A model generated the notes under the pieces. The model was given only the letters and a program-made list of their open reading frames with translations. It did not search any database and was not told where the DNA came from. Shown here in pieces: positions 1 to 64,000 of a DNA stretch of 64,000 bases (positions are counted from its first letter, which is position 1; each line of letters opens with the position of its first letter). The translations under genes and the position numbers were made by a program. The DNA comes from Limisphaerales bacterium. Its GTDB lineage: Bacteria > Verrucomicrobiota > Verrucomicrobiia > Limisphaerales > JACDHS01. The DNA is taken from the NCBI GenBank assembly GCA_046597605.1, contig JBKJKE010000038.1, positions 75,703-139,702 on the forward strand. Direction: 5' to 3'.

Positions 1-118
1 GAAGTTCCGCGCAGGGTTGCCGAGAAGTTGAACCGATCGATCGGGCAAATGGGCGATTCTGAAAAGGCCTGGTGGAAACGTTTGTTTAAAAAGTGATCCG
101 CGTTCGCTTACTGCTGTC

Positions 119-1633
119 ATGAACGTTCACACTGAGATCGAGACCTTAATCCGGGCCCGTTATCCCATTCTATATATCGTTTCCAGTGAAGAGACGCGCG
201 TGCAGAAGGCGCTGATGGAGATCGCGCAAAGGAGACAGAAGAAGCTCTTCGAATGGAGTTGCACGACCGGGATTGTGGCTGCCGGCACTTCCATTCAGTC
301 TCAGAAAGGGCGCACCTCCACCACGAAAGATCCGCTCGCGGCATTGGACCAGGTGATCGAGCAGGTGGAACCCGCCATATTCCTTTTCAAAGATTTTCAT
401 CCGTTCCTCTCCCGCAACAACTTCACCGTCATTCGTAAGCTGAAGGAGATTGCACTTCAGCTGAAAAACAGTCTGAAGACCGTCGTGTTGGTCGCGCCCT
501 CCATGGAGATTCCGACGGAACTGGAGAAGGAGATTACCGTCCTCAACTTTCCCCTGCCGACGCGCGAAGTGCTCGACGAGTTGTTGACTGAAATCATCGA
601 GGAGGTGCGTCAGTTTGAACGGGTGAAGATAGACCTGGATACCGCGGGCCGGGAGCGGTTGCTGCAGGCGGCGCTTGGTCTAACCCTCGGCGAGGCTGAG
701 AACGTTTTCGCGAAGATCATCGTCAAGGACGAGCGGCTTAGCGGCGATGATGTGAACGAAGTGTTTGCCGAGAAACAGCAGATCATTCGCAAGAGCGGGT
801 TGCTCGACTACTACTCCACCGAAGAGACTTTTGGAAATGTGGGAGGGTTAAGTGTATTGAAGGAATGGTTGCAGAAGCGGGCCGTGGCGTTCAGTGACGA
901 GGCACAACAGTTCGGTCTCTCTGCTCCCAAAGGTATTTTAATCCTGGGTGTGCAGGGATGCGGCAAAAGTCTTTCGGCCAAAGCGGTATCAAGCTTGTGG
1001 CAGTTGCCTTTGCTGCGGTTCGATATGGGCCGAATGTTTGGCAGCATGGTCGGTTCGTCGGAAGAGAACGTGCGCCGAGCCATTGCGGTGGCGGAATCGG
1101 TTGCGCCAGCGATTCTTTGGGTGGATGAAATCGACAAGGCCTTCGCGGGGTCGCAGGGATCGGGCACCAGCGATGGAGGAACGACGGCACGGGTGTTTGG
1201 CACGTTTCTCACCTGGCTTTCGGAAAAGACTGCGCCGGTCTTCGTGGTCGCTACGGCGAATGATATTTCCCATCTCCCGCCAGAACTCATGCGCAAAGGG
1301 CGCCTCGATGAAATCTTCTTCGTCGATCTGCCCGGACCGGAGGAGCGCTCCGATATCTTTGCGATTCATTTGGGGAAGCGTAAGAGGGACCCGCAGAATT
1401 TCGAATTGCCCGCGCTCGCCGCTTGCAGTGAAGGATTCAGTGGTGCGGAGATTGAGGAAGCGATCACGAGCGCGTTGTATGATGCGTTCGCGGCCGGGGG
1501 AGAAGTAACGACCGAGCACATCCTCGAATCGCTTCGGCAAACCGTTCCGCTCTCGCGAACGATGGACGAACAGATCACGCGCCTGCGTCAATGGGCAGAC
1601 GGACGCGCGCGTTACGCGAGTGTTCGTTTGTAA
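119..1633 (+). CDS. AAA family ATPase (classic-clade AAA domain with ~250-aa N-terminal domain of unknown function; COG0464/SpoVK-like)
   Basis: Walker A GVQGCGKS, Walker B ILWVDEID and second region of homology [28 protein letters not shown] are all present. A clean 504-aa ORF is preceded by a non-coding stretch. Confidence 0.8.
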
Positions 1634-1656
1634 TTGCGAAGCACCGGAGTGAAAAA

Positions 1657-1932
1657 GGTGGAGCGGAAGCTCCTAGTCAAAAGGTGGTGGGGCAAACCTG
1701 CCAGGCCGCAACGCGGGCAGTGACTCTCTAGTTCTGACTTTTTGCCCTGATTTCTGCCTTTGCGGCTGCCATCCAGATATATGAATATTCTTCGCGGGAA
1801 GTCTGTGACCCAGTTCTGCACTTCCGGCGTTTTGCTCTGCTTTGGGAATGCCCCTAGCCACAGAAGGGGCAATGTCAGGGCAAACCAGCAGGTTGTGCCC
1901 CACCTATTTTGACTAGGAGCTTCCGCTCCACC
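1657..1932. mobile_element. MITE-like element / long structured inverted repeat: 45-bp terminal inverted repeats (1657-1701 and 1888-1932) flanking a ~186-bp core
   Basis: The left arm is GGTGGAGCGGAAGCTCCTAGTCAAAAGGTGGTGGGGCAAACCTGC. The reverse complement of the right arm is GGTGGAGCGGAAGCTCCTAGTCAAAATAGGTGGGGCACAACCTGC. About 41 of 45 positions match, including the first 26. It lies in the convergent intergenic gap between the AAA ATPase gene and the M16 peptidase gene. Confidence 0.4.
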
Positions 1933-1946
1933 TGGCTGAAGTTGGA

Positions 1947-3593
1947 CTAATTCTTCATCGGCTGCATCGTGAGCGGGTCACGCAACGGCAATTCCGTTAC
2001 CTTGCCATTACCAATCTCTTCGATCTTCACTGGATGATTCGGATGGCCTTTAAGGATTTCTTCTTTTTGTCCCACGATCAGAACCACCAGGTTAGTCGAA
2101 GTAAGGAACTGTTTCGCCACACGCTGAACATCCTCCTGGGTGACGCCGTCAATGCGATCGCGATACTTATCCCAGAACAAAGGGTCTTTCTTGTAGCGAC
2201 CCGTAAACTCTTCCTGGGCAAATGTGGTTGCCACCTGTGTCTTGGTAGCAAAGGTGCGCGGGAAACGATCTATGAAAGAACGTTTGCTGATGTGCAATTC
2301 GTCTTTGGCAGGCGGCTGTTGCGCCATCTTCTTCATTTCATCCAACACGATGGAAATGGCATAGGGAACGGTGCGTGACTTCGATTGAAAGGAGGCGTTA
2401 AACGTCAGCGGATAATAGACACCGCCCGGAAGGCTCGAACTCGCAGAGTAGGCAAGGCCTTCATCGGAACGAACGCGGTTCATGATGTGCGATGTGAAAC
2501 CACCACCGCCCAAAATGTCGTTCATCAGGATAGCCGGGAAGTAATCCGGATCTTCGCGATGAATTCCCGGTAACATAATGGCGACACGTCCCTGGTTCAC
2601 ATCCTTATTCACGACGTAAATGCCCGGCTTGGCCAATTCGGTGTTCGTCGGAATTTCTGGCGGGACATCACCGGTGAACGGCCATTTCGCGAACAACTGC
2701 TCAAGCTTGGCTGTCATCTTGGCAGGCTCGAAATCGCCGCTGACCGCCACGACAAAGTTCGTGGGATGAAACCAGCGTTGGTGAAACTCCTGGAGATCTT
2801 TCTTAGTGATGCTTTCGAGGGAAGCAGCAGTTGTATAGCGATTCGCCCAAAATTTTTCTCCCTGGGCGAGAAAGCCGCGCTCCCGTTCTTCGATATCCGA
2901 AGAATCGTCGTTGCGCTGGCGAATGGATTGCAATGTCTGCGACTTGATCAATGCAATTTTATCATCCTGAAAACGCGGAGCCGTCAAAACCTCGCGCAGG
3001 ATTCCAAGACCTTCATCCAGGTCTTTGGAAAGAAGATTGAGGCTAACGCTCCCTTGCGTCTCGCCCACGCCAGAACTGAGTTGAGCAGCAAGAAAGGCGA
3101 GGCGTTCCTCGAGTTCTTCCGCGGTTTTCGACTTGGTTCCACCGCGTGCGAGCAAGTAGCCAGCGAGACTGGAGAGACCTTGTTTGCCATCCGGTTCCAC
3201 GTATTGGCCGGTACGAACCAATATCGCGATATTAATCAGCGGCAGTTCACGATTCGTGACGACATAGGCGACTGGCCCGGACTTAAGCTGCACCCGGTAA
3301 TCCGCCGGATTCGGGGGATCATATTGCAGCTCCGGATATTTCAATTGGTCCGGACGAGCGGGAATCTTGTCGATCGCAGCAGTTTCTTTTTCAGCAGCGC
3401 GTCCGCTCGTGATGCCACCCGCCGCAGCTTTGGCTGCAGCTGCTGGCTTTGCGGTAGGTCCATTGGTGCTCCGGGCTCCTGGTTTCTTCCCTTTTTCAGC
3501 GGCGGTAGTTTGCTGTGCGGAAAGTGTTCCGTGGCCAACGATCAGAAATGCGGAACAAAAAATGGTAGCGAATTGAAGAAAGGTTCTTTTCAT
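1947..3593 (-). CDS. M16 family peptidase, probable non-catalytic partner subunit (no HxxEH motif), secreted
   Basis: N-terminal signal peptide MKRTFLQFATIFCSAFLIVGHGTLSAQQ. Insulinase-like length and architecture. Start overlaps upstream M16 gene stop (ATGA at 3590-3593). Confidence 0.75.
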   Translation of the reverse strand: MKRTFLQFATIFCSAFLIVGHGTLSAQQTTAAEKGKKPGARSTNGPTAKPAAAAKAAAGGITSGRAAEKETAAIDKIPARPDQLKYPELQYDPPNPADYRVQLKSGPVAYVVTNRELPLINIAILVRTGQYVEPDGKQGLSSLAGYLLARGGTKSKTAEELEERLAFLAAQLSSGVGETQGSVSLNLLSKDLDEGLGILREVLTAPRFQDDKIALIKSQTLQSIRQRNDDSSDIEERERGFLAQGEKFWANRYTTAASLESITKKDLQEFHQRWFHPTNFVVAVSGDFEPAKMTAKLEQLFAKWPFTGDVPPEIPTNTELAKPGIYVVNKDVNQGRVAIMLPGIHREDPDYFPAILMNDILGGGGFTSHIMNRVRSDEGLAYSASSSLPGGVYYPLTFNASFQSKSRTVPYAISIVLDEMKKMAQQPPAKDELHISKRSFIDRFPRTFATKTQVATTFAQEEFTGRYKKDPLFWDKYRDRIDGVTQEDVQRVAKQFLTSTNLVVLIVGQKEEILKGHPNHPVKIEEIGNGKVTELPLRDPLTMQPMKN

Positions 3594-5158
3594 GGTTGCG
3601 CGGTGGTTTCGCTGGCTTGAGGAGCGGTCGGCTTCTTTTCGGTGCTGGCTGCTTTGCGTGTATAAACAGCAACCGCCCGGTTCTCCTTGGTGAAATATGC
3701 CTTAGCGACCCGTTTCACATCTTCGGCAGTGACTGCCTGGATCTTCGCAGCTGCTTCATTGATCTCCCGCCAATTCCCGAGACCATCGTAAAAAATCAAC
3801 TGCATCAGGATCGAGGTGTTTGAAGAGAGCTTACGAAATTCTCCGGCGGCGAAATTGTTTTTAACCTTCTGCAGCTCTTCTACTGGAATCTCTTCGGTAT
3901 TGATCTTTGCGAGCTCTTTGTAGAGCGCTTGCTCGACCTGTTCTGGAGTCATCTTTTCTTTCGCTTCGCCACCCACGTTAAACAATCCAGCCCACTTGCG
4001 ATGATCCGGATGAGACCAGGTTTCCGTCGCGATCTGTGAACCCAAAATCAGCCCTTTGTAAAAGCGACCGGTCCGGGTGGAAAGAATCTGCGCCAGCACT
4101 TGTAGCGGATACGAATCCTTGTGCCCAAAAGGAACCGTGTGCCACATGATATCCACCTGCGGATTCGCTTCCGCTTCCGCATACATCCGCTTTTCCGCCG
4201 TTTGGTTTACTTCCAATGTCACGACATCCGGCGCTTCTTTTTTTCCCTGCGGAATGCGTCCGAAATACGTCTCCGCCAGGTCAACTGCTTTCTTCGGATC
4301 GAAATCGCCGACGAGGATAGCCGTTAGATTTTGGGGAGCGTAGTAAGTGGCATAAAACTCATCCGCCTGAGCTTTGGAAATGGCAGCAATGTCTGAAGGC
4401 CATCCTATCACCGGCCACTGATAAGGATGGGATTCCCAGAAAATGGATTCAAAACTCTCGGAAAACTTGCCAAGTGGAGTCGAATCGGTGCGCATGCGAC
4501 GTTCTTCAAAAACCACATCGCGTTCGGCGTAAAATTCCCGGAAGACAGGACGCAGCAGACGTTCTGATTCCATCCACATCCAGAGTTCCAACTTGTTGGC
4601 CGGCACCGTGATGAAGTAGGCGGTCATGTCCGAGCTGGTGAACGCGTTCATCCCCGAACCACCGTTGCCGGTGTAGATTTTATCAAACTCATTCTTTACC
4701 AGGACTTCGCGCTGTTGCTTGATCAGATCGGCAAACTCCTTCTCCAATTCACGGTAGCGTGGAGTGAAGTTCTCCGGCTTTTGGATATCGTCCAGCTCAC
4801 CGCGACGATACATCTCTCGCATCTTCTTCTCTTCACCCCGCATTAATTCCCGCACCCGCTCCTGTTCGGCAATGATCTCCAGATCCTTTTTGAAATCTTT
4901 AGTGCCGATGGTGGGCGTTCCTTTGAACATCATGTGTTCGAATAGATGGGCGATCCCGGTAATGCCGGGTCGCTCGTTCGCGCTTCCGACATGGGCGACC
5001 CAACCTCCGGAAATCATCGGCTCATCCTTTCGTGGCAGCATGAGAACGCGCATGCCGTTGGAAAGATTCGTTTCGATGACTGGAACCTGCTGCGCCCAAA
5101 TGGAAGTTGCTGAAGTAAGGAGAAAAAGGATCAGCAGTGGGAAAAGATGTTTCTTCAT
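3590..5158 (-). CDS. M16 family zinc peptidase (pitrilysin/insulinase-like), catalytic subunit
   Basis: Inverted zinc-binding motif HLFEHMMFKGT (HxxEH) is present. Signal peptide MKKHLFPLLILFLLTSATSIWAQQ. I chose the internal Met at 5158 as start rather than 5194, on signal-peptide grounds. Confidence 0.85.
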   Translation of the reverse strand: MKKHLFPLLILFLLTSATSIWAQQVPVIETNLSNGMRVLMLPRKDEPMISGGWVAHVGSANERPGITGIAHLFEHMMFKGTPTIGTKDFKKDLEIIAEQERVRELMRGEEKKMREMYRRGELDDIQKPENFTPRYRELEKEFADLIKQQREVLVKNEFDKIYTGNGGSGMNAFTSSDMTAYFITVPANKLELWMWMESERLLRPVFREFYAERDVVFEERRMRTDSTPLGKFSESFESIFWESHPYQWPVIGWPSDIAAISKAQADEFYATYYAPQNLTAILVGDFDPKKAVDLAETYFGRIPQGKKEAPDVVTLEVNQTAEKRMYAEAEANPQVDIMWHTVPFGHKDSYPLQVLAQILSTRTGRFYKGLILGSQIATETWSHPDHRKWAGLFNVGGEAKEKMTPEQVEQALYKELAKINTEEIPVEELQKVKNNFAAGEFRKLSSNTSILMQLIFYDGLGNWREINEAAAKIQAVTAEDVKRVAKAYFTKENRAVAVYTRKAASTEKKPTAPQASETTAQP

Positions 5159-5279
5159 TTTAAAACAAAAGACACGCCAAATGGGCGTGTTCAAAACCTG
5201 CGAGGTAACTTTGTTGCGAAACGATAGGCAGTCAATGCCGTTTCTCAGGCTAACTGCCCGGCTCGTTCGGGGGCACGGC

Positions 5280-5543
5280 TTACCAGCTACGTGCTACGAC
5301 CATATTTGAGTTCGGCAAACGAAATCTCATGGCGGGGGCATGTTTGGTATAGATCCCAACGAACCCGCGGCGCTTCATCTCTGCGGCGGAACCGATCGGG
5401 CAATCGTGAGGTTCACCAACGATATACTTTTCGCGCAGCGTCTTTTTGTCCGGGCCGACGAGGTCCAGGCATTGAGAAGAGCGGTTACCAACGAAGGTTG
5501 CGTCATTGCAAATTGTATCTTCTTTTTTCATAGACGTGCCCAT
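5280..5543 (-). CDS. hypothetical small Cys-containing protein (possible single-cluster ferredoxin-like; weak)
   Basis: 87-aa ORF with spaced cysteines and a C-terminal DCPIGSA element reminiscent of Fer4_15-type CP..AI motif. Competing + strand ORFs overlap it. Not confirmed. Confidence 0.25.
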   Translation of the reverse strand: MGTSMKKEDTICNDATFVGNRSSQCLDLVGPDKKTLREKYIVGEPHDCPIGSAAEMKRRGFVGIYTKHAPAMRFRLPNSNMVVARSW

Positions 5544-5824
5544 GGTAGAGAGCTCCTCAAAAACTTCAATCAGGGTGGGAGTGCTTTGATTCTTCAGGGT
5601 TGCACTTAAGGATATTTAGACCGTTGCCATCGGCAAACCACAGATCCGCGGAGATGCACCTAGGGCTGGGTAGTGAATAAGGCGGGAAGTTAGATTTTTG
5701 AATCGATTTCAAAACTGCGGTGTTAGCAGTAGTTGAAACCCCTGAAAAACACTATTTGATTGAAAACCGATGGGCAGCTTGTTTTATTTGCCCATCTTCC
5801 CATTCGAAATCGCTGCTCAATACT

Positions 5825-6877
5825 ATGCCTAACGAAGTGAACAAACCCAAGAACGGCTCAAATAAAGGAATCCTCGCAGTTGTCGCGATCATTGCTGTCA
5901 TCGGAGCATTCTTCCTTTTTAAGTCTAAAGGTCCAAAGCCTATAGCAACACCGGACGATACCAATGCGGCGACGGCCAGGGTCGCTTCCAGTAAAGTCCC
6001 CACCAGACCGGTATCCGCCGAGGAACCGGCGACAAATGCAGAACCGAAAGAACCGGACAAAAATGCTGAGACCACCTGGATGATCGAAGATTTTACCGAT
6101 CCCAAACGTAACTGGGATAAATACAAGATGAAGAACGTGCAGGTCACAGCACGTGGTATCGAACTCGCCCCCGGCGCCAAAGAAGGTTCGTTTGAATCTC
6201 CCGTTATCACCACGACAATCGCCGCGAACATGGTGGCCCCTTTGTGGAAACAGGAAGTGCCCAAAGGTTCCTGCGTGAAAGTGGAAATGGCGATCAGCGG
6301 TGACAATCAACACTGGAGCCCATGGTATCCTTTGGATGACACCGGCGATGATATCAGCCCTCTCTATCCTGACGGCACACCGAATCCCAACTACGGTCAC
6401 GTTCCGGGTGCGTATATTTCCACCGGTCTCGACCTGGCTGCCTTTACCCGTTATCGGTTCACCCTCGCGGCCGAAGGTTGCGATGACAAAGAATATCGCC
6501 TCCCGGACGGTTCCTTCGCTTCCAGCCTGGTTGTTTCCAGACTGCGTATGTATCTCGCCGATTCCACCCTCGGTGACGGCAAGATTCTCGGCAAAGACAA
6601 CATTCCCCCTGGTGTCCCTGGAAAAGAAACACCGGCAGGACAAGAACCGCCTCCAGCAGGTTCTGCACCAGCGCCAAACTTAACCCCAGCTTCTGACCCT
6701 GCCCCTGACGCAGCGCCGCCGTTGACGCCCGCTCCGGACACAGCACCCGATGCCGCGCCCGTCACCCCGGCTCCGGACGGAACCAATCCCGACGCAGCCA
6801 CACCGGACGCAGCACCGCCTGTCTCTCCAGCTCCGGATGCAAAGGAACCGGCCAAGCCAGCGGATCCTGTTCCATAA
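5825..6877 (+). CDS. membrane-anchored protein with N-terminal TM helix and Pro/Ala/Asp-rich low-complexity C-terminal repeats
   Basis: Start chosen at MPNEVNK (atg at 5825) immediately before the TM helix GILAVVAIIAVIGAFFLF. The C-terminus has repeated TPAPDxAPDAAP units. Followed by an intrinsic terminator. Confidence 0.6.
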   Translation: MPNEVNKPKNGSNKGILAVVAIIAVIGAFFLFKSKGPKPIATPDDTNAATARVASSKVPTRPVSAEEPATNAEPKEPDKNAETTWMIEDFTDPKRNWDKYKMKNVQVTARGIELAPGAKEGSFESPVITTTIAANMVAPLWKQEVPKGSCVKVEMAISGDNQHWSPWYPLDDTGDDISPLYPDGTPNPNYGHVPGAYISTGLDLAAFTRYRFTLAAEGCDDKEYRLPDGSFASSLVVSRLRMYLADSTLGDGKILGKDNIPPGVPGKETPAGQEPPPAGSAPAPNLTPASDPAPDAAPPLTPAPDTAPDAAPVTPAPDGTNPDAATPDAAPPVSPAPDAKEPAKPADPVP

Positions 6878-6898
6878 GTTTTTGAGGCATTTCACAAA

Positions 6899-6930
6899 GC
6901 ATCTCCCTTCACTGGGAGATGCTTTTTTCT
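6899..6930 (+). terminator. Rho-independent terminator
   Basis: GCATCTCCC-TTCACT-GGGAGATGC (9-bp perfect stem, 6-nt loop) followed by TTTTTTCTTT, directly after the stop of the 5825-6877 CDS. Confidence 0.65.
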
Positions 6931-7639
6931 TTGTCTCCTTGGAAAGAAGGACACTGCCATTTAGTAGGGAAAAGATCCGGAAAATCTTACGGAAACCAGC
7001 GGTGAACGCGGTGAACCCCTTCTCCTCCATGAAGTGTGAGGAGAAGAGGTTTGCCGCTGGTTTTACTACGTTTCTTCGATTTTTCATCTTAACTAAATGG
7101 CATTGGGTTTCGGCCTTTGGCATGTTGGCGCCGGTCGCCCTGAAGAAATCGACGGCAGGCACGTTGCTTACGAGTCGTAAACAGAAAGAAAAGGCCATGC
7201 GCCGTCGGTTGCGCGGATTGATTGAAGAACTTGGTCGGGCGATGGATCCGCTGGATGATCGCTGGATAGCCTTCGGCTTGAACAAACCCGGGCTACAAGA
7301 AACGCCGGATCGTCCAACAAAGGTGAATGTCACGTTGCAGGGGTCGAGTGCGGCTGTGAAATGAAAGGTGCCTCGGGCCGAGTATTACCGGATTTGGCTC
7401 AAGGTGATTGGATTGCACCTGGATCCGATCCCGGTGGGCAGCCCGGCAGATCTCGATTTCCTGATCGAGAGCCTGCCTCCGGCTTCGCAGGCGGAAGTCT
7501 CGGTTCCGCAGTCAACAACGGTGGTGAAAGCGCACGCAGTGAAGTGGTGATTGTTGTGACGCCATAACACTGACGCACAGATGAGGAAAACAGCCAAGCT
7601 GCCCGGGCAATCGGGCGGCTCTTTTATTGTCGGCTTCCA

Positions 7640-10600
7640 TCAGTCCACCTGCACGATTCGGTAAAATCGTTGGCCACTAGCCGGTTCGGATATCGAAAGC
7701 GAGTTTCCCGAGGCGAAGGTATCGCTTCCCAGTTGAGTCCAACTCGCATTGGTTAAGTCGTCCTTGAACTCCACTCGATAGGTTTTGCCTGGGAAGGTTT
7801 GCCAGGTGAGGTTCGCGTTCCCTGCCGTCACTGTCATCAAAGAAATCCTGGGCGGGGCGATCACTATGATGCTGAATGTCTTTGAATCGGTAAGGGCTGG
7901 AGTCCCGCTGTCAGTGACCCGGAGGGTGACCGCGTTGGTCTGTCCGGAGGTTACCTGCGGAGCGGTCCATGAAAATATTCCGCTGGTGGAGACAGTCGCA
8001 CCTGCCGGTCCACTCACAATGGTGAAGCTGAGTGAGTCAGCAGGGAGGTCGGAGTCGGTCATGAAATTGGTAAAAGAGAGAGTGGCTCCGGTATTCACCG
8101 TTTTGTTTGGAATCGCCGCGAGCACTGGTGCGGTATTGGTGTAAGCGAAAACTTCGATGCCATTGCATTTCGGGGCGTTGGCAGCTCCGGTCGAGAATTG
8201 CACCGTGATTTTCCCGGAGCCATCCGCAGTGGTATTGAACTGGCGGGTTACTGCCTTGAACTTGCCTCCTGCCACCAAAACAATATCTAAATTGGTGAGA
8301 ACTTGAGAGCCGTTGATGGAAACGTTGAATTGCCTTTGGCCAACTGCCGTGACCGACGGCGATATCTCGGCAAAATGAAGGCGCGTTTTGTAGAGTCGGC
8401 CGGGAACAAGGTTCGGCATCGTATAAGAGAAACTTCCCCAGCGCTCGCTCTGATAAACGGCCGCAGGGGCGGCGCCAAAAGCCCCATTCAGGTCAATGCT
8501 GTTGGTGGTGGTAAAAGTACTGAGCGAGCCATCATAAAAATTGTCGACCGTGAAAATGCCCACTCCGCTACCGCCCACATTGATCGCATGCCCAGTGAGG
8601 CTGGTTGTGAGTGGGACTTCGAAGAGGTTGTTGCCTTCATTGCCTTCCGCGAAGCGATTGAGGTCGTCCACCACTGCGGTGATCGTGTGCGTTCCGGGAG
8701 TGGCAATCCATGCGCCATTGTTCGGTCCTCCATTCGCGATGTAAGTAGCGGATGCCCCGGCAGCCAACGCAGAATTCCCAGCGCCGACATAACCGATCTG
8801 AACTCCATCCACGAGCAATCCAATGCCCAGCGTGTTGGCAGCAATCGTGGCCGAGCCCTGGTTTTTCACGGTCGTGCGGAAGTAAACGGTGTTGCCGGAA
8901 AAGATCGCACTGTTGGTCCAGGTCAGCGCGGTCGCCACCGCATCCGGGAGCCCGTTCGTGGGCCGCGCAGAAACCTGGTTGGAATCGAGGCTCTCACCAA
9001 AAGCGTTCGCCGCCGAGACGGCATAGAAGTAAGTCGTATTGGGAACAAACGACACATCCGTAAAGGCAGCCCTCGTGAGGTCTGTCGCGATGACTGTGAG
9101 AGGGCCGCCTGTTCCTCGTTTCACTTTGAAGCTGGTCGCGTCAACGGGTGCGAACCAGTTTAGTGAGACCGCCCCGGAGCTAATGTTGGCAGTGAGATTA
9201 GCAGGGGCTGCGGGAAGGGAATTGTTAGGATTCGCCAGCACCTCAATGCCGTTCATCGAAGCATTATCGATCACGGTTTCCAACCGTACGGTAATTTTTC
9301 CGTTACTATCTGCAATGGCGTTGAACTCCTGAATGTTGGCTTTGAATTGTCCCCCGGCGGCTGCGTAGATGTCAAAATTGTTCAGGGCCTTCGCGCCGTT
9401 GAGATACACATTGAAAATCCGCATGCCGGGTCCATTGAAATAGATGTACATCTCGCAAAAATGGAGGCGCATTTTGTAGGAGGTCGCGGGCACAAGGTTG
9501 GGGATTGTGTAGGTCAAGTTTCCGTAGCGTTGCGCTTGATACACGGGCATTGGGGCCGGGTTCGCAGCTCCGCTCATATCCACCGTATTTGTAACACTGA
9601 ACCCCTGACCGGCATTGAAGAAGATATCATCGCTAAAGTTTCCAGCCGCCAGACCTCCGCAATTGATCTTTGGCAATCCGGGAGTCGTCGATACCTCGAC
9701 CGAAGTCGTTCCTTCTCCCACCGAATTCACCGCACTCACGACGTAGTAGTAGGTGACACCGCTGGTCACGGCGGCATCTGTGTAACTGGTCCCCTGAAGG
9801 CCTTCGCTGATCTTGTCCGCCAGCAGAGTGTAAGGGCCCCCGCTGTTGGTGGAGCGTCGAATTGCGTAGGTCGTGGGATTGGCTGGCAGGTTGGTCCAAC
9901 TAAGACGAATCGGATTGTTGGTTGTAATGGAGAGACCCGTCGGTGCGGGTGGAACGGCAGTTGGCATCTTGAGATAATTTCCGAACCAACCGGCAATAGG
10001 CACCACCCCCGGTTGTGCGCCCGGCATAATTGTTTCCAGATCGAACGAAGCCCACCAGGTGTCACCGTTTTGGAACAATGTGCAACCCACCACATAGGGG
10101 TCCTGTTGCATTTGGTAATCAAACCAATTGAGCCAACGCTGGTAATTAGCAGCTGAACCGCGCGCCTGCCATCCGGATGAAAGGCGATCACCCACCTGAT
10201 CGACGCCGCCCTCCGTTATCACCAGTGGGATGTCTGTGATATCCGGAAATTGTTGCGCGAAAAAACTGTAGAACTGGCGATAGCGCAGGGAGTCATGAAT
10301 CTCCACGTTCAGATCGGTGGTGTATTGCAGGGTATAGGAATGGTAGCTCCAGCTGCCGCCCGCAGCTTTGGCTTGTCGCAAGGCGGGCACAAATTGCGAG
10401 AGCAGCGGCTGCCAATCGGAAGGATTACCGCCGGGATTACCGACGGCGATGCTCCCAATACAAGGTTTGTAGCCCGCACTGACCATCTGCGGGGTGAGGT
10501 TCGTCCAAAATTGATTAAACCATATTGCTGCATTTGTCCGCTGGTCCCAGGGATAGCCGAGAGTAGGAGTCTGTCCTTCGTTGGGACCTTCCAGGTAATC

Positions 10601-10969
10601 GATCAAGGCCCTGTCAGAAGCGGAGATAGAGTTGAGCGCTGGCTGCAGGATGGTGTTCCAGAAATGAGTCGCGCTGGCCGTCGCATTGCTGGACATGTCA
10701 TACATTTGCGGGGAGTAAATACGGACGACTATCTTGCCTTCAGGAGCTTTGGCTTTGTAGTCGCGCATGGCCGCTACCATTCCGGGCGGGAAATCCAGAA
10801 CCTTGAGGAGGCGTGGCTTGCCGGAAACAATATTGGATGAACCGGGGGTGTATCCTCCGATTAGATGAGCGCTTAGTTTGCTGCTGCTCACCTGTGCTCC
10901 GCCATCCTGCCAGGCAAAACAAACAACCAAGGCGATCAACAACAACCTTGGGCGAGAGAACGGGTTCAT
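7640..10969 (-). CDS. large secreted glycoside-hydrolase-like protein with fibronectin-III-like modules, two malectin-like carbohydrate-binding domains and a C-terminal Ig/cadherin-like domain
   Basis: Signal peptide MNPFSRPRLLLIALVVCFAWQDGGAQV. N-terminal TIM-barrel-like hydrolase region (VITEGGVDQ). Two paralogous segments (RLHFCEMYIYFNGPGMRIFNVYLNGAKALNNFDIYAAAGG and RLHFAEISPSVTAVGQRQFNVSINGSQVLTNLDIVLVAGG) are typical of malectin domains. Confidence 0.75.
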   Translation of the reverse strand: MNPFSRPRLLLIALVVCFAWQDGGAQVSSSKLSAHLIGGYTPGSSNIVSGKPRLLKVLDFPPGMVAAMRDYKAKAPEGKIVVRIYSPQMYDMSSNATASATHFWNTILQPALNSISASDRALIDYLEGPNEGQTPTLGYPWDQRTNAAIWFNQFWTNLTPQMVSAGYKPCIGSIAVGNPGGNPSDWQPLLSQFVPALRQAKAAGGSWSYHSYTLQYTTDLNVEIHDSLRYRQFYSFFAQQFPDITDIPLVITEGGVDQVGDRLSSGWQARGSAANYQRWLNWFDYQMQQDPYVVGCTLFQNGDTWWASFDLETIMPGAQPGVVPIAGWFGNYLKMPTAVPPAPTGLSITTNNPIRLSWTNLPANPTTYAIRRSTNSGGPYTLLADKISEGLQGTSYTDAAVTSGVTYYYVVSAVNSVGEGTTSVEVSTTPGLPKINCGGLAAGNFSDDIFFNAGQGFSVTNTVDMSGAANPAPMPVYQAQRYGNLTYTIPNLVPATSYKMRLHFCEMYIYFNGPGMRIFNVYLNGAKALNNFDIYAAAGGQFKANIQEFNAIADSNGKITVRLETVIDNASMNGIEVLANPNNSLPAAPANLTANISSGAVSLNWFAPVDATSFKVKRGTGGPLTVIATDLTRAAFTDVSFVPNTTYFYAVSAANAFGESLDSNQVSARPTNGLPDAVATALTWTNSAIFSGNTVYFRTTVKNQGSATIAANTLGIGLLVDGVQIGYVGAGNSALAAGASATYIANGGPNNGAWIATPGTHTITAVVDDLNRFAEGNEGNNLFEVPLTTSLTGHAINVGGSGVGIFTVDNFYDGSLSTFTTTNSIDLNGAFGAAPAAVYQSERWGSFSYTMPNLVPGRLYKTRLHFAEISPSVTAVGQRQFNVSINGSQVLTNLDIVLVAGGKFKAVTRQFNTTADGSGKITVQFSTGAANAPKCNGIEVFAYTNTAPVLAAIPNKTVNTGATLSFTNFMTDSDLPADSLSFTIVSGPAGATVSTSGIFSWTAPQVTSGQTNAVTLRVTDSGTPALTDSKTFSIIVIAPPRISLMTVTAGNANLTWQTFPGKTYRVEFKDDLTNASWTQLGSDTFASGNSLSISEPASGQRFYRIVQVD

Positions 10970-11018
10970 CAGCAGTAGTCTACAGATTTCGAGGGCAGCT
11001 ACAAACCAAAGGATAACG

Positions 11019-11321
11019 CTACTGGTTGAGTAAAACGTTTCTTAGTCGCTGATGAACGCTATCGGGGATGTGCCTGGAAAATGTCACGCGATTGGCTCTG
11101 CTCATGGTGATAAAACCTTTCGATACGTTAGACTCAGAGAGGATCCCTTTTAGGTGATCCCGTGAGTGGGAGCGCAGGACTCCCCGAACAACATCTATGT
11201 TCGTTCCGCGAATTTTCAGTAACGTCGGAACACCCGGAGGAGGCAGGTAGCGAAGCCAGACTGCAGAATAGTAAAGCGCGAACGAAACGCCGATCAACGC
11301 GAGCAGCAGGTCAGGGTTCAT
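11019..11321 (-). CDS. hypothetical small protein with N-terminal TM helix
   Basis: 100-aa ORF between tyrS and the hydrolase gene, same strand. No recognisable motif. Confidence 0.3.
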   Translation of the reverse strand: MNPDLLLALIGVSFALYYSAVWLRYLPPPGVPTLLKIRGTNIDVVRGVLRSHSRDHLKGILSESNVSKGFITMSRANRVTFSRHIPDSVHQRLRNVLLNQ

Positions 11322-11413
11322 GGCTTTTGAATTATTGTAGCTGCGTTGGTGACAACGCGGGCATGCTTGCGATTCAGTCGGCCCGCGTTCTCACGAACGC
11401 AGCTACGGGAACG

Positions 11414-12691
11414 TCACTTTGCATTCAGGACCGTATAGTTCTTCTTGCCCTTGCGCAGCAGGATGTATTTTCCGAACAGCAGATCGACTGGCGTCAGTTG
11501 CCGCAGAGGATTGCCTTCCCTGATGTTGTTCACGTTGACACCGCCTTGCTCAATGTCTTTACGGGCTTGTCCCTTGGAAGGACACAGAGCCGAATGAGCC
11601 AGTGCTTCCACCAGCGGAAGCCCCTCTCCTTCAAGCTTCGATTTTTCGATTTCTTTCGTTGGAACCTCGCCGACAATTTCATTGAAGGTGGTTTCAGAGA
11701 TGCCTTCCAGACCGCCACCGAAAAGGATCTCACTGGCGCGCACCGCTTCAGCGGTGGCGTGTTCGCCGTGGATCATGTCGGTGGCAGCTTTAGCAAGCGC
11801 CTTGTGCGCGACACGAGCGCCAGGATTTTCGGCATGCGCCTTTTCGAGTGCTTCAATTTCGTCGCGGGTGAGGAAGGTGAAAAACTTCAGGTAGCGAAGG
11901 ACGTCGCGGTCGTCCGTTCGAACCCAGAATTGGTAGAACTTGTAAACGCTCGTCCTTTTCGGATCGAGGTAGATGGCTCCACCGACACTTTTGCCGAACT
12001 TGGTGCCGTCCGAATTGGTGATGAGCGGCAAGGTCAACCCGAACACGGTGTGGCTTAATTTCTTGCGTGTCAGCTCGATGCCAGCGGTGATGTTTCCCCA
12101 TTGATCGCTGCCGCCGATTTGCAATTCGCAGTTGAAGTCTCGATTTAGCACGTAGAAGTCGAATGCCTGGAGAAGCATGTAACTGAACTCGGTGTAGCTG
12201 ATTCCCACCTCGCGATCTTCCATGCGGGCGCGAACACTTTCCTTGGCCACCATCTGGTTCACGGAAAAATGTTTTCCAATATCCCGGAGGAAATCCAGGA
12301 AGCTGACATTGGCTGTCCAGGTTGCGTTGTCGAAAAGACGGGCTGGATTGGTTTTGCTTTCGAAGTCAAGGAGTCGGGTCAGTTGACCTTTCACGCAGGC
12401 AATGTTGTGGTCGAGGATATCCTTGGTCAGGAGTTGCCGTTCCTGCGTTTTGCCACTTGGGTCACCAATTGAGCCGGTGGCGCCACCAGCCAGGGCTATG
12501 GGATGGTGCCCAGCGTTCTGGAAGCGTCGGAGGGCGATGAGTGGGACGAGATTACCAACGTGCAGAGAATCGGCTGTCGGGTCGAAGCCGCAATAGAGCG
12601 TTGTTGGTGTGGCCAGTCGTTTGACGAGAGTTTCGGTATCGGTGCAATCTGCGATCAATCCCCGCCACTGCAATTCTTCATGAATGCTCAT
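11414..12691 (-). CDS. tyrS: tyrosine--tRNA ligase
   Basis: Class I HIGH motif (HVGNLVPL) and KMSKS-type motif KFGKS. C-terminal S4-like RNA-binding tail. 425 aa. Confidence 0.95.
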   Translation of the reverse strand: MSIHEELQWRGLIADCTDTETLVKRLATPTTLYCGFDPTADSLHVGNLVPLIALRRFQNAGHHPIALAGGATGSIGDPSGKTQERQLLTKDILDHNIACVKGQLTRLLDFESKTNPARLFDNATWTANVSFLDFLRDIGKHFSVNQMVAKESVRARMEDREVGISYTEFSYMLLQAFDFYVLNRDFNCELQIGGSDQWGNITAGIELTRKKLSHTVFGLTLPLITNSDGTKFGKSVGGAIYLDPKRTSVYKFYQFWVRTDDRDVLRYLKFFTFLTRDEIEALEKAHAENPGARVAHKALAKAATDMIHGEHATAEAVRASEILFGGGLEGISETTFNEIVGEVPTKEIEKSKLEGEGLPLVEALAHSALCPSKGQARKDIEQGGVNVNNIREGNPLRQLTPVDLLFGKYILLRKGKKNYTVLNAK

Positions 12692-12865
12692 TCTGCCGGA
12701 AGATTGCGTTACACGCGGGAACGCTCAAGGGAAAAGTGGCTGGAGGTGTTGAATGGTTATGCCCGCGACGCACGATGTAACGATTCAACTATGCAACGCC
12801 CCCCGCCTCCACCAGCTCGCCAGAGCAATAGACCTGTCTCTTTTGATGGCGGGCCAATAAACGAA

Positions 12866-13975
12866 TTAGTTGTCTGGGGCCGCGCTCGCCGGAGTGGGCT
12901 TGCGCAGGAGTTCCAGGATATAACTTTCGAGCTCCGCCGCACGATGAGCGGAAGTGTGCTCTTTCAAAATGCGCTCACGGGCACGATCCCCGATCTCAAT
13001 CCGATCTGCCTTGGAGAGCCGCAACAAATAGTTGAGAACATCTTCTTTCGAGCGAGCAATGAGGATCTCTTCGCCTAATTCAAAAATCGTTTCCAGCCCT
13101 TCCCATGGATCGGTAATAATTGGGGTGGCGCAGGCGGCTGCCTCAAACAGGCGTACGCTGGGAGAAAACCCAGCAGTAATCATGTCTGCTCGTGTGACAT
13201 TAAGTGTGAAACATTGCTCATTGTAGAACTTGCGATGCTCAGATGGGGCCAGGTGCTCAATGCGTTCCACATTCTCAGGCCATTGCACTTCTTTAGGATA
13301 CTGGGGGCCGGCAGCCACAAATTTCGAGTGTGGAAGTTGAACCGCGGGTTCGATCAAGAGACGGTGAACGGTTGGTTGCCGGTCGGCGCTATAAGTTCCG
13401 AGATAGCCCAGGTCCCACGGACGGGGGTGATCTTCCGGATAGTAAATCTTAGGATCGACTGAACAATAAAGAGCTCGCGCCATGGGTGAGCCAAACTGCT
13501 TTTCCAGTCGATCCAGGGTGGGTCCGCCGGTGAACGAGAGATACAGATCGTAGCGTGGAATCAGGCTTTTGGTCAGGTAATCGAGATCTTCCTTTTCCAG
13601 GTTAGCCAGCGTAACTGGTGTATCGATATCATAGAAGGCCTTTACCTTCTGTGCGGTTTTGGTGACCCATTCTCCAATAGCGGCACCTTCAGGAGCATAC
13701 GATCCGACAATAACGCAATCCGCGTTGCGGATCTCACTATCGAAACGCTCCTTTAACTGTTTCAGATTGGCGTAAAGTTCAGTACGCCCGTGAGGGGGGC
13801 GGGGCATATCGCGATTGGACGCATACAATTCCACATCTCTTTCGAGGAAGAGGACATCGTGCCCCCTTGTTGTGAGCTCTTTGACAAGACCGCGATAGGT
13901 GGTGGCATGACCATTACCCCAGGAGGAAGTGATGGATAATCCCAGGAAAACAATTTTGAGTGATTCTTCGTTCAT
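12866..13975 (-). CDS. CgeB-family glycosyltransferase-like protein (paralog 3 of 3)
   Basis: Clear paralog of 13972-15066 along its full length (N-terminal WGNGHATTYRGL block; C-terminal RLFEAAACATPIITD ... EHTSAHRAAELE block). Confidence 0.7.
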   Translation of the reverse strand: MNEESLKIVFLGLSITSSWGNGHATTYRGLVKELTTRGHDVLFLERDVELYASNRDMPRPPHGRTELYANLKQLKERFDSEIRNADCVIVGSYAPEGAAIGEWVTKTAQKVKAFYDIDTPVTLANLEKEDLDYLTKSLIPRYDLYLSFTGGPTLDRLEKQFGSPMARALYCSVDPKIYYPEDHPRPWDLGYLGTYSADRQPTVHRLLIEPAVQLPHSKFVAAGPQYPKEVQWPENVERIEHLAPSEHRKFYNEQCFTLNVTRADMITAGFSPSVRLFEAAACATPIITDPWEGLETIFELGEEILIARSKEDVLNYLLRLSKADRIEIGDRARERILKEHTSAHRAAELESYILELLRKPTPASAAPDN

Positions 13976-15066
13976 GCTGCCATCTCCTTCATTTTGCCCT
14001 CGAGTAGGGCCTCAAGTTGTTCTGCACGGTGAGCATAGGTGTGTTCTGAAAGGACTCTTTGGCAGGCTGCTTTGCCGATCTCTTTGGCTCGACCATTAGT
14101 AAGCGTGCGGATGTGTTCAGCGACTTCCTCGCCGTTTTTTGCGACGAGAACTTCTTTTTCCGGTTCAAGGAATTGTTCGATTCCGACCCAGTAGTCAGTG
14201 ATCAGGCATGCTTCCGCGCCTGCTGCTTCAAAGACTTGAGTGGCTGGCGAGAAGCCATTGCGAGCCATGCTTTCCCTGCTGATGTTTAAGACTGCTCGTG
14301 GTGTGCAGTTGAAGGCGTTATGATCTTTCGTATAAACGTGGCCGAGGGAGTTTATGTTACCGCTTTTAGGCTTGTCCTCCCATCCGCTTCCTCCCAGCAG
14401 GAAGGTCTTCTTTGGAACACGCGCCGCGACATCAAGAAAGAATTCCTCCACCCGCGCTTCGCGATCGGGCAAACGGTTTCCAAGAAAACCAAGGTCAGCA
14501 TCGAATCTCTTTTCCGGCGGAACGGGAAAATGGGTGCTCGGATCGAGTGCGTTGTAGATGGGAACACATTCCAACGCTTTGAGGGCTTTATAGGCGGCTA
14601 TGACGGGTTCGCCTCCTCCATAGGTTAGAATCAAATCGTAGCACGGGATGCATTTTCGAAATGGATCCCGCTGATTCTTCTGCACCCGCTCGAGAGTGGC
14701 GGGAGCATCAACATCCCAAAACGCCACCAGGGTTTCGGGCCGTTGCAAATCGATTACGGCGCGTTCTAACAATTCATCAAACACGCCGACTCCGCTTGCT
14801 TTTACAACAAGATCGGCTCCTCTCGCTCGCTCCACCATCTTCAGAGCGGATTTCTCGTCATTGGGGTAGACAACGACTTCCGCCCAATCCGGATCCGGGA
14901 TATCGCGATGTTGCTGTCGGCTATAGGCGTCTGGTTCATAGAATGTGACGCGATGTCCTCGCTCGTGCAGCGCCCGTATGATTCCCCGGTAGTAGGTAGC
15001 CGCGCCATTCCAGTAAGCAGAAACCAGGCTTGAGCCAAAGAAGGCGATATTCATTCCGTTTTTCAT
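13972..15066 (-). CDS. CgeB-family glycosyltransferase-like protein (paralog 2 of 3)
   Basis: Shares N-terminal AYWNGAATYYRGI and C-terminal QVFEAAGAEACLITD ... EHTYAHRAEQLE blocks with neighbours. ATGA overlap with downstream paralog (13972-13975). Confidence 0.7.
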   Translation of the reverse strand: MKNGMNIAFFGSSLVSAYWNGAATYYRGIIRALHERGHRVTFYEPDAYSRQQHRDIPDPDWAEVVVYPNDEKSALKMVERARGADLVVKASGVGVFDELLERAVIDLQRPETLVAFWDVDAPATLERVQKNQRDPFRKCIPCYDLILTYGGGEPVIAAYKALKALECVPIYNALDPSTHFPVPPEKRFDADLGFLGNRLPDREARVEEFFLDVAARVPKKTFLLGGSGWEDKPKSGNINSLGHVYTKDHNAFNCTPRAVLNISRESMARNGFSPATQVFEAAGAEACLITDYWVGIEQFLEPEKEVLVAKNGEEVAEHIRTLTNGRAKEIGKAACQRVLSEHTYAHRAEQLEALLEGKMKEMAA

Positions 15067-15071
15067 AAAAT

Positions 15072-15671
15072 CTATGCATTCACCAGTTGCGCATCGGTGG
15101 GTGCCACCGCGGGCATCCCCTTGCCAGCGAGTTCCTCATGGATGGCCAACAACTCATCGACACGATGCGCGCAGGTATGCCGCGCGCGAATGGTTTCGAG
15201 TCCAGAGCGTGCGAGAGACTGGGCGACTTCGCTTTCATTCAAGACGAGACGTAGATAACGCTTCATTTTCGTTCCAATGTGGGCAAAGAGGAAATCGCGT
15301 CCGGGTCGGAACAATCCTTCCACATCATCCCATGGCGAAGATATCAGGGGGATGCCGGAGGCGAGCGCCTCAAAAGGACGGATAGTTGGAATTCCTGGAA
15401 GTGCTTTTACGTAGGGGCGTCGGCGAACGTGGACTGTTACTTTGTGTTCTGCGAAAGTCCGGGGGGCTTCGAAGTTGGGCAGCCAGCCGCTATATTGAAT
15501 CGAAGTTCCATATTCAGCCAGCAGGTTGGTAAAGCTCCACGAATTCTCCGGCTCGAAAACACAAATATCGTGTCCACGCGAAATCAATTCGGTTGCAACT
15601 CCCCGGAGGAAATGTGCATTCCCGTGATTCCAGTCGGACAAAAAGCTGTGATAAAACATCAGGATCCGCAC
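15072..15671 (-). CDS. truncated CgeB-like paralog (199 aa; keeps N-terminal ~45 aa and C-terminal ~110 aa of the family, lacks ~170 central residues)
   Basis: MRILMFYHSFLSDWNHGNAHFLRGVATELISRGHDICVFEPE aligns to paralog N-termini. RPFEALASGIPLISSPWDDVEGLF ... ARHTCAHRVDELL aligns to their C-termini. Intact ORF, 13-nt overlap with upstream GT4 gene. Confidence 0.5.
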   Translation of the reverse strand: MRILMFYHSFLSDWNHGNAHFLRGVATELISRGHDICVFEPENSWSFTNLLAEYGTSIQYSGWLPNFEAPRTFAEHKVTVHVRRRPYVKALPGIPTIRPFEALASGIPLISSPWDDVEGLFRPGRDFLFAHIGTKMKRYLRLVLNESEVAQSLARSGLETIRARHTCAHRVDELLAIHEELAGKGMPAVAPTDAQLVNA

Positions 15672-16801
15672 AACGCCTCGATCGGCTGGATATTAGAAAC
15701 AGGAGGGGTAAAACGGGATAGCGCCTCCGTGTAAGCGGAAAGATATTCTGCGGCCATATGTTTTGGATTCAGCTGGATCGCGCGGCACTGGGCAAAAGAG
15801 GCCAGCTCTTTTCGGCGGAAAAGATTTTGAATCAAAGTTAAAAGAGTGTGTTTCAATTGATCGGTGTCATCCGGGTCAACGAACAAAGCGGCTCCATTCC
15901 AAATCTCGCGAAGACTGGGAATATCGCCGAGCACCAATGCACAACCCGACATGCCTGCTTCCAGCACGGACAATCCAAATGGTTCGTAGCGGGCGGGGAA
16001 GGCGTAGATGGAAGCTTTGCTAAACCAACAGGCCAGCATTTCCGGCGGTAGCTTCCCTAGAAAAGTAAGATGTTTGTCCCGCACGGTGGTTCCGTCGGCC
16101 CGTCTGACGTCGCCCGCCAAATAAATCTTCCAGGGCAAGTCCGGCGCAACCTTCGAAAGCGCGGCGACATTTTTCCCTTCATCCCAGAGCCTGCCCGCAG
16201 CAAGGATCACCTCTTCTTTGATGCCGGGATGGAACAACGAGGGGTCGCGTCCATTGTAGATGACCCGTCCAGTCAGCGGTCCATAATATCGGTTGAGGCA
16301 ATCGAGCATTGCCTTGGAAGGAGCCACAACAACGTGCGCAGCCTGGAGGCCGGCGCGTACAACTTCGCGATAGGCGTCCCAGTGCCTGGGTGCCTCTTCA
16401 TTTTTCACCGCGCTCCACCAGGAGGAAACGCAGGAGTGTCCCACCACGATCTTGGGGGATCGAAAGGGTAGGGCGCCATGGGCGAACCCGTTTAGGTGAA
16501 CCACATCCGGTTTGGTGCGCCATTCTAATTCGAGCAACCAGTTGCCCGCGCGGGAGACATCTTTCCACGGGTTCTCCATCCATTCTAATTTGTAACTACT
16601 CTCGTAAACCTCCACGTTGCTCAGTGCGTTTGTTTCGCGGCGCTGATCCCTGGAAAGAGGATTGCCCATGGTCGCGAGCACAACCTGAACGTTGTGTTCG
16701 GCAAGCGCGTGCGTCAACTCAAGGGCATAAGTCCACACGCCGCCCACAGTGTCTGTAGTGAGCAGAAGTCGCTTCGGCTTCGGTGGTGGCAAAATCATCA
16801 T
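15659..16801 (-). CDS. glycosyltransferase family 4 (GT-B, group 1 glycosyltransferase)
   Basis: EPFGLSVLEAGMSGCALVLGDIPSLREIW E-x7-E motif. Start set at the internal MMILPPPKPKRLLLTTDTVGG, since the upstream 33 codons look non-coding. Confidence 0.8.
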   Translation of the reverse strand: MMILPPPKPKRLLLTTDTVGGVWTYALELTHALAEHNVQVVLATMGNPLSRDQRRETNALSNVEVYESSYKLEWMENPWKDVSRAGNWLLELEWRTKPDVVHLNGFAHGALPFRSPKIVVGHSCVSSWWSAVKNEEAPRHWDAYREVVRAGLQAAHVVVAPSKAMLDCLNRYYGPLTGRVIYNGRDPSLFHPGIKEEVILAAGRLWDEGKNVAALSKVAPDLPWKIYLAGDVRRADGTTVRDKHLTFLGKLPPEMLACWFSKASIYAFPARYEPFGLSVLEAGMSGCALVLGDIPSLREIWNGAALFVDPDDTDQLKHTLLTLIQNLFRRKELASFAQCRAIQLNPKHMAAEYLSAYTEALSRFTPPVSNIQPIEALCGS

Positions 16802-16946
16802 CTTTAACGTTCGTAGATTCCGTCCAGCGTCTCGGCAACCTGAATGACTCCTTCTCTTCCCGGGTCGTAGGAAGGGTTGGCCGCAATTCGGTTCACCCAA
16901 TTTACCGCGGTCCGTCCGCCCCAGGCATCAGGTAGTTTCGCGATTG

Positions 16947-17222
16947 TTACCCGTTGCATCCCGTAAAAGCGTTCGACGACAAACTCGTAAAAGGACCCGT
17001 TGACATTGCGGAACTCAATCCCTCCGTTGCCGCCGTAGAACGAGGCGCGAATGATCGCATCGCATCCCGATTGTACTTTCCAGGAACGCGAGAGTTGGAC
17101 GGAGTGCCATTATCCAGGTCCAATCTTGAGATAGCATAATCTTCTGCTTTGCCGGAACCGTTCAGTGGTTGTCCCTGGGATGTTTGGAAATGCGTCGCGC
17201 CGTTGGATTTAAATCGTTTCAT
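16947..17222 (-). CDS. hypothetical small Ser/Thr/Gly-rich protein (91 aa), translationally coupled to epimerase gene
   Basis: Its ATG overlaps the TGA of the epimerase gene (ATGA at 17219-17222). Sequence MKRFKSNGATHFQTSQGQPLNGSGKAEDYAISRLDLDNGTPSNSRVPG...SSAMSTGPFTSLSSNAFTGCNG. Low complexity, so coding status is uncertain. Confidence 0.25.
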   Translation of the reverse strand: MKRFKSNGATHFQTSQGQPLNGSGKAEDYAISRLDLDNGTPSNSRVPGKYNRDAMRSFAPRSTAATEGLSSAMSTGPFTSLSSNAFTGCNG

Positions 17223-18337
17223 ACAGTGAGTCCCCGGGAGGCGAGTTCGGCTTTGGCTTTTTCCACATGATCCACTGCAACCTGTCCTTCGAGCCATGCC
17301 GCGAGTTCCTCGAGTCCTTCGTCGAATGTCACAACGGGCTCGTAGCCCAATACTTTCCTGGCAAGCGATATGTCGGCAAAACAATGCCGGATATCCCCCG
17401 TCCGATACTTTCCTGTGACCTCTGGTCCGATGTTCTCCTTGTTCACCGCCGCTGCCATCCGCTCCGCCACCTGGCCCACTGTAAAATTCTGGCCGCTTCC
17501 GATATTGAACACCTGGCTGGCCGCCCCTGGAACTTCGAGTGCCAGGCGGCAGGCATGAACGACATCGTAAACACTCACGAAGTCGCGTCGCTGATTGCCG
17601 TCTTCGAAGATAAGAGGTGAATTGTTGTTTAGGAGGCGTGATGCGAAAATGGCGAGGACACCCGTGTAGGGATTCGATAACGCCTGACGAGTACCGTAGA
17701 CGTTGAAAAAGCGCATAGACACGGTCGGAATATTGTAGGCTCGACCAATGATCATGCAGAGACGTTCCTGATCGTATTTTGAAAGGGCGTAGACGGAAGC
17801 GAGCGAAGGTTGCTTGCTTTCGGGTGTGGGGACGGGAGCGGGCACCTCGCCTTTTTCATCCCGCAGCTCCCAATCGTGGTTCTTCAACTGCTCGACCGTC
17901 CGCTCGCAACCTTCGATGAGGCCACCGTCCTGTTTTTGGTAAAGTCCCTCGCCATACAGGCTCATGCTGGAAGCGACGATTAATCGTTCCACCGGTTTAT
18001 CGACCAATGCCTCAAGCAGGAGAGCGGTCCCATCGTTATTAACCTCCGTGTAGTCGGCAATTTGATACATGCTTTGCCCAACTCCAACCATCGCCGCAAA
18101 ATGATATACCGCGTCGACTTCCTTCAGGGCGTGGCGAATCGAATACTCGTTGCGCACGTCTCCTTTCATGAATTCCACTTCGGGATTCAGATAGGAAGGG
18201 CGAGCGGCCTGGGTGCCATGCACCTGTTCTGAGAGGTTGTCGAGGACCCGCACGCTGTAGCCGTTTTCGAGCAATTCATCCGCCAGATGTGATCCGATAA
18301 AACCTGCTCCACCGGTAATAAGTATTCTTTTTCTCAT
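17219..18337 (-). CDS. NAD-dependent epimerase/dehydratase family protein (UDP-sugar epimerase/dehydratase-like)
   Basis: Rossmann motif ILITGGAGFIGSHL and catalytic YALSK (YxxxK). Start set at MRKRILITGG. Confidence 0.85.
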   Translation of the reverse strand: MRKRILITGGAGFIGSHLADELLENGYSVRVLDNLSEQVHGTQAARPSYLNPEVEFMKGDVRNEYSIRHALKEVDAVYHFAAMVGVGQSMYQIADYTEVNNDGTALLLEALVDKPVERLIVASSMSLYGEGLYQKQDGGLIEGCERTVEQLKNHDWELRDEKGEVPAPVPTPESKQPSLASVYALSKYDQERLCMIIGRAYNIPTVSMRFFNVYGTRQALSNPYTGVLAIFASRLLNNNSPLIFEDGNQRRDFVSVYDVVHACRLALEVPGAASQVFNIGSGQNFTVGQVAERMAAAVNKENIGPEVTGKYRTGDIRHCFADISLARKVLGYEPVVTFDEGLEELAAWLEGQVAVDHVEKAKAELASRGLTV

Positions 18338-18492
18338 GCGCGTCTTTCGCGGGTTGCGTAACGGAAACAACATGCACCAACGGAGCAGCTCCTAACAACG
18401 GGCAGGGGTCCCTATTCTGCGTTGAGACAAACCCCTTGAACGGAGCCTGGTTTGATGTGAGGGCGGCCCCCGAGGAAGTGATCAGTGGAGAA

Positions 18493-18520
18493 GCGCTGTT
18501 TCGACCATGCGAAACAGCGC
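18493..18520 (-). terminator. possible terminator hairpin (perfect 11-bp palindrome GCGCTGTTTCG-ACCATG-CGAAACAGCGC)
   Basis: Located 15 nt downstream of the H1-like gene stop on the minus strand. The following tract is only weakly U-rich. Confidence 0.35.
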
Positions 18521-18534
18521 GTGAAGTGAGATGG

Positions 18535-19026
18535 TTACTTTTTAACAAGCTTAAAGAAGCGGCTCTGCTTTCCGTCTTTCATCTTGTCCTGATACAAAAA
18601 GGCGAGTCCGCTTTCGTCGAATTTCTCAAACCATTCATTCCACGATATTTTCTGAAGGGTGTCCTTGCCACTGAATCCAGGGAAGTCGATCCGGAGAATA
18701 CCCGGTTCCTTTTTCGTCCGGGTAATTTTAACCGTCGAGGGCACGCCTTTACGAGCTTCTGCCCATTTCTGAATCTTCGCGTGGTTCGTGGTGGTCTGCG
18801 CTGCCCCGGTTGCTTGTGCAGTTTTCGGTGCAGGTTTGGCTTTCGCAATTTTTTGCGCTTTTGGGGCCGCCTTGCGGCCGGCTTTGACAGCTGCCTTGCC
18901 CTTGGAGTTGGAGCTGCCCGCTGGTTTGACACTGCGAGTCAGTGTGTTTTTGCGGGCGGGTGCTTTAGCTGTGGCCTTGGCTTTGCTGCGCGGGCGACTG
19001 CCCGCTGAGTTAGTTGGCATTTTCAT
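18535..19026 (-). CDS. histone H1-like Lys/Ala-rich DNA-binding protein with conserved C-terminal globular domain
   Basis: Start at MKMPTNS (19026). The N-terminal 120 aa are KAKATAKAPARK...KAAVKAGRKAAPKAQKIAKAKPAPK low-complexity. The C-terminus has WAEARKGVPSTVKITR...FLYQDKMKDGKQSRFFKLVKK. Confidence 0.6.
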   Translation of the reverse strand: MKMPTNSAGSRPRSKAKATAKAPARKNTLTRSVKPAGSSNSKGKAAVKAGRKAAPKAQKIAKAKPAPKTAQATGAAQTTTNHAKIQKWAEARKGVPSTVKITRTKKEPGILRIDFPGFSGKDTLQKISWNEWFEKFDESGLAFLYQDKMKDGKQSRFFKLVKK

Positions 19027-19229
19027 AATAAATTGTTCACTCACTGGAGCGAACCTGGGAACTTCCAACTGAAATATTACGTATACAATGGGTGCAGACC
19101 GGAAAGATCCCTGAAGCATGCCGCCCACGGAGGGTCGTGTTCTGGCCTGATCTTTGGCTCCGGATGGATGCATCTTATTGCAAATGATTCGGTCCGGTGT
19201 GATTCAGCCGCCGGATTGAGCGAAACTAC

Positions 19230-20969
19230 TCAGCTGGAACTCTCTTTCGAGAGATCCAGCTTTTCAAACGTTTTGCCAAGCCACCAAATCATCAGGGCGG
19301 CCTCCATTGCCAATAACACCGCGCCGACCGCAGTGGTCGCCACCACCGCGACCCCCAATCCTCCAACATAGTAAGCAACGGCCGCGGTCACCCCTCCAAT
19401 ACCAGCTACCGGAAGCACCATGAGCGTCAACCCGAGGAATTGTCCGAGCATCAAAATAAGCCGCTGTCCGGTCGCCTCGATTCCGGCAGGTGCATCGCGC
19501 CCCGTCTGGAACCATGCTGGGAAAAGTAGCACGGCAAGATTTGGAATGGTCATGGTGACCAGGGTCAACAGTGGCAAGAGAAGTCCCAATCCCAGCACCG
19601 CCAGGAGCCGAGTGGGAATGGAGAGTGCGTCCATCCCTCGAAGGTCGAAGAACAACGCCGCCACAACAATAAGCACCCATTGGACAGCGGTAAGCACGGT
19701 GCACGGAGTGAGCAGTTGACCCAGCGCTATTTGCCAACCTCGCATCGGCAAAAGTTTCAGCATTTCCGCATTTGGAAAATCCTGGCGGAAATCGCGTCGC
19801 ATCAGGGCTGGCCCAATGAACACTGACCACCCCAGGAACATCAGCGCCATGAAACCGATGATGCTGCTGCCACTGCCGCGCGCGGCATTGGCGAAAATCA
19901 GCATCGGAACCAGCACCCCAAATCCGAGAATAAACATTGTTCGCTTTTGAAAGGGATGGCCCATGCTGATCAAATTTTTCCAGAAAATCGCGATCAAGGG
20001 CGTCCCGTGCGGTAACAATTTAAACCAGGCCCGCCTTGGTTTGGTGATGGTGACTTTCCAATTGCCGTTCCTGGCTGCGGAAACCAATTCTGCACGTTTC
20101 TTCGAATGTTCAGCACTGGCTTCTTCGAACGCCACGTTCATGCGCAGCACCCAAAAATATTGCAGAAAGTAAACGCACAACACCGGCAGCACTGCTAACC
20201 CGAAGGAAAGGGGATCTTTGGCGAAGAGTGGTTGAATCAACATGCGGAACGGCATGAGGAGGTAGGGAGTGATGCCGCTCTCGAAAACGTTGGCCAGTTC
20301 GGTCGACAAATCGCGAATGTCACTGATGGCATACGGATTGAACGTCTCCATGGCGTGCTTTGCGCTGAGGGCGACCGCTGTCACGATTGCGACAACCACG
20401 AGAATTGCAGCGATTTTCCAACGCTTTGGGGACAAGCCTCGATCCAACAACATGGTTCGAAGGAAGGACGCAGCCAGAAAATGTAAGCTCATCGTCGCAA
20501 AGAGAAGCCAGTAGGCAATTAGTGGCATCCAGAAGTAGGCGCTACTCTTGAAGCGGCCGGAAATGAGTGTGACAAATATCGAGGTGAGCAGCAGACCGAC
20601 CTGGCCAGTAATCAGCTTGTAATGGATCAGATTCTTGCGGGAAATCGGTGCAGTAAACAGGAAGGCCACTTCCGCTTCGTTAAAATTAAGGGCGGCTCGT
20701 TTTTTCGGAAGCGCCCACGCCATCAGCACCACCAGGAACAAAACAAATGCGCCTAATAGCTGAAATCCTGCGATCTGCTCGGCATTCAGGTAGTTGCCTA
20801 TTTCGGGGCCGGGACGCGAAGAAAATAAGTGCCGAACAAAATAGGCGTAGAAATAAAGGGCGCCCACGATCGCGCCAAAGAGATATTTGGGCTGACGCAG
20901 GCGACGCACTCGAACCAGCAGATGATTCTTCCAGCTGTGCAGTTGCAGGAAAGCGAGCGCTGCAATCAT
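19230..20969 (-). CDS. polytopic membrane protein, probable ABC exporter permease partner
   Basis: 579 aa with many hydrophobic segments. ATGA overlap with upstream ABC ATPase gene (20966-20969). Confidence 0.65.
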   Translation of the reverse strand: MIAALAFLQLHSWKNHLLVRVRRLRQPKYLFGAIVGALYFYAYFVRHLFSSRPGPEIGNYLNAEQIAGFQLLGAFVLFLVVLMAWALPKKRAALNFNEAEVAFLFTAPISRKNLIHYKLITGQVGLLLTSIFVTLISGRFKSSAYFWMPLIAYWLLFATMSLHFLAASFLRTMLLDRGLSPKRWKIAAILVVVAIVTAVALSAKHAMETFNPYAISDIRDLSTELANVFESGITPYLLMPFRMLIQPLFAKDPLSFGLAVLPVLCVYFLQYFWVLRMNVAFEEASAEHSKKRAELVSAARNGNWKVTITKPRRAWFKLLPHGTPLIAIFWKNLISMGHPFQKRTMFILGFGVLVPMLIFANAARGSGSSIIGFMALMFLGWSVFIGPALMRRDFRQDFPNAEMLKLLPMRGWQIALGQLLTPCTVLTAVQWVLIVVAALFFDLRGMDALSIPTRLLAVLGLGLLLPLLTLVTMTIPNLAVLLFPAWFQTGRDAPAGIEATGQRLILMLGQFLGLTLMVLPVAGIGGVTAAVAYYVGGLGVAVVATTAVGAVLLAMEAALMIWWLGKTFEKLDLSKESSS

Positions 20970-21736
20970 ACTGTTTCCTTAACCTCACCTGTAACGCGGA
21001 AAAAGACTTCTTCGAGATTGGCGTCCGCAGAATACTTCTGGCGGATTTCTGCGAGAGTCCCGTCCACGACTTTCTGACCATTTTTGACGATCAACACATG
21101 GGAGCAGACTTCCTCCAGCAGGTGAAGGAGATGAGAACTGATCACGATCGCTGCTCCTTCGCGGGCGCGACGGACAATCGAATCTTTCATCCGCCGGATG
21201 CCGATCGGATCGAGCCCCGTCAAAGGCTCATCGAAGAAAATGACTCTTGGGGAATGGAGCAAACCGCAAGCAATCGCGAGCTTCTGCTTCATCCCGCGAG
21301 AAAGTTCACCCGGCAATGAATTCGCTTTTTCGCGGAGTTCCAGCTCCGCCAGCAGTTGCGCTCCTTTTTCCCCTGCATTTTCGACGTTGTAAACGCGGGC
21401 GATGAACTCGAGATGCTGGTTTACGGTGAGATAATCGAAAAGCCGCGGTTCATCGGAAAAAAACGCGAGCTGCTGTTTGGCTTTGACTGGTTCCGCGACA
21501 ATATCGTGGCCGCAAATCCGGACGGTACCGCCCGAAGGAGGGATAATTCCACAAAGACAACGTAGTGTCGTTGTTTTGCCCGCCCCGTTTGGACCAACGA
21601 GCCCAAGAACCTCTCCCGCTCTGACTTGGAAAGAGAGATCGTTGACCGCTGGAAAATCGTCATAAACCTTCTTAAGCCCTGAAACCGAAATCGCCGGAGT
21701 GTCTAATGCGGGCCAAGCCGGGGGAATTTCGTTCAT
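20966..21736 (-). CDS. ABC transporter ATP-binding protein
   Basis: Walker A GPNGAGKTT, signature LSRGMKQKLAIA, Walker B VIFFDEPLTGLD. Confidence 0.9.
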   Translation of the reverse strand: MNEIPPAWPALDTPAISVSGLKKVYDDFPAVNDLSFQVRAGEVLGLVGPNGAGKTTTLRCLCGIIPPSGGTVRICGHDIVAEPVKAKQQLAFFSDEPRLFDYLTVNQHLEFIARVYNVENAGEKGAQLLAELELREKANSLPGELSRGMKQKLAIACGLLHSPRVIFFDEPLTGLDPIGIRRMKDSIVRRAREGAAIVISSHLLHLLEEVCSHVLIVKNGQKVVDGTLAEIRQKYSADANLEEVFFRVTGEVKETV

Positions 21737-21968
21737 CTTGAAGGAACGCTAGCAATGATGAGGGACGGCGTAAAGGTGTACAGACTCTTCTCAAATAGGT
21801 CAGAATGCGTGAAAATGTTCTGCAGCGTCGGATTCAAGAATGGGAATGCTTAGTAGGAAAGCTTTACTCCCTCTGGGAGCGTTCGTAGCCGAGCAGCTGT
21901 CTCTTACGCATCTCAAGTCTTCACACATAGCGTGCATGGTGGCTGATACAAGTCCTGCTCATTCCTGC

Positions 21969-22262
21969 TCAATTCCAAGGGTCTTTCCAAATATTGAAAC
22001 AGACGATTAGTATAAAAACAAATGCGGAGACGTCGCATATTGCCTCAGCTCTCCTTCTAGCTGTCGGGCACAACCCTTTCATCATTCTAAGCGGTACAAA
22101 TAGAAGAAGGGTGGACCACCCTAAACCGAAAACAATGCCAACGAAAAAGCCGATAAAAATAAAACTGTTCCCTTGGAATCCCATGTCTACCCCGCCGAAG
22201 AAGCCTGCCAAACAGCAGAAAAACACCCGGAGGATTTGAAAAATAGTCTTCAAATTTCTCAT
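21969..22262 (-). CDS. hypothetical small membrane protein
   Basis: 97-aa ORF with two hydrophobic helices, upstream of the ABC operon on the same strand. No motif. Confidence 0.3.
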   Translation of the reverse strand: MRNLKTIFQILRVFFCCLAGFFGGVDMGFQGNSFIFIGFFVGIVFGLGWSTLLLFVPLRMMKGLCPTARRRAEAICDVSAFVFILIVCFNIWKDPWN

Positions 22263-22435
22263 CTATTTAGGACAACCTTTTTTGGAAAAAATTTGGCAGG
22301 ATGCGGACAGCGCAAGTGAACGTAATCACACACCGTCCGCAGATATTCAATCCTCAACGCCCATGGCATCCGCTCCCGATGCCCTAGATGCCCACCCACT
22401 TTGTGTCAATGCTGCGGACCGCCCCCCAGCGAGGG

Positions 22436-22775
22436 ATTTGCTCGAACAGAGGTGGATTCCAGGAAAATTTCGGCCCTTGTTTCCAGAACAGAGACGGATT
22501 TAAGACTTTTTTCGGCCCCTGTTCGAGAACGGAGGCGGATTTAAGACTTTTTTCGGTCCCTGTTCCAGAACAGAGGCGGATTTGAGACTTTTTTCGGTCC
22601 CTGTTCCAGAACAGAGGTGGATTTGAGACTTTTTTCGGTCCTTGTTCCAGAACAGAGGCGGATTTAAGACTAATTTCGGTCCTTGTTCCAGAACAGGGGC
22701 GGATTTAAGACTTTTTCCGGTTCCTGTTCCAGAACAGGCCCCGTTTTAAGCCTAATATTCACCTCTGTTCTGGGG
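22436..22775. repeat. intergenic tandem array of ~8 copies of a 41-bp unit (consensus TCCAGAACAGAGGCGGATTTAAGACTTTTTTCGGTCCCTGT), each unit containing the palindrome CTGTTC-CA-GAACAG
   Basis: Units begin at about 22441 (degenerate), 22482, 22523, 22564, 22605, 22646, 22687 and 22728 (degenerate, ending ~22773). The period of 41 is not a multiple of 3, and units differ by 0-4 point substitutions. Confidence 0.85.
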
Positions 22776-22964
22776 TTCGAATCGTTGTAAATGCCTGAGA
22801 ATGCGTGGCTTACAACAACCACCATGGGATTTAACCGCTGTTTCAGCAGACTGGGAAACAACGTCTTTTTTGATCCTGCGCCATTCGGCGGTCGGCCTCT
22901 TCAAAAGACAGTAAACCGATTCAATTTGCCCCATCACTCCGCTGTTGCATCCAAACAACCATCG

Positions 22965-23966
22965 TTAAGGGGACGAATCCGACGCCTTGCTCTTTGAATC
23001 CACGGGAGCCGTTTCTGTTGCACCATCCGGCTTCTTGCCTTTTTCCAACTCATCAGCCCTGCGAGCGAGCTTGTCTTTGATCCCGGCATACATCTGGTTC
23101 GTCAGCGAGGTCAGATCTTTCCTCGCCTCATCAAACCTGCCGAGATTGAGTTTGCAACGGGCGAGGTGAATTACGATTCCTTCGCGTTCGATTTCATCAC
23201 GCGCCAGTGGCAACACCCCTTCCCACGCTTTGAGCCCTTCATCGTAGCGTGGAGGTTTGGTGCCATAAAAACTTTGGGCATAATCCGTCGCCAGGATGAA
23301 ATCATTCGGAGCCAACTTCATGGCCTGACGATAAAGTCCTAGGGCTTTGTCGAAGACCTCGGTTTCCGAGATGCCATAATATTCCATGGCGTCCGGTCGA
23401 AAGAGGTAAACGGTGGTGGCAAAGTTTTGAAAGTAAACCGGTTCGTCCGGGTCCAACTCGATGGCTTTGGCGTAATACTCGAACGATTTCTTCACCGGAC
23501 TGCGGTGCCCGTAATAATTCGCTAAATTGTTGTAGATGGCCGGATTCTTAGGGTCGAGCTCCCGCGCTTTTTCCCAGGCGACCTTTGCTCCAAATTCATC
23601 CCCGCGTTCATTCAGGAAACTGCCGTACGCCACATGCGCCCTGGAATGTTTGGGATTACGTTCGAGAAAATCTTCGTAAGCTTTTTTTACCACATCCAGG
23701 CGCTGTTCGATTTTCAGGTTGAGGGTGGCTTCGGAAGTACCAACCCCTTTTTCCTCAAATTGCTTGGCGTCCCGGATCCATTTGTCGATCTCTGTCCGAG
23801 CCTCATCGTCCTGGCGCATGATTGCCTTGTATTCGCGTTCAACTGGATCTTTGGGATTAGCAACGTCAATGGAAATCCCGGTTGTGTTCTCCACAAGATT
23901 ACTGACGGCAGCAGGTTCATTAGTAGAAACAAGCGCGCTCAGCAGTCCGATCAAGAGTTTACTCAC
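22965..23966 (-). CDS. secreted tetratricopeptide (TPR) repeat protein
   Basis: Signal-like N-terminus, repeated A..Y..A/LG..EA TPR-like helices, Asp/Lys/Ser-rich C-terminal tail. Confidence 0.7.
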   Translation of the reverse strand: MSKLLIGLLSALVSTNEPAAVSNLVENTTGISIDVANPKDPVEREYKAIMRQDDEARTEIDKWIRDAKQFEEKGVGTSEATLNLKIEQRLDVVKKAYEDFLERNPKHSRAHVAYGSFLNERGDEFGAKVAWEKARELDPKNPAIYNNLANYYGHRSPVKKSFEYYAKAIELDPDEPVYFQNFATTVYLFRPDAMEYYGISETEVFDKALGLYRQAMKLAPNDFILATDYAQSFYGTKPPRYDEGLKAWEGVLPLARDEIEREGIVIHLARCKLNLGRFDEARKDLTSLTNQMYAGIKDKLARRADELEKGKKPDGATETAPVDSKSKASDSSP

Positions 23967-24131
23967 AGGGGAAGAGTAAACGTACCAAAGACGGCTGCAA
24001 GTCTGGGAACGGGGGGTGAATTGTGTATGGTTACATTGTTACATGGTGGGAAGGCAGAACGCCGTTCCACCATTCAACAATTCACAATTTAACTATTCAA
24101 CGCAGCCCAATTTCCTGAAAGTCTCTGCCGC

Positions 24132-25538
24132 ATGTCACGTTCGACCGATATCCGCTGCGTAGGAGCGAAATTATTCTTCTTACCGGTCCACACCCGGGTT
24201 CCGCTCAAATTCGGCGCCGAAACAGTTACCTACGTCACCTGCGCACGAGTATGTCTCACGGTCGAAGATCGAACGGGGCGACGCGCCACAGGATGGGGAG
24301 AAACCCCACTAAGCGTGCAATGGGTCTGGCCCAGCAAAGTTCCCTATGAAACCCGGCACACTATTCTGAAGCAGTTCTGCATCGAACTGGCACAAAAATG
24401 GACAGACTTTGACGAATCGGGGCATCCGATCGAGCTCGGATATGGCTTTCAGGAAACTATTTTACCCGATTTGGTGAAAAAATTCGGGGCTCGTGGAGAA
24501 ATAAATGAACCGATGCCGAGGCTGGCCGCCCTGGTCTGTTGCTCACTTTTTGACATCGCTCTGCATGACGCTTACGGAAATTTTCATGGGGTTCCGGTTT
24601 ACAAAACTTACGGCCCTGAGTTCATGAATCGGGACCTCGCAGACTTCCTGGTTCCCGCACCTGAAATGAAGGTGGATTTCGCGAGAAAATACCCGATCGA
24701 TTTCCTTTCGAAGAATGTTCCGTCCACCCTTGCTGCCTGGCACCTCGTCGGAGGTTTGGATCCACTGGATGAAACTGAGTTGAATGGAACCGAGCCGCGC
24801 GACGGGTATCCGGTGACCCTCCTGGAGTGGATCAAAACCGATGGTCTCAAGTGCTTGAAAATCAAACTTCGTGGGAACGATTCCGGGTGGGATTACGGAC
24901 GGCTTTTGAAGGTTGGGCAGATGTCTTTAGATCACCAGGTGGAAGCCCTTTCCGCAGACTTCAATTGCACCGTCACAGACCCTGCGTATGTGAACGACAT
25001 TCTGGATCGGTTGAAAAAAGACCGCCCGGAAATTTTTGATTTACTCTCCTACGTGGAACAGCCGTTTCCTTATGATTTAGAGGCAAATCGCATTGATGTA
25101 AGCAGTGTTTCGAAACGTTTGCCGCTGTTCCTCGACGAGAGCGCACACGACTGGAAAGTGATCAAACTCGGGAGGGAATTAGGCTGGTCCGGCGTAGCTT
25201 TAAAGACCTGCAAAACCCAGACCGGTGCCCTGCTCTCCGCGTGCTGGTCGAAAGCCCATGGCATGCCGTTGATGGTGCAGGATTTAACCAACCCGATGCT
25301 TGCTCAGATTCCGCATGTATTACTCGCTGCCAACGTAGGCACAATCAAGGGGGTGGAAACGAATGCAATGCAGTTCTATCCCGAGGCTTCGTCGATCGAA
25401 GCGCAGGTACACCCCGGAATCTATCGCAGAAAAAAAGGTGAGATTACACTTGCCACGATTTGCGGAACAGGCTTTGGTTATCGGCTCGAAAAAATGAATC
25501 GTGAATTACCGGAATCTATCGCTGAATTTGGAGCGTAG
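24132..25538 (+). CDS. enolase-superfamily protein (mandelate racemase / muconate lactonizing enzyme-like), long 468-aa form
   Basis: KxK motif (CLKIKLRG), putative metal ligands ADFN / VEQP / LDES in the expected order, MR/MLE-like N-terminal capping domain. Confidence 0.65.
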   Translation: MSRSTDIRCVGAKLFFLPVHTRVPLKFGAETVTYVTCARVCLTVEDRTGRRATGWGETPLSVQWVWPSKVPYETRHTILKQFCIELAQKWTDFDESGHPIELGYGFQETILPDLVKKFGARGEINEPMPRLAALVCCSLFDIALHDAYGNFHGVPVYKTYGPEFMNRDLADFLVPAPEMKVDFARKYPIDFLSKNVPSTLAAWHLVGGLDPLDETELNGTEPRDGYPVTLLEWIKTDGLKCLKIKLRGNDSGWDYGRLLKVGQMSLDHQVEALSADFNCTVTDPAYVNDILDRLKKDRPEIFDLLSYVEQPFPYDLEANRIDVSSVSKRLPLFLDESAHDWKVIKLGRELGWSGVALKTCKTQTGALLSACWSKAHGMPLMVQDLTNPMLAQIPHVLLAANVGTIKGVETNAMQFYPEASSIEAQVHPGIYRRKKGEITLATICGTGFGYRLEKMNRELPESIAEFGA

Positions 25539-25724
25539 AAGCCTTGTCTGGAACTCACAAAATATCCCTGATGAGGGACTCAGCCATTTGCCGTAGACGT
25601 AAGTTGATGTATTGTAACGCCAACTTCTGATGATGGTCTCGCATAAAGGAAAGACCGGATGAAAAAGTGTATGCCGAATAGATGGCTTTGGCACCACTCT
25701 TTCTTACAGAAGACGCACTGAACT

Positions 25725-27482
25725 ATGCTCGCTCGCAAGTCAAGAAAGTCGATTAACCGTCTGGACGATTCCGTCCAGTCTTCTGACCTAGAACCTCAAC
25801 ACTCATCGCTTGTCACAGAGCCGCCGAATACGCGGACCAATGTGGCTGCTGGAGAGAAAGAGTTGGCCGAAAAATTGAAAGATTTGATTCGGCTCTCTCA
25901 ACAGCAAGGGTACATCACCTACGATGACATAAATGACAGTTTGCCCGAGGAAATCATTTCCCCGGAAAAATTGGAAGAAATCTACGCCAAGCTCCGCCAG
26001 TTAAACGTCAAGATCGTTGACTCTGCGGAAGCCGCCAAGCCCAAGCCGGCCGTAGACAAGGACGAAGAAGAAGAAGATGTCCAACCCGGCCGTCTCGATT
26101 TCCTCGATGATCCGGTCCAGATGTACATGAGTGAAATGGGCAAGGTCCCATTGCTCAACCGCGAACAGGAAGTAGAGATCTGCCAACGCATTGAAACCGC
26201 TGAAGAAGAAGCAGAAAAGCTTCTCTACAGCTTCGGCTTCATCGTCAAGGAGCACATCGCTATTGCGGAGAAGTTACTCTCCGATCCTCCACGCGAACGC
26301 TATGACCGCGTTGTCGCTGACAAAAAGGTCGGCAATCGCGAACTCCATCTGAAGGAAATGAAGCGCTTGATGAAACGCGCTGGCCTCCTGGATGAAACGC
26401 TTGATAAGAAGTACTCCGGTTTGCAACGCGCTGCCAAGGCGCGTCTCCCGCTCCTGCAAAAGGAATACACCAAGCTCAACGCCAAAGTAGCAAAGACCCT
26501 TCCGGAATTTTGCTATCACCGTCGTATCCTCGAAGAGATGACCCAGGTTGGTTCAAACATCTTCGAAGCGATTCAGACGTCCATGCGGCACATCGAAGAA
26601 TTTAAACAGCACCGCAAGTCGGCCCAGCAACAGGCGATCATTGCGAATGAAGAGCAAAAGCTGAAAGAGATCGAAAAACTGATCCGGATGACACCGGAAG
26701 TTTACGTCGCTGCTTTCCGCCAATTGCGCCAGGCCGAAGAGAACGGTCAAAAAGCCAAGACTCACATGGCTGAAGCGAACCTTCGCTTGGTCGTCTCTGT
26801 CGCCAAGAAGTATCTGAACCGCGGTCAATCGCTGCTCGACTTGATTCAGGAAGGCAATATCGGCCTGATGAAAGCGATCGAGAAGTTTGAATACCAGCGC
26901 GGTTACAAATTCTCGACCTACGCCATCTGGTGGATTCGCCAGGCGATCACCCGTTCCATTGCCGATCAAGGCCGCACCATCCGTATCCCGGTGCACATGA
27001 TCGAAATCCTGAACAAGCTCTGGCGCGCTGAAAAACATTTGCTGCAGGAACTTGGTCGTGAAGCCACGAACGAAGAACTGGCTGACGAATTGGAAATGTC
27101 CGCGCAACGCGTTTTCGCGCTGCAACGCATGGCCCAGCAACCGATCTCGCTCCAGACCCCTGTCGGCGAAGAAGGTGAAGCAACCTTCGGTGACTTGATC
27201 GAAGATAAGTCGATCGAGAACCCGTGGGAAACCACCAGCTTCCATTTGCTGAAAGAACGTCTCGGCGAAGTTCTCACGACCCTCACGGAACGCGAACGTC
27301 GCGTGGTCGAAATGCGCTTCGGCTTAACCGATGGCGAAGAACGGACCCTGGAAGAAATCGGTCAGATGTACCAGGTTACCCGCGAACGTATTCGTCAGAT
27401 CGAAGCGAAAGCATTGCGTAAACTGCGTCACCCGACGCGTATCCGCCAATTGCAAGGGTTCCTTGCAGAAGAAGTGGAATAA
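25725..27482 (+). CDS. rpoD: RNA polymerase primary sigma factor (sigma-70)
   Basis: Region 2 [44 protein letters not shown], region 1.1 acidic spacer, region 4 [30 protein letters not shown]. Confidence 0.95.
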
Positions 27483-27506
27483 CCGCCTGACATTGAATTA
27501 CACCAA

Positions 27507-27536
27507 GCCGCGTTTCGAAAGGAACGCGGCTTTTTT
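27507..27536 (+). terminator. Rho-independent terminator after rpoD
   Basis: GCCGCGTT-TCGAAAGG-AACGCGGC followed by TTTTTT, 25 nt after the rpoD stop. Confidence 0.75.
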
Positions 27537-27556
27537 GATATTATCCGTCAGGAAGA

Positions 27557-29041
27557 ATGAAGCTCATAGCGCGATTGTCCGTAACTCTTGTCGCCACGCT
27601 GTCGTCCAGCCTCTTATCTCATCAACGTAACATGACTAGAAAACTTCTGTGTGCAAAGGCAGTGTCCCGGATTGGGATCTCCATCTGTCTTTTTCTTTCC
27701 ATCGTCACCACCGCTTTTGGGAAAACAGATCGACCCAATATTGTTTTCATCATTGTGGACGATCTTCGCTGGGACACCCTTAGCATCAGCGGACATCCTT
27801 TTTCCAGGACTCCGAACATTGATCGCATCGGGAAGGAAGGTGCCCTGTTCAAAAACGCGTTTGTCACCACACCACTTTGTTCTCCAGCACGCGCCAGCTT
27901 TCTGACCGGGACCTATGTCCATCAAAACGGGATTCGGGGAAATGGCCAGGAATATTCAAAACCGAGCCATGAACTGGTCACCTTCCCGAAACTCTTGCGC
28001 GATGTCGGATATGAAACCGCTTATGTCGGGAAGTGGCACATGGGTAATGACGATTCAGCACGTCCTGGGTTCGATCATTGGGTCAGCTTCAAGGGACAAG
28101 GCGTTTACGAAAACCCTGCCCTTAATGTAAACGGCAAATCAGAGAAAGTGACGGGCTACATTACCGACATCTTGAACGAACGCGCTGTTGAATACCTGAA
28201 ACAAGACCATCAAAAACCGTTCGTGCTTTATTTCGCCCACAAAGCGGTTCACGGGCCATTCACTCCAGCCCCTCGCCACAAAGGAGCCTATGCCGATAAC
28301 AAAATCACATTCGCTCCCAGCATCAAAGATTCACTCGAAGGCAAACCTGCGGTGACTCGCGAAGTAGAAGAAAAGCGACCCGGAATGAACGCGGCACGGC
28401 GCGCACGCAAAGAGTTGGTAGGGCCAAAGCTCCCCGAAGGAACAGTTTGTAATCAATTAGAGTGTTTAATTTCCATTGATGAAGGGGTTGGAAAAGTTTT
28501 GAAAGCCTTGGAGGAAAGTAAACAACTGGATAATACCCTAATCATCTTCACCAGTGACAACGGCTATTTCTGGGGTGAACACGGGCTCGGCGATAAACGA
28601 TGGGCTTACGAAGAATCGATTCGAGTTCCCCTGCTCATTCGTTATCCGAAGCTGATCAAGAGCGGCACTAAACTAGATCAACTCGCACTGAACATCGACA
28701 TCGCTCCAACCCTTCTCGAGCTCGGTGGCGCAACTATTCCCAAAGAGGTCGCCGGCAAATCGCTACTGCCGCTGTTCAAAAATAAACGCACCGATCTACG
28801 GGAATACGCCTTCCTGGAATATTTTGCCGAATCTGCTTACGTGAAACACCCAGGCTGGCAAGCGGTTCGATCGGATCGATATAAATACATTCACTACACG
28901 GCTCTCGATGGAATGGATGAGTTCTATGATCTCAAACAGGATCCTTACGAAATGAAGAACCTGATAAAGGATCCGAAAGCGGACAAAGCACTCGCAAAAT
29001 TAAAGGCTGAGCAAACCAGGTTCTTCAAAGGGACACATTAA
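27557..29041 (+). CDS. sulfatase (formylglycine-dependent arylsulfatase family), secreted
   Basis: CSPARASFLTG (C-x-P-x-R FGly motif), metal-binding DDLRWD N-terminus, signal/TM segment. True start may be the internal MTRKLL. Confidence 0.9.
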   Translation: MKLIARLSVTLVATLSSSLLSHQRNMTRKLLCAKAVSRIGISICLFLSIVTTAFGKTDRPNIVFIIVDDLRWDTLSISGHPFSRTPNIDRIGKEGALFKNAFVTTPLCSPARASFLTGTYVHQNGIRGNGQEYSKPSHELVTFPKLLRDVGYETAYVGKWHMGNDDSARPGFDHWVSFKGQGVYENPALNVNGKSEKVTGYITDILNERAVEYLKQDHQKPFVLYFAHKAVHGPFTPAPRHKGAYADNKITFAPSIKDSLEGKPAVTREVEEKRPGMNAARRARKELVGPKLPEGTVCNQLECLISIDEGVGKVLKALEESKQLDNTLIIFTSDNGYFWGEHGLGDKRWAYEESIRVPLLIRYPKLIKSGTKLDQLALNIDIAPTLLELGGATIPKEVAGKSLLPLFKNKRTDLREYAFLEYFAESAYVKHPGWQAVRSDRYKYIHYTALDGMDEFYDLKQDPYEMKNLIKDPKADKALAKLKAEQTRFFKGTH

Positions 29042-30480
29042 TGAAACGCTCGCTGTTGCTAATCGGAGCCATTCTGCTGGCTGCAATTCCTCTCCTTGCC
29101 AAAGAGCAGAAAAAACATCCGAATGTCCTCCTGATCCTATCCGATGATTTAACGTGCGCTCTTGGCAGCTACGATCATCCGATCGCCAAAACTCCCCGGA
29201 TAGATGCGTTTGCGAAGAGTGGCGTCCGATTTGAGCGCGCGTATTGCCAGTATCCACTCTGCGCACCCAGCCGTGCATCGTTCATGACTGGCCGGCGTCC
29301 GGATATCACCCAGCTTCTCGGCAACAGCGGGCACTTTCGCACAGCGTTGCCCGATGCCGTCACCATGCCGCAATTCTTCCAGAAGCAAGGATACTTCGCC
29401 GCACGCGTAGGAAAAATCTATCATTACGGCGTCCCCGGTCAGATTGGCACCGATGGAGTGGATGATCCTGTTTCCTGGAACAAAGTGATCAACCCTATGG
29501 GTATCGATAAGACCGATGCCGACGATCTCGTTAATTTCACTCCCGGAATGAAAAACATCGGCGGAGCGTTGACCTGGTTTAAGTCGAAAGGAACAGACGA
29601 AGAACAGACCGATGGCAAAGTAGCCGAGGAAACAATTCGTCTACTGGAAGCGAATAAAGACAAACCCTTCTTCATTGCCGCAGGCTTCTATCGTCCGCAC
29701 GTCCCCTGTGTGGCGCCCAGAAAATATTTCGATCTCTATCCGCTCGATAAAATCAAACCGGTGAAGTATCCAGCCGAACATCTCAAAGCAATTCCACCCA
29801 TGGCATTTGGCGATTGCCGTGACAGCTACGATGCCCTGACTGATCAACAACAACGTCAGTTCATCCAAGCCTATCTCGCCAGTGTTACTTTCATGGATGC
29901 CCAGGTCGGCAAGGTGCTGGATGCAATCGATCGATTAAAGCTGGCTGACGATACCGTGGTGATCTTCGCCAGTGATCATGGATGGCACTTAGGGGAACAT
30001 GGTCTTTGGCAGAAGATGTCTCTCTTTGAGGAAAGCGCACGTGTTCCTTTGATGATTCGTGTTCCAGGAGCAAAAGGAAATGGACGCTCCACCGCGCGCA
30101 ATGTTGAACTCATCGATCTTTACCCTACAGCAGTAGAAGCTTGTGGCTTCACCGTCCCGACCAAACTGGATGGCAAAAGCCTGGTCCCCTTGCTCCAAAA
30201 CCCAAAAGCAATATGGAATCGTCCAGCCTTCACGCAGGTCGGCAATCCAGGTTCCGAACGCCAGGGACGGTCGGTGCGAACTGAACAATGGACCTATATT
30301 GAATGGAGCAACGGCGATGGGGGAAAACAACTTTACGATCGCAAGCGGGACCCTAAAGAACTGAACAATCTTGCCGAAAATCCTGAATTTTCGAAGATTG
30401 TGCAGGAATTGCGCGCATTGCTGCGAAAACCCGCACCCAAAACGATCAAAATCAAAAAACGGGCTTCCGGGAAAATATAG
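29041..30480 (+). CDS. sulfatase (formylglycine-dependent), secreted
   Basis: CAPSRASFMTG FGly motif and signal peptide MKRSLLLIGAILLAAIPLLA. Its start overlaps the stop of the upstream sulfatase. Confidence 0.9.
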   Translation: MKRSLLLIGAILLAAIPLLAKEQKKHPNVLLILSDDLTCALGSYDHPIAKTPRIDAFAKSGVRFERAYCQYPLCAPSRASFMTGRRPDITQLLGNSGHFRTALPDAVTMPQFFQKQGYFAARVGKIYHYGVPGQIGTDGVDDPVSWNKVINPMGIDKTDADDLVNFTPGMKNIGGALTWFKSKGTDEEQTDGKVAEETIRLLEANKDKPFFIAAGFYRPHVPCVAPRKYFDLYPLDKIKPVKYPAEHLKAIPPMAFGDCRDSYDALTDQQQRQFIQAYLASVTFMDAQVGKVLDAIDRLKLADDTVVIFASDHGWHLGEHGLWQKMSLFEESARVPLMIRVPGAKGNGRSTARNVELIDLYPTAVEACGFTVPTKLDGKSLVPLLQNPKAIWNRPAFTQVGNPGSERQGRSVRTEQWTYIEWSNGDGGKQLYDRKRDPKELNNLAENPEFSKIVQELRALLRKPAPKTIKIKKRASGKI

Positions 30481-30911
30481 CTCTCATCCGACCAATTTCT
30501 AGATTCTAAAATCCAGGCGAACGCGTGTACGGTCGGGTTTTAGACTAATTCACAATGAATTTCCAAAACACTGTCGGCCCGAAGGGATAAAAATCAGGCA
30601 AACAAGGTCGAGCTTTAGCGTCTTTTGACATAAGCCATCCCCTCCACCTGACCAAAACACCGTCATTGGAGCTTCTCGTCTTTCGCAGCAAGAACACATT
30701 CCAATTAACCCCGAAAGCAAACCTGAGACAATCAGGCACAATTCGTTACAAATATGTCGTTCATTTATACTCGCCGCATCAGGGAAAATTCTGATACCTA
30801 AACATCGTCCCGGACGTAACGCCTTCCTCCGGCTTTCGGCGAAGGTGCCAATAAGTTAGAGGTGTAGACACGGAAGGGAACCAGCAACAAGATATAATAC
30901 TCAGTCAAACT

Positions 30912-33089
30912 ATGACTCTGCTTCAATTCACAATAGCCGCGATTGTAGTAATCGTGATCCTCATCGCGTTTGGAACATTCGCATTTTGCATTCGAAAAAT
31001 CCAGCCCGGTCGGGCAGGAATTACCACTGGATTGCGGGGAGTCCGAGTCTCATTTGACTATATGGTGAGAATTCCATTCTTCCAGAATTACCACATCGTC
31101 GACATCTCCGTGAAGAAGCTGGAGATCTCCCGTAAAGCTAAGGACGGTCTCGTCTGCAAAGACAACATCCGGGCTGATATCACCGTTGCCTTTTACATCC
31201 GGGTTGAGGCCACCGAAGACAGTGTCCGCAAAGTTGCCATGATGCTGACACCCGAACGTGTCGCGGATATGGAACAGCTGCGCGAGTTGTTTGAAGCCAA
31301 ATTCTCCGAGGCATTGAAGACCGCGGGCAAACAGATGGAGTTCCATGAACTCTTCACCGAACGCACCAAGTTCCGCGATCAGATTCAGGGCACAATCGGA
31401 AAAGATTTGGACGGGTTCTTTTTGCAGGACGTGGCGATCGATTACCTCGAACAAACTCCGCTTGATCAACATGACCCGAACAATGTGCTCGATGCCGAAG
31501 GTATCAAGAAGATCACCCAGATCACCCAGCGCGAACGCGTCAGCGCCAACGAATTTTCCCAACGCACCTCTGTTCAGATCGAAAAAGAGAATGCCGATGC
31601 TGATATCGCCAAGCGCGAACAGAAACGGCGCAACGAAGAAGACATGGCCAAGCAGCATCGCGTGATCACCGAGATCCGTGCGAACGAAGAAGCAGAAGCC
31701 CGCAAGATCATCGAAGCCCGCCGCCAGGAAGTGGAAGGCAAGCGCCTCGAAGCCGAAGAATCGATTCGTCTGCGCACGGAAGATATGAACCGCGCCGTCC
31801 AGGAACGGGAATTCACGGTCAAAAAAGAGAAACAACGGCTCGAACAGGAAGCGCAGCAGGAAGGCGAAGAAGCACGCGTCCGTCGCGAGCGCACCGTTGC
31901 TCTTGCCGAGATGGACAAGGAAACCAAGCTTGCTGAATCCGCGGTGGACGTGGAACGGAAACGCGCCACGGTCGTTGCCGAACAAAAAGCGGTGGTTCAA
32001 CAGCAGGAAGAAAAGCTGAACATCGAAGCTCGCATGACCGCTGAACGCGTTCGCGAGGTCACTCTGATTGAAGCGGAGATGAACGCCAAAAAAGGCCAGG
32101 TCGAAAAGGTCGTTGCTGCCGAAGCTCAAAAGGAAGTCGAACGGAATATCGCTGAAGGCGAAAAGATCAAGATGATCACGGCCGCCGAAGCGGGACGCGA
32201 TGCCGCAGTCCGCGACGCAGAGAGAATTCAAACGATGGCAGACGCCGAAGCAAAGGTTTCAGACAAACGCCGCCACGCCATGGAGCAGGAGGCCGAAGGT
32301 TTGGCGGCACGGGAAGCTGCGACCGGATTGGCCGAAGCCCGCGTGATCATTGCCAAATCGGGCGCACGCACGATCGAAGCAGCTTCCATCAAGGAGATGG
32401 GGCTGGCCGAAGCGGATGTCGTCAAAGCGCGCGGAGCAATCGACGCAGAAGTTATCGAACAGAAGACCGAGGCCGAAGCAGAAGGCGTTAAGAACAAAGA
32501 GTTGGCCATTGCTGCTGGTATCGAAGCAAGAGGTGTTGCGGAAGCAAAGGCAATCGAACAAAAGGCCGGCGCAATGAAGTTGTTGCACGACGCAGGTCAG
32601 CAACACGAAGAGTTCCGCCTCCGACTGGCCAAGGAACGCGACGTCGAACTCGCGCACATCAACGTGCAGCGGGATATCGCGCAGTCGCACTCCACACTCG
32701 TTGGCGAAGCGCTCAAGAGCGCCAAGATCGACATCGTCGGCGGCGAAAACGACTTCTTCGAGAAGATCGTGCGTGCGGTTGGCAACGGCAAGTCTGTGGA
32801 CCGCCTCGTCAATAACAGCGACACGCTTAAGGATATCAAGAACACGTTCTTCAACGGCGACTCCGAGCATTTCAAGACTCAGTTGCGCCAATGGGTGGAT
32901 CAGTTCGGAGTCACAAGCGAAGACGTGAAGAACCTCACGATCTCTGCTTTGATCGCGAAGTTGATGTCGAGCACGAGCGATTCGTCGATGCTCTCGGTTC
33001 TCAGCTCTGCCCTGTCCGCAGCGAAGAGCAGCGGAATGGCAGACGCTCCGGCATCGTCCGTGATCACCCAGACCCTCGTGCGTAACTAA
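30912..33089 (+). CDS. flotillin / SPFH (band 7) family protein, long form with extended Glu/Ala/Lys/Arg-rich coiled coil
   Basis: N-terminal TM helix IAAIVVIVILIAFGTFAF, SPFH core (GITTGLRGVRVSFDYMVRIPFFQNYHIVDIS...), then ~450 aa of EA-rich heptad-like sequence typical of the flotillin domain. Confidence 0.85.
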   Translation: MTLLQFTIAAIVVIVILIAFGTFAFCIRKIQPGRAGITTGLRGVRVSFDYMVRIPFFQNYHIVDISVKKLEISRKAKDGLVCKDNIRADITVAFYIRVEATEDSVRKVAMMLTPERVADMEQLRELFEAKFSEALKTAGKQMEFHELFTERTKFRDQIQGTIGKDLDGFFLQDVAIDYLEQTPLDQHDPNNVLDAEGIKKITQITQRERVSANEFSQRTSVQIEKENADADIAKREQKRRNEEDMAKQHRVITEIRANEEAEARKIIEARRQEVEGKRLEAEESIRLRTEDMNRAVQEREFTVKKEKQRLEQEAQQEGEEARVRRERTVALAEMDKETKLAESAVDVERKRATVVAEQKAVVQQQEEKLNIEARMTAERVREVTLIEAEMNAKKGQVEKVVAAEAQKEVERNIAEGEKIKMITAAEAGRDAAVRDAERIQTMADAEAKVSDKRRHAMEQEAEGLAAREAATGLAEARVIIAKSGARTIEAASIKEMGLAEADVVKARGAIDAEVIEQKTEAEAEGVKNKELAIAAGIEARGVAEAKAIEQKAGAMKLLHDAGQQHEEFRLRLAKERDVELAHINVQRDIAQSHSTLVGEALKSAKIDIVGGENDFFEKIVRAVGNGKSVDRLVNNSDTLKDIKNTFFNGDSEHFKTQLRQWVDQFGVTSEDVKNLTISALIAKLMSSTSDSSMLSVLSSALSAAKSSGMADAPASSVITQTLVRN

Positions 33090-33230
33090 TCGAATGCGAA
33101 GCATGCGAACGCTTGAGCAGGAATGAATTGCGAGCCTCGAACTCCCGGCAGGTTGCTCGGACTTCGAGCCCTGGTTCATCACTGTTGAGTGTTCGTCGTT
33201 TTAGGAATTCCGTGATTCGTCAGTATCCTT

Positions 33231-36200
33231 TTGTTTGAGGTAACAATGGCCGACAACTTACCGAAAGAGCAGACCACCACCCCTGCTCCAGAGCAAACAC
33301 CGGGGGCATCGTCTGTCCTGGGCAATGCGACGTATGAAATCATTCGTCAGCGTTTGCAAAGCCAGGGCAACCTGCTGCGCGAACGTATGTCCAAGCTGGA
33401 TGGCGCGCGACAAGAGGTCTTTGGCAATGTTGAGTTCAAGCTTCTCCAGGCAGATCGCATCACCACATCCCACAACTGCATTCCGCAGGACATGGTGCAA
33501 CTCGGTCACGGACGCTTTCTCTTTGGATTCAATATCCAGTTCGGCCTGAAGAAGGAAATTGAGCTCACCGATGTCTTCGCAATTTACCATCGTGATCAGG
33601 AGGCCGGCACATTCAAGGAATCGGATCTCGAATCATTGGGAGACAAAAACTTTCTCACCGACTTCAAGCGTCTTTACAACGTTTATACCAAAGCTTCGTT
33701 CAGCAAGTTTTCCGTGATCGAAGGCTGCCTCTACATGGTGTTCAACACCGGCAGCGGAGCAAATGACCATGCGGTTTTTAAATGGGCATTCCTGGGAGAT
33801 GCATTGCGTTATGTCGATGGCCGCGCCGAAAGCGAATACCGCAAAGTTGGTTTTCCGCCACCGTTCGAGTTCCGTTGGCAAACTCCGAATCGCGAATCAT
33901 TTCGTTATGGAGACCATCCTCATATCTCGATCGAAGACCGCGTATTCGTAGAATGCGTCGGCGGCGATCTCACGATCAAAGTCGAAGACAACACGAAGAC
34001 TGGGGAAGGTGTTTTTAGTGAACCGGTTGAGGACAAGAACCAGAAAGTCGATGATGCAGAGATCGCTTATGCGATCATTGAGCATTTGATCCTTCTCAAG
34101 ATTCGCCCGTACAAGGAAACGAACCCGCGTTTTTTCATCTTCAACGAGAAGCTGAACCAGGCCGTGCGCGTGGATTCACTAGGGCAATCGTGCGTGCTCC
34201 TCCCGGAAGATCACGGACTTATTTTTCCGGACGGATATTATCTGGGCACTGGCGAACTGAAACAGTTCGAGAGCAAAGAAAAAGGGATGACAATTGAGCG
34301 CGTCATCAATTCGCCCAACGGCGAAGATTCTCTCTACGTCTTTTATGGTCGCGAGAAAGGCGAGTATTCGCTCATGCCCTATCGGTTGATCTCACAGAAG
34401 GTCGAAGAGCGAATCAGTTGCCACGGTTACTCCCTTTTTCCCAACGGTCACCTGGTTTCCTTCCGCAGCGAACCAGAAGCGCAGAAGCATCACATGATTC
34501 AGCTTCGGCAAACCCCGTTCTATCAAGCGGGCCACGAGCCAAGCGGTAAGAAAGACGCTTTCCTTTACCAGGTTGGAAACAAGGATGTCGTTCGCGCCCT
34601 GGCCGAATGCAACGAAGTCCTGACGCTCGTCCGGAAAGAAAATCCATACGCAGAACTCTATTCCGACCTGGTGAAGCGCTGTAGTTCGATGCTGGATGCG
34701 TATCCCTGGCTCAATACGGAACACGCATTCGGAATCAACGAGGCGTTGCGCCAGGTGCGGGAAGTTGCCGACAAAGCCGTCGACGAATTCGACAAGGTTC
34801 GTCGGATGCAACGCGAGGCAGTCCAGAAGGTGAAAGAGGTTCGAGAACGGACCGAAGAACGCTTCAACTTATTGCGCCGAGCCAGTTTCAATAAGCTCGA
34901 AGACTTCGTTCATAATCTTTCAGCATTGCGCCATCTCCGCGGTGAACTCATCACCCTCAAGGAACTTCGATACGTGGACGTCGCTCTGCTTGAAACGATC
35001 GAGAAACAAGTTACCGAACAGACAGAGCAACTTTCCACCTCATGCGTCCAGTTCCTGCTCAAGCCGGAAGCTCTTGAGCCGTATCGCAAGCAAGCCGCCG
35101 AACAATCTGCGGCAGTCGAAAAGGTCACGAGGACAGCCGAAGGTAAAAAGATCGAGAAAGCTGTGTCCGAGGCGGGTGCCGAACTCGAGATGCTGATCGA
35201 GATCGTAAACAGTCTTAAGATTGAGGATGCCACCGAAACGACGCGTATTATTGATGCGATCACCACGGTATATTCAACGCTGAACCAGATTAAAGCGGCG
35301 TTGAAGAAACAGTTGCAGAGTCTTGCTGCCGCCGAAGGTGCCGCCCAGTTCAGTGCTCAAATTAAGTTACTAAGCCAGGCCGCGGCAAGTTACCTGGACC
35401 TGTGCGATTCACCGGCGAAATGTGATGAATACCTCAATCGCATCACAGTGCAACTGGAAGAACTTGAAGGCACTTTTGCAGATTTCGAAGAATACACGGT
35501 TCAACTGTCCGATCGCCGGACAGAACTCTACGAAGCGTTTGAACAAAGGAAGATCGCTTTAGTCGAACAACGCAATCGCAAGGCCAACGGTCTTCTGACC
35601 GCAGCGGAACGCATCTTGAAGGTAATCCAGAATCGTTTGGCTGGATTCGGGACGATCGAAGACATCAACACCTACATGGCCTCGGATATGATGGCCGCGA
35701 AGGTGCGCGAAACGATCGTCCAGTTGCTCGCACTGGACGATGCAGTTAAAGCCGACGATTTGCAGGGCCGCATCAAAAGTGTTCACCAGGATGCGGTGCG
35801 ACAGCTGAAGGATCGCAACGAACTGTTCGTGGGCGGTGAGAACGTCATCCAGTTGGGGAAACATCGCTTCAACATCAACACCCAACCGCTCGACCTCACG
35901 GTGGTGAATCGGGACGGGGTCCAGAACATTCACCTTACCAGCACGAAGTATTTCGAAGAGATCACCGATCCAGAATTTCTTGCAACGCGCGAGGTATGGA
36001 ACCAGGAAGTCATTTCCGAAAACCAACTGGTCTACCGGGGCGAGTATCTTGCCTATAAGCTGCTGCAATCCCTTGAAGCCGAAAACAAGAGCGCAGAGGT
36101 TCTGGCCATGTCCGAGTCGGATCGGCTCGCCCTGTTGCAGAACTTCATGACCTCCCGTTATCAGGAGAGTTACACCAAGGGGATTCATGATCTTGATGGA

Positions 36201-38675
36201 GCCAGGATTTTCCATGCGTTACTAACCACTCACCAGGCGCTTCAACTCGCGCGCTTTCATCCAACGATACGTGCCTGTGCCGTGGTGTTCTGGTTCCAAT
36301 TCTGTCCGGCAGAGGCGCGAGCGCTCTGGACTTCCAAGCTCAAAGGCTTCGCTGAGAAGAATAAATTCTTCCCCGGTGACACCACACAACAGACTTACGT
36401 TACGGCGCTGCAAAAGCTGATTGGAAGTTTCATTGAAGAAACTCAGCTTTACGGGAAAGAGCACGCCGAGGCGGCTGGGGAATACCTCTTTCAACAACTC
36501 ATCAGCAGTGATTCCATCGTGGTGAGTTACGAGGCGGACAAACTGGTTGCAGATTTTAAAAAGCATCTCGCCTCCAAAGGCTGTGAGGATGCTTTTACCA
36601 AAGCAAATGAAGCATTAACGGAACACCCGGCCAGCCGATTGGAACTGATCCGCGATTGGTCGCGTGGGTTTCTTCTGAAGCAGGACGGACTCAATACTTA
36701 CTTGGAAGAAGTCAGCGCCCTGCTTTTCTGTGGCGACAAAGTGCAACGCAATGTAGTCCGCACCGAAACGACTGCAACGATCGAAGGAATTCGCGCCAGC
36801 CACAATCTGATCAATGGGAGCACCTATCATTTCGATTACCTGTCCTTCCAGGCGAAGCTAAAACGATTTGAGAAGGAAGTTGTGCCACCCTTCCTGCGGT
36901 ATCACGAACTGAAACAACAACTGGTGGAACGCGAGCGTCGTCGCTTGCGGTTGGATGAATTCAAACCGCGCGTGCTTGGTTCCTTCATGCGCAGCCAGTT
37001 GTTGGACGAAGTTTATCTGCCGATGGTCGGCGACAATCTGGCCAAGCAGATTGGTGCCGCAGGTGCGCAGAAGCGGACCGACTTGATGGGACTGCTCCTG
37101 CTGATTTCTCCTCCCGGTTACGGCAAAACCACGTTGATGGAGTATGTCGCCAGCCGTCTCGGGATCGTTTTCGTTAAGATCAACGGCCCTGCCCTCGGTC
37201 ATGAGGTGACTTCTCTCGATCCGGAAGAAGCACCGAACGCGGCAGCGCGTGAAGAAGTGCAGAAGCTGAACCTCGCGTTGGAAATGGGAGACAACGTCCT
37301 AATTTGTGTAGACGACATTCAGCACACCAATCCGGAGTTCCTCCAGAAGTTTATCTCCCTGTGCGACGGCCAACGCAAGATCGAAGGCGTGTGGCGTGGC
37401 AAACCGCGCACTTACGACCTACGCGGACGCAAAGTGGTGGTTGTAATGGCCGGCAATCCTTACACCGAGAGCGGTCAAAAATTCAAATTGCCCGACATGC
37501 TCGCGAACCGCGCGGACACCTACAATCTCGGCGATATCATTGGTGGAAAAATCGACTACTTCAAATCGAGCTACATCGAGAATGCGGTCACTTCCAATGC
37601 CATCCTGGCGCAGCTTGCGAACAAAAGTCAGAAAGACGTGCGCAATTTCATTCGGATGGCGCAGCAAGGTGACCGGGACACAGCCGGGTTCGAAGGAAGT
37701 TACTCCGCCCAGGAAGTTGAAGAGATTCTCTCGGTGGTTAAGAAGTTGGTCACAATCCGAGAAGTCGTTTTCAAGGTAAACCTCGAATACATCCATTCCG
37801 CCGCACAGTCGGACGAGTTCCGCACGGAACCCCCGTTCCGACTCCAGGGTTCGTATCGTAACATGAATCGGCTTACCGAAAAGGTTGTGCCGATTATGAA
37901 CGAAGACGAAGTGAAGGCGCTTTTGATTGATCATTACCGAAGTGAATCACAAACGCTGACGACGGGAGCCGAAGGCAACTTCCTCAAATTTAAAGAAATG
38001 ATGGGCTGGGCCACCCCTGAAGAAAAAGTGCGATGGGACGACATCAAGAGGACGTTCAAACGCAACCAACTCACCCGTGGGGTGGATCAAAGCGATGCCG
38101 CTGGGCGAGTCGTAGCGCAGCTATCCAGCGTTCAAGCTGGTCTTGAAGCAATCCAGGCTACGATGGAGAAGCAGCTTTCAAAACCGCAGCCGCAGTTCGT
38201 GGTGGATTTCTCCCCGCTCCAGCCAGGTCTTGAGTCCTTACGCGCTGCAATCGAGAGTCAGTCATCGAATTCAGCAAAGCAAAGCGGCGACGGAGCCATC
38301 ACGCGAAATGAAATCGTTATCTCGGAACAATTCACCGAAGCAATGAATTCATTGCGCGAGGAATTAAGTCGCGCAATTGCGGCAGACCGCGCCAGCACCG
38401 TGGCAGAACGCCTTTCCAACGTGTTGCATGAAATGAAGATCATGCACAGCACGCTGGCTACTCTGAAGGACGTTACTTCCCAACAGCGGGACCATTTGCG
38501 GAACGTTGAAGAAAAGCTGACGGCACAGGCAAAAGATGGCGTCGTGGAGTTCGCGCTGACTCAAGAAATGTTGCAGAACGAACAGGCGTTTCTGGACAAG
38601 TTTCAGCAGGCACTCTCACAGACGGAAAAACCGGCTGAACCTGAACCAATAAAGAAGCCCGGAAAGACAAAGTAG
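33231..38675 (+). CDS. giant (1814-aa) protein with a single AAA_5 (MoxR/dynein/McrB-type) ATPase domain embedded in long helical/coiled-coil regions
   Basis: Walker A LLISPPGYGKTTLMEY at ~aa 1277. Walker B-like VLICVDDIQH. AAA_5-type sensor/Arg-finger block VVVVMAGNPYTESGQKFKLPDMLANRADTYNL. The ~1200 residues before it and ~400 after it have no recognisable domain. Starts 141 nt after the flotillin gene. Confidence 0.8.
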   Translation: MFEVTMADNLPKEQTTTPAPEQTPGASSVLGNATYEIIRQRLQSQGNLLRERMSKLDGARQEVFGNVEFKLLQADRITTSHNCIPQDMVQLGHGRFLFGFNIQFGLKKEIELTDVFAIYHRDQEAGTFKESDLESLGDKNFLTDFKRLYNVYTKASFSKFSVIEGCLYMVFNTGSGANDHAVFKWAFLGDALRYVDGRAESEYRKVGFPPPFEFRWQTPNRESFRYGDHPHISIEDRVFVECVGGDLTIKVEDNTKTGEGVFSEPVEDKNQKVDDAEIAYAIIEHLILLKIRPYKETNPRFFIFNEKLNQAVRVDSLGQSCVLLPEDHGLIFPDGYYLGTGELKQFESKEKGMTIERVINSPNGEDSLYVFYGREKGEYSLMPYRLISQKVEERISCHGYSLFPNGHLVSFRSEPEAQKHHMIQLRQTPFYQAGHEPSGKKDAFLYQVGNKDVVRALAECNEVLTLVRKENPYAELYSDLVKRCSSMLDAYPWLNTEHAFGINEALRQVREVADKAVDEFDKVRRMQREAVQKVKEVRERTEERFNLLRRASFNKLEDFVHNLSALRHLRGELITLKELRYVDVALLETIEKQVTEQTEQLSTSCVQFLLKPEALEPYRKQAAEQSAAVEKVTRTAEGKKIEKAVSEAGAELEMLIEIVNSLKIEDATETTRIIDAITTVYSTLNQIKAALKKQLQSLAAAEGAAQFSAQIKLLSQAAASYLDLCDSPAKCDEYLNRITVQLEELEGTFADFEEYTVQLSDRRTELYEAFEQRKIALVEQRNRKANGLLTAAERILKVIQNRLAGFGTIEDINTYMASDMMAAKVRETIVQLLALDDAVKADDLQGRIKSVHQDAVRQLKDRNELFVGGENVIQLGKHRFNINTQPLDLTVVNRDGVQNIHLTSTKYFEEITDPEFLATREVWNQEVISENQLVYRGEYLAYKLLQSLEAENKSAEVLAMSESDRLALLQNFMTSRYQESYTKGIHDLDGARIFHALLTTHQALQLARFHPTIRACAVVFWFQFCPAEARALWTSKLKGFAEKNKFFPGDTTQQTYVTALQKLIGSFIEETQLYGKEHAEAAGEYLFQQLISSDSIVVSYEADKLVADFKKHLASKGCEDAFTKANEALTEHPASRLELIRDWSRGFLLKQDGLNTYLEEVSALLFCGDKVQRNVVRTETTATIEGIRASHNLINGSTYHFDYLSFQAKLKRFEKEVVPPFLRYHELKQQLVERERRRLRLDEFKPRVLGSFMRSQLLDEVYLPMVGDNLAKQIGAAGAQKRTDLMGLLLLISPPGYGKTTLMEYVASRLGIVFVKINGPALGHEVTSLDPEEAPNAAAREEVQKLNLALEMGDNVLICVDDIQHTNPEFLQKFISLCDGQRKIEGVWRGKPRTYDLRGRKVVVVMAGNPYTESGQKFKLPDMLANRADTYNLGDIIGGKIDYFKSSYIENAVTSNAILAQLANKSQKDVRNFIRMAQQGDRDTAGFEGSYSAQEVEEILSVVKKLVTIREVVFKVNLEYIHSAAQSDEFRTEPPFRLQGSYRNMNRLTEKVVPIMNEDEVKALLIDHYRSESQTLTTGAEGNFLKFKEMMGWATPEEKVRWDDIKRTFKRNQLTRGVDQSDAAGRVVAQLSSVQAGLEAIQATMEKQLSKPQPQFVVDFSPLQPGLESLRAAIESQSSNSAKQSGDGAITRNEIVISEQFTEAMNSLREELSRAIAADRASTVAERLSNVLHEMKIMHSTLATLKDVTSQQRDHLRNVEEKLTAQAKDGVVEFALTQEMLQNEQAFLDKFQQALSQTEKPAEPEPIKKPGKTK

Positions 38676-38709
38676 CAATCGCAGTGTTCGGTAATCGGAG
38701 AAAAAGCAC

Positions 38710-39516
38710 ATGAGAAAGTTCATCCACAAAATTCAGGATCTAAGCAAAAAAGCCGTTGAACTGAACCAGGCTTTACAAGGTTTACCCGGGAAAGCGGCGG
38801 AGGCGCGCCAGGCGATCGTGATGAGCGCGGGAGAACTCCAACAAATCCGGAGCGATGTTCAAACGAGCCTGAACGGCTTGCGCGCCACCAGCGAGAATGG
38901 GCTGCTCCAGGCCATGCGCGAGATCAATGATGCCACGGATATCTTCGAGGAAGCTGGCTATGAACTTACTGGGATGGATCTCGACCTCGCCCTGGCTCAA
39001 CGCCTGTCCGCGCAGCTGCAAAAGTTCGAAGATGTTCCTCACACGACGTTACAAACCTTGCTCGCGCAACAGACCGGGGAAACAATCAAGTCCGTCCTCT
39101 CCGGAATTATCAAAGCAGAAGAAACTGCTGCGAATATCGAACTCACGCATCTGAAGCTGGATGGTGTGATCATTCATGTGGGCGCCATTCCGATTATTCG
39201 GATGTGCTGGAGGAGCGACACGTTTGTTGAACAAGTCACAGCAGAGCCGGCCCAGCAATTCGTATCCACGGTTCCGTCAGTATCGGCAGCGGTTCCGCAG
39301 TCATCTGCTGCCTACGGCTCGGGTTCGTTCTTTGAACAGAAGGCCCCCAGTTCCGCGCAGACGGCTTTGCCCTATGCACCGTCCAGCGCCGAAGCAAAAC
39401 CATCCGCTTTCACCTCGTCCACGCACTGGGATAAAAAAGTGGTCGAAACCAGCGGAGCGAAAGTAAGCGCACTCGATCGTTTCAAGAAGATGCCGGATCT
39501 TTCGAAACGGGCGTGA
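38710..39516 (+). CDS. hypothetical helical protein (268 aa), downstream partner of the giant ATPase
   Basis: Starts 35 nt after the giant ORF stop. N-terminal coiled-coil-like region, Ser/Ala/Pro-rich tail. No motif. Confidence 0.5.
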   Translation: MRKFIHKIQDLSKKAVELNQALQGLPGKAAEARQAIVMSAGELQQIRSDVQTSLNGLRATSENGLLQAMREINDATDIFEEAGYELTGMDLDLALAQRLSAQLQKFEDVPHTTLQTLLAQQTGETIKSVLSGIIKAEETAANIELTHLKLDGVIIHVGAIPIIRMCWRSDTFVEQVTAEPAQQFVSTVPSVSAAVPQSSAAYGSGSFFEQKAPSSAQTALPYAPSSAEAKPSAFTSSTHWDKKVVETSGAKVSALDRFKKMPDLSKRA

Positions 39517-39547
39517 GAAGAGAGGTGCACTGAAGGACAGGAGTGAA

Positions 39548-40039
39548 TCACTTCTGATCCTCATTGGCCTTTCTAAGTTCTTCGTTGTGCTCTGCCAAAG
39601 CACGGACACGACTAATTTGGCCGTTCGATTCCCTCCAATAGGGCACGTTGTTTGTGTAGAAGAACCGGTCGAGCGATCGGAACTGTTGTTCAGGGTCCAA
39701 TTTGCTAGCTGGAAGAATTTCCTGGGAAATCTTCCCCTTCCGAATACGCACTATGCACATCCAATACCTTTTATCTGCACTACCGCCCCAATAGCGTGAA
39801 CCGGAGCACCACCTTTTTTCCCGCGAATGGTTGCACTTTGTGGCTACCCCGTTCTCTACGGCGAAATCAACCCATCCCTCATCCGCATCATTCAGGGACC
39901 GGCTGACCAGCGACGACTCACCATCCCAAATAACACTCCCATTAAGTGCATGAAGTTTCCCTGCGCGCCGCCGGACTCTACCTGATGTGTCTTGATGGTC
40001 TTTGGGCTTCGCCGTTGCTAGCCAACTCGCCGCCCACAC
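39548..40039 (-). CDS. hypothetical protein (doubtful; only C-terminal ~70 codons look protein-like)
   Basis: 163-aa ORF convergent with 38710-39516. The N-terminal half is Trp/Arg-rich and may be non-coding. Confidence 0.2.
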   Translation of the reverse strand: MWAASWLATAKPKDHQDTSGRVRRRAGKLHALNGSVIWDGESSLVSRSLNDADEGWVDFAVENGVATKCNHSREKRWCSGSRYWGGSADKRYWMCIVRIRKGKISQEILPASKLDPEQQFRSLDRFFYTNNVPYWRESNGQISRVRALAEHNEELRKANEDQK

Positions 40040-40136
40040 CCGGCCTCTCTGTCCGTTCGTATTCCTGCGGTCGCAGGTTTGCCTGCTGCTTTTTTCAGCC
40101 GCCGCCTCGCGGCATCAACCTTGCAGTTCGGCTACC

Positions 40137-40259
40137 GTTACTGGTCGTCGCGGGAGCCGCAACGGTCGAAAACACGCGTTACTGGCCGTCGCGGGAGCCG
40201 CAGCAGTCGAAAACACGCGTTACTAGTCGTCGCGGGAGCCGCAACGGGCGATAACGCGC
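40137..40259. repeat. three tandem 41-bp direct repeats (GTTACTGGTCGTCGCGGGAGCCGCAACGGTCGAAAACACGC) plus a partial fourth
   Basis: The three copies start at 40137, 40178 and 40219 and carry 3-5 substitutions each. Each copy contains the short palindrome GCGG-GAG-CCGC. Located 3' of the MidA-like methyltransferase gene. Confidence 0.8.
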
Positions 40260-40350
40260 GTTACGGGTGCTTATACAGATTCCAAAAGGGTGAAAAACGA
40301 GGAAAAGGACCCTTTCCGGGTTAAGACTCCTGCCTTCCTGCCCCTTTGGG

Positions 40351-41415
40351 TCATCGGCTTTGCACAACCACCTTGAACCTGGTGCCAAGATGACTTGGAT
40401 GAGTCAGAGTCTGGAACTGTGCCAGTCGTTTTCGATCCCACTGCGCCGCTGACATGGAAGTATTACTCAACAACTGGGTTAAGAATTTTGCCTGGGAATC
40501 GAAGAACTCTGTTTTCAGTCCAGCGGCTTCTCCCGCCGCGATGATGGCAGAAAAATTAATATGGGAAGTGATATCCTGATCTCCGGGATTGGCTAAAAGG
40601 TCCTCGACAAGATGATGTTTGAAATAAGCGCGGGCGGTTCCCCTGCTCCGTTCTGGCGAAAGGAGTTGTTCACCTGTGATCCCGTAATCGATTGCCACTA
40701 ACTTGCCTTGCTTCAGTTTTTCGGCAGCGGACTGCCACCAGAGAGAGGCAGCGGGTGAAATCTCGGTGGTGAAACCGTCAGGCAATACTTCGGCTAGTTC
40801 GCTCGGCACGAAAGGAAGTTCGAGTCGGTCGCCTGAAAAGTGATCCATCACCCAGAAGAATTCCCGATTCACAGTCCAAGACACTTTCAACTCCATCCAT
40901 TGATTCAATTGTTTATTCCAGGAGATGCGATGGAACGGCATCGCATCGAGCAACTCATTGGAAAAGACGATCCCGGTGAACGCTTCTACGTCATCCCAAC
41001 TTTCCGCCCACCAGGCGTGTGGGAAGTTCTGGAGCTTCTCTTGCTGCCAAGCCTGGTGAGTGGGCGACGGTTCAATGATTCCATAGCGAATTCTCTCCCC
41101 GAGTTTCGGATCGCACCGCCGCAACGCTTCAAGAATATCCAACGCAAGTTGACCGTCGTTTGCTCCGCATTCAACAATATGCAACGGGGTTGTTGCTTCG
41201 TATTGAGCCAGGCATTGAGAGAATTGAGCAGCCAGCAGTTCGCCGAATAGACATCCAACGCTGACACTGGTGTAAAAGTCTCCCGCGCGCCCGACTCTGC
41301 CCTTTTGTTCGTAATAACCAAGTGCTGGCGCGTAAAGTGCTAGTTCCATGAAACGAGCAAAAGAAATGGGTCCATTGTTCTCAATATCGCGAACGATGCT
41401 TTGTTTCAGATTCAT
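40351..41415 (-). CDS. class I SAM-dependent methyltransferase, MidA/DUF185 (NDUFAF7-like) family
   Basis: YYEQKGRVGRAGDFYTSVSVGCLFGELLA is the hallmark DUF185 N-terminal block. Start set at MNLKQSIV (41415). Divergent from pilT. Confidence 0.7.
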   Translation of the reverse strand: MNLKQSIVRDIENNGPISFARFMELALYAPALGYYEQKGRVGRAGDFYTSVSVGCLFGELLAAQFSQCLAQYEATTPLHIVECGANDGQLALDILEALRRCDPKLGERIRYGIIEPSPTHQAWQQEKLQNFPHAWWAESWDDVEAFTGIVFSNELLDAMPFHRISWNKQLNQWMELKVSWTVNREFFWVMDHFSGDRLELPFVPSELAEVLPDGFTTEISPAASLWWQSAAEKLKQGKLVAIDYGITGEQLLSPERSRGTARAYFKHHLVEDLLANPGDQDITSHINFSAIIAAGEAAGLKTEFFDSQAKFLTQLLSNTSMSAAQWDRKRLAQFQTLTHPSHLGTRFKVVVQSR

Positions 41416-41470
41416 TAACTTGCGGTTTAATGGGGTATAGGTAAAACTCCCATCTCTTTGCTTAGTAGTT

Positions 41471-42562
41471 ATGGCCAAAATTGACGCCTTTTTCAACCTG
41501 ATGCTGGAGCAAAAAGCTTCAGACTTGCACATGTCTTCAGGAAATCCGCCTATCCTGCGGATCAACGGTGAGTTGCAACGCGTGGATTATCCTCCGCTGG
41601 AAAACGACCAGTTGAAGACGATGCTCTACGAAATTTCTCCGGAATATAAGATCAAACATTTCGAAGAAACCGGCGATGTTGACTTCGGTTATGAAATTCC
41701 GGGAGTGTCTCGCTTTCGCGCAAACTTCTTCAACCAGAAGTACGGCATCGCCGCCGTCTTCCGCCAGATTCCTTCGAAGGTGTTGTCCTTTGATGACTTT
41801 GAAAAATTCGATGCTCCGATGCCAGGTGTTCTGAAGAAATTCTGCATGTTGCATCGTGGGCTGGTTGTCGTCACCGGGCCTACCGGTTCCGGTAAGTCCA
41901 CGACGCTCGCTGCGATGGTCGACTACTCGAACAAGAACCGCAAAGATCACATTATCACGGTTGAAGACCCGATCGAATTTGTGCACGAGAGCAAGAATTG
42001 CCTCGTGAACCATCGTGAAGTCGGCGTTCACACCAAGTCATTCGCGGCGGCACTCAAAGGTGCTCTCCGTGAAGATCCGGATATCGTGCTGGTCGGTGAG
42101 TTGCGGGATTTGGAAACCATCGAACTCGCGCTGACGGCTGCGAGCACAGGGCATTTGGTCTTCGGCACACTGCACACTCAGAGTGCTGCGAAAACCGTGG
42201 ATCGTATCATCGACGTTTTCCCTGCTGAACAGCAGAACAAAATCCGAGCCACCCTTTCTGAATCACTCAAGGGCATCGTCGCGCAGAACTTGTTCAAGCG
42301 CATTGATAAGAAAGGCCGTGTCGCAGCCCTTGAGATCCTGGTCTTTACCACGGCTGTCGCCAACCTGGTTCGCGAAGGAAAAACACATCAAATTCCCGGT
42401 ATGATTCAGGTCGGTAAGAAGCTCGGCAACATGCCGTTGGATGACAGCATCATGGAACATCTCCGCATGAAGCGTATTTCCCCGGAAGAAGCTTACGATA
42501 AGTGCCTTGATAAGAAAAAATTCCGTCCCTTCCTGGCGCACCCTCCTGAGGACGAAGAATAA
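41471..42562 (+). CDS. pilT: type IV pilus twitching-motility ATPase PilT
   Basis: MAKIDAFFNLMLEQKASDLHMSSGNPPILRINGEL N-terminus. Walker A GPTGSGKST. Conserved AIRH-like region GHLVFGTLHT. Confidence 0.9.
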   Translation: MAKIDAFFNLMLEQKASDLHMSSGNPPILRINGELQRVDYPPLENDQLKTMLYEISPEYKIKHFEETGDVDFGYEIPGVSRFRANFFNQKYGIAAVFRQIPSKVLSFDDFEKFDAPMPGVLKKFCMLHRGLVVVTGPTGSGKSTTLAAMVDYSNKNRKDHIITVEDPIEFVHESKNCLVNHREVGVHTKSFAAALKGALREDPDIVLVGELRDLETIELALTAASTGHLVFGTLHTQSAAKTVDRIIDVFPAEQQNKIRATLSESLKGIVAQNLFKRIDKKGRVAALEILVFTTAVANLVREGKTHQIPGMIQVGKKLGNMPLDDSIMEHLRMKRISPEEAYDKCLDKKKFRPFLAHPPEDEE

Positions 42563-42595
42563 GATTTTGTCGGACCAGTCACTTTTTGAAATAAT

Positions 42596-43828
42596 ATGCG
42601 CAGAAACGAACTCGATCATATCCTGAAAACGATGCTGGAAGGCCCAGCCATCGATTCTGCAACCAAGAAGGATATCTCCGATCTAAACTTTACGGTGGAT
42701 AAACCACTGCAAGTGGAACACATGGGCGAGTTGGTTGTGATTCAATCGGCACCTCCGATTGAGAAGTTGACCCCTTATCAGACAGAGATGGTTGCTCTCA
42801 ATCTGGTCGGGGCAAACTTCCGGTTGCTGGAAGACCTCCTGCGGTTTGGATCCTGCGACTGTGCTTATACCTTGACTGGCCTCGCCCGGTTTCGCGTAAA
42901 CATTTTTTCTCAACGCGGAAACTACTCTATCGTCTTGCGTAAGTTGAACACCAAGATTCCCTCACTGCAGGATTTGGAGATGCCGCAAATCTTCCGTGAG
43001 GTTGCGAAAGAGAAAACCGGGCTGGTGCTGGTCACTGGAGCAACTGGTTCTGGTAAATCAACAACGCTCGCTGCGTTGCTGGACGAGGTAAACGATACGC
43101 GCGCCGTTCACATCATTACTCTGGAGGATCCGGTAGAATTCATTCATGAACAGCGTTTGGCGACTTTCAATCAACGCGAACTCGGCAATGACTTTAGTAC
43201 TTTTGTTGCGGGGCTAAGGGCCGCGTTGCGTCAGGCACCCAAAATCATTCTGGTTGGGGAAATGCGTGATCGTGAAACGGTTGAAATTGCTTTGAGTGCT
43301 GCGGAAACGGGCCATCTGGTGATGAGCACATTGCACACAATCGACGCGGGACAAACGATCAATCGTGTTCTTGGTCTCTTTGATCAATCGGAACAGGAAC
43401 AGGTGAGGCGCCGGTTGTCAGATACCTTGCGTTGGGTTATTAGCCAACGTCTCGTGCCAAAAATCGGCGGGGGCCGTCTCGCACTCCTGGAAATCATGGG
43501 ATCGAACATGCGAACCCAGGAAACCATCATGCAGGGCGAAAGCGAAGGTAAGAGCTTCTATGAAATCGTAGAAGCGAGCTACCCGTTTGGCTGGCGCACT
43601 TTTGATGCTTCCTGCATCGAAGCGTATGAAAACGGTGCCATCACAGAAGAAACCGCCGAACTCTATTCCAGCAAAAAAGGTGTCGTCGTCCGCAAGATCG
43701 ATTACGTCAAGAAGGCTCGAGGTGAGGCAGCAATGAATTCAAACGATTTGCGTATGAAGTCGCTGTTGGATGCCAACCCGAGTGCCGGTGCCCCCCCCCA
43801 GATCCCGAACAGGCTAAAACTTAAATAA
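42596..43828 (+). CDS. PilT/PilU-family retraction ATPase paralog
   Basis: Walker A GATGSGKST. The GHLVMSTLHT block is paralogous to the upstream pilT. 410 aa with an extended C-terminal tail. Confidence 0.85.
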   Translation: MRRNELDHILKTMLEGPAIDSATKKDISDLNFTVDKPLQVEHMGELVVIQSAPPIEKLTPYQTEMVALNLVGANFRLLEDLLRFGSCDCAYTLTGLARFRVNIFSQRGNYSIVLRKLNTKIPSLQDLEMPQIFREVAKEKTGLVLVTGATGSGKSTTLAALLDEVNDTRAVHIITLEDPVEFIHEQRLATFNQRELGNDFSTFVAGLRAALRQAPKIILVGEMRDRETVEIALSAAETGHLVMSTLHTIDAGQTINRVLGLFDQSEQEQVRRRLSDTLRWVISQRLVPKIGGGRLALLEIMGSNMRTQETIMQGESEGKSFYEIVEASYPFGWRTFDASCIEAYENGAITEETAELYSSKKGVVVRKIDYVKKARGEAAMNSNDLRMKSLLDANPSAGAPPQIPNRLKLK

Positions 43829-43834
43829 GCAGTT

Positions 43835-44311
43835 ATGGCTACCGAATTCGATTTTATCAGTCCTTTTGACAAGCCCGCATTGATTCTCATCAATAATCCG
43901 GAGTGGGTTGATTATACCAAATCCGTATTGGTCGGACTGGGATATAAAGTGCATGCAGTGGATTCCCACGAAGAATTCACGCAGAAATTTTCAGAGATCC
44001 AGTATCACATCGTCCTGATCGATGAATCATTCGGAGGCTCCCTGGCAAACCCCACATTGCAGACCCTCCAACAAATGCCGATGGCCCAGCGACGCCACGC
44101 CATCATTTTGCTACTCGGTGGATCCGTGGAAAGTCTGAACGCGATGCAGGCATTCCAGAACAGTGTGCATGTCGTCGTAAACTATTCGGAAATCAGCCTC
44201 CTTGGCCAACTTGTCCAAAAGGCAATCAACGATAATGAGATTTTCCTGAAAGCTTATCGCGAGACCGCAAACCTCGTAGCGCACAGCAGGACGCAAAACC
44301 TGGGTATATAA
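43835..44311 (+). CDS. response-regulator receiver-like single-domain protein (weak)
   Basis: LILINNPEWV...YHIVLIDESFGG resembles a CheY-fold receiver with phospho-acceptor Asp in IVLID. It is the third gene of the pilT block. Confidence 0.4.
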   Translation: MATEFDFISPFDKPALILINNPEWVDYTKSVLVGLGYKVHAVDSHEEFTQKFSEIQYHIVLIDESFGGSLANPTLQTLQQMPMAQRRHAIILLLGGSVESLNAMQAFQNSVHVVVNYSEISLLGQLVQKAINDNEIFLKAYRETANLVAHSRTQNLGI

Positions 44312-44320
44312 ATCGCAGCC

Positions 44321-45064
44321 ATGTTGCGATTGGACCAGGCGATGGTGGAACGAGGCATTTCAGAGAGCCGCGAGAAAGCTAAACGTTCCATCCTGGCAGG
44401 ACAGGTGCGAGTAAACCAGCAGGTTGCGCAGAAGCCAAGTGACTCCATCAAGGCCAACGATGAAATCATCCTCGAAGCCCAGGATAAGTTCGTTAGCCGT
44501 GGAGGCCATAAAATCGAACATGCCTTGCAGCACTTCAAGATCGATGTAGCGAACCTTACTGCCCTGGATCTTGGTGCCTCCACCGGAGGGTTTACTGACT
44601 GTCTCCTCCAGCATGGAGCTACCAAGGTCTATGCCGTTGATGTTGGGCACGGACAATTAGCGTGGAAGTTGCGGAACGATCCACGAGTCGTGGTCATGGA
44701 GCGGACCAACGCAAGGCATCTGACTCCCACAAAATTTCCGCAGCCCTTTACATCCGTTGACCTGATTGTCGCCGATTGTTCCTTTATTTCTCTTAAAAAA
44801 ATTCTTCCACCTGCAATTGCATTGCTGCGTTCTCAAGGTAAAATCGCGGCCCTTGTGAAGCCGCAGTTTGAAGCGGGAAAGGAAGAAGCAGATCGGGGAG
44901 CGGGGGTAATAAAAGATCCCGAAATTCACGCCCGCGTGCTGGCAGAACTTAAACAGTTCTGCGAAGTAGAAATGAAGCTGAATTGGCTCGGGCAGACGGA
45001 GTCGCCCCTGTTGGGACCAGCAGGAAACAAAGAATTTTTGGTTTTGCTTGAAAAAGGCACCTGA
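44321..45064 (+). CDS. tlyA: TlyA-family rRNA 2'-O-methyltransferase (hemolysin A-like)
   Basis: N-terminal S4 domain MLRLDQAMVERGISESREKAKRSILAGQVRVN and FtsJ-like fold with LDLGASTGGFTDCLLQHGA. Confidence 0.85.
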   Translation: MLRLDQAMVERGISESREKAKRSILAGQVRVNQQVAQKPSDSIKANDEIILEAQDKFVSRGGHKIEHALQHFKIDVANLTALDLGASTGGFTDCLLQHGATKVYAVDVGHGQLAWKLRNDPRVVVMERTNARHLTPTKFPQPFTSVDLIVADCSFISLKKILPPAIALLRSQGKIAALVKPQFEAGKEEADRGAGVIKDPEIHARVLAELKQFCEVEMKLNWLGQTESPLLGPAGNKEFLVLLEKGT

Positions 45065-45932
45065 GAAAATTGAAAGAATCGGAATCATTGCGAACTCTGA
45101 GAAAGCTTCGAGTCGTGCGGTGGTTCGCGAAGCTGCCCGCCTCATTGCTAAAAAAGGCGGTATACTGGCAAGTGATGCAGCGACGGCAGAACTCTCAGGT
45201 ATGAAGGGGGAAACCTTTGACAGTGCCGCCTCCCTTGCTCGCAATGTGGACCTGCTCGTGGTTTGTGGGGGCGACGGGACCATGCTTCGCGTCGTTCGAG
45301 AGATCGAAGGTTCAACCACCCCGGTGTTTGGAATCAACGTCGGTCGGCTTGGATTTTTGACCGCTGTGCCGTCCCATCAGTTGAAAGATGCCTTTACGAA
45401 AATTTTCGCAGGGGATTACCAGGTGGAGACCCGTCCTCTGATTGAGGCATTTGGGGTGGCCCAGGGAGCAAAAATCAGACAGCCGGCACTCAACGATTTC
45501 GTAATTAGTCGTGGGGCGATACCGCGGATGATTGAACTGGAAGTAAGCATCAACGACGCTGCCATGACACGGTATCGCTGCGACGGACTGATCGTTAGCT
45601 CCCCGACAGGTTCAACTGCGTATTCTCTATCCGCAGGTGGTGCGATCATCAGCCCTGACGCTAATGTTTTCGCGATTACGCCAATCTGCCCCCATACCTT
45701 AACCAATCGCTCGGTCATCGTAAGTCTGGAAAGCAAGATCCAGGTAAAAGTGCTCAGCGAAAAGGTGGACACAACGATCAGCGCAGACGGACAGGTTCAG
45801 ATCGATCTCGACGCTGGCGATTCAGTGACCATCAAGAGAAATCGGCGGTCGGTCCGTTTATTGCACCTCGCGGGAACTTCTTTTTTCGATACAGTTCGCC
45901 GCAAGCTGCACTGGAGCGGCTCAAACGTTTAA
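45048..45932 (+). CDS. nadK: NAD(+) kinase
   Basis: GGDGTMLR motif and NAD-kinase length (294 aa). Classic tlyA-nadK adjacency. Confidence 0.9.
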   Translation: MKKAPEKIERIGIIANSEKASSRAVVREAARLIAKKGGILASDAATAELSGMKGETFDSAASLARNVDLLVVCGGDGTMLRVVREIEGSTTPVFGINVGRLGFLTAVPSHQLKDAFTKIFAGDYQVETRPLIEAFGVAQGAKIRQPALNDFVISRGAIPRMIELEVSINDAAMTRYRCDGLIVSSPTGSTAYSLSAGGAIISPDANVFAITPICPHTLTNRSVIVSLESKIQVKVLSEKVDTTISADGQVQIDLDAGDSVTIKRNRRSVRLLHLAGTSFFDTVRRKLHWSGSNV

Positions 45933-45934
45933 AT

Positions 45935-46960
45935 ATGGTTCGCCTCAAAGACATCGCCCAATGTGCCGGAGTTTCCGTGATGACAGTGTCCAAAGCACTG
46001 CGTGACGAAACCGACATCTCCGCTACCACCAAAGCACGCATCAAGCTGCTGGCTGAACAATTGGGCTACGTCCCCGACTCGGTTGCACAGGGATTGCGGA
46101 ATAAAAGGACGAAGCTCCTTGGCATGGTGATTTCGTCCACGACCAATCCGGTTTACGCCCGAATGGTCATGTCCATTGAAGATCAAGCCTATGAGCTTGG
46201 TTACGAACTTATCCTGGCCCAAAGCAGAAACACCCCGGAGCGGGAAGATGTCCAGATCAGACGTTTATTGTCCCGACGGGTGGATGGAATTCTCATTTCT
46301 CCTGTCTACCGCCTGGCCCCGACTGCGCCGATTTATGAAGAGTTGAAACGTCGTCAAACTCCGGTGGTCATTCTAGGTCATCTGGCGACGTTCTGCGCTC
46401 AATTTCCGAATGTCGAAACCGATGACATCGCAGGGAGCTACAACGTCACGCGCCATCTCCTGCAACTAGGACATCGTCACATCGCCTACTTCTCCGGCCC
46501 GGTCGCATCGCCGTTCGCACAGGAACGTTATGAAGGCTATAAGCGGGCTTTAAGGGAGGTAAAACTCGAACCGGACGACAAACTGGTATTCAACGCAGGC
46601 ACCACGATTGATGAAGGCGAAAAAGCCGCATTACAGTTTCTTAATGAAACGTCCAATGCCACAGCAATCCAGGCGTTCAATGATTTAGTGGCAATCGGTG
46701 CGGCGAATGTCTTGCTCAACCAGGGAGTCAAGATTCCGAAGGACATTTCGATTGCTGGCTTCGGTAATATCTTAACTTCAGAGCATTTCCGGGTTCCCCT
46801 GACGACGGTGCGACAGCCCAAAGCGCGTCTCGGCGTCGCGGCAATGGATTCGTTGATGAAGGTCATTCGCGGGGAACGCCCAGAGACAAAACGATTGCCC
46901 GCGGAATTACTGATCCGCAAAAGCACGGGAGCGCCATCCGAAACCAAGTTAGGCGCTTAA
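45935..46960 (+). CDS. LacI-family transcriptional regulator
   Basis: N-terminal HTH MVRLKDIAQCAGVSVMTVSKALRD and periplasmic-binding-protein-like C-terminal domain. Confidence 0.85.
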   Translation: MVRLKDIAQCAGVSVMTVSKALRDETDISATTKARIKLLAEQLGYVPDSVAQGLRNKRTKLLGMVISSTTNPVYARMVMSIEDQAYELGYELILAQSRNTPEREDVQIRRLLSRRVDGILISPVYRLAPTAPIYEELKRRQTPVVILGHLATFCAQFPNVETDDIAGSYNVTRHLLQLGHRHIAYFSGPVASPFAQERYEGYKRALREVKLEPDDKLVFNAGTTIDEGEKAALQFLNETSNATAIQAFNDLVAIGAANVLLNQGVKIPKDISIAGFGNILTSEHFRVPLTTVRQPKARLGVAAMDSLMKVIRGERPETKRLPAELLIRKSTGAPSETKLGA

Positions 46961-48087
46961 GCCTTTTGCCAGGCGGCCACGAACATCCCGTTCCCGCCAC
47001 AATCCTGCGGCCAGATAGTCAGTTTTGAAGCCACTTCAGCACTCGGACGAATCGGGTTTGTAAACGGAAGCGGACGAAACTCTGCAAACTGCGTTTCAAA
47101 TTTCTCTGCCACAGCAATCCCTTCCGAACGAGTCAATGTGCAGACGGAATAGATCAATTTGCCTCCTGGCTTGACCGACTTTGCCACGTTACTCAGCAAT
47201 CGGATCTGAACCTCCGCAAGCTCACGAACATCTTCAATCCGGGTCGTCCAACGAGCATGGGGATTGCGGGTCCATGTTCCCACTCCACTGCACGGGGCAT
47301 CGACTAGAACGCCATCAAACTTGCCTTTGGTCGGAAGCTTTTCACCACCCTCCCAAAGTGCCGCGCGATAATTGAAAACCTTTGCCCGTCCGGTCCGTTG
47401 TTTTAGTTTCTTTAATCGCCAATCCGCCCGATCGCTCGCCCAAATCAGGCCTTTATTTTCCATCAATTCAGAGAGATGCAACGTCTTGCCACCCTCCCCG
47501 GCGCAAGCATCCCACCAGGTTTCACCCGGCTTGGGCGCACAGATTACCGAAACAGCCTGCGACGAAATATCCTGCAGTTCGAAAAGACCTTCGTGAAACT
47601 CGGGCGTGCGAAAAAGATCCAACGCCCCGGTGTACTCCAGGGTATCGGGCATCAATTCAGTTTCGGGGAGTGAACAACGCCGAAGCATGTCTTCCACATA
47701 CTCCCGCTGTCCGCGTTTTACACGCAGCCACAACCTGGGTTCAGCCTGAAGGGAGCGCGCAAAACCTGGTGTAATTTCTACTTCTTCACGAATCCAGTCG
47801 GGAACGCACCTGGCGATCAATTCCGCGTTTGGTAACCCTTGAGGAGACTTTCTGAAGTCTTCTGCCAGCGACACAGCAGCAAGAATGTTTTGCTCCAATC
47901 CCTCAATTGGCTCCAGCCAGCCAAACCATCGATAATAGGCAAAGACAGCGCGGCTGATTTCCCAACTGTCATCGCGCGACAACCCTCGTTGTTTGCGCAA
48001 TTCTTCTCTCAAGACAGAGTCTGCCGGCACACCTGTTTCGGCTTTTGCAATTATGGATTCCGCAACGTTCAACAAGGATTGGTTCAT
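46957..48087 (-). CDS. Sun/NOL1/NOP2-family 16S rRNA m5C methyltransferase (RsmB/RsmF-like)
   Basis: SAM motif DACAGEGGKT and catalytic DAPCSGVGT. C-terminal PUA-like tail. Confidence 0.8.
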   Translation of the reverse strand: MNQSLLNVAESIIAKAETGVPADSVLREELRKQRGLSRDDSWEISRAVFAYYRWFGWLEPIEGLEQNILAAVSLAEDFRKSPQGLPNAELIARCVPDWIREEVEITPGFARSLQAEPRLWLRVKRGQREYVEDMLRRCSLPETELMPDTLEYTGALDLFRTPEFHEGLFELQDISSQAVSVICAPKPGETWWDACAGEGGKTLHLSELMENKGLIWASDRADWRLKKLKQRTGRAKVFNYRAALWEGGEKLPTKGKFDGVLVDAPCSGVGTWTRNPHARWTTRIEDVRELAEVQIRLLSNVAKSVKPGGKLIYSVCTLTRSEGIAVAEKFETQFAEFRPLPFTNPIRPSAEVASKLTIWPQDCGGNGMFVAAWQKA

Positions 48088-48121
48088 AAAAAAGAAAGGC
48101 GCAAAGACTTACTTTGCGCCC
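48088..48121 (-). terminator. Rho-independent terminator after acnA (minus strand)
   Basis: On the minus strand: GGCGCAAAG-TAAGT-CTTTGCGCC followed by TTTCTTTTTT. Sits between the acnA stop and the rsmB-like start. Confidence 0.65.
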
Positions 48122-48141
48122 TTAAAAGCAAGCTACACTCC

Positions 48142-50985
48142 TTACGCTTGAGCGACCAATTGCCGCAAAACGAACGGCAAGATCCCGCCATGCTGGTAAT
48201 AATCAATCTCGATAGGAGTATCGATCCGGCAGATCACCGGGACGTCCTGCACCTGCCCATTGGCGCGAGTAATTCGTAAACTTAAATCCTGTTGCGGCTT
48301 CAGTTTTGAATCCAGGCCAACGATGTCGTAAGTCTCCGTTCCGTCGAGCTTCAGGTCGGTTGCGGAAGTGCCTTCTTTAAATTGCAGAGGCAACACACCC
48401 ATCCCAACCAGGTTCGAACGATGGATACGTTCAAAGCTTTGTGCAACCACGGCGCGAACTCCCAGCAATTTTGTCCCTTTTGCCGCCCAATCTCGTGAGC
48501 TGCCGGTGCCGTATTCGTGTCCTGCCAGAACAACCAGCGGGGTGCCGACTTCGGCATACTTGGCCGCTGCATCAAAAATCGACATCTGTTCGCCGGTGGG
48601 TTGGAAAGCAGTCACGCCCCCTTCCACACCCGGAACCATCAGGTTCTTGATCCGCACATTGGCAAAGGTGCCACGGGTCATTACGCGATCATTTCCACGA
48701 CGCGCCCCATAGCTGTTGTAGTCGACGTAGTTAACACCTTCTTCAACGAGGTATTTTCCAGCGGGCGAAGTTTTCTTGATACTGCCCGCGGGAGAAATGT
48801 GATCCGTTGTCACGCTGTCGCCAAAGATACCGAGTGCGCGAGCGCCCTGAATTCCCGTGATCTGGCCAGGTTGCAAACCGAAGTTCACAAAGAACGGCGG
48901 CTCCTGGATGTAAGTGCTCTTTGCATCCCAATCATAAACGTTTCCAACACTGGAAGGAATTTCGTTCCACTTCGGATTCTGTTTTTCGAAATCTTTATAC
49001 AGCGTACGGAAGGATTCAGCTTTTAGAGCCGTGGCAAGAAAATCCCGCACTTCGCTGCTGCTGGGCCAGATATCTTTCAGGAAAACATCTTTTCCGCCGG
49101 TGCCTTTGCCAATCGGCTCGAGGGCCATGTCGATGTTGATCCGACCAGCCAACGCGAATGCAACAACCAGAGGCGGAGACATCAGGAAATTGGCTTTAAT
49201 GCTCTGATGCACGCGGGCCTCGAAATTTCGATTCCCGGAAAGGACCGAAGCTGCTACGACATCATTCTTCACCACTGCATCTTCGATTTGAGCAGCCAGA
49301 GGCCCGGAGTTTCCGATGCAGGTCGTGCATCCGTAGCCCACCAGGTTGAATCCAAGCTGATCCAAATAAGGCTGTAAGCCGGTGCGATCCAGATAATCAC
49401 TGACCACTCTCGAGCCAGGCGCCAGGGAGGCTTTCACCAATGGATTCGGAGTAAGTCCGGCTTCGACCGCTTTCTTAGCCAACAACCCAGCTGCCAGCAT
49501 AACACCCGGGTTACTCGTGTTGGTGCAGCTGGTGATCGCAGCAATCAAGACACTTCCATGGGCAATATCTCCAGCGCAGATGTCCGCGACAACCTTCACG
49601 CGATCAGGCGTTGGACGATTATTCGCCATTTCCAACTCGGTCGTGGGGCTGGTGTTCTGTTGCGCAGAGCGCTGCAAGGAAACTGGCTCCTGACTGCCCC
49701 CGCCGGGAAGTACCGTGCCTTTGCAGTCTATCGGGAACACGCGGTTCAGTTCCTCCGCAGGTTTTCCAAAACCACTCTCGGTCACCGATCGGGAAAACGT
49801 TTTGGTAAATTCTTCCTTCACCCTGGCAAGTTCGATTCGGTCCTGCGGACGCTTTGGTCCAGCCACACTGGGGGTCACCGTTGAAAGATCCAATTCCAGG
49901 TTCACCGAGTAATCGATCTGACCTTTTTGCGGAATGCCGAAGAGACATTGCGCTTTGTAGTAGTTCTGGAATGCGTTGCATTGCTCGTCCGTGCGGCCGG
50001 TTGCGCGCAAATAAGCCACGGTTTCGTGGTCCACCGGAAAGAAGCCCATCGTCGCACCATACTCAGGTGCCATGTTTGCGATTGTCGCACGATCAACGAC
50101 GGCCAACGCCGTTGCACCCGGACCATAAAATTCAACAAACTTACCGACCACCTTGGCCTTGCGCAGGATTTGCGTAATCGTGAGGGCGAGATCGGTCGCA
50201 GTTACTCCTTCGCTCAACGCGCCGGTCAGATGCACCCCTACGACATCAGGCGTCAGGAAATACACAGGTTGCCCCAGCATACCTGCTTCCGCCTCAATCC
50301 CACCGACACCCCATCCCACCACACCCAAACCGTTGATCATGGTGGTATGCGAATCAGTTCCGACCAGCGTGTCCGGATAATAAACTCCGCGTTTGTCGAA
50401 CAACACTCCCTTGGCCAGGAATTCCAAATTGACCTGGTGCACAATCCCGATGCCCGGCGGCACTACCTTGAAAGTTTCAAACGCCTGCATCCCCCACTTC
50501 AACAGCTGGTAACGCTCACGATTCCGTTTGAATTCAATTTCAAGATTCTGCTGATAAGATTCCGGTGTCCCGGCGAAATCCACCTGGACGGAGTGATCCA
50601 CCACGAGATCCACTGGAACGAGCGGCTCGATCATCTTCGGATTCTTGCCCATGCGCGCCACGGCGGAACGCATCGCCGCCAGATCCACCAACAGCGGAAC
50701 TCCCGTGAAGTCCTGCAAAACAATCCGCGCCACCACAAACGGAATTTCTTCCGTTCGAGCCGACATCGCGTCCCACGCCGCTAAATTACGAATGCTCTGC
50801 TCGGTCACTTTCTTGCCATCGCAATTACGCAGGATAGATTCCAATACGATGCGGATGGAAACCGGCAGGCGAGAAATCTTTCCGAGGCCTGCTTTCTCTA
50901 AAGCAGGAAGAGAGTAAAAGTTTCCCTGTTGGCCGTTACCGAGATCAAATTTTTGCAGTGAATCGAAAGTGTTATGAGCGTTCAT
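48142..50985 (-). CDS. acnA: aconitate hydratase A
   Basis: 947 aa. The [11 protein letters not shown] motif and Fe-S cysteines ([18 protein letters not shown]) are characteristic of AcnA/IRP family. Confidence 0.95.
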
Positions 50986-51246
50986 AGTTTTTCGCTTAAG
51001 AAAGCGGGCAAACGAAAATGAGGTTTGAGCAAAGCAGTGTCAAGACGGTGAAATGCTCCTTTATGATATGGAATTCGGCGAAAACCAGAACCTAACCACG
51101 GATCCGCACCGATGAACACAGATTGGAATGGCTTCCGCAAAGCTCATTTCCACCCAGGGATCAGTAGAATTGAACCTATCGGCAGCGCAACAGGCGCATT
51201 GGCTTGTTCCTTATCAGTGTTAATCCGTGTACATCCGTGGTTTATC

Positions 51247-54234
51247 TTATTTTCCCTTCACCGGCGCAGAAAGGTACTCGAGCAAGTCAGCAAACTGCTG
51301 TGGGCTTAATCCACTTTCCAAACCTTCAGGCATCAGCGATTGGCCCTGGCTTTGCATCTTCTTGATATTCTTGCGCGCAATCACATCCTCTTTCCCAAAC
51401 GCCTGCCGGATCGTGACGTTCTGGGCCGTCTCATTGGCAATCAAGCCAATGTAGCTCTCACCGTCAGCGGTTTCGATTTCATACGCCTGAAACTGAGGTG
51501 CCACCTCGATGTTTGGATCGATGATATTAATTAACAACTTCTCCTTGCCACTGTTCTGCACCGTGACGAGATCGGGACCGAGCACAAAACCGTTTCCATC
51601 AAATTGGTGACAAGACAAACAGCGTTCCATAAAAACCGTTTTGCCTTTAGCTATATCGCCCCGCAAATCCATGGCCGTTTTATAAGAACTCACCACATCC
51701 TGCCGTTTGGAGGCCACTTCGGTTAAGACGGAACTGGCAAGGGTGCGCAAACCGCCATCGCGATGATTCTTCAGAAACTTAACCTGCGTGCTGTTCAATT
51801 CAATGCGTCCAATTTTACCACCCTGGATTGCATTCAACAGAATCGTTGCCCGCGGAGGACGGCTCAACATCACTGCAACCGCTTCCGTGCGCACGCGAGG
51901 GGTCAAAACATTCCATCGCTGCACCAGCTCATTTGCGACGACAGGCTGCTCCGATTTGCCAAGGGCGGTCACAGCTGCCACCTGGATTTCCTGCGGCTGA
52001 TTTGGTGCCAATAATGAAAGAAGCGTTGGGGACCGGTCTTGCGGCAGGACCGCCAGAAGCTTGATGCCTTCGAGTCGAGCCACCTGATCTTCCGCCGAAT
52101 TCGTCACAGTCTGCACTGCAATTTGTGCGAGGTTGTTCAGACCGGCCTGGGGCAGCTGACTCAAGGAACCTTTCGAGTGCTCCAAACCCTCACCCAGGGA
52201 ACGCACCAGTTTAAACATCAACTTCGGATCTTCCATTTTTCCCAGAAACTCGGTGACGGCATTTACCTCCGCGCGATCGTTCTTCGCCCCAATAATCCTG
52301 GCCAGTTCCGAGACAAAAGATTGGCCGGTTTCCATTCCCATGAGCGGCGCATCGGTCACGACAAGTTTGAACATCTCACCTGCCCCGGTTCCTAATGAAC
52401 TCAAGACCGCTGCTCGCATCCACTGACTTTGCACATCGCGTCCGAGACACTGGGCCAACGCAGCATTTCGTTCGGGGTGCTGAATCTGTCCCAGCGTAAA
52501 TGCCAGTTGATAGACAACGTTGGTCGAGTCATCTGCCGGCATTTGGCTTAATTGCGTCCACAAATCAGGAGAAGCCACTCCCTTCGCGATTATCTTTTCG
52601 CTCAAGCGCACCGCGTGTTGACGGACCAATTCGTTTCCATCCTTCAGCCCAAGGAGAACTTCTTCCTCGCGCAAGACCGCCAACCCATCCAGAACATAGA
52701 GTGCATGCATCCGGGAATAATGAGATTTTGAATTCTGCAGTAGGGCTTTGAGGGCCGGTTCAGCGCTTCGATCCTGCCGTTCAAACAATAGTCGTGCTGC
52801 AGTGTCGCGATACCATCCATTGGCATTTTCTAAAATGCCAACCAGTTGCGCCGTATTTGCTTTGCTCAAACGAGGAATCTTCGGTTGCTTAAATCCTTCT
52901 GGAACAATTCGATAGATGCGTCCCCGATCACTTCCGTTATTCAGGTCCAGATGTTTTTTAATCTCTTCGGGGAGCGACCATGGGTGCTCGATAATTTCAC
53001 GGTACATATCGATCACATAAAATGTGCCGTCCGGAGCGTTCGCAAATTGGGTGGGTCGGAACCAGGTATCACGCGATGCCAGGAATTCCACTTTCTGTTC
53101 GTCTTTCGGACGTGCCGCTTTGAGTTCAAGTCCTTCCTGGTAGACGATCTTGCGATGCACCAGGTTCCCACCGGCATCACCTGTGAACGCGTTGTCCAAA
53201 AACTCCTGTGGAAACACGCTACCGCGATAAATGGTGGCGCCCGTGGCCCCGGTAAAATATCCCGACGCGCGACCGCCCCCCTCCACCACTCCCTTTACTG
53301 TCCCGTCCTTGCGCCACTTCGTGCGGATCACCCGCCACGGTTCTTCCGGACTAAGCCGATAAACTTCGGCCGCTCCGCCATCCACCGCGATGGAGACCAA
53401 AGACTTGGGCATGGCATAATAAGGATTTCGATCCGCGTAGCGCGCTTCGTACATCCAGGCCATCAAATGATCGCTGTTGCTGGAGGTGTACTTACGACCA
53501 CGAGAATCGAAGCTCATGCCATACTGTCCGCCGCCATTCTCCGCGGTCATTTCGAACGTCCGTGGGTTGAAAGAGAAATTGCGATTATTCAGATCCAGCG
53601 GTTTATCCGACTTCCGCACCATATTGGTGACAATGCCGCCATTTGGCGCGGACAACCCATGAATGCGGTTATCCAGGCTCCAGTTGAAACTGTTCATCAA
53701 CGCTTGAACGTTCAAGCGATCCTTGGTGTTGCCAAAACCAGTGTAAATGAGCTGCTTCGCGTCAGCCCTGCCATCACCATCCCGGTCTTTGAAATAATAC
53801 AGATCCGGCGTCGATCCAACAAACACCCCGCCCGCGTAGCAAATGATCGCTGTGGGCCACGGCAACCCTTCTACGAAGATCGTGCTTTTATCGAACACCC
53901 CATCGCCATCTGTATCCTCCAGCAATCGAACGCGGCCCAATCGCTCATCGCGACGCTCCGAGTAGTCCCGCATTTCGATCACGTACATTCGTCCATCCTC
54001 GTCAAAGGAAAGTGCGATTGGATCCACCACATTTGGTTCCGATGCCACCAGTTCCAGCCGAAAGCCCGCCTTGATCGCAAACGAACTGACCGCGTTAGTC
54101 GCTTCGATTGCAGGAAACCGCGGTAAATCTTTGGCGGGATCCAGCACAGGGGGCGCGGCCACCGCAGCACTGAAAGCGATACAGGTGCAAAGGATCTGAA
54201 CGGGGAAATGGCGCATAAGCTGAAAAGACATCAC
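51247..54234 (-). CDS. PVC-type membrane-bound-dehydrogenase-domain / HEAT-repeat / c-type heme-binding (CxxCH) protein
   Basis: Signal peptide. N-terminal beta-propeller-like region. Central HEAT-like helical repeats. C-terminal CLSCHQFDGNG heme motif followed by a cytochrome-c-like tail. This architecture is typical of the TIGR02604/TIGR02603 proteins of Planctomycetes/Verrucomicrobia. Confidence 0.75.
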   Translation of the reverse strand: MMSFQLMRHFPVQILCTCIAFSAAVAAPPVLDPAKDLPRFPAIEATNAVSSFAIKAGFRLELVASEPNVVDPIALSFDEDGRMYVIEMRDYSERRDERLGRVRLLEDTDGDGVFDKSTIFVEGLPWPTAIICYAGGVFVGSTPDLYYFKDRDGDGRADAKQLIYTGFGNTKDRLNVQALMNSFNWSLDNRIHGLSAPNGGIVTNMVRKSDKPLDLNNRNFSFNPRTFEMTAENGGGQYGMSFDSRGRKYTSSNSDHLMAWMYEARYADRNPYYAMPKSLVSIAVDGGAAEVYRLSPEEPWRVIRTKWRKDGTVKGVVEGGGRASGYFTGATGATIYRGSVFPQEFLDNAFTGDAGGNLVHRKIVYQEGLELKAARPKDEQKVEFLASRDTWFRPTQFANAPDGTFYVIDMYREIIEHPWSLPEEIKKHLDLNNGSDRGRIYRIVPEGFKQPKIPRLSKANTAQLVGILENANGWYRDTAARLLFERQDRSAEPALKALLQNSKSHYSRMHALYVLDGLAVLREEEVLLGLKDGNELVRQHAVRLSEKIIAKGVASPDLWTQLSQMPADDSTNVVYQLAFTLGQIQHPERNAALAQCLGRDVQSQWMRAAVLSSLGTGAGEMFKLVVTDAPLMGMETGQSFVSELARIIGAKNDRAEVNAVTEFLGKMEDPKLMFKLVRSLGEGLEHSKGSLSQLPQAGLNNLAQIAVQTVTNSAEDQVARLEGIKLLAVLPQDRSPTLLSLLAPNQPQEIQVAAVTALGKSEQPVVANELVQRWNVLTPRVRTEAVAVMLSRPPRATILLNAIQGGKIGRIELNSTQVKFLKNHRDGGLRTLASSVLTEVASKRQDVVSSYKTAMDLRGDIAKGKTVFMERCLSCHQFDGNGFVLGPDLVTVQNSGKEKLLINIIDPNIEVAPQFQAYEIETADGESYIGLIANETAQNVTIRQAFGKEDVIARKNIKKMQSQGQSLMPEGLESGLSPQQFADLLEYLSAPVKGK

Positions 54235-54345
54235 AAGTTCTCTGCATTGAGTTCAAGGCTAAAGTCGGCAGTAACGACTTTGCCCCCCACGCGCATATTC
54301 AGAAAATGATTGAAACAGACCCTCAGCATCAGACAGGTTCTTATC

Positions 54346-55308
54346 ATGAATCCGCATCGTGAGATGAATCGTCGCAATTTCCTCACCCTTTCCACCGCCA
54401 CACTTGCCGCCTCCACGTTGCCATTCAATTTGTCCGCCCAGGATAACTCCGCGGAGCCGATCATCGACATTCATCAGCACACGGATTATTCCGGGCGCAA
54501 ACATCAGCAACTGCTCGCGCATCAACGGGCGATGGGAATTACTACTACCATTCTTTTACCCGCTGGTCGTCCGGTCATCCGCCCATCCACTCACAATGGT
54601 CCTGGAAACGGATTGGAAGCCAAGGCAACCGGTAACGACGTTTGCTACGCCTTCGCCAAAGAACATTCGGCCAATAAAGAATTTGTGTTCGGTGCCAACG
54701 AGGTCCCCGACATTCCCGAAGCCGTTGAGGAAATCGAAAAATATTTAAAGCTCGGTGCCGTTTGCATTGGTGAATCGAAGTTCGGCGTCGAATGCGATTC
54801 CGACGAGATGCAGAAGCTCTATCAACTAGCCCAAAGCTACGACGTTCCCATCCTGCTCCACTGGCAGCACAATCGATATAACTACGGTTTCGAACGTTTC
54901 GGCAAGATGCTGGAGAAGTATCCGAAGGTGAACTTCATCGGTCATGCCCAGACCTGGTGGGCCAATATCGACGCGGATCATAATGATCAACGCGTCCTCT
55001 ATCCCAAAGGAAGAATCACTCCCGGCGGCATCACCGATCGTTACCTTCGCGATTACCCGAACATGTTCGGTGATCTCTCCGCCGGCTCAGGTCTGGGCGC
55101 ATTGACTCGGGACGAAGAACACACCACAGCATTTTTGAAGCGGCACCAGGATAAACTTCTCTACGGCAGCGATTGCAACGACACCATCGGCCGCGGTCCC
55201 GGCTGCCAGGGAGCCCGCACTATCACCGTTCTCCGTCGCCTCTCGCCCAGCAAAGAAGTCGAACGCAAATTGCTCCACGACAATTCGAAGAAGCTGTTTA
55301 AATTGTGA
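54346..55308 (+). CDS. metal-dependent amidohydrolase-family (TIM-barrel) protein with Tat-like signal
   Basis: MNRRNFLTLSTATLAASTLPFNLSAQ twin-arginine-like leader. HQHTDY metal-ligand pair near the N-terminus. Amidohydrolase_2-like length. Confidence 0.7.
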   Translation: MNPHREMNRRNFLTLSTATLAASTLPFNLSAQDNSAEPIIDIHQHTDYSGRKHQQLLAHQRAMGITTTILLPAGRPVIRPSTHNGPGNGLEAKATGNDVCYAFAKEHSANKEFVFGANEVPDIPEAVEEIEKYLKLGAVCIGESKFGVECDSDEMQKLYQLAQSYDVPILLHWQHNRYNYGFERFGKMLEKYPKVNFIGHAQTWWANIDADHNDQRVLYPKGRITPGGITDRYLRDYPNMFGDLSAGSGLGALTRDEEHTTAFLKRHQDKLLYGSDCNDTIGRGPGCQGARTITVLRRLSPSKEVERKLLHDNSKKLFKL

Positions 55309-55465
55309 TGTGATCGTTTTAACGATTAAACGTTTAACCCATAGGACGGCAAAAGCTGGCAAAACCTTTTAGCCAACGCTTCCACGCGGGCAAGGGAGGT
55401 CGGCCAATCAGTTCAAACCATTCACGAGCTTTAAATGACTGGCTTAAGGACTGTAAGACTGCTGG

Positions 55466-55822
55466 ATGCTGCGCCTTTCCGCACTTTTTCAGTGCGACGC
55501 CGCAGGCGGCGTTCCGTTCGATGGATTAGCGCGTTGGGACGGCACGAATTGGTATGCCCTGGGGAGTAGTTTACCGGGGGCAGAAATCGGCACCGCCAAT
55601 AGTTTCGCCCTCGTCGGGAATGAAGTTCTCGTGGGAGGAGCATTCTTCAGGGCTGGAACGAACGGCTGTAATAACCTCGCGAGCTGGCGGCTCGTGCCGT
55701 TGAAGCTGGAAACGCTGCGCACGAGCGGCACGGTGGCGCTTTCGTGGCCAAACACCCTCAGCTGGGAGACACTGCTTTTTCCGGTTCAAGAAAGAGTGAT
55801 GAGGGTGGCGCTGATTTGGTAA
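55466..55822 (+). CDS. hypothetical small protein (doubtful)
   Basis: 118-aa ORF in the gap between amidohydrolase and lipid-kinase genes. It ends just before a G9 homopolymer. Confidence 0.2.
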   Translation: MLRLSALFQCDAAGGVPFDGLARWDGTNWYALGSSLPGAEIGTANSFALVGNEVLVGGAFFRAGTNGCNNLASWRLVPLKLETLRTSGTVALSWPNTLSWETLLFPVQERVMRVALIW

Positions 55823-56048
55823 AGGGGGGGGGCTCACAGAGTAAAATTGGGCTCGTAGTTTCCAATGTGAATAAAGTCTACCGACTTTTGCCGCTTTCAG
55901 TATGAGTGCGCAGAATAGAGCGGAGCGACTGATTCCGAAGTGAAGATTTTGCGGTGGGCGAATCTGCATGGGTTTGCCCCGCCCGGACGACGTCATTCCC
56001 ATCCCCTCTATCTGGTTCGTGACATTGGCTTCGTTTCGTGCAAATAAA

Positions 56049-57038
56049 ATGGAAACTGAAGTGAGTTCTTCTCTCCATACTCAGAGTTCAACCGGCGACT
56101 CCCCGAAATCCCGGGATCGCATCTGCGTCATCTTCAATCCGAAGGCCCGCGGAGAAAAGGCCACTAAGCTCAAAACGTTTTTGCATAAGATCACGGGGGC
56201 GTGCGATCAGAAACCAACGACCTGCGCCGGCGACGGGCGGCGATTGGCTACCGAAGCGGTGAAGGAAGGTTACGAAACAATCGTGGCTGCAGGAGGAGAC
56301 GGAACCCTCAACGAGGTCCTCAATGGAATCGCAGATGCGCCAAATGGTTTCGATAAAGTGAAACTGGGCATTCTCCCGCTCGGGACTATCAATGTATTTG
56401 CACGCGAACTAAAGATCGGGACGAACATCGAATCGGCGTGGAAAACCATTATTACCGGAACCACAATCGCGATCGACATTCCGGTGGTCGAATTTACCCG
56501 GGAAGGAAAACGGGAGAAACGTCACTTCGCACAACTCGCAGGAGCCGGCCTCGACTCGCGGGCGGTTCACATGGTGAGTTGGGAATTGAAAAAGAAAGTA
56601 GGGCCGTTTGCCTACGTGGTGGCCGGCTTAAAAGCGCTCACGTCCGCGCAATCGAGCATGACGGTAACGATCCCGGGCAAGACTTTCACGGGAGAGCTGG
56701 TGTTGATTGGCAACGGTCGTCTTTACGGCGGAGACTTCGTCCTTTTTCCGGGCGCGAATCTGCAGGATGGCGCACTGGAAATTTGTATTTTCCCAAAGAT
56801 CAATTGGCAAATACTGGCACGCGCTGGCATCGGCCTTGCAACGAATCGATTCCATCAACTCTGCAACGTCCAACAAATTCAAGCTGCCTCGCTCACCGTA
56901 TCGGCATCAACCCAGACATTCCTGCAATTGGATGGAGAAAATGTGGGCGAATTGCCCGCCACCTTTTCGCTCGATGCGAAGAGATTACGGGTAATTGCGC
57001 CCGGAGGTCCTAGAGGTCGTTTCCCCCTTTTTGACTAA
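56049..57038 (+). CDS. diacylglycerol-kinase-catalytic-domain lipid kinase (YegS/BmrU-like)
   Basis: IVAAGGDGTLNEVLNG glycine-rich DAGK_cat motif. Start chosen at METEVSS (alternative upstream ATG at 55968). Confidence 0.8.
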   Translation: METEVSSSLHTQSSTGDSPKSRDRICVIFNPKARGEKATKLKTFLHKITGACDQKPTTCAGDGRRLATEAVKEGYETIVAAGGDGTLNEVLNGIADAPNGFDKVKLGILPLGTINVFARELKIGTNIESAWKTIITGTTIAIDIPVVEFTREGKREKRHFAQLAGAGLDSRAVHMVSWELKKKVGPFAYVVAGLKALTSAQSSMTVTIPGKTFTGELVLIGNGRLYGGDFVLFPGANLQDGALEICIFPKINWQILARAGIGLATNRFHQLCNVQQIQAASLTVSASTQTFLQLDGENVGELPATFSLDAKRLRVIAPGGPRGRFPLFD

Positions 57039-57054
57039 TAACTAATTCATCGAA

Positions 57055-58191
57055 CTATAAACCAGCTTCCTGGCGGGCCCACCTATCTGCTTCCAGAATC
57101 TGCTCAAGCGTCGGATGCGCAACCACTTTGTGGCAATCCATGACCCGCGAGACAGTGCTGGAGATATCGAGGAAACTGCGCTTCCGTTTCACGAACAAAT
57201 CCACGGCGACTTCGTTGGCAGCGTTCAAGACGGCAGGCAAAGTTCCACCGATCTCCCCTGCTCTGCGCGCAAGATTGATGGCGGGGAAACGATCAGTATC
57301 CGGCTCTTCGAAAGTGAACTGCCCAATCTTTGCAAAATTCGTCTGTACCCGGTTACTCGCCACCCGTTCCGGATAGGTCAGCGCATACTGAATCGGCAAA
57401 CACATATCCGGCGTGGAGAGCTGAGCCAGAAGTGATCCATCAACGAACTCGACCATCGAATGAATGATGCTTTGGGGATGCACCACGACCTGCACGCGTT
57501 GCATCTCTATGTCGAACAACCAACGTGCTTCGATCATCTCCAACCCTTTGTTGAAGAGGGTTGCGGAATCGATCGTGATCTTCTGTCCCATCACCCAGGA
57601 TGGATGCTTCAACGCTTTCTCAACGGTGATGTCTGCGAACTCTACCTTCGGTGTCTTGCGAAAGGGCCCGCCGGAAGCAGTGAGCCACAGATTGCGGACA
57701 GAGTGTCCCGGTTTGCCATCGAGGCATTGGAAGATAGCAGAGTGCTCGCTGTCCACCGCCAGAACTTTTACGCCATGCTTGCGCGCTTCGTTCATCACGA
57801 TTTCGCCTGCCATCACCAGGATTTCTTTCGAAGCGACGGCGATATCTTTCCCTGCGCGAATCGCAGCCAACGCCGGCTGCAATCCCGCCGTGCCGACGAT
57901 TGCAATTAACACAACATCTGCGGAAGGGTGCGTAGCGAGTTTCAGTAAACCCTCGTCTCCGGAGTAGACCTTGATGTTGGGACTGATCCGTTTCTGCAAC
58001 TCAGCAGCTTTCAGCGGATCCGAGATTGATACGGCCTCCGGCTGATGTTTGGCGGTTTGCTCCAGCAACAGTTCGGAGTTATTACCTGCAGCCAGTCCGA
58101 CCAGGCGCAAGCCCTCGGGAAAATCTTCGACGACTTTGATGGTACTGGTGCCAATGGAACCAGTCGATCCTAGCAAAACAACCTTCTTCAT
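57055..58191 (-). CDS. dxr: 1-deoxy-D-xylulose 5-phosphate reductoisomerase
   Basis: MKKVVLLGSTGSIGTSTIKVV N-terminal NADPH motif, 378 aa, classic position downstream of cdsA. Confidence 0.95.
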   Translation of the reverse strand: MKKVVLLGSTGSIGTSTIKVVEDFPEGLRLVGLAAGNNSELLLEQTAKHQPEAVSISDPLKAAELQKRISPNIKVYSGDEGLLKLATHPSADVVLIAIVGTAGLQPALAAIRAGKDIAVASKEILVMAGEIVMNEARKHGVKVLAVDSEHSAIFQCLDGKPGHSVRNLWLTASGGPFRKTPKVEFADITVEKALKHPSWVMGQKITIDSATLFNKGLEMIEARWLFDIEMQRVQVVVHPQSIIHSMVEFVDGSLLAQLSTPDMCLPIQYALTYPERVASNRVQTNFAKIGQFTFEEPDTDRFPAINLARRAGEIGGTLPAVLNAANEVAVDLFVKRKRSFLDISSTVSRVMDCHKVVAHPTLEQILEADRWARQEAGL

Positions 58192-59118
58192 TTAGTGCGT
58201 CAAAACGTGACGGAGATAGAGATACATGAGCGGCGCATTGAAGAGCAAACTATCAAGCAGATCCAGGATGCCGCCAATTCCCGGAAAGAAACTGCCCGAA
58301 TCTTTCACCCCAGCCTCGCGTTTAAAGATCGATTCAATCAGATCACCGATCACGGCAGACACACTCATCACCACCCCCAGAATCGCAGCATGATACCAAG
58401 TCATCCCAAACAACCTGTCGCCCGCCAAATGTGCAAATCCGACGCTCACACATGTAGAAATCACGATCGCTCCGCCAAAGCCTTCCCACGTCTTACCCGG
58501 GCTGACGCGTGGAATCATCTTGTGCTTACCGATCAAGGAACCGGTTACATAAGCACCGACATCGCTAAACTTTGTCACGAGGATGAAATAGAGAACATAC
58601 CAATTACCCTGCACGTCCACGCCTCTGACATCCGGGAAGTAATTGATCTTCTGGATGAAATTCAAAAGCCACGGCACATACATCAAACCGAACAGGGTGG
58701 TGGAGATGGCAAGAATTCCGCCGGTGTTGCTTTTGGAAACAAATTGCCGAACACAAAGACCAAGAACGAACAAGATAAGAAAACTGGTTTCGAAATCATT
58801 TACCCGCGATGGCACATCCGATATCCCAAGATGGTCTTGAAAGTGGGCGAACGTGCCGATCATCAGCAATAATCCGCCAAGCAATCCACACCATTTGAAA
58901 CAGAAGAAATTTTTCTTTTCGACCAACCCGTAGAATTCCCGCAAGCCCACTCCCGCCAGCAACAGCATTGAAAGCAGGAACAGGTAATCGGAGATGGTTC
59001 TGTTTCCGAAGAAAAGTCCCCCGAGCACAATCGCCCATAGCACCACCGTGCTGGAAAGGCGTTTGACGAAGATTTGCGCTTTGCTTGGAGCCGGTGCGGA
59101 TGAGATTGGTGCAGCCAT
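58192..59118 (-). CDS. cdsA: phosphatidate cytidylyltransferase
   Basis: Polytopic membrane protein, 308 aa. The C-terminal region with GDLIESIFKR-like signature is typical of CdsA. Zero-gap junction with dxr. Confidence 0.85.
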   Translation of the reverse strand: MAAPISSAPAPSKAQIFVKRLSSTVVLWAIVLGGLFFGNRTISDYLFLLSMLLLAGVGLREFYGLVEKKNFFCFKWCGLLGGLLLMIGTFAHFQDHLGISDVPSRVNDFETSFLILFVLGLCVRQFVSKSNTGGILAISTTLFGLMYVPWLLNFIQKINYFPDVRGVDVQGNWYVLYFILVTKFSDVGAYVTGSLIGKHKMIPRVSPGKTWEGFGGAIVISTCVSVGFAHLAGDRLFGMTWYHAAILGVVMSVSAVIGDLIESIFKREAGVKDSGSFFPGIGGILDLLDSLLFNAPLMYLYLRHVLTH

Positions 59119-59135
59119 TTAGTTCAGGAGAAGGT

Positions 59136-60170
59136 TCACTTCTTTTTGAACGGTTTCAATGCCTGCGCAGTGACCGGGATCTTTTTGAACTTCTTCGTGA
59201 GATCCACGAGCGATTGCTCGACACCCAAACGTTCCAGGCTGGAAGCGCCGACAAAGCCAACGCAGTCCGTATGCTCGTTGATATAGGCAGCATCTTCTGG
59301 TGTCGCGATTGGCCCCCCGTGCGAAAGGAAGATCACATCTTTGCGCACCTTCTTGGCTCCATCGATAATGGACTGAGTCCGTTTCACAGCGTCGTCCATC
59401 GTGCAAACCGCTCCTGTGACTCCGATGGAACCACCAACCGTGGTACCAACATGAGCGATGATACAATCCGCTCCCGCCTCTGCCATCGATTTCGCTTCGT
59501 CCGGCGTCGCCACATAGACACAGGTGAATAGATCCATCTTGCGGGCAATCGCCACCATCTCGAATTCCTTCTTCACGCTCATTCCGGTTTCTTCCAACAC
59601 CTGCCGGAATTGCCCATCAACAATTGTGTGGGTCGGAAAATTGTTTACTCCGCTGAAACCCATGTCTTTCACCTTGAGCAACCAATGCCACATGCGACGA
59701 CGCGGATCCGTGGCATGCACACCACATATCACCGGCACTTCTTCCACGATGGGCAACACTTCATGCTCGCCGATTTCCATGGCGATGGCGTTGGCATCTC
59801 CATAAGCCATCAAGCCGCAGGTGGAGCCATGTCCCGCCATGCGGAAGCGCCCGGAATTATAAATGATAACCAGGTCCGCTCCGCCTTTTTCGATAAATTT
59901 GGCGGAAATTCCTGTGCCGGCGCCGGCGGCGATGATGGGCTGTCCCTTTTTTAAAGTGGCGCGCAAGCGTTCGACAACTTCCTTGCGGGTGTAAGGATTA
60001 CCTTTTCCGGTCCATGGATTTGGCATAAGCGATTTTCGGATTCCGTTTCGAAACAGATTTGAAAGGGGCGATGCGCAAACCGCAATGAGAATTTTCGATG
60101 AAGGCGATCTGGAACGGCTCATCCTAACACGGAACCATGCAGATGAAAAGAATGGAAACCACAGATGCAC
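59136..60170 (-). CDS. PEP-hydrolase-like TIM-barrel protein (PF09370-like 'TIM-barrel signal transduction' family)
   Basis: IAAGAGTGISAKFIEKGGADLVIIYNSGRFRMAG and HVGTTVGGSIG blocks match this family. The start is uncertain (possibly internal MPNPWTGKG). Confidence 0.6.
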   Translation of the reverse strand: MHLWFPFFSSAWFRVRMSRSRSPSSKILIAVCASPLSNLFRNGIRKSLMPNPWTGKGNPYTRKEVVERLRATLKKGQPIIAAGAGTGISAKFIEKGGADLVIIYNSGRFRMAGHGSTCGLMAYGDANAIAMEIGEHEVLPIVEEVPVICGVHATDPRRRMWHWLLKVKDMGFSGVNNFPTHTIVDGQFRQVLEETGMSVKKEFEMVAIARKMDLFTCVYVATPDEAKSMAEAGADCIIAHVGTTVGGSIGVTGAVCTMDDAVKRTQSIIDGAKKVRKDVIFLSHGGPIATPEDAAYINEHTDCVGFVGASSLERLGVEQSLVDLTKKFKKIPVTAQALKPFKKK

Positions 60171-60323
60171 TCAGATGAACACCGATGGAACCAGCAGAAA
60201 AACGTAGTCTTAGCAGCGTCACTCTTTGATGCAGCCTTTCGCTCAGTGAAGTTTATCCTTTCGGCCCTTATCTGTGTAAAGCTGTCTATCGGTGGTTTCT
60301 TTACTGCATCCTTTCGGCTAAGC

Positions 60324-60716
60324 CTAGCGGCGGGGCGTTTCATTTGTCACCGCGAAGGCACTCGCGCGCTCCGGATCAATTGGCCGGATCTCGTAAAGCA
60401 AACCATATTTCAGACAAGGGTTGCCGCTGGCGATCTTCGCCGCCTCATCGAGATTCCCGGCCAGAATGAACCAGTAGCCTCCGACAATTTCCTTTGATTC
60501 TCCATAAGGACCATCGGTAGCCGCCTTGTTCCGGGAAACTGTTTTGCCGTCGCACCCCAGGCGCTGGCCGGTCTTCATTTTACCCTCCTGGATCATGAGA
60601 TTGAGCCAGACATAGAACTCATCGATAGCTTTCTGGATGTCTTCCGCCGATGCGGTTGGGTCCCATTTGCCACGGGAGAGGACAAGGTATTCAGAGGTAG
60701 TTGTTGTTTCGTTCAT
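60324..60716 (-). CDS. YciI-like (YCII-related domain) protein
   Basis: 130 aa. ATDGPYGESKEIVGGYWFILAGNLDEAAKIASGNP matches the YCII dimeric alpha/beta-barrel domain. Confidence 0.65.
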   Translation of the reverse strand: MNETTTTSEYLVLSRGKWDPTASAEDIQKAIDEFYVWLNLMIQEGKMKTGQRLGCDGKTVSRNKAATDGPYGESKEIVGGYWFILAGNLDEAAKIASGNPCLKYGLLYEIRPIDPERASAFAVTNETPRR

Positions 60717-60871
60717 GGCTTGGTTCTACAGGGTAATTCTTCCCGGACGCAACACTTCCATTTATCGATGTAACTACACTCGAAACTCCTCCAGTTGGCC
60801 AAACTCTATTGCGTTAAAGTTGACAACGCCTCTTCGACTGCCACGAACAAAATCCCTTCCTGCCCACCTGG

Positions 60872-63310
60872 TTATTTCAATCGAAAGATCGTCAGAGAAA
60901 CGCTCGGAGCGGTCGTGCCATAGCCGGTCGGCACCAACTCCGTTTTTCCGCTGGTATCCCGGGCCGCCAGCTGCACCACGTCGTTCGATTGAAGGCTGGC
61001 AATGAAGGTCTTCGACAAGGGCAAAATCGAGGTGAAGTTATTGGTGCTGATAAAAGTCATCGAAGCTTCGGATCCGGGGCGTTCGATGTTGTTGACGGTG
61101 ATTATGGATGAAAACGAGGTGGAACCGGAACTAAACAAGTTCAGACCGACCAGGCTGCAATCATATTGGACGACATAAATACCCGTTTGCTTGCAGGTGT
61201 AGCTGTCGCCATTGGCAGAACGTGTCCAACCGTTTACTTGCGAAGGTGAATTGAACTTCACGGCCTGGAAAGTATTCGTCTGCCTCTGCGTGGTGGTGTC
61301 GTAGACATAGAGGTAGTTACCGGCTGTCGGAAGGTTGGTCAGGCCTCCACCGTCGCCGCTGAATGTTCCCGAAGTAACAGTCAGGTTTGTCGCCGTCCCA
61401 TTCAGATTGGAGAGCTGACGGTTGGTGGCCGAGGTGACCGCAGTATTTACGTAAGTTAGCGTGGCGAAAGAACTGGTCGCAGCAGTCACATAATCGGTAG
61501 TGGCCAGGTTAGACGGGAGATTACTGAGAGGAATGGTGCCGACGAGATTAGAGACATTGAGGTTGGTGAGATACGCGCCATTGCCGATGATCGGAGTCGA
61601 AATGGCCAGGGTCGTTGCATAGTTGGTGAATCCCACGGAGCTGGAATTCGTAAACACAACGACGGAGTTGCCCTGCGAAGCGCTGCACGCTACATCGAGG
61701 CTCGCGTCATTGTTGAAAGATGCCAGAGTCAAAAACGGGCGACCGTTACCCGATGGAAGTGTGAAAGCCTGGGCAAATCCACCGGACCCGTTGTTGGTCA
61801 GGACCGTGATGTAGGCGCGATCCGGAGTGCTGGGTGGGAATGGTGAGCCCTGCTTGAATGCCCCGCATACAATATCCAGTTTGGCGTCGCCGTTCACATC
61901 CCCCACCGAAACGGAAACAGGCAAATTTGTCAGGACAAGCGAACCGCTGCTGATGAAAGTGGCATTGCCAGCATTGGTGAGAACAACAATTGCCGAGTCA
62001 TATTGGTTCGCCACCAGGAGGTCTACTTTCCCATCGTTACTGACATCCGCCGCCGCAATACTGCAGGGCCCCGAGCCAACGGCCATTGTTCCGACTACAA
62101 TGAATTTACCCGACCCATTGTTTGTAACGATCGTAATGGTGTTTCCCTGCGAATCGGCGGAGATCAGATCGATCCTGGAATCATTATTAATATCAGCCGC
62201 AACGACGAAGTTGGGAACAACACCGACCGGGACATTCGTCGAAATAACAAAAACTCCCGAAGGGCTATTAGTGAGAACGGACAACGTATTATCGCCACCA
62301 TTGGGTGTGACGATATCCATCCGGCCGTCATTGTTAAAATCGCCGGAGGCAAGCGCGTTCGGATAGTTACCCACGGATGCCTGGCTGGATGCGGTGAAGC
62401 TGCCGCTGCCATTGTTCAAAAAGACTTCAATGTTATTGGCACCCTGGTTGGCGGCGACGAGATCCGCCACGCCATCATTATTGACGTCGACCGCCACCAC
62501 TGAGTAGGGAGAAGGATTGTCACCAAAAGAATCATAGGAGACAGAGGTGGCAAAGGTTCCATTGCCGTTATTGAGAATGACCGACAAGGATCCACCGCTG
62601 ATGTTCGCAGTTACCAGATCTCTCTTGCCGTCGGCATTCAGATCGGCGGATGCAAGCCAGTTAGGATTGAAACCCACTCCGATAACCGCGTTAGTAGTGA
62701 GGCCAAAACCGCCCGAAACACTGGCTGTTTGGTTGGAGATGAGAGTGAACGTTCCGGTCGGGCCTACGGAAGAAAGATTGATATTGGTTAGTCCCCCGCC
62801 ATTGCCGAAATAGCTTCCCATGAACGAATTAAACGCATTCGTCAGATTGATGGTTCCCGAATAAGAGCCGGAAAGAACCGAGGGAGGAAGCGTTCCATAC
62901 AGTTGCCCCGCAGAAATCGGACCGGTCACATTACCAGCGTTGTTGGCGAAGAGTGCGTATGGGGTGGCTCGTATTTGCTGACGCGGAGCAAGCGTGGTGA
63001 ATGCCCCACCATTCTTTTGCACTCGCATTTCCAACCAGAGCGGACTGCCATCGAAAACGTTGCCGAAATCCAATGCGACATTGAACAAACCGCTGTTGAC
63101 GTTCACGACGGCATTGGTCTGGCTACCTAGCAACGTGCCGGCGGTGGAAGCAGAATAAAGATCAAAGACGATGCCGTAATTGGTCCCGGTGGCCGGCACT
63201 CCTGCATCATCGAGTTGCCCCTGGTAGGTAAACGTTGCCTGTCCGTAGAGGTTCAAAGAGAAGACAGTAAGGATCAGCCCCGCCCAGAAGGATAACGATT
63301 TGATTTTCAT
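60872..63310 (-). CDS. large secreted FG-GAP/VCBS-repeat (integrin-alpha-like beta-propeller) protein
   Basis: Signal peptide MKIKSLSFWAGLILTVFSLNLYGQA. Multiple D-x-N-x-D-G-x-x-D-L/I-V calcium-binding FG-GAP units (DLNADGKRDLVTAN, DVNNDGVADLVAAN, DFNNDGRMDIVTPN, DINNDSRIDLISAD, DVSNDGKVDLLVAN, DVNGDAKLDIVCGA). Confidence 0.8.
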   Translation of the reverse strand: MKIKSLSFWAGLILTVFSLNLYGQATFTYQGQLDDAGVPATGTNYGIVFDLYSASTAGTLLGSQTNAVVNVNSGLFNVALDFGNVFDGSPLWLEMRVQKNGGAFTTLAPRQQIRATPYALFANNAGNVTGPISAGQLYGTLPPSVLSGSYSGTINLTNAFNSFMGSYFGNGGGLTNINLSSVGPTGTFTLISNQTASVSGGFGLTTNAVIGVGFNPNWLASADLNADGKRDLVTANISGGSLSVILNNGNGTFATSVSYDSFGDNPSPYSVVAVDVNNDGVADLVAANQGANNIEVFLNNGSGSFTASSQASVGNYPNALASGDFNNDGRMDIVTPNGGDNTLSVLTNSPSGVFVISTNVPVGVVPNFVVAADINNDSRIDLISADSQGNTITIVTNNGSGKFIVVGTMAVGSGPCSIAAADVSNDGKVDLLVANQYDSAIVVLTNAGNATFISSGSLVLTNLPVSVSVGDVNGDAKLDIVCGAFKQGSPFPPSTPDRAYITVLTNNGSGGFAQAFTLPSGNGRPFLTLASFNNDASLDVACSASQGNSVVVFTNSSSVGFTNYATTLAISTPIIGNGAYLTNLNVSNLVGTIPLSNLPSNLATTDYVTAATSSFATLTYVNTAVTSATNRQLSNLNGTATNLTVTSGTFSGDGGGLTNLPTAGNYLYVYDTTTQRQTNTFQAVKFNSPSQVNGWTRSANGDSYTCKQTGIYVVQYDCSLVGLNLFSSGSTSFSSIITVNNIERPGSEASMTFISTNNFTSILPLSKTFIASLQSNDVVQLAARDTSGKTELVPTGYGTTAPSVSLTIFRLK

Positions 63311-63652
63311 TCAGTATTTCACGCCCCCGTGGCGTTGGTTGTTCGATTGTTTGTAGGCCGAACCCAAAAGATGCCCTTTTCTTATGTTCGCGAGCTGATG
63401 CTGGCAGGACATCGGGGAGAAATTGGTCGGCGCGGGACGTTAACAGGGAAACGGCCACTGACAAGAAAGCGTTTGGTCGTTTCCCCCGTAGCCACGGTGG
63501 TTACACCGTGGGCTGACTATTTCCCCTGCCCACTCATCCACTCTTGTCCGAAAGCAAAGTTAGCCCACCGGTTTCACCACCGCGGCTACGAAACTATGAG
63601 CCCCGTAGCTACGCGGATGATTCTCTTGTTTACCAGGACACTTGAGTCGATC

Positions 63653-64000
63653 TCAAGCGCCCTTGCCTCGTACGGCCGCCTCAATGGTAGCAACATCGAT
63701 CTTTTCCATTTCCAACATTGCTTCAAATGCGCGTTTGGCCACATCCCCGCCTTTTGCCATTGCCTCGAGCAGAATGCGCGGCGTGATCTGCCATGACAGA
63801 CCCCATTTGTCCTTGCACCAACCGCAAGCGCTCTCTTCCCCGCCGTTGCCGACGATCGCGTTCCAGTAACGGTCAGTTTCCGCCTGATCGTCGGTGGAAA
63901 TCTGAAACGAGAATGCCTCGCTATGCTTAAAAAGATCTCCGCCATTCAGTCCAATGCACGGCACTCCGCAGACGGTGAACTCAACGACCAGGACGTCGCC
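63653..64000 (-). CDS. PhnB-like / 3-demethylubiquinone-9 3-methyltransferase-domain (VOC superfamily) protein, N-terminus beyond window
   Basis: CGWCKDKWGLSWQITP is the signature block of PF06983-type proteins. The ORF runs off the 3' edge of the window. Confidence 0.55.
   Translation of the reverse strand, partial: GDVLVVEFTVCGVPCIGLNGGDLFKHSEAFSFQISTDDQAETDRYWNAIVGNGGEESACGWCKDKWGLSWQITPRILLEAMAKGGDVAKRAFEAMLEMEKIDVATIEAAVRGKGA

Follow-up and report, generated by a model that had tools for sequence, protein, structure and literature searches.

An orphan inverted-repeat element of MITE-like shape between convergent AAA+ ATPase and M16 peptidase genes in an uncultured Verrucomicrobiota genome

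The window, by which we mean the whole 64-kb stretch of DNA that was analysed, is ordinary chromosome with tyrS, rpoD, aconitase, dxr, and glycosyltransferase genes. Its host is an uncultured Verrucomicrobiota bacterium whose closest named relatives are MAGs of Limisphaerales and Pedosphaera. A 313-nt gap (1634–1946) separates an AAA+ ATPase gene from a convergent M16 peptidase gene, which is the second of two M16 genes in its operon. An inverted-repeat element of 278 bp in total fills most of this gap; the first-pass annotation of this DNA had described it with a length of 276 bp. The stop codon of the ATPase gene lies 22 nt before the left arm of the element (intervening bases 1634–1655), while that of the M16 gene is 13 nt from the right arm. 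The locus is composed of the following features:

119..1633, plus strand: AAA+ ATPase gene, 504 aa, with Pfam domains AAA and AAA_lid_3
1652..1656, A5 on the plus strand: U-tract in the minus-strand transcript, adjoining the closing base pair of the long hairpin, with four of its five bases outside the repeat
1656..1701: left arm, outer part 1656–1682 perfect, inner part 1683–1701 imperfect
1660..1673: mini-hairpin GGAGC-GGAA-GCTCC at the left terminus, within the perfectly repeated portion of the arm, −9 to −10 kcal/mol; in the minus-strand reading, ACC TTTTT comes next
1679..1682: A4 tract, separating the outer and inner parts of the left arm
1702..1887: core, 186 nt
1783–1790: palindrome GAATATTC in an AT-rich stretch near the core centre
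1878..1900, plus strand: local hairpin GGGCAAACC-AGCA-GGTTGTGCCC, −14 kcal/mol
1888..1933: right arm, outer part 1907–1933 perfect, inner part 1888–1906 imperfect, pairing with the left arm with one bulge and an internal loop of 2–3 nt
1907..1910: T4 tract, separating the inner and outer parts of the right arm; on the plus strand it comes after the inner stem and the local hairpin
1916..1929: right terminal mini-hairpin, mirror image of the left one, with no T-run after it on the plus strand
1947..3593, minus strand: M16 peptidase gene, 548 aa, with Pfam domains Peptidase_M16 and M16_C

A repeat search reported the two arms (1656–1701 and 1888–1933), each of 46 nt and separated by 186 nt, as the sole inverted repeat within 1400–2200. 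Their outer 27 nt (1656–1682 and 1907–1933) are perfect, which bears out the earlier statement that the first 26 bases of the arms match. The 64-kb window contains the 26-mer GGTGGAGCGGAAGCTCCTAGTCAAAA at exactly two places, one on each strand, and in a control none of 100 dinucleotide-preserving shuffles matched it, even at three mismatches. Within the inner 19 nt, 16 positions match if two indels are allowed, the inner parts differing by two substitutions and two indels. The arms had been described as complementary at about 41 of 45 positions; this is about right for the gapped alignment (43 of 47 columns, 91.5%) and too high for the ungapped one (38 of 46 positions, 83%). The stem is built from 27 perfect pairs, followed by an internal loop and 16 pairs with one bulge, and the “45-bp perfect stem” mentioned in the first-pass annotation has to be corrected in this respect. 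An independent assembly of the same sample, SRR31159418 (Logan contig SRR31159418_2234, locus L001), is identical in sequence across the region. An assembly artefact is ruled out by the agreement of the two assemblies together with the imperfect arms. The inverted-repeat element is real, well delimited, and an orphan.

Further order is found within the element. The A4 tract at 1679..1682 and the T4 tract at 1907..1910 bracket the GC-rich inner stem such that, on either strand, A's are placed upstream and U's downstream. Moreover, positions 1878–1889 are a direct repeat of 1690–1701, so that two pairings are open to the inner right arm, one local and one with the left arm. Two short motifs are strongly enriched, with four occurrences of AGGTGG (0.18 expected) and seven of GGGCA (0.7 expected). 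Perfect 27-nt termini followed by a less exact subterminal part with repeated short motifs constitute the usual layout of transposon ends.

In line with the long-stemmed structure considered earlier, the whole element folds far better than shuffled sequences on both strands, with −145.5 kcal/mol on the plus strand (z −8.0) and −144.3 kcal/mol on the minus strand (z −9.2). The 186-nt core alone equals its shuffles (z 0.06 and −0.28), and the arms joined by a tetraloop yield −86.5 kcal/mol. Hence, structure is confined to the arms. All 43 stem pairs of the plus strand are of the Watson–Crick type and none is a G–U pair. Exclusive Watson–Crick pairing and the equal folding of both strands place the symmetry at the level of DNA, and the stem points to a DNA sequence present in two copies rather than to a selected or maintained RNA. 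As far as can be seen, the element is not a conserved structured RNA; the Rfam 15 covariance models gave no match at E ≤ 1 on either strand of 1400–2200. Several RNA-derived candidates were rejected. ARAGORN finds no tRNA from which the ends could derive, and a known RNA family, a retron RNA, and a group II intron are dismissed at this site by the missing Rfam match and by the lack of a reverse transcriptase gene nearby.

Likewise, we found little sign of coding content. ORFs of 43–86 aa overlap the element, and those of 46–86 aa have no Pfam match. Repeated elements often receive spurious ORFs from gene callers; to catch such ORFs on other copies, the gap was translated in six frames, concatenated, and compared with 5.8 billion proteins, which returned nothing at E ≤ 1. 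The gene caller behind the Logan contig placed no gene in the element, and no promoter-like site was found inside the element or its core. A small protein was discarded as a candidate in view of the missing homologue and the lack of a convincing start context. The earlier description of a ~186-bp core free of credible ORFs is therefore upheld, the overlapping ORFs (46–86 aa) having neither a Pfam match nor a homologue.

The C-terminus of the M16 peptidase is intact compared to its homologues. The ATPase lacks a tail of ~13 residues ending in RRMEF that is seen in 517-aa relatives, and other relatives are equally short. In-silico removal of the 278 bp leaves a spacer of 35 nt, similar in magnitude to the other tight spacings of convergent genes in the window (−4, 16, and 31 nt).

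The closest homologue of the AAA ATPase is 84% identical and that of the M16 peptidase 79%, both with different neighbours. The AAA/M16 junction is absent from the seven AAA-side and ten M16-side loci of the closest relatives, and the adjacency is unique to the host genome among the loci compared. In these relatives, the ATPase gene is followed by Golvesin/TPR, DUF1257-DUF2997, or TPR-T2SSE genes, and the M16 gene is followed by other genes, too; the relatives also differ from one another in gene order after both genes. Searches of 131 kb of the relatives' loci by blastn, nhmmer, and tblastx revealed no trace of the element. Because nothing of it is found beside the orthologous genes of the relatives, the element is taken to be lineage-specific. 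The AAA cluster of the relatives comprises an ECF-type sigma factor, a small ORF, a radical SAM protein, a second small ORF, and the ATPase, continued by DUF1257/DUF2997 or by TPR and a T2SSE ATPase. Compared with loci L003–L007 and L018–L019, the host retains only the sigma factor, a small ORF, and the ATPase (119–1633; L001 1317–2137). A derivation of the element from the genes after the ATPase in relatives (DUF1257/DUF2997, TPR, T2SSE) was rejected, as tblastx found nothing. Two adjacent T2SSE-family (PilT/PilU-like) ATPase genes are located at 41471–42562 and 42596–43828 on the plus strand. These genes (41.5–43.8 kb) were considered as a relocated piece of the cluster and set aside as paralogues, with 32–36% identity to the T2SSE gene of that cluster.

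Further copies of the arms or of the whole element, which the MITE reading of the first-pass annotation led one to expect, were found nowhere. Sensitive blastn and nhmmer detect no second copy in the 64-kb window or in the extra flank of 2 kb by which Logan contigs extend it (L001); within the window, blastn matches only the element itself and its own arms. The terminal unit occurs solely at the two element ends in 64 kb, even if three mismatches are permitted. An exact 20-mer of the arm has no match in 185,579 species-representative genomes, in the JGI metagenomes, or in IMG/VR. Similarly, a pattern spanning both arm halves has no exact match in the JGI metagenomes, a pattern pairing the arm tips has none in IMG/VR, and blastn in distant mode against plasmids and phages was negative. 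A transposase-bearing parent element with these termini was found neither in the window nor in the three collections, and no transposase or recombinase is encoded among the ~47 ORFs scanned in the window plus 2-kb flank (66 kb). In a literature search, the terminal 14-mer turned up only in an unrelated trypanosome primer.

No target-site duplication, which had been suggested as a mark of insertion, abuts the repeat. The best candidate, the 4-nt TGAA, is shifted by 2 nt at the left end and 3 nt at the right end, which does not exceed chance for 81 tested combinations of boundaries. By design, no 31-mer occurs more than once in the contigs of one Logan accession (PMC12424806). The k=31 contig L001 crosses the element unbroken with unique flanks on both sides. 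Thus, a second copy in the same genome that shares a 31-mer is most probably absent, as is an abundant flipped form, and the unbroken contig speaks against a recently amplified family; this argument extends to copies sharing a 31-mer and does not cover a parent element that shares the 27-nt termini only. The first-pass annotation had held that a lack of other copies, combined with conservation and compensatory covariation at orthologous loci, would tell against a mobile element; the former is what we observe as far as the searched data reach, and for the latter none of the relatives compared offers the same gene junction.

Between 1500 and 2100, the only terminator-like site is formed on the minus strand by the left mini-hairpin, read from 1673 to 1660, and the subsequent ACCTTTTT. 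No site on the plus strand qualifies as a terminator, and a U4 lies 6 nt after the bulged local hairpin. Clear terminators of this genome have stems of 10–12 bp, loops of 4–6 nt, and T6 runs, and examples of them follow the genes ending at 6877 and 27482 as well as the minus-strand aconitase gene at 48142–50985. As these terminators are short and end in T-runs, the element is not built on the local terminator pattern. The terminator or insulator that had been put forward as an alternative to a MITE finds partial support in the mini-hairpin with its T5 on the minus strand, although the element does not resemble the short terminators that are normal in this genome.

Judged from these signals, both convergent transcripts would read into the element and fold into a stem of 27 + 16 bp, to which the arms by themselves contribute about −86 kcal/mol. 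On the strand of the M16 operon, the full stem or the terminal mini-hairpin, with a U-tract directly after it, would provide the only terminator-like signal of the operon. For the ATPase transcript, U4 would come after the inner stem or after the local hairpin, the latter being a weaker signal. Additionally, a perfect RNA duplex of 27 bp would be expected to serve as a substrate of RNase III. These terminator signals are likely a consequence of the location of the element and not its origin; that a 43-bp stem with an interior of 186 nt evolved as a terminator is unlikely.

Comparison with known systems delimits what the element may be. Correia elements of Neisseria are MITEs with long terminal inverted repeats that are present in hundreds of near-identical copies and carry a flanking TA duplication. 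They can be co-transcribed with their neighbours, giving rise to a long hairpin that serves as terminator and RNase III target. The element described here resembles them as a short, non-coding, intergenic unit with terminal inverted repeats of ~26–27 bp, and by analogy it could be co-transcribed into a long hairpin. Unlike Correia elements, it is represented by one copy, has no duplication, and is similar in sequence to nothing in the searched data. REP, BIME, and REPIN sequences are mobilised by RAYT transposases, and REP units are highly repeated at approximately one per several kb. The element shares with this group a small palindromic hairpin at each end, mutually inverted ends, and a position between convergent genes or at 3′ ends. 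In contrast to REP units, its 14-nt hairpin with flank is limited to these two places in 64 kb, and in contrast to REPINs, its spacer is much longer and no RAYT (Y1_Tnp) gene is contained in the window. As in intrinsic (Rho-independent) terminators and their bidirectional forms at convergent genes, the element directly follows stop codons, here two of them, combines a GC-rich stem with a U-tract on the minus strand, and has A and T tracts flanking the inner stem; unlike in intrinsic terminators, the stem reaches 43 bp, the interior 186 nt, and the full stem is not followed by a U-tract on the plus strand. Finally, invertons are invertible promoters or segments flanked by inverted repeats. The ~27-bp perfect inverted repeats around a segment of a few hundred bp are similar, whereas the element differs from invertons in that no recombinase is encoded nearby, no promoter-like site lies inside it, it is placed between two 3′ ends, and two assemblies show it in a single orientation.

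Taken together, we tentatively interpret the 278-bp unit as a footprint left by a non-autonomous, MITE-shaped DNA element that has terminal inverted repeats. This is the single most likely origin, albeit one we hold with limited confidence. Sharp termini, subterminal motifs, an unstructured non-coding core, symmetry at the DNA level, and lineage specificity favour such an origin. It is further favoured by the 35-nt spacer that excision leaves, which is close to other convergent junctions, and the intact M16 C-terminus counts in the same direction, as does the placement of the only terminator-like site at the left end of the element. On the other side stand the missing target-site duplication, second copy, parent element, and transposase in the searched sequence. 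Moreover, a long-resident solitary copy is not expected to keep 27 of 27 termini positions perfect without selection, which counts against a transposon footprint. The first-pass annotation had recognised the architecture of a MITE, and this part holds with respect to the terminal inverted repeats (46-nt arms, outer 27 nt perfect), the non-coding core, the intergenic position, and the size, which at 278 bp and without an internal transposase gene lies within the range of MITEs (below ~600 bp). Mobility as a repeated family was negative in every available test, and these tests lean against a recently active family. Consequently, “MITE-like” is fair for the shape of the element, but its mobility is unproven and it is not classed as a MITE.

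The same evidence must be weighed against origins that involve no transposition. The element might be the product of a local rearrangement, that is, of an inverted duplication or a template switch at a reshuffled junction, with neither mobility nor a selected function. The unique AAA/M16 adjacency agrees with this, given that all seven AAA-side and all ten M16-side loci of relatives have other neighbours, and so do the single copy, the missing target-site duplication, and the absence of homologues in anything searched; a stem of Watson–Crick pairs only would fit a recent copy at the DNA level. However, a perfect 27-nt part next to a diverged part is hard to obtain from one duplication event, no neighbouring sequence in the window or in the relatives' loci resembles the arms or the core as a possible source, and the synteny break is not distinctive, as the downstream gene order of the relatives varies on its own. 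We consider a rearrangement rather doubtful for these reasons. A 3′-end RNA element that arose in place, common to both transcription units as a long-stemmed bidirectional terminator, insulator, or mRNA-stabilising hairpin, would account for the start 22 nt after one stop codon and the end 13 nt before the other, for the hairpin with T5 on the minus strand as the only terminator-like site of the gap, and for the A4 and T4 tracts bracketing the inner stem on both strands together with the local hairpin and U4 near the right end on the plus strand. Other long hairpins occur just past stop codons as well (11337–11406, z −8.3; 51094–51242, z −5.1). Yet the normal terminators of the genome (10–12-bp stems, 4–6-nt loops, T6 runs) look different, a 186-nt unstructured “loop” is ill-suited to co-transcriptional termination, and the plus strand has no U-tract after the full stem. 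Further, an RNA origin is disfavoured by the complete lack of G–U pairs (0 of 43), by the equal energy of both strands, and by conservation in none of the relatives compared, leaving it unlikely.

Site-specific recombination offers another route to the same layout. If the element were an invertible segment, its 27-nt repeats would be recombinase sites at which the ~224-bp interior is flipped, altering which internal signal each strand encounters. Perfect 27-bp inverted repeats around a short asymmetric segment match this layout, the dyad GGAGC-N4-GCTCC in each repeat could seat a recombinase dimer, and recognition by a protein would explain identical sites in a single-copy element. Nevertheless, 66 kb contain no recombinase gene, the element has no internal promoter-like site, a switchable promoter would not act between two 3′ ends, and the orientation is the same in the MAG and the Logan assembly, the k=31 graph being unbranched at the repeat. 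An inverton is accordingly quite improbable. A special form of it, in our estimate very improbable, is a single-copy, recombinase-driven invertible insulator between the convergent operons, in which flipping would move the local terminator hairpin (1878–1900 with U4) from one transcript to the other. Such a flip would switch which unit ends early and which reads antisense into its neighbour, and protein recognition would keep the 27-bp sites identical, explaining the pristine repeat of a single-copy element. Lastly, an independent gene for a small RNA or a small protein inside the core is hardly to be expected. While ORFs of 43–86 aa overlap the element and its fold is strong, no Rfam match at E ≤ 1 was obtained, the core structure is at chance level, a promoter-like site, a Pfam match, and a homologue in any frame are all missing, and no gene is called here on the Logan contig.

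According to the preferred reading as a transposon footprint, the element would have been acquired in the host lineage only. It would have arrived by transposition, with the transposase provided in trans by an element outside the accessible sequence, would have undergone no recent amplification in the host genome, and would now reside alone in a short convergent spacer. If mobile, it would represent the first transposon family with such termini to be sighted in a poorly sampled, Limisphaerales-like lineage of Verrucomicrobiota. It would likewise add to the cases in which a transposon end serves as a 3′ hairpin for its neighbours, which is useful for annotation and not surprising. At present, the sequence is an orphan from a single metagenome-assembled genome and opens no long-standing question.

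Several other features of the window were observed along the way. A hairpin of 70 nt with a stem of ~24 bp (11337–11406, z −8.3), far longer than the usual terminators of the genome, is positioned 7 nt downstream of the tyrosyl-tRNA synthetase gene (11414–12691, minus strand). Unrelated to the inverted-repeat element, a 149-nt hairpin element at 51094–51242 pairs over its whole length, with 30-nt arms that are 80% complementary (z −5.1), and ends 4 nt from the 3′ end of a DUF7133/cytochrome c gene (51247–54234, minus strand). A full-length Rfam match to group-II-D1D4-3 (RF02001; 87.5 bits, E 3.5e-16) is located at 39948–40116 on the minus strand within an 835-nt stretch (39517–40351). In its vicinity, neither a D5/D6 match nor a reverse-transcriptase domain is found, and an overlapping ORF of 163 aa (39548–40039) has no Pfam match; the feature resembles a group II intron that is truncated or lacks an ORF. 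The very large ORF at 33231–38675 (plus strand; 1814 aa) carries DUF3686 (“ATPase involved in DNA repair”, E 1e-164) at its N-terminal end, DUF7902, and an AAA domain at its C-terminal end. Finally, the 702-nt gap between the ORFs 21969–22262 and 22965–23966 harbours a tandem array (22468–22773) of 6.6 copies of a 41-bp unit with 90% matches. Each unit contains the palindrome CTGTTCCAGAACAG, with a further inverted copy at 22723–22773, and the array resembles putative operator- or iteron-like sites.

Follow-up and report, generated by a model that had tools for sequence, protein, structure and literature searches.

A flotillin gene paired with the gene for a giant DUF3686-family AAA+ ATPase in diverse bacteria, and a Verrucomicrobiota-specific third gene beside the pair

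A gene for a YqiK-type flotillin, g1, directly followed by a gene for a giant AAA+ ATPase of the DUF3686 family, g2, was identified in a 64,000-nucleotide stretch of DNA from a Limisphaerales bacterium (contig JBKJKE010000038.1; the whole stretch is referred to as the window), and the same pair recurs in at least seven bacterial lineages. The two genes are read here, with about even chances of being right, as a conserved membrane module of the cytoplasmic face that works as an ATP-driven remodeller of flotillin assemblies. A third gene, g3, lies downstream of the pair and appears to be the only undescribed gene of the three.

The ORF list and its translations contain the three co-directional open reading frames that a preliminary description of this DNA had reported (Table 1), and two of its measurements were adjusted. 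The longest g2 frame (33231-38675, plus strand) yields the 1814 residues originally given if it is read from a TTG; the ATG at 33246, which lies 5 nt downstream of a GAGG sequence, is most likely the start, and a public gene call for the identical sequence is also 1,809 residues long. The gap between g1 and g2 measures 156 nt, and that between g2 and g3 measures 34 nt rather than 35. Neither gap showed a terminator-like site, and the predicted fold of the g1-g2 gap is not significantly better than that of shuffled sequence (z = -1.46). In related loci this spacer is of variable length, with a median of 191 nt from one aligned end to the other, and at times contains small inserted genes. The genes that surround the module in the window are housekeeping genes (sigma-70, sulfatases, PilT-like ATPases).

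Table 1. Positions of the three genes and of their domains and motifs in the window.
Feature	Position	Strand	Remarks
g1, YqiK-type flotillin (SPFH)	30912..33089	+	725 aa, ATG start (ORF list, translation)
g1-g2 intergenic spacer	33090..33245	+	156 nt; Shine-Dalgarno-like GAGG 5 nt before g2 ATG
g2, DUF3686-family giant AAA+ ATPase (predicted)	33246..38675	+	1,809 aa, no hydrophobic segment
g2 N-terminal DUF3686 domain, aa 49-491	33375..34703	+	PF12458, E = 1.1e-164
g2 DUF7902 segment, aa 613-695	35067..35315	+	PF25472, E = 4e-24; inside long helical middle region
g2 AAA+ module	36984..38045	+	Pfam AAA and AAA_5 both above cut-offs
g2 Walker A, SPPGYGKTT, aa 1288-1296	37107-37133	+	
g2 Walker B, VDDIQH, aa 1355-1360	37308-37325	+	
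g2 sensor-1 region, MAGNPYTESG	37446-37475	+	
g2 candidate Arg finger, ANRAD	37503-37517	+	
g2 candidate sensor-2, QGSYRNMN	37845-37868	+	
g3, Verrucomicrobiota-specific partner	38710..39516	+	268 aa, ATG start
g3 tail motif, GSFFEQK	39322-39342	+	
g3 C-terminal motif, LDRFKKMPDLSK	39472-39507	+	

Judged by sequence comparison, g1 is a member of the SPFH/flotillin family of the YqiK type. It matches Escherichia coli YqiK by BLASTP (E = 2e-42, 32% identity over 456 residues from residue 6, with the SPFH region included) and by hhalign (probability 100%), and its more than 7,000 database homologues carry the source names flotillin or YqiK. The Pfam Band_7 model gave no direct match to g1 itself and was reached by 4 of 34 g1 orthologues. 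The protein consists of a membrane anchor at residues 1-31, which is its single hydrophobic segment, an SPFH region at approximately residues 32-195 and a conserved C-terminal domain at approximately residues 560-725. The stretch from about residue 195 to 603 is rich in Ala, Glu, Arg and Lys (17% Ala, 17% Glu) and predicted to be helical, in agreement with the membrane-anchored flotillin with a long coiled coil that had been described. An AlphaFold2 model of the monomer was poor (pLDDT 61).

In g2, where an AAA_5 module had been taken for the sole recognizable element, Pfam also identifies the DUF3686 domain, which scores 548.6 bits (cut-off 25) and covers model positions 2-447 of 448, and the DUF7902 segment. 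The ATPase motifs previously quoted are real: SPPGYGKTT, VDDIQH and the stretch MAGNPYTESG...ANRAD (residues 1401-1424) were all found, and GYGKT, DD, N1404, R1422 and R1538 do not vary across 27 diverse homologues with 30-47% overall identity. With the roles of these motifs presumed from general knowledge of AAA+ proteins, g2 carries the full AAA+ motif set and is a predicted ATPase, and its AAA+ module is the best-conserved part of the protein (67-74% column identity). The N-terminal 700 residues belong to a family of 880 clusters at 50% identity, in which the usual protein length is 1,600-1,930 residues. Neither g2 nor g3 contains a transmembrane or hydrophobic segment. A search of PDB sequences gave no relative of the DUF3686 domain at E <= 10, internal sequence repeats were not detectable in it, and no paper in the literature was found to use the term DUF3686 or PF12458; the domain is called a beta-propeller by Ravi et al. 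(2024, mSystems, PMC11237479), and it is treated here as a putative beta-propeller on the basis of that naming.

Of the two candidate assignments of the g2 module, AAA_5/MoxR-type and classical AAA, the first, which had been proposed, is no better supported than generic AAA. The AAA_5 model, that of the MoxR (RavA), midasin and dynein type, is passed at 24.8 bits (gathering score 22), and generic AAA scores 30.7 bits; both match 13 of 13 g2 family members (best E = 5e-9 and 2e-9, respectively), so that generic AAA is equal or better. Against E. coli RavA, of the MoxR family, hhalign returned a probability of only 16%. Unlike MoxR systems, the locus has no VWA partner gene, and unlike the six-module ring polypeptides of midasin and dynein, g2 has one AAA+ module. 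The best PDB profile matches are Rix7, NVL and p97, with midasin lower, and those to classical AAA proteins span only about 40-70 residues; FtsH is matched with 88% hhalign probability, over 34 columns only. Since these PDB and Pfam similarities sit mainly on the Walker A stretch, any unfoldase-like mechanism is at most hypothetical. Aromatic residues are absent from the loop presumed, by alignment to p97, to be pore loop 1, and the sequence NP-x-x-E-x-G-x(3)-L-P-x(2)-L-x-x-R across the presumed sensor-1 and Arg finger is similar to that of MoxR-type proteins. These two features, the AAA_5 score on a par with generic AAA and the approximately 1,250 residues (DUF3686 domain and helical sequence) that precede the single AAA+ module would suit a structural or mechanical element, such as a coat, tether or stalk, and not an unfoldase that remodels substrates. 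Such a scaffold would connect flotillin domains with some other structure of the cell, and nucleotide binding to the AAA+ module would switch its assembly. The low RavA probability stands against such a role, as does the lack among related loci of a second binding partner conserved across phyla, with no sign of what g2 would tether, and this explanation is considered unlikely.

The reading of the locus as a flotillin-remodelling module draws on the neighborhoods of related genes. Among the 63 related loci with more than 2.5 kb of DNA upstream of the DUF3686 gene, 60 have a flotillin gene immediately before it in the same orientation, and in the other three the ATPase gene has no neighboring flotillin. 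The pair occurs in Verrucomicrobiota, Planctomycetota, Bacteroidota, Desulfobacterales, Clostridia, Kiritimatiellota and others; its persistence across so many phyla indicates that it is a functional unit, which bears out the linked module originally suggested. At least 583 confirmed pattern matches to the g2 family were obtained in contigs from one genome per species, and the cultured carriers in Bacteroidota and Verrucomicrobiota include Flavobacterium, Hymenobacter, Pontibacter, Leeuwenhoekiella, Rubritalea and Roseibacillus.

Flotillins had been said to pair with NfeD-type partners and not with AAA proteins, whereas of the 51 loci with sufficient sequence to either side, 47 hold the AAA+ gene together with a YqiJ/NfeD-like gene. 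A YqiJ-like gene is found in 53 related loci and precedes the flotillin gene in most other phyla; in 17 of 80 loci, all from Bacteroidota, the gene string also contains a yjfJ-type PspA gene and a CesT-like chaperone gene (PspA_IM30, E = 1e-36; CesT_Tir_1, E = 1e-56), with an HTH+S24 gene and PLDc_2 as further accessory genes, and a phospholipase D-like gene adjoins the module in some loci. Genes of the PspA, YqiJ-like, CesT-like and phospholipase D types are absent from the entire 64-kb window. No ORF of the YqiJ kind lies upstream of g1, and a profile built from 50 YqiJ-like neighbors gave no match in the whole window at E <= 1; the YqiJ/NfeD-like gene is lost in the window lineage. On the basis of these gene comparisons, the flotillin and the ATPase are the invariant core, and YqiJ, PspA, CesT and phospholipase D are dispensable accessories.

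The module is not undescribed, as had been supposed. PMC11237479 reports a neighborhood of a flotillin and a "beta-propeller/coiled-coil/AAA+" protein with YqiJ/NfeD-like, PspA and CesT-like genes, for which the prototype is that of ANH61663.1 in Dokdonia donghaensis; it mentions 'abbreviated' operons without the CesT/Tir-PspA dyad and, from comparative genomics and no experiments, offers a general 'chaperone-like / membrane dynamics' reading. The Bacteroidota loci examined here reproduce the published string gene for gene (HTH-protease on the minus strand, CesT_Tir, PspA, YqiJ-like, flotillin, DUF3686). Over approximately 1,600 residues, g2 shares 43-49% identity with the DUF3686 proteins of these loci, and this identity together with the identical neighbors shows that the window pair is orthologous to the Bacteroidota operons. 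The flotillin gene and the beta-propeller/coiled-coil/AAA+ gene have the same order and orientation in the window as in that operon, whereas the YqiJ/YuaF-like, PspA and CesT-like genes are missing and g3 is present downstream instead. The window locus is therefore a variant of the published operon, without the YqiJ-like gene and with g3.

The PspA genes of Bacteroidota bear on a further explanation, one that we regard as improbable, according to which g2 would mainly serve as the Vps4 equivalent that has been missing from bacteria, disassembling PspA/ESCRT-III polymers, with flotillin merely as a membrane platform. The PspA proteins of the Bacteroidota loci end in a conserved L-x-x-L-K-x-x-L-G-L, which has a presumed likeness to MIM1, a helix that Vps4 binds. 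The PspA and CesT-like genes stand in the same gene string, also in the operon as described in PMC11237479, and a review (PMC7619361) states that a Vps4-like ATPase appears to be absent in bacteria and reports none that acts on bacterial ESCRT-III (PspA) polymers. Against this, most loci, including the window, have the pair without a PspA gene nearby, and flotillin rather than PspA is the invariant partner. The likeness to ESCRT-III and Vps4 is one of concept, in that a dedicated AAA+ ATPase would act on a polymer bound to the membrane: the Bacteroidota versions encode PspA, which belongs to the ESCRT-III superfamily, no PspA/Snf7 gene lies in the window, and g2, in which Pfam detects no MIT domain, is not a Vps4 orthologue.

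The third gene, g3, encodes a helical hairpin (residues 2-53), a compact alpha/beta domain (residues 60-170) and a disordered Pro/Ala/Ser-rich tail with a conserved C-terminal peptide, [FW]-x-x-[MF]-P-D-[LIV]-S. It matched nothing among Pfam, NCBIfam and PDB sequences, gave no fold match, and shows no resemblance to PspA; nor does it match any component listed in the accessible text of PMC11237479, with the PspAA domain set aside from the comparison. Homologues were found in Verrucomicrobiota only and always adjoin a DUF3686 gene, in keeping with a linked module. In one locus (L082), and apparently in another (L002), the g3 start and the g2 stop share 4 nt, whereas in a marine subgroup g3 and g2 point towards each other, so that the two genes are not always co-transcribed. 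A YqiJ-like gene alone was present in 47 loci and g3 alone in 3, and none contained both; because this mutual exclusion concerns essentially one clade, it amounts to one evolutionary event.

The preliminary description also suggested envelope defence, and membrane-associated defence systems do exist. An anti-phage or envelope-defence role would fit a large ATPase with coiled coils and the phospholipase D-like gene adjacent in some loci, and is very unlikely: a search of PADLOC-DB 2.0 with the three proteins gave best matches of E = 0.002-0.004, on coiled-coil or P-loop stretches and not significant (the same description had rightly found no named defence system that fits), no relative occurs in 2.9 million viral contigs, the flanks of related loci are not defence islands, the window context consists of housekeeping genes, and the flotillin is 75-84% identical in close relatives, which is read as housekeeping-like conservation. 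That g2 is a DNA-repair or SMC-like ATPase with incidental flotillin adjacency, as the Pfam description line of DUF3686 ('ATPase involved in DNA repair') and weak RuvB_N and LmuB/JetC-type matches might suggest, is scarcely credible, given that the RuvB match reaches 24.7 bits against a curated cut-off of 282 and covers the P-loop only, that g2 has one internal AAA+ module and no split ABC/SMC head, that no SMC_N or ABC model matches and no DNA-binding domain was detected, and that adjacency to a membrane-protein gene is so widely kept.

Pairs of an SPFH protein and an AAA+ protein are familiar from HflK/C with FtsH and from prohibitin with the m-AAA protease, and the HflK/C cage is periplasmic. 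Like HflK/C-FtsH, the window pair would join an SPFH membrane scaffold to an AAA+ ATPase; unlike FtsH, g2 has no protease domain or transmembrane segment and shares homology limited to the P-loop stretch, and the side on which it would act is presumably cytoplasmic, in contrast to the periplasmic HflK/C cage. As for the NfeD-flotillin operons (yqiJ-yqiK of E. coli, yuaF-floT of Bacillus subtilis), the homology between g1 and YqiK extends across the anchor, the SPFH region and the first coiled-coil parts. g1 differs in being approximately 170 residues longer and in lacking a YqiJ-like neighbor, and the AAA+ gene that follows the flotillin gene in the window has no equivalent downstream of yqiJK in the E. 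coli annotation. Large SPFH assemblies include a flotillin cage (PMC11260169) and QmcA, with 26 chains in PDB entry 8z5g.

The neighbors of the pair, a YqiJ/NfeD-like membrane protein in other phyla and PspA with a CesT-like protein in Bacteroidota, place it in a flotillin/PspA membrane-maintenance network. In the flotillin-remodelling module, g1 would oligomerise into a large assembly of the SPFH type at the inner face of the membrane, and g2, whose oligomerisation the single AAA+ module would drive, may dock on it through the N-terminal DUF3686 domain and the long helical arms. With the energy of ATP hydrolysis, g2 could then build up, take apart or remodel the flotillin scaffold or the proteins within it, by analogy with HflK/C and FtsH or with the action of Vps4 on ESCRT-III. 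g3 may be a lineage-specific adaptor or regulator that replaces the YqiJ/NfeD-like partner in one Verrucomicrobiota clade, probably docking through its conserved C-terminal peptide. More tentatively, the pair might represent an unrecognised class of bacterial membrane-remodelling machine, in which a ring-forming AAA+ protein builds or dismantles flotillin cages, and PspA/ESCRT-III polymers where present, and so fills the role of Vps4 in archaea and eukaryotes, with g3 as a new adaptor fold whose C-terminal peptide would plug into the DUF3686 domain, taking the place of the NfeD/YqiJ partner in that clade; this wider proposal is less likely than not.

The organisation of membrane microdomains is a role much discussed for bacterial flotillins; to our knowledge, how flotillin assemblies are built up, turned over and coupled to energy is not known. 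A 1,600-1,900-residue AAA+ protein whose gene nearly always follows directly on that of a dedicated flotillin, across hundreds of species and at least seven lineages, is an obvious candidate for the energy source, and the presence of the module in cultured Bacteroidota and Verrucomicrobiota makes the question directly testable. What the window contributes is the flotillin-ATPase pair as the invariant core and, beside it, a new lineage-specific third component.

Three co-directional genes were identified in the window by ORF listing and translation, at exactly the positions assigned to them in the preliminary description: gene 1, encoding a flotillin; gene 2, encoding a giant AAA+ ATPase of the DUF3686 family; and gene 3, encoding a small partner protein (see the table). 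A GAGG sequence precedes an ATG of gene 2 at position 33246 with a spacing of 5 nt, and the public gene call for the identical sequence gives a protein of 1,809 aa; the real start is probably this ATG rather than the listed TTG. Genes 1 and 2 are separated by 156 nt and genes 2 and 3 by 34 nt, and a 430-nt non-coding stretch lies 5′ of gene 1. Neither gap contains a terminator-like site, and the first spacer folds as RNA no better than shuffled sequence (z = −1.46), which makes co-transcription of the three genes plausible from the sequence; a search of this spacer against Rfam returned no match. Two antisense ORFs within gene 1 are by-products of its Glu/Ala/Lys/Arg-rich coiled-coil coding sequence; in five related loci such an ORF was taken for the flotillin gene by a length-greedy caller, and the flotillin positions were set by tblastn. 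The AT skew is strongly positive (0.09–0.19) between positions 26000 and 40000, across the plus-strand block that includes the three genes, consistent with purine-rich coding strands.

The genes around this block look like ordinary chromosomal genes: the flanks encode an RpoD-like sigma-70 factor, two adjacent sulfatases, an opposite-strand Methyltransf_28 protein and a PilT/PilU-like pair of T2SSE ATPases, and no tRNA gene was found in the window. Between the stop codon of gene 3 and the Methyltransf_28 gene sits a strong match to domains D1–D4 of a group II intron (RF02001; 87.5 bits, gathering score 32). A D5/D6 match was not found at E ≤ 0.1, and the ORF overlapping the element has no Pfam match and is unlike a reverse transcriptase; the element is probably a decayed intron or one lacking an ORF.

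Positions of the three genes and of other features in the window and in related loci
Sequence	Feature	Position	Strand	Length
Window	Gene 1, flotillin of YqiK type	30912–33089	+	725 aa
Window	Gene 2, listed ORF (TTG start)	33231–38675	+	
Window	Gene 3, partner protein	38710–39516	+	268 aa
Window	Antisense ORF in gene 1	31050–32231	−	393 aa
Window	Antisense ORF in gene 1	32259–33182	−	307 aa
Window	ORF overlapping RF02001 match	39548–40039	−	163 aa
Window	RF02001 match	39948–40116	−	
Window	Flanking genes	25725–30480		
Window	Flanking genes	40351–43828		
L006	Marine PLD region	16574–19393		
L007	Marine PLD region	9259–12573		
L088	Marine PLD region	5389–9839		
L089	Marine PLD region	3091–6207		
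L024	Inserted gene, DUF559/endonuclease-like	818–1258		
L037	Inserted gene, DUF559/endonuclease-like	9530–9952		
L039	Inserted gene, DUF559/endonuclease-like	9359–9916		
L029	Inserted gene, GxxExxY/PD-(D/E)XK-like	9501–9920		
L043	Inserted gene, GxxExxY/PD-(D/E)XK-like	9532–9906		
L075	Inserted gene, GxxExxY/PD-(D/E)XK-like	76–501		
L035	PspA gene with C-terminal motif	5774–6505		
L048	PspA gene with C-terminal motif	3848–4579		
L054, L056, L062, L073, L077	PspA genes with C-terminal motif			

A Pfam search of gene 1 returned no match at all, so the SPFH/flotillin label that it had been given had to be tested. The protein is 32% identical to Escherichia coli YqiK over 456 residues from the membrane anchor on (BLASTP E = 2e-42), a profile of 34 orthologues matched YqiK with 100% probability, and Band_7 was reached by 4 of these orthologues; in addition, the protein has a single hydrophobic segment (aa 1–31) and a helical region of ~400 residues rich in Ala/Glu/Arg/Lys. 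These sequence comparisons uphold the label and indicate that gene 1 encodes a genuine, long flotillin of the YqiK type. It matches more than 7,000 database proteins, and its closest relatives (75–84% identical), which come from Verrucomicrobiota (Limisphaerales-type) metagenome bins, are labelled “flotillin family protein” or YqiK by the source records. The AlphaFold2 model, built with 38 close homologues, was poor (pLDDT 61; SPFH region under 50) and was therefore left out of the fold search, the flotillin identity being set by the comparison with YqiK. Among PDB sequences, gene 1 profiles matched only QmcA, in the coiled-coil part.

A scan for relatives of gene 2, using one genome per species, confirmed at least 583 matches, and 80 loci were listed, from Verrucomicrobiota, Planctomycetota, Bacteroidota, Desulfobacterales, Clostridia, Kiritimatiellota and Chitinispirillaceae. 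Of the 63 listed loci with more than 2.5 kb of upstream sequence, 60 have an orthologue of gene 1 (35–76% identity) upstream of the gene 2 relative and in the same orientation, at a median distance of 191 nt between aligned ends (tblastn, among the matches listed), so that the proposed synteny with flotillin holds across genomes; inspection of the other three (L014, L018 and L058) revealed no substitute SPFH gene. The two-gene core of flotillin and DUF3686 genes is thus inherited as a unit, and a functional link within the module is strongly supported. The spacer between the two genes tolerates insertions: small genes judged by eye to be DUF559/endonuclease-like occur there in some loci, and a second group, GxxExxY/PD-(D/E)XK-like by eye, in others.

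All-vs-all clustering of neighbouring ORFs at the listed loci found no gene other than flotillin conserved in all phyla. In 50–53 listed loci, a ~220-aa three-TM protein with weak similarity to E. coli YqiJ (YqiJ-like, NfeD-type) is encoded directly upstream of flotillin; flotillins were said in the preliminary description normally to pair with NfeD and not with AAA proteins, yet the module of most lineages has both. In 13–17 listed loci from Bacteroidota, the module is part of a string consisting of an HTH+S24-peptidase gene on the opposite strand, CesT_Tir_1 (E = 1e-56), PspA_IM30 (E = 1e-36), YqiJ-like, flotillin and DUF3686 genes, and a PLD-like gene adjoins the module in a few listed loci. 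Genes of the PspA/flotillin envelope-maintenance network have been recruited repeatedly by the core. The yjfJ-type PspA encoded upstream of the pair in Bacteroidota loci carries a conserved C-terminal D/E-x-L-x-x-L-K-x-x-L/M-G-L, which we take to resemble the MIM1 helix, the contact of ESCRT-III proteins to the Vps4 MIT domain.

The Bacteroidota string corresponds gene by gene to the neighbourhood of Dokdonia donghaensis described in the available sections of Ravi et al. (2024; PMC11237479); comparative genomics has therefore already linked flotillin with the giant AAA+ protein in print. The same sections report a phospholipase D gene in some proteobacterial operon versions and read the neighbourhood in general terms as “chaperone-like / membrane dynamics”. 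A literature search on DUF3686, PF12458 and “DNA repair ATPase” together with flotillin retrieved no paper naming either identifier and none with experimental data; a paper on the Pseudomonas aeruginosa bac cluster, to judge from its available part, is apparently not about a flotillin/AAA+ module. The earlier suggestion of an undescribed system consequently fails for the flotillin–ATPase pair (PMC11237479) and stands only for gene 3 and for the architecture without YqiJ.

In this architecture, no suitable ORF for a YqiJ-like protein lies upstream of gene 1, and neither a YqiJ-like profile match nor PspA, CesT-like or PLD genes were found in the 64-kb window. Where both flanks are long enough (51 listed loci), 47 loci have only the YqiJ-like gene, 3 only gene 3, none both and 1 neither (nominal Fisher p = 2e-4); the gene 3 loci form one clade, so that this exclusion represents a single replacement event. 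Gene 3 homologues occur in only 6 of the 80 listed loci (L001, L002, L003, L005, L006 and L007), all from Verrucomicrobiota, and the absence of gene 3 within 10 kb in a close relative, L004, indicates that it is not obligatory. A DUF3686 gene adjoins the homologue in every context looked up: the two are co-directional in L082, with gene 3 overlapping the DUF3686 stop codon by 4 nt, and also in L084 and L085, whereas in a marine subgroup (L006, L007, L088 and L089) gene 3 is convergent to the DUF3686 gene and divergent from a PLD-like gene (PLDc_2, E = 1e-30), which recalls the PLD gene of the proteobacterial versions in the available sections of Ravi et al. (2024; PMC11237479). The marine PLDc_2 gene is followed by a gene for a ~700–1,240-aa protein, multi-pass by eye in L006 and L007 and with faint beta-propeller matches in L088.

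Searches with gene 3 matched no protein family and no PDB sequence; its homologues (70 by sequence search, 241 by profile search) are all unnamed and, where a taxon is given, all belong to Verrucomicrobiota except two TPA records labelled “Methylomirabilota”. When aligned, they share 170 conserved residues at the N-terminus, a Pro/Ala/Ser-rich linker, a short GSFFEQR motif and a near-invariant C-terminal LDRFKKMPDLSK; the marine proteins end in KW-x-x-FPD-[IV]-S, which leaves [FW]-x-x-[MF]-P-D-[LIV]-S as the common core. An AlphaFold2 model (66 sequences, pLDDT 78) predicts a helical hairpin (aa 2–53), a compact alpha/beta domain modelled with confidence (aa 60–170, element order a-b-b-a-a-b-b, pLDDT ≥ 95) and, after it, a tail without order. 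When the flotillins and the YqiJ-like, PspA and CesT-like proteins encoded at other loci were searched, none had the C-terminal motif, so they offer no sign of a docking peptide in common.

The AAA_5 module had been considered the sole recognizable element of gene 2, but Pfam also identifies DUF3686 (aa 49–491, E = 1.1e-164; Pfam label “ATPase involved in DNA repair”) and DUF7902 (aa 613–695) beside the single AAA+ module. In a search with the first 700 residues, 880 clusters at 50% identity were matched, 278 of them at E ≤ 1e-30, and most are 1,600–1,930 aa in length. In 27 homologues (30–47% identity), the Walker A SPPGYGKT, the Walker B DD, the sensor-1 Asn and the Arg residues of ANRAD and QGSYRN are invariant, and column identity is 67–74% in the AAA+ block versus 10–45% elsewhere; the strongest constraint within the protein falls on the ATPase motifs. 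Generic AAA and AAA_5 score alike for this module, including in 13 family members; its PDB profile matches (Rix7, NVL and p97, with midasin lower) cover the Walker A stretch only, and hhalign gave RavA 16% probability and FtsH 88%, the latter over 34 columns only. The DUF3686 profile had zero matches to PDB sequences at E ≤ 10, and hhalign of one half against the other detected no blade repeats; the name “beta-propeller” for this part rests on the literature (available sections of PMC11237479).

The gene 1 protein is membrane-anchored, and no hydrophobic segment was found in the products of genes 2 and 3. SPFH proteins assemble into large cages attached to membranes, the AAA+ protease FtsH sits enclosed by HflK/C, and the AAA+ ATPase Vps4 recycles ESCRT-III polymers. 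The 26 chains of the QmcA PDB entry agree with the cage picture. A large cage has been described for flotillin (available part of PMC11260169), and bacteria appear to lack a Vps4-type ATPase (2025 review, PMC7619361). Beyond a functionally linked, active-looking AAA+ protein at the cytoplasmic face, we infer each further step of our preferred three-step model, which we regard as an evenly balanced proposition: the gene 2 protein would oligomerize via its AAA+ module, would dock on the flotillin assembly via its DUF3686 domain and helical arms, and would use ATP in building, dismantling or remodeling this assembly or its client proteins. The gene 3 product may be a lineage-specific adaptor or regulator, docking by its C-terminal peptide.

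A structural, tether or coat role for the gene 2 protein, its AAA+ module acting as an assembly switch, has a small though appreciable chance of being correct. It is rather improbable that the protein is a Vps4-like machine specific to PspA, given that PspA occurs as an accessory, in 17 of the 80 listed loci. A defence system is very improbable, given the absence of significant PADLOC matches and of relatives in 2.9 million viral contigs, the housekeeping genomic context and the 75–84% identity of the flotillin among close relatives. A DNA-repair ATPase, to which nothing points but the Pfam label and P-loop matches below threshold, is hardly credible.

The pairing itself would be no surprise to a specialist familiar with the 2024 paper (PMC11237479). 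The module occurs widely, is strikingly conserved and is known from computation alone, and it bears both on the energy supply of flotillin assemblies in bacteria and on what stands in for Vps4 there.
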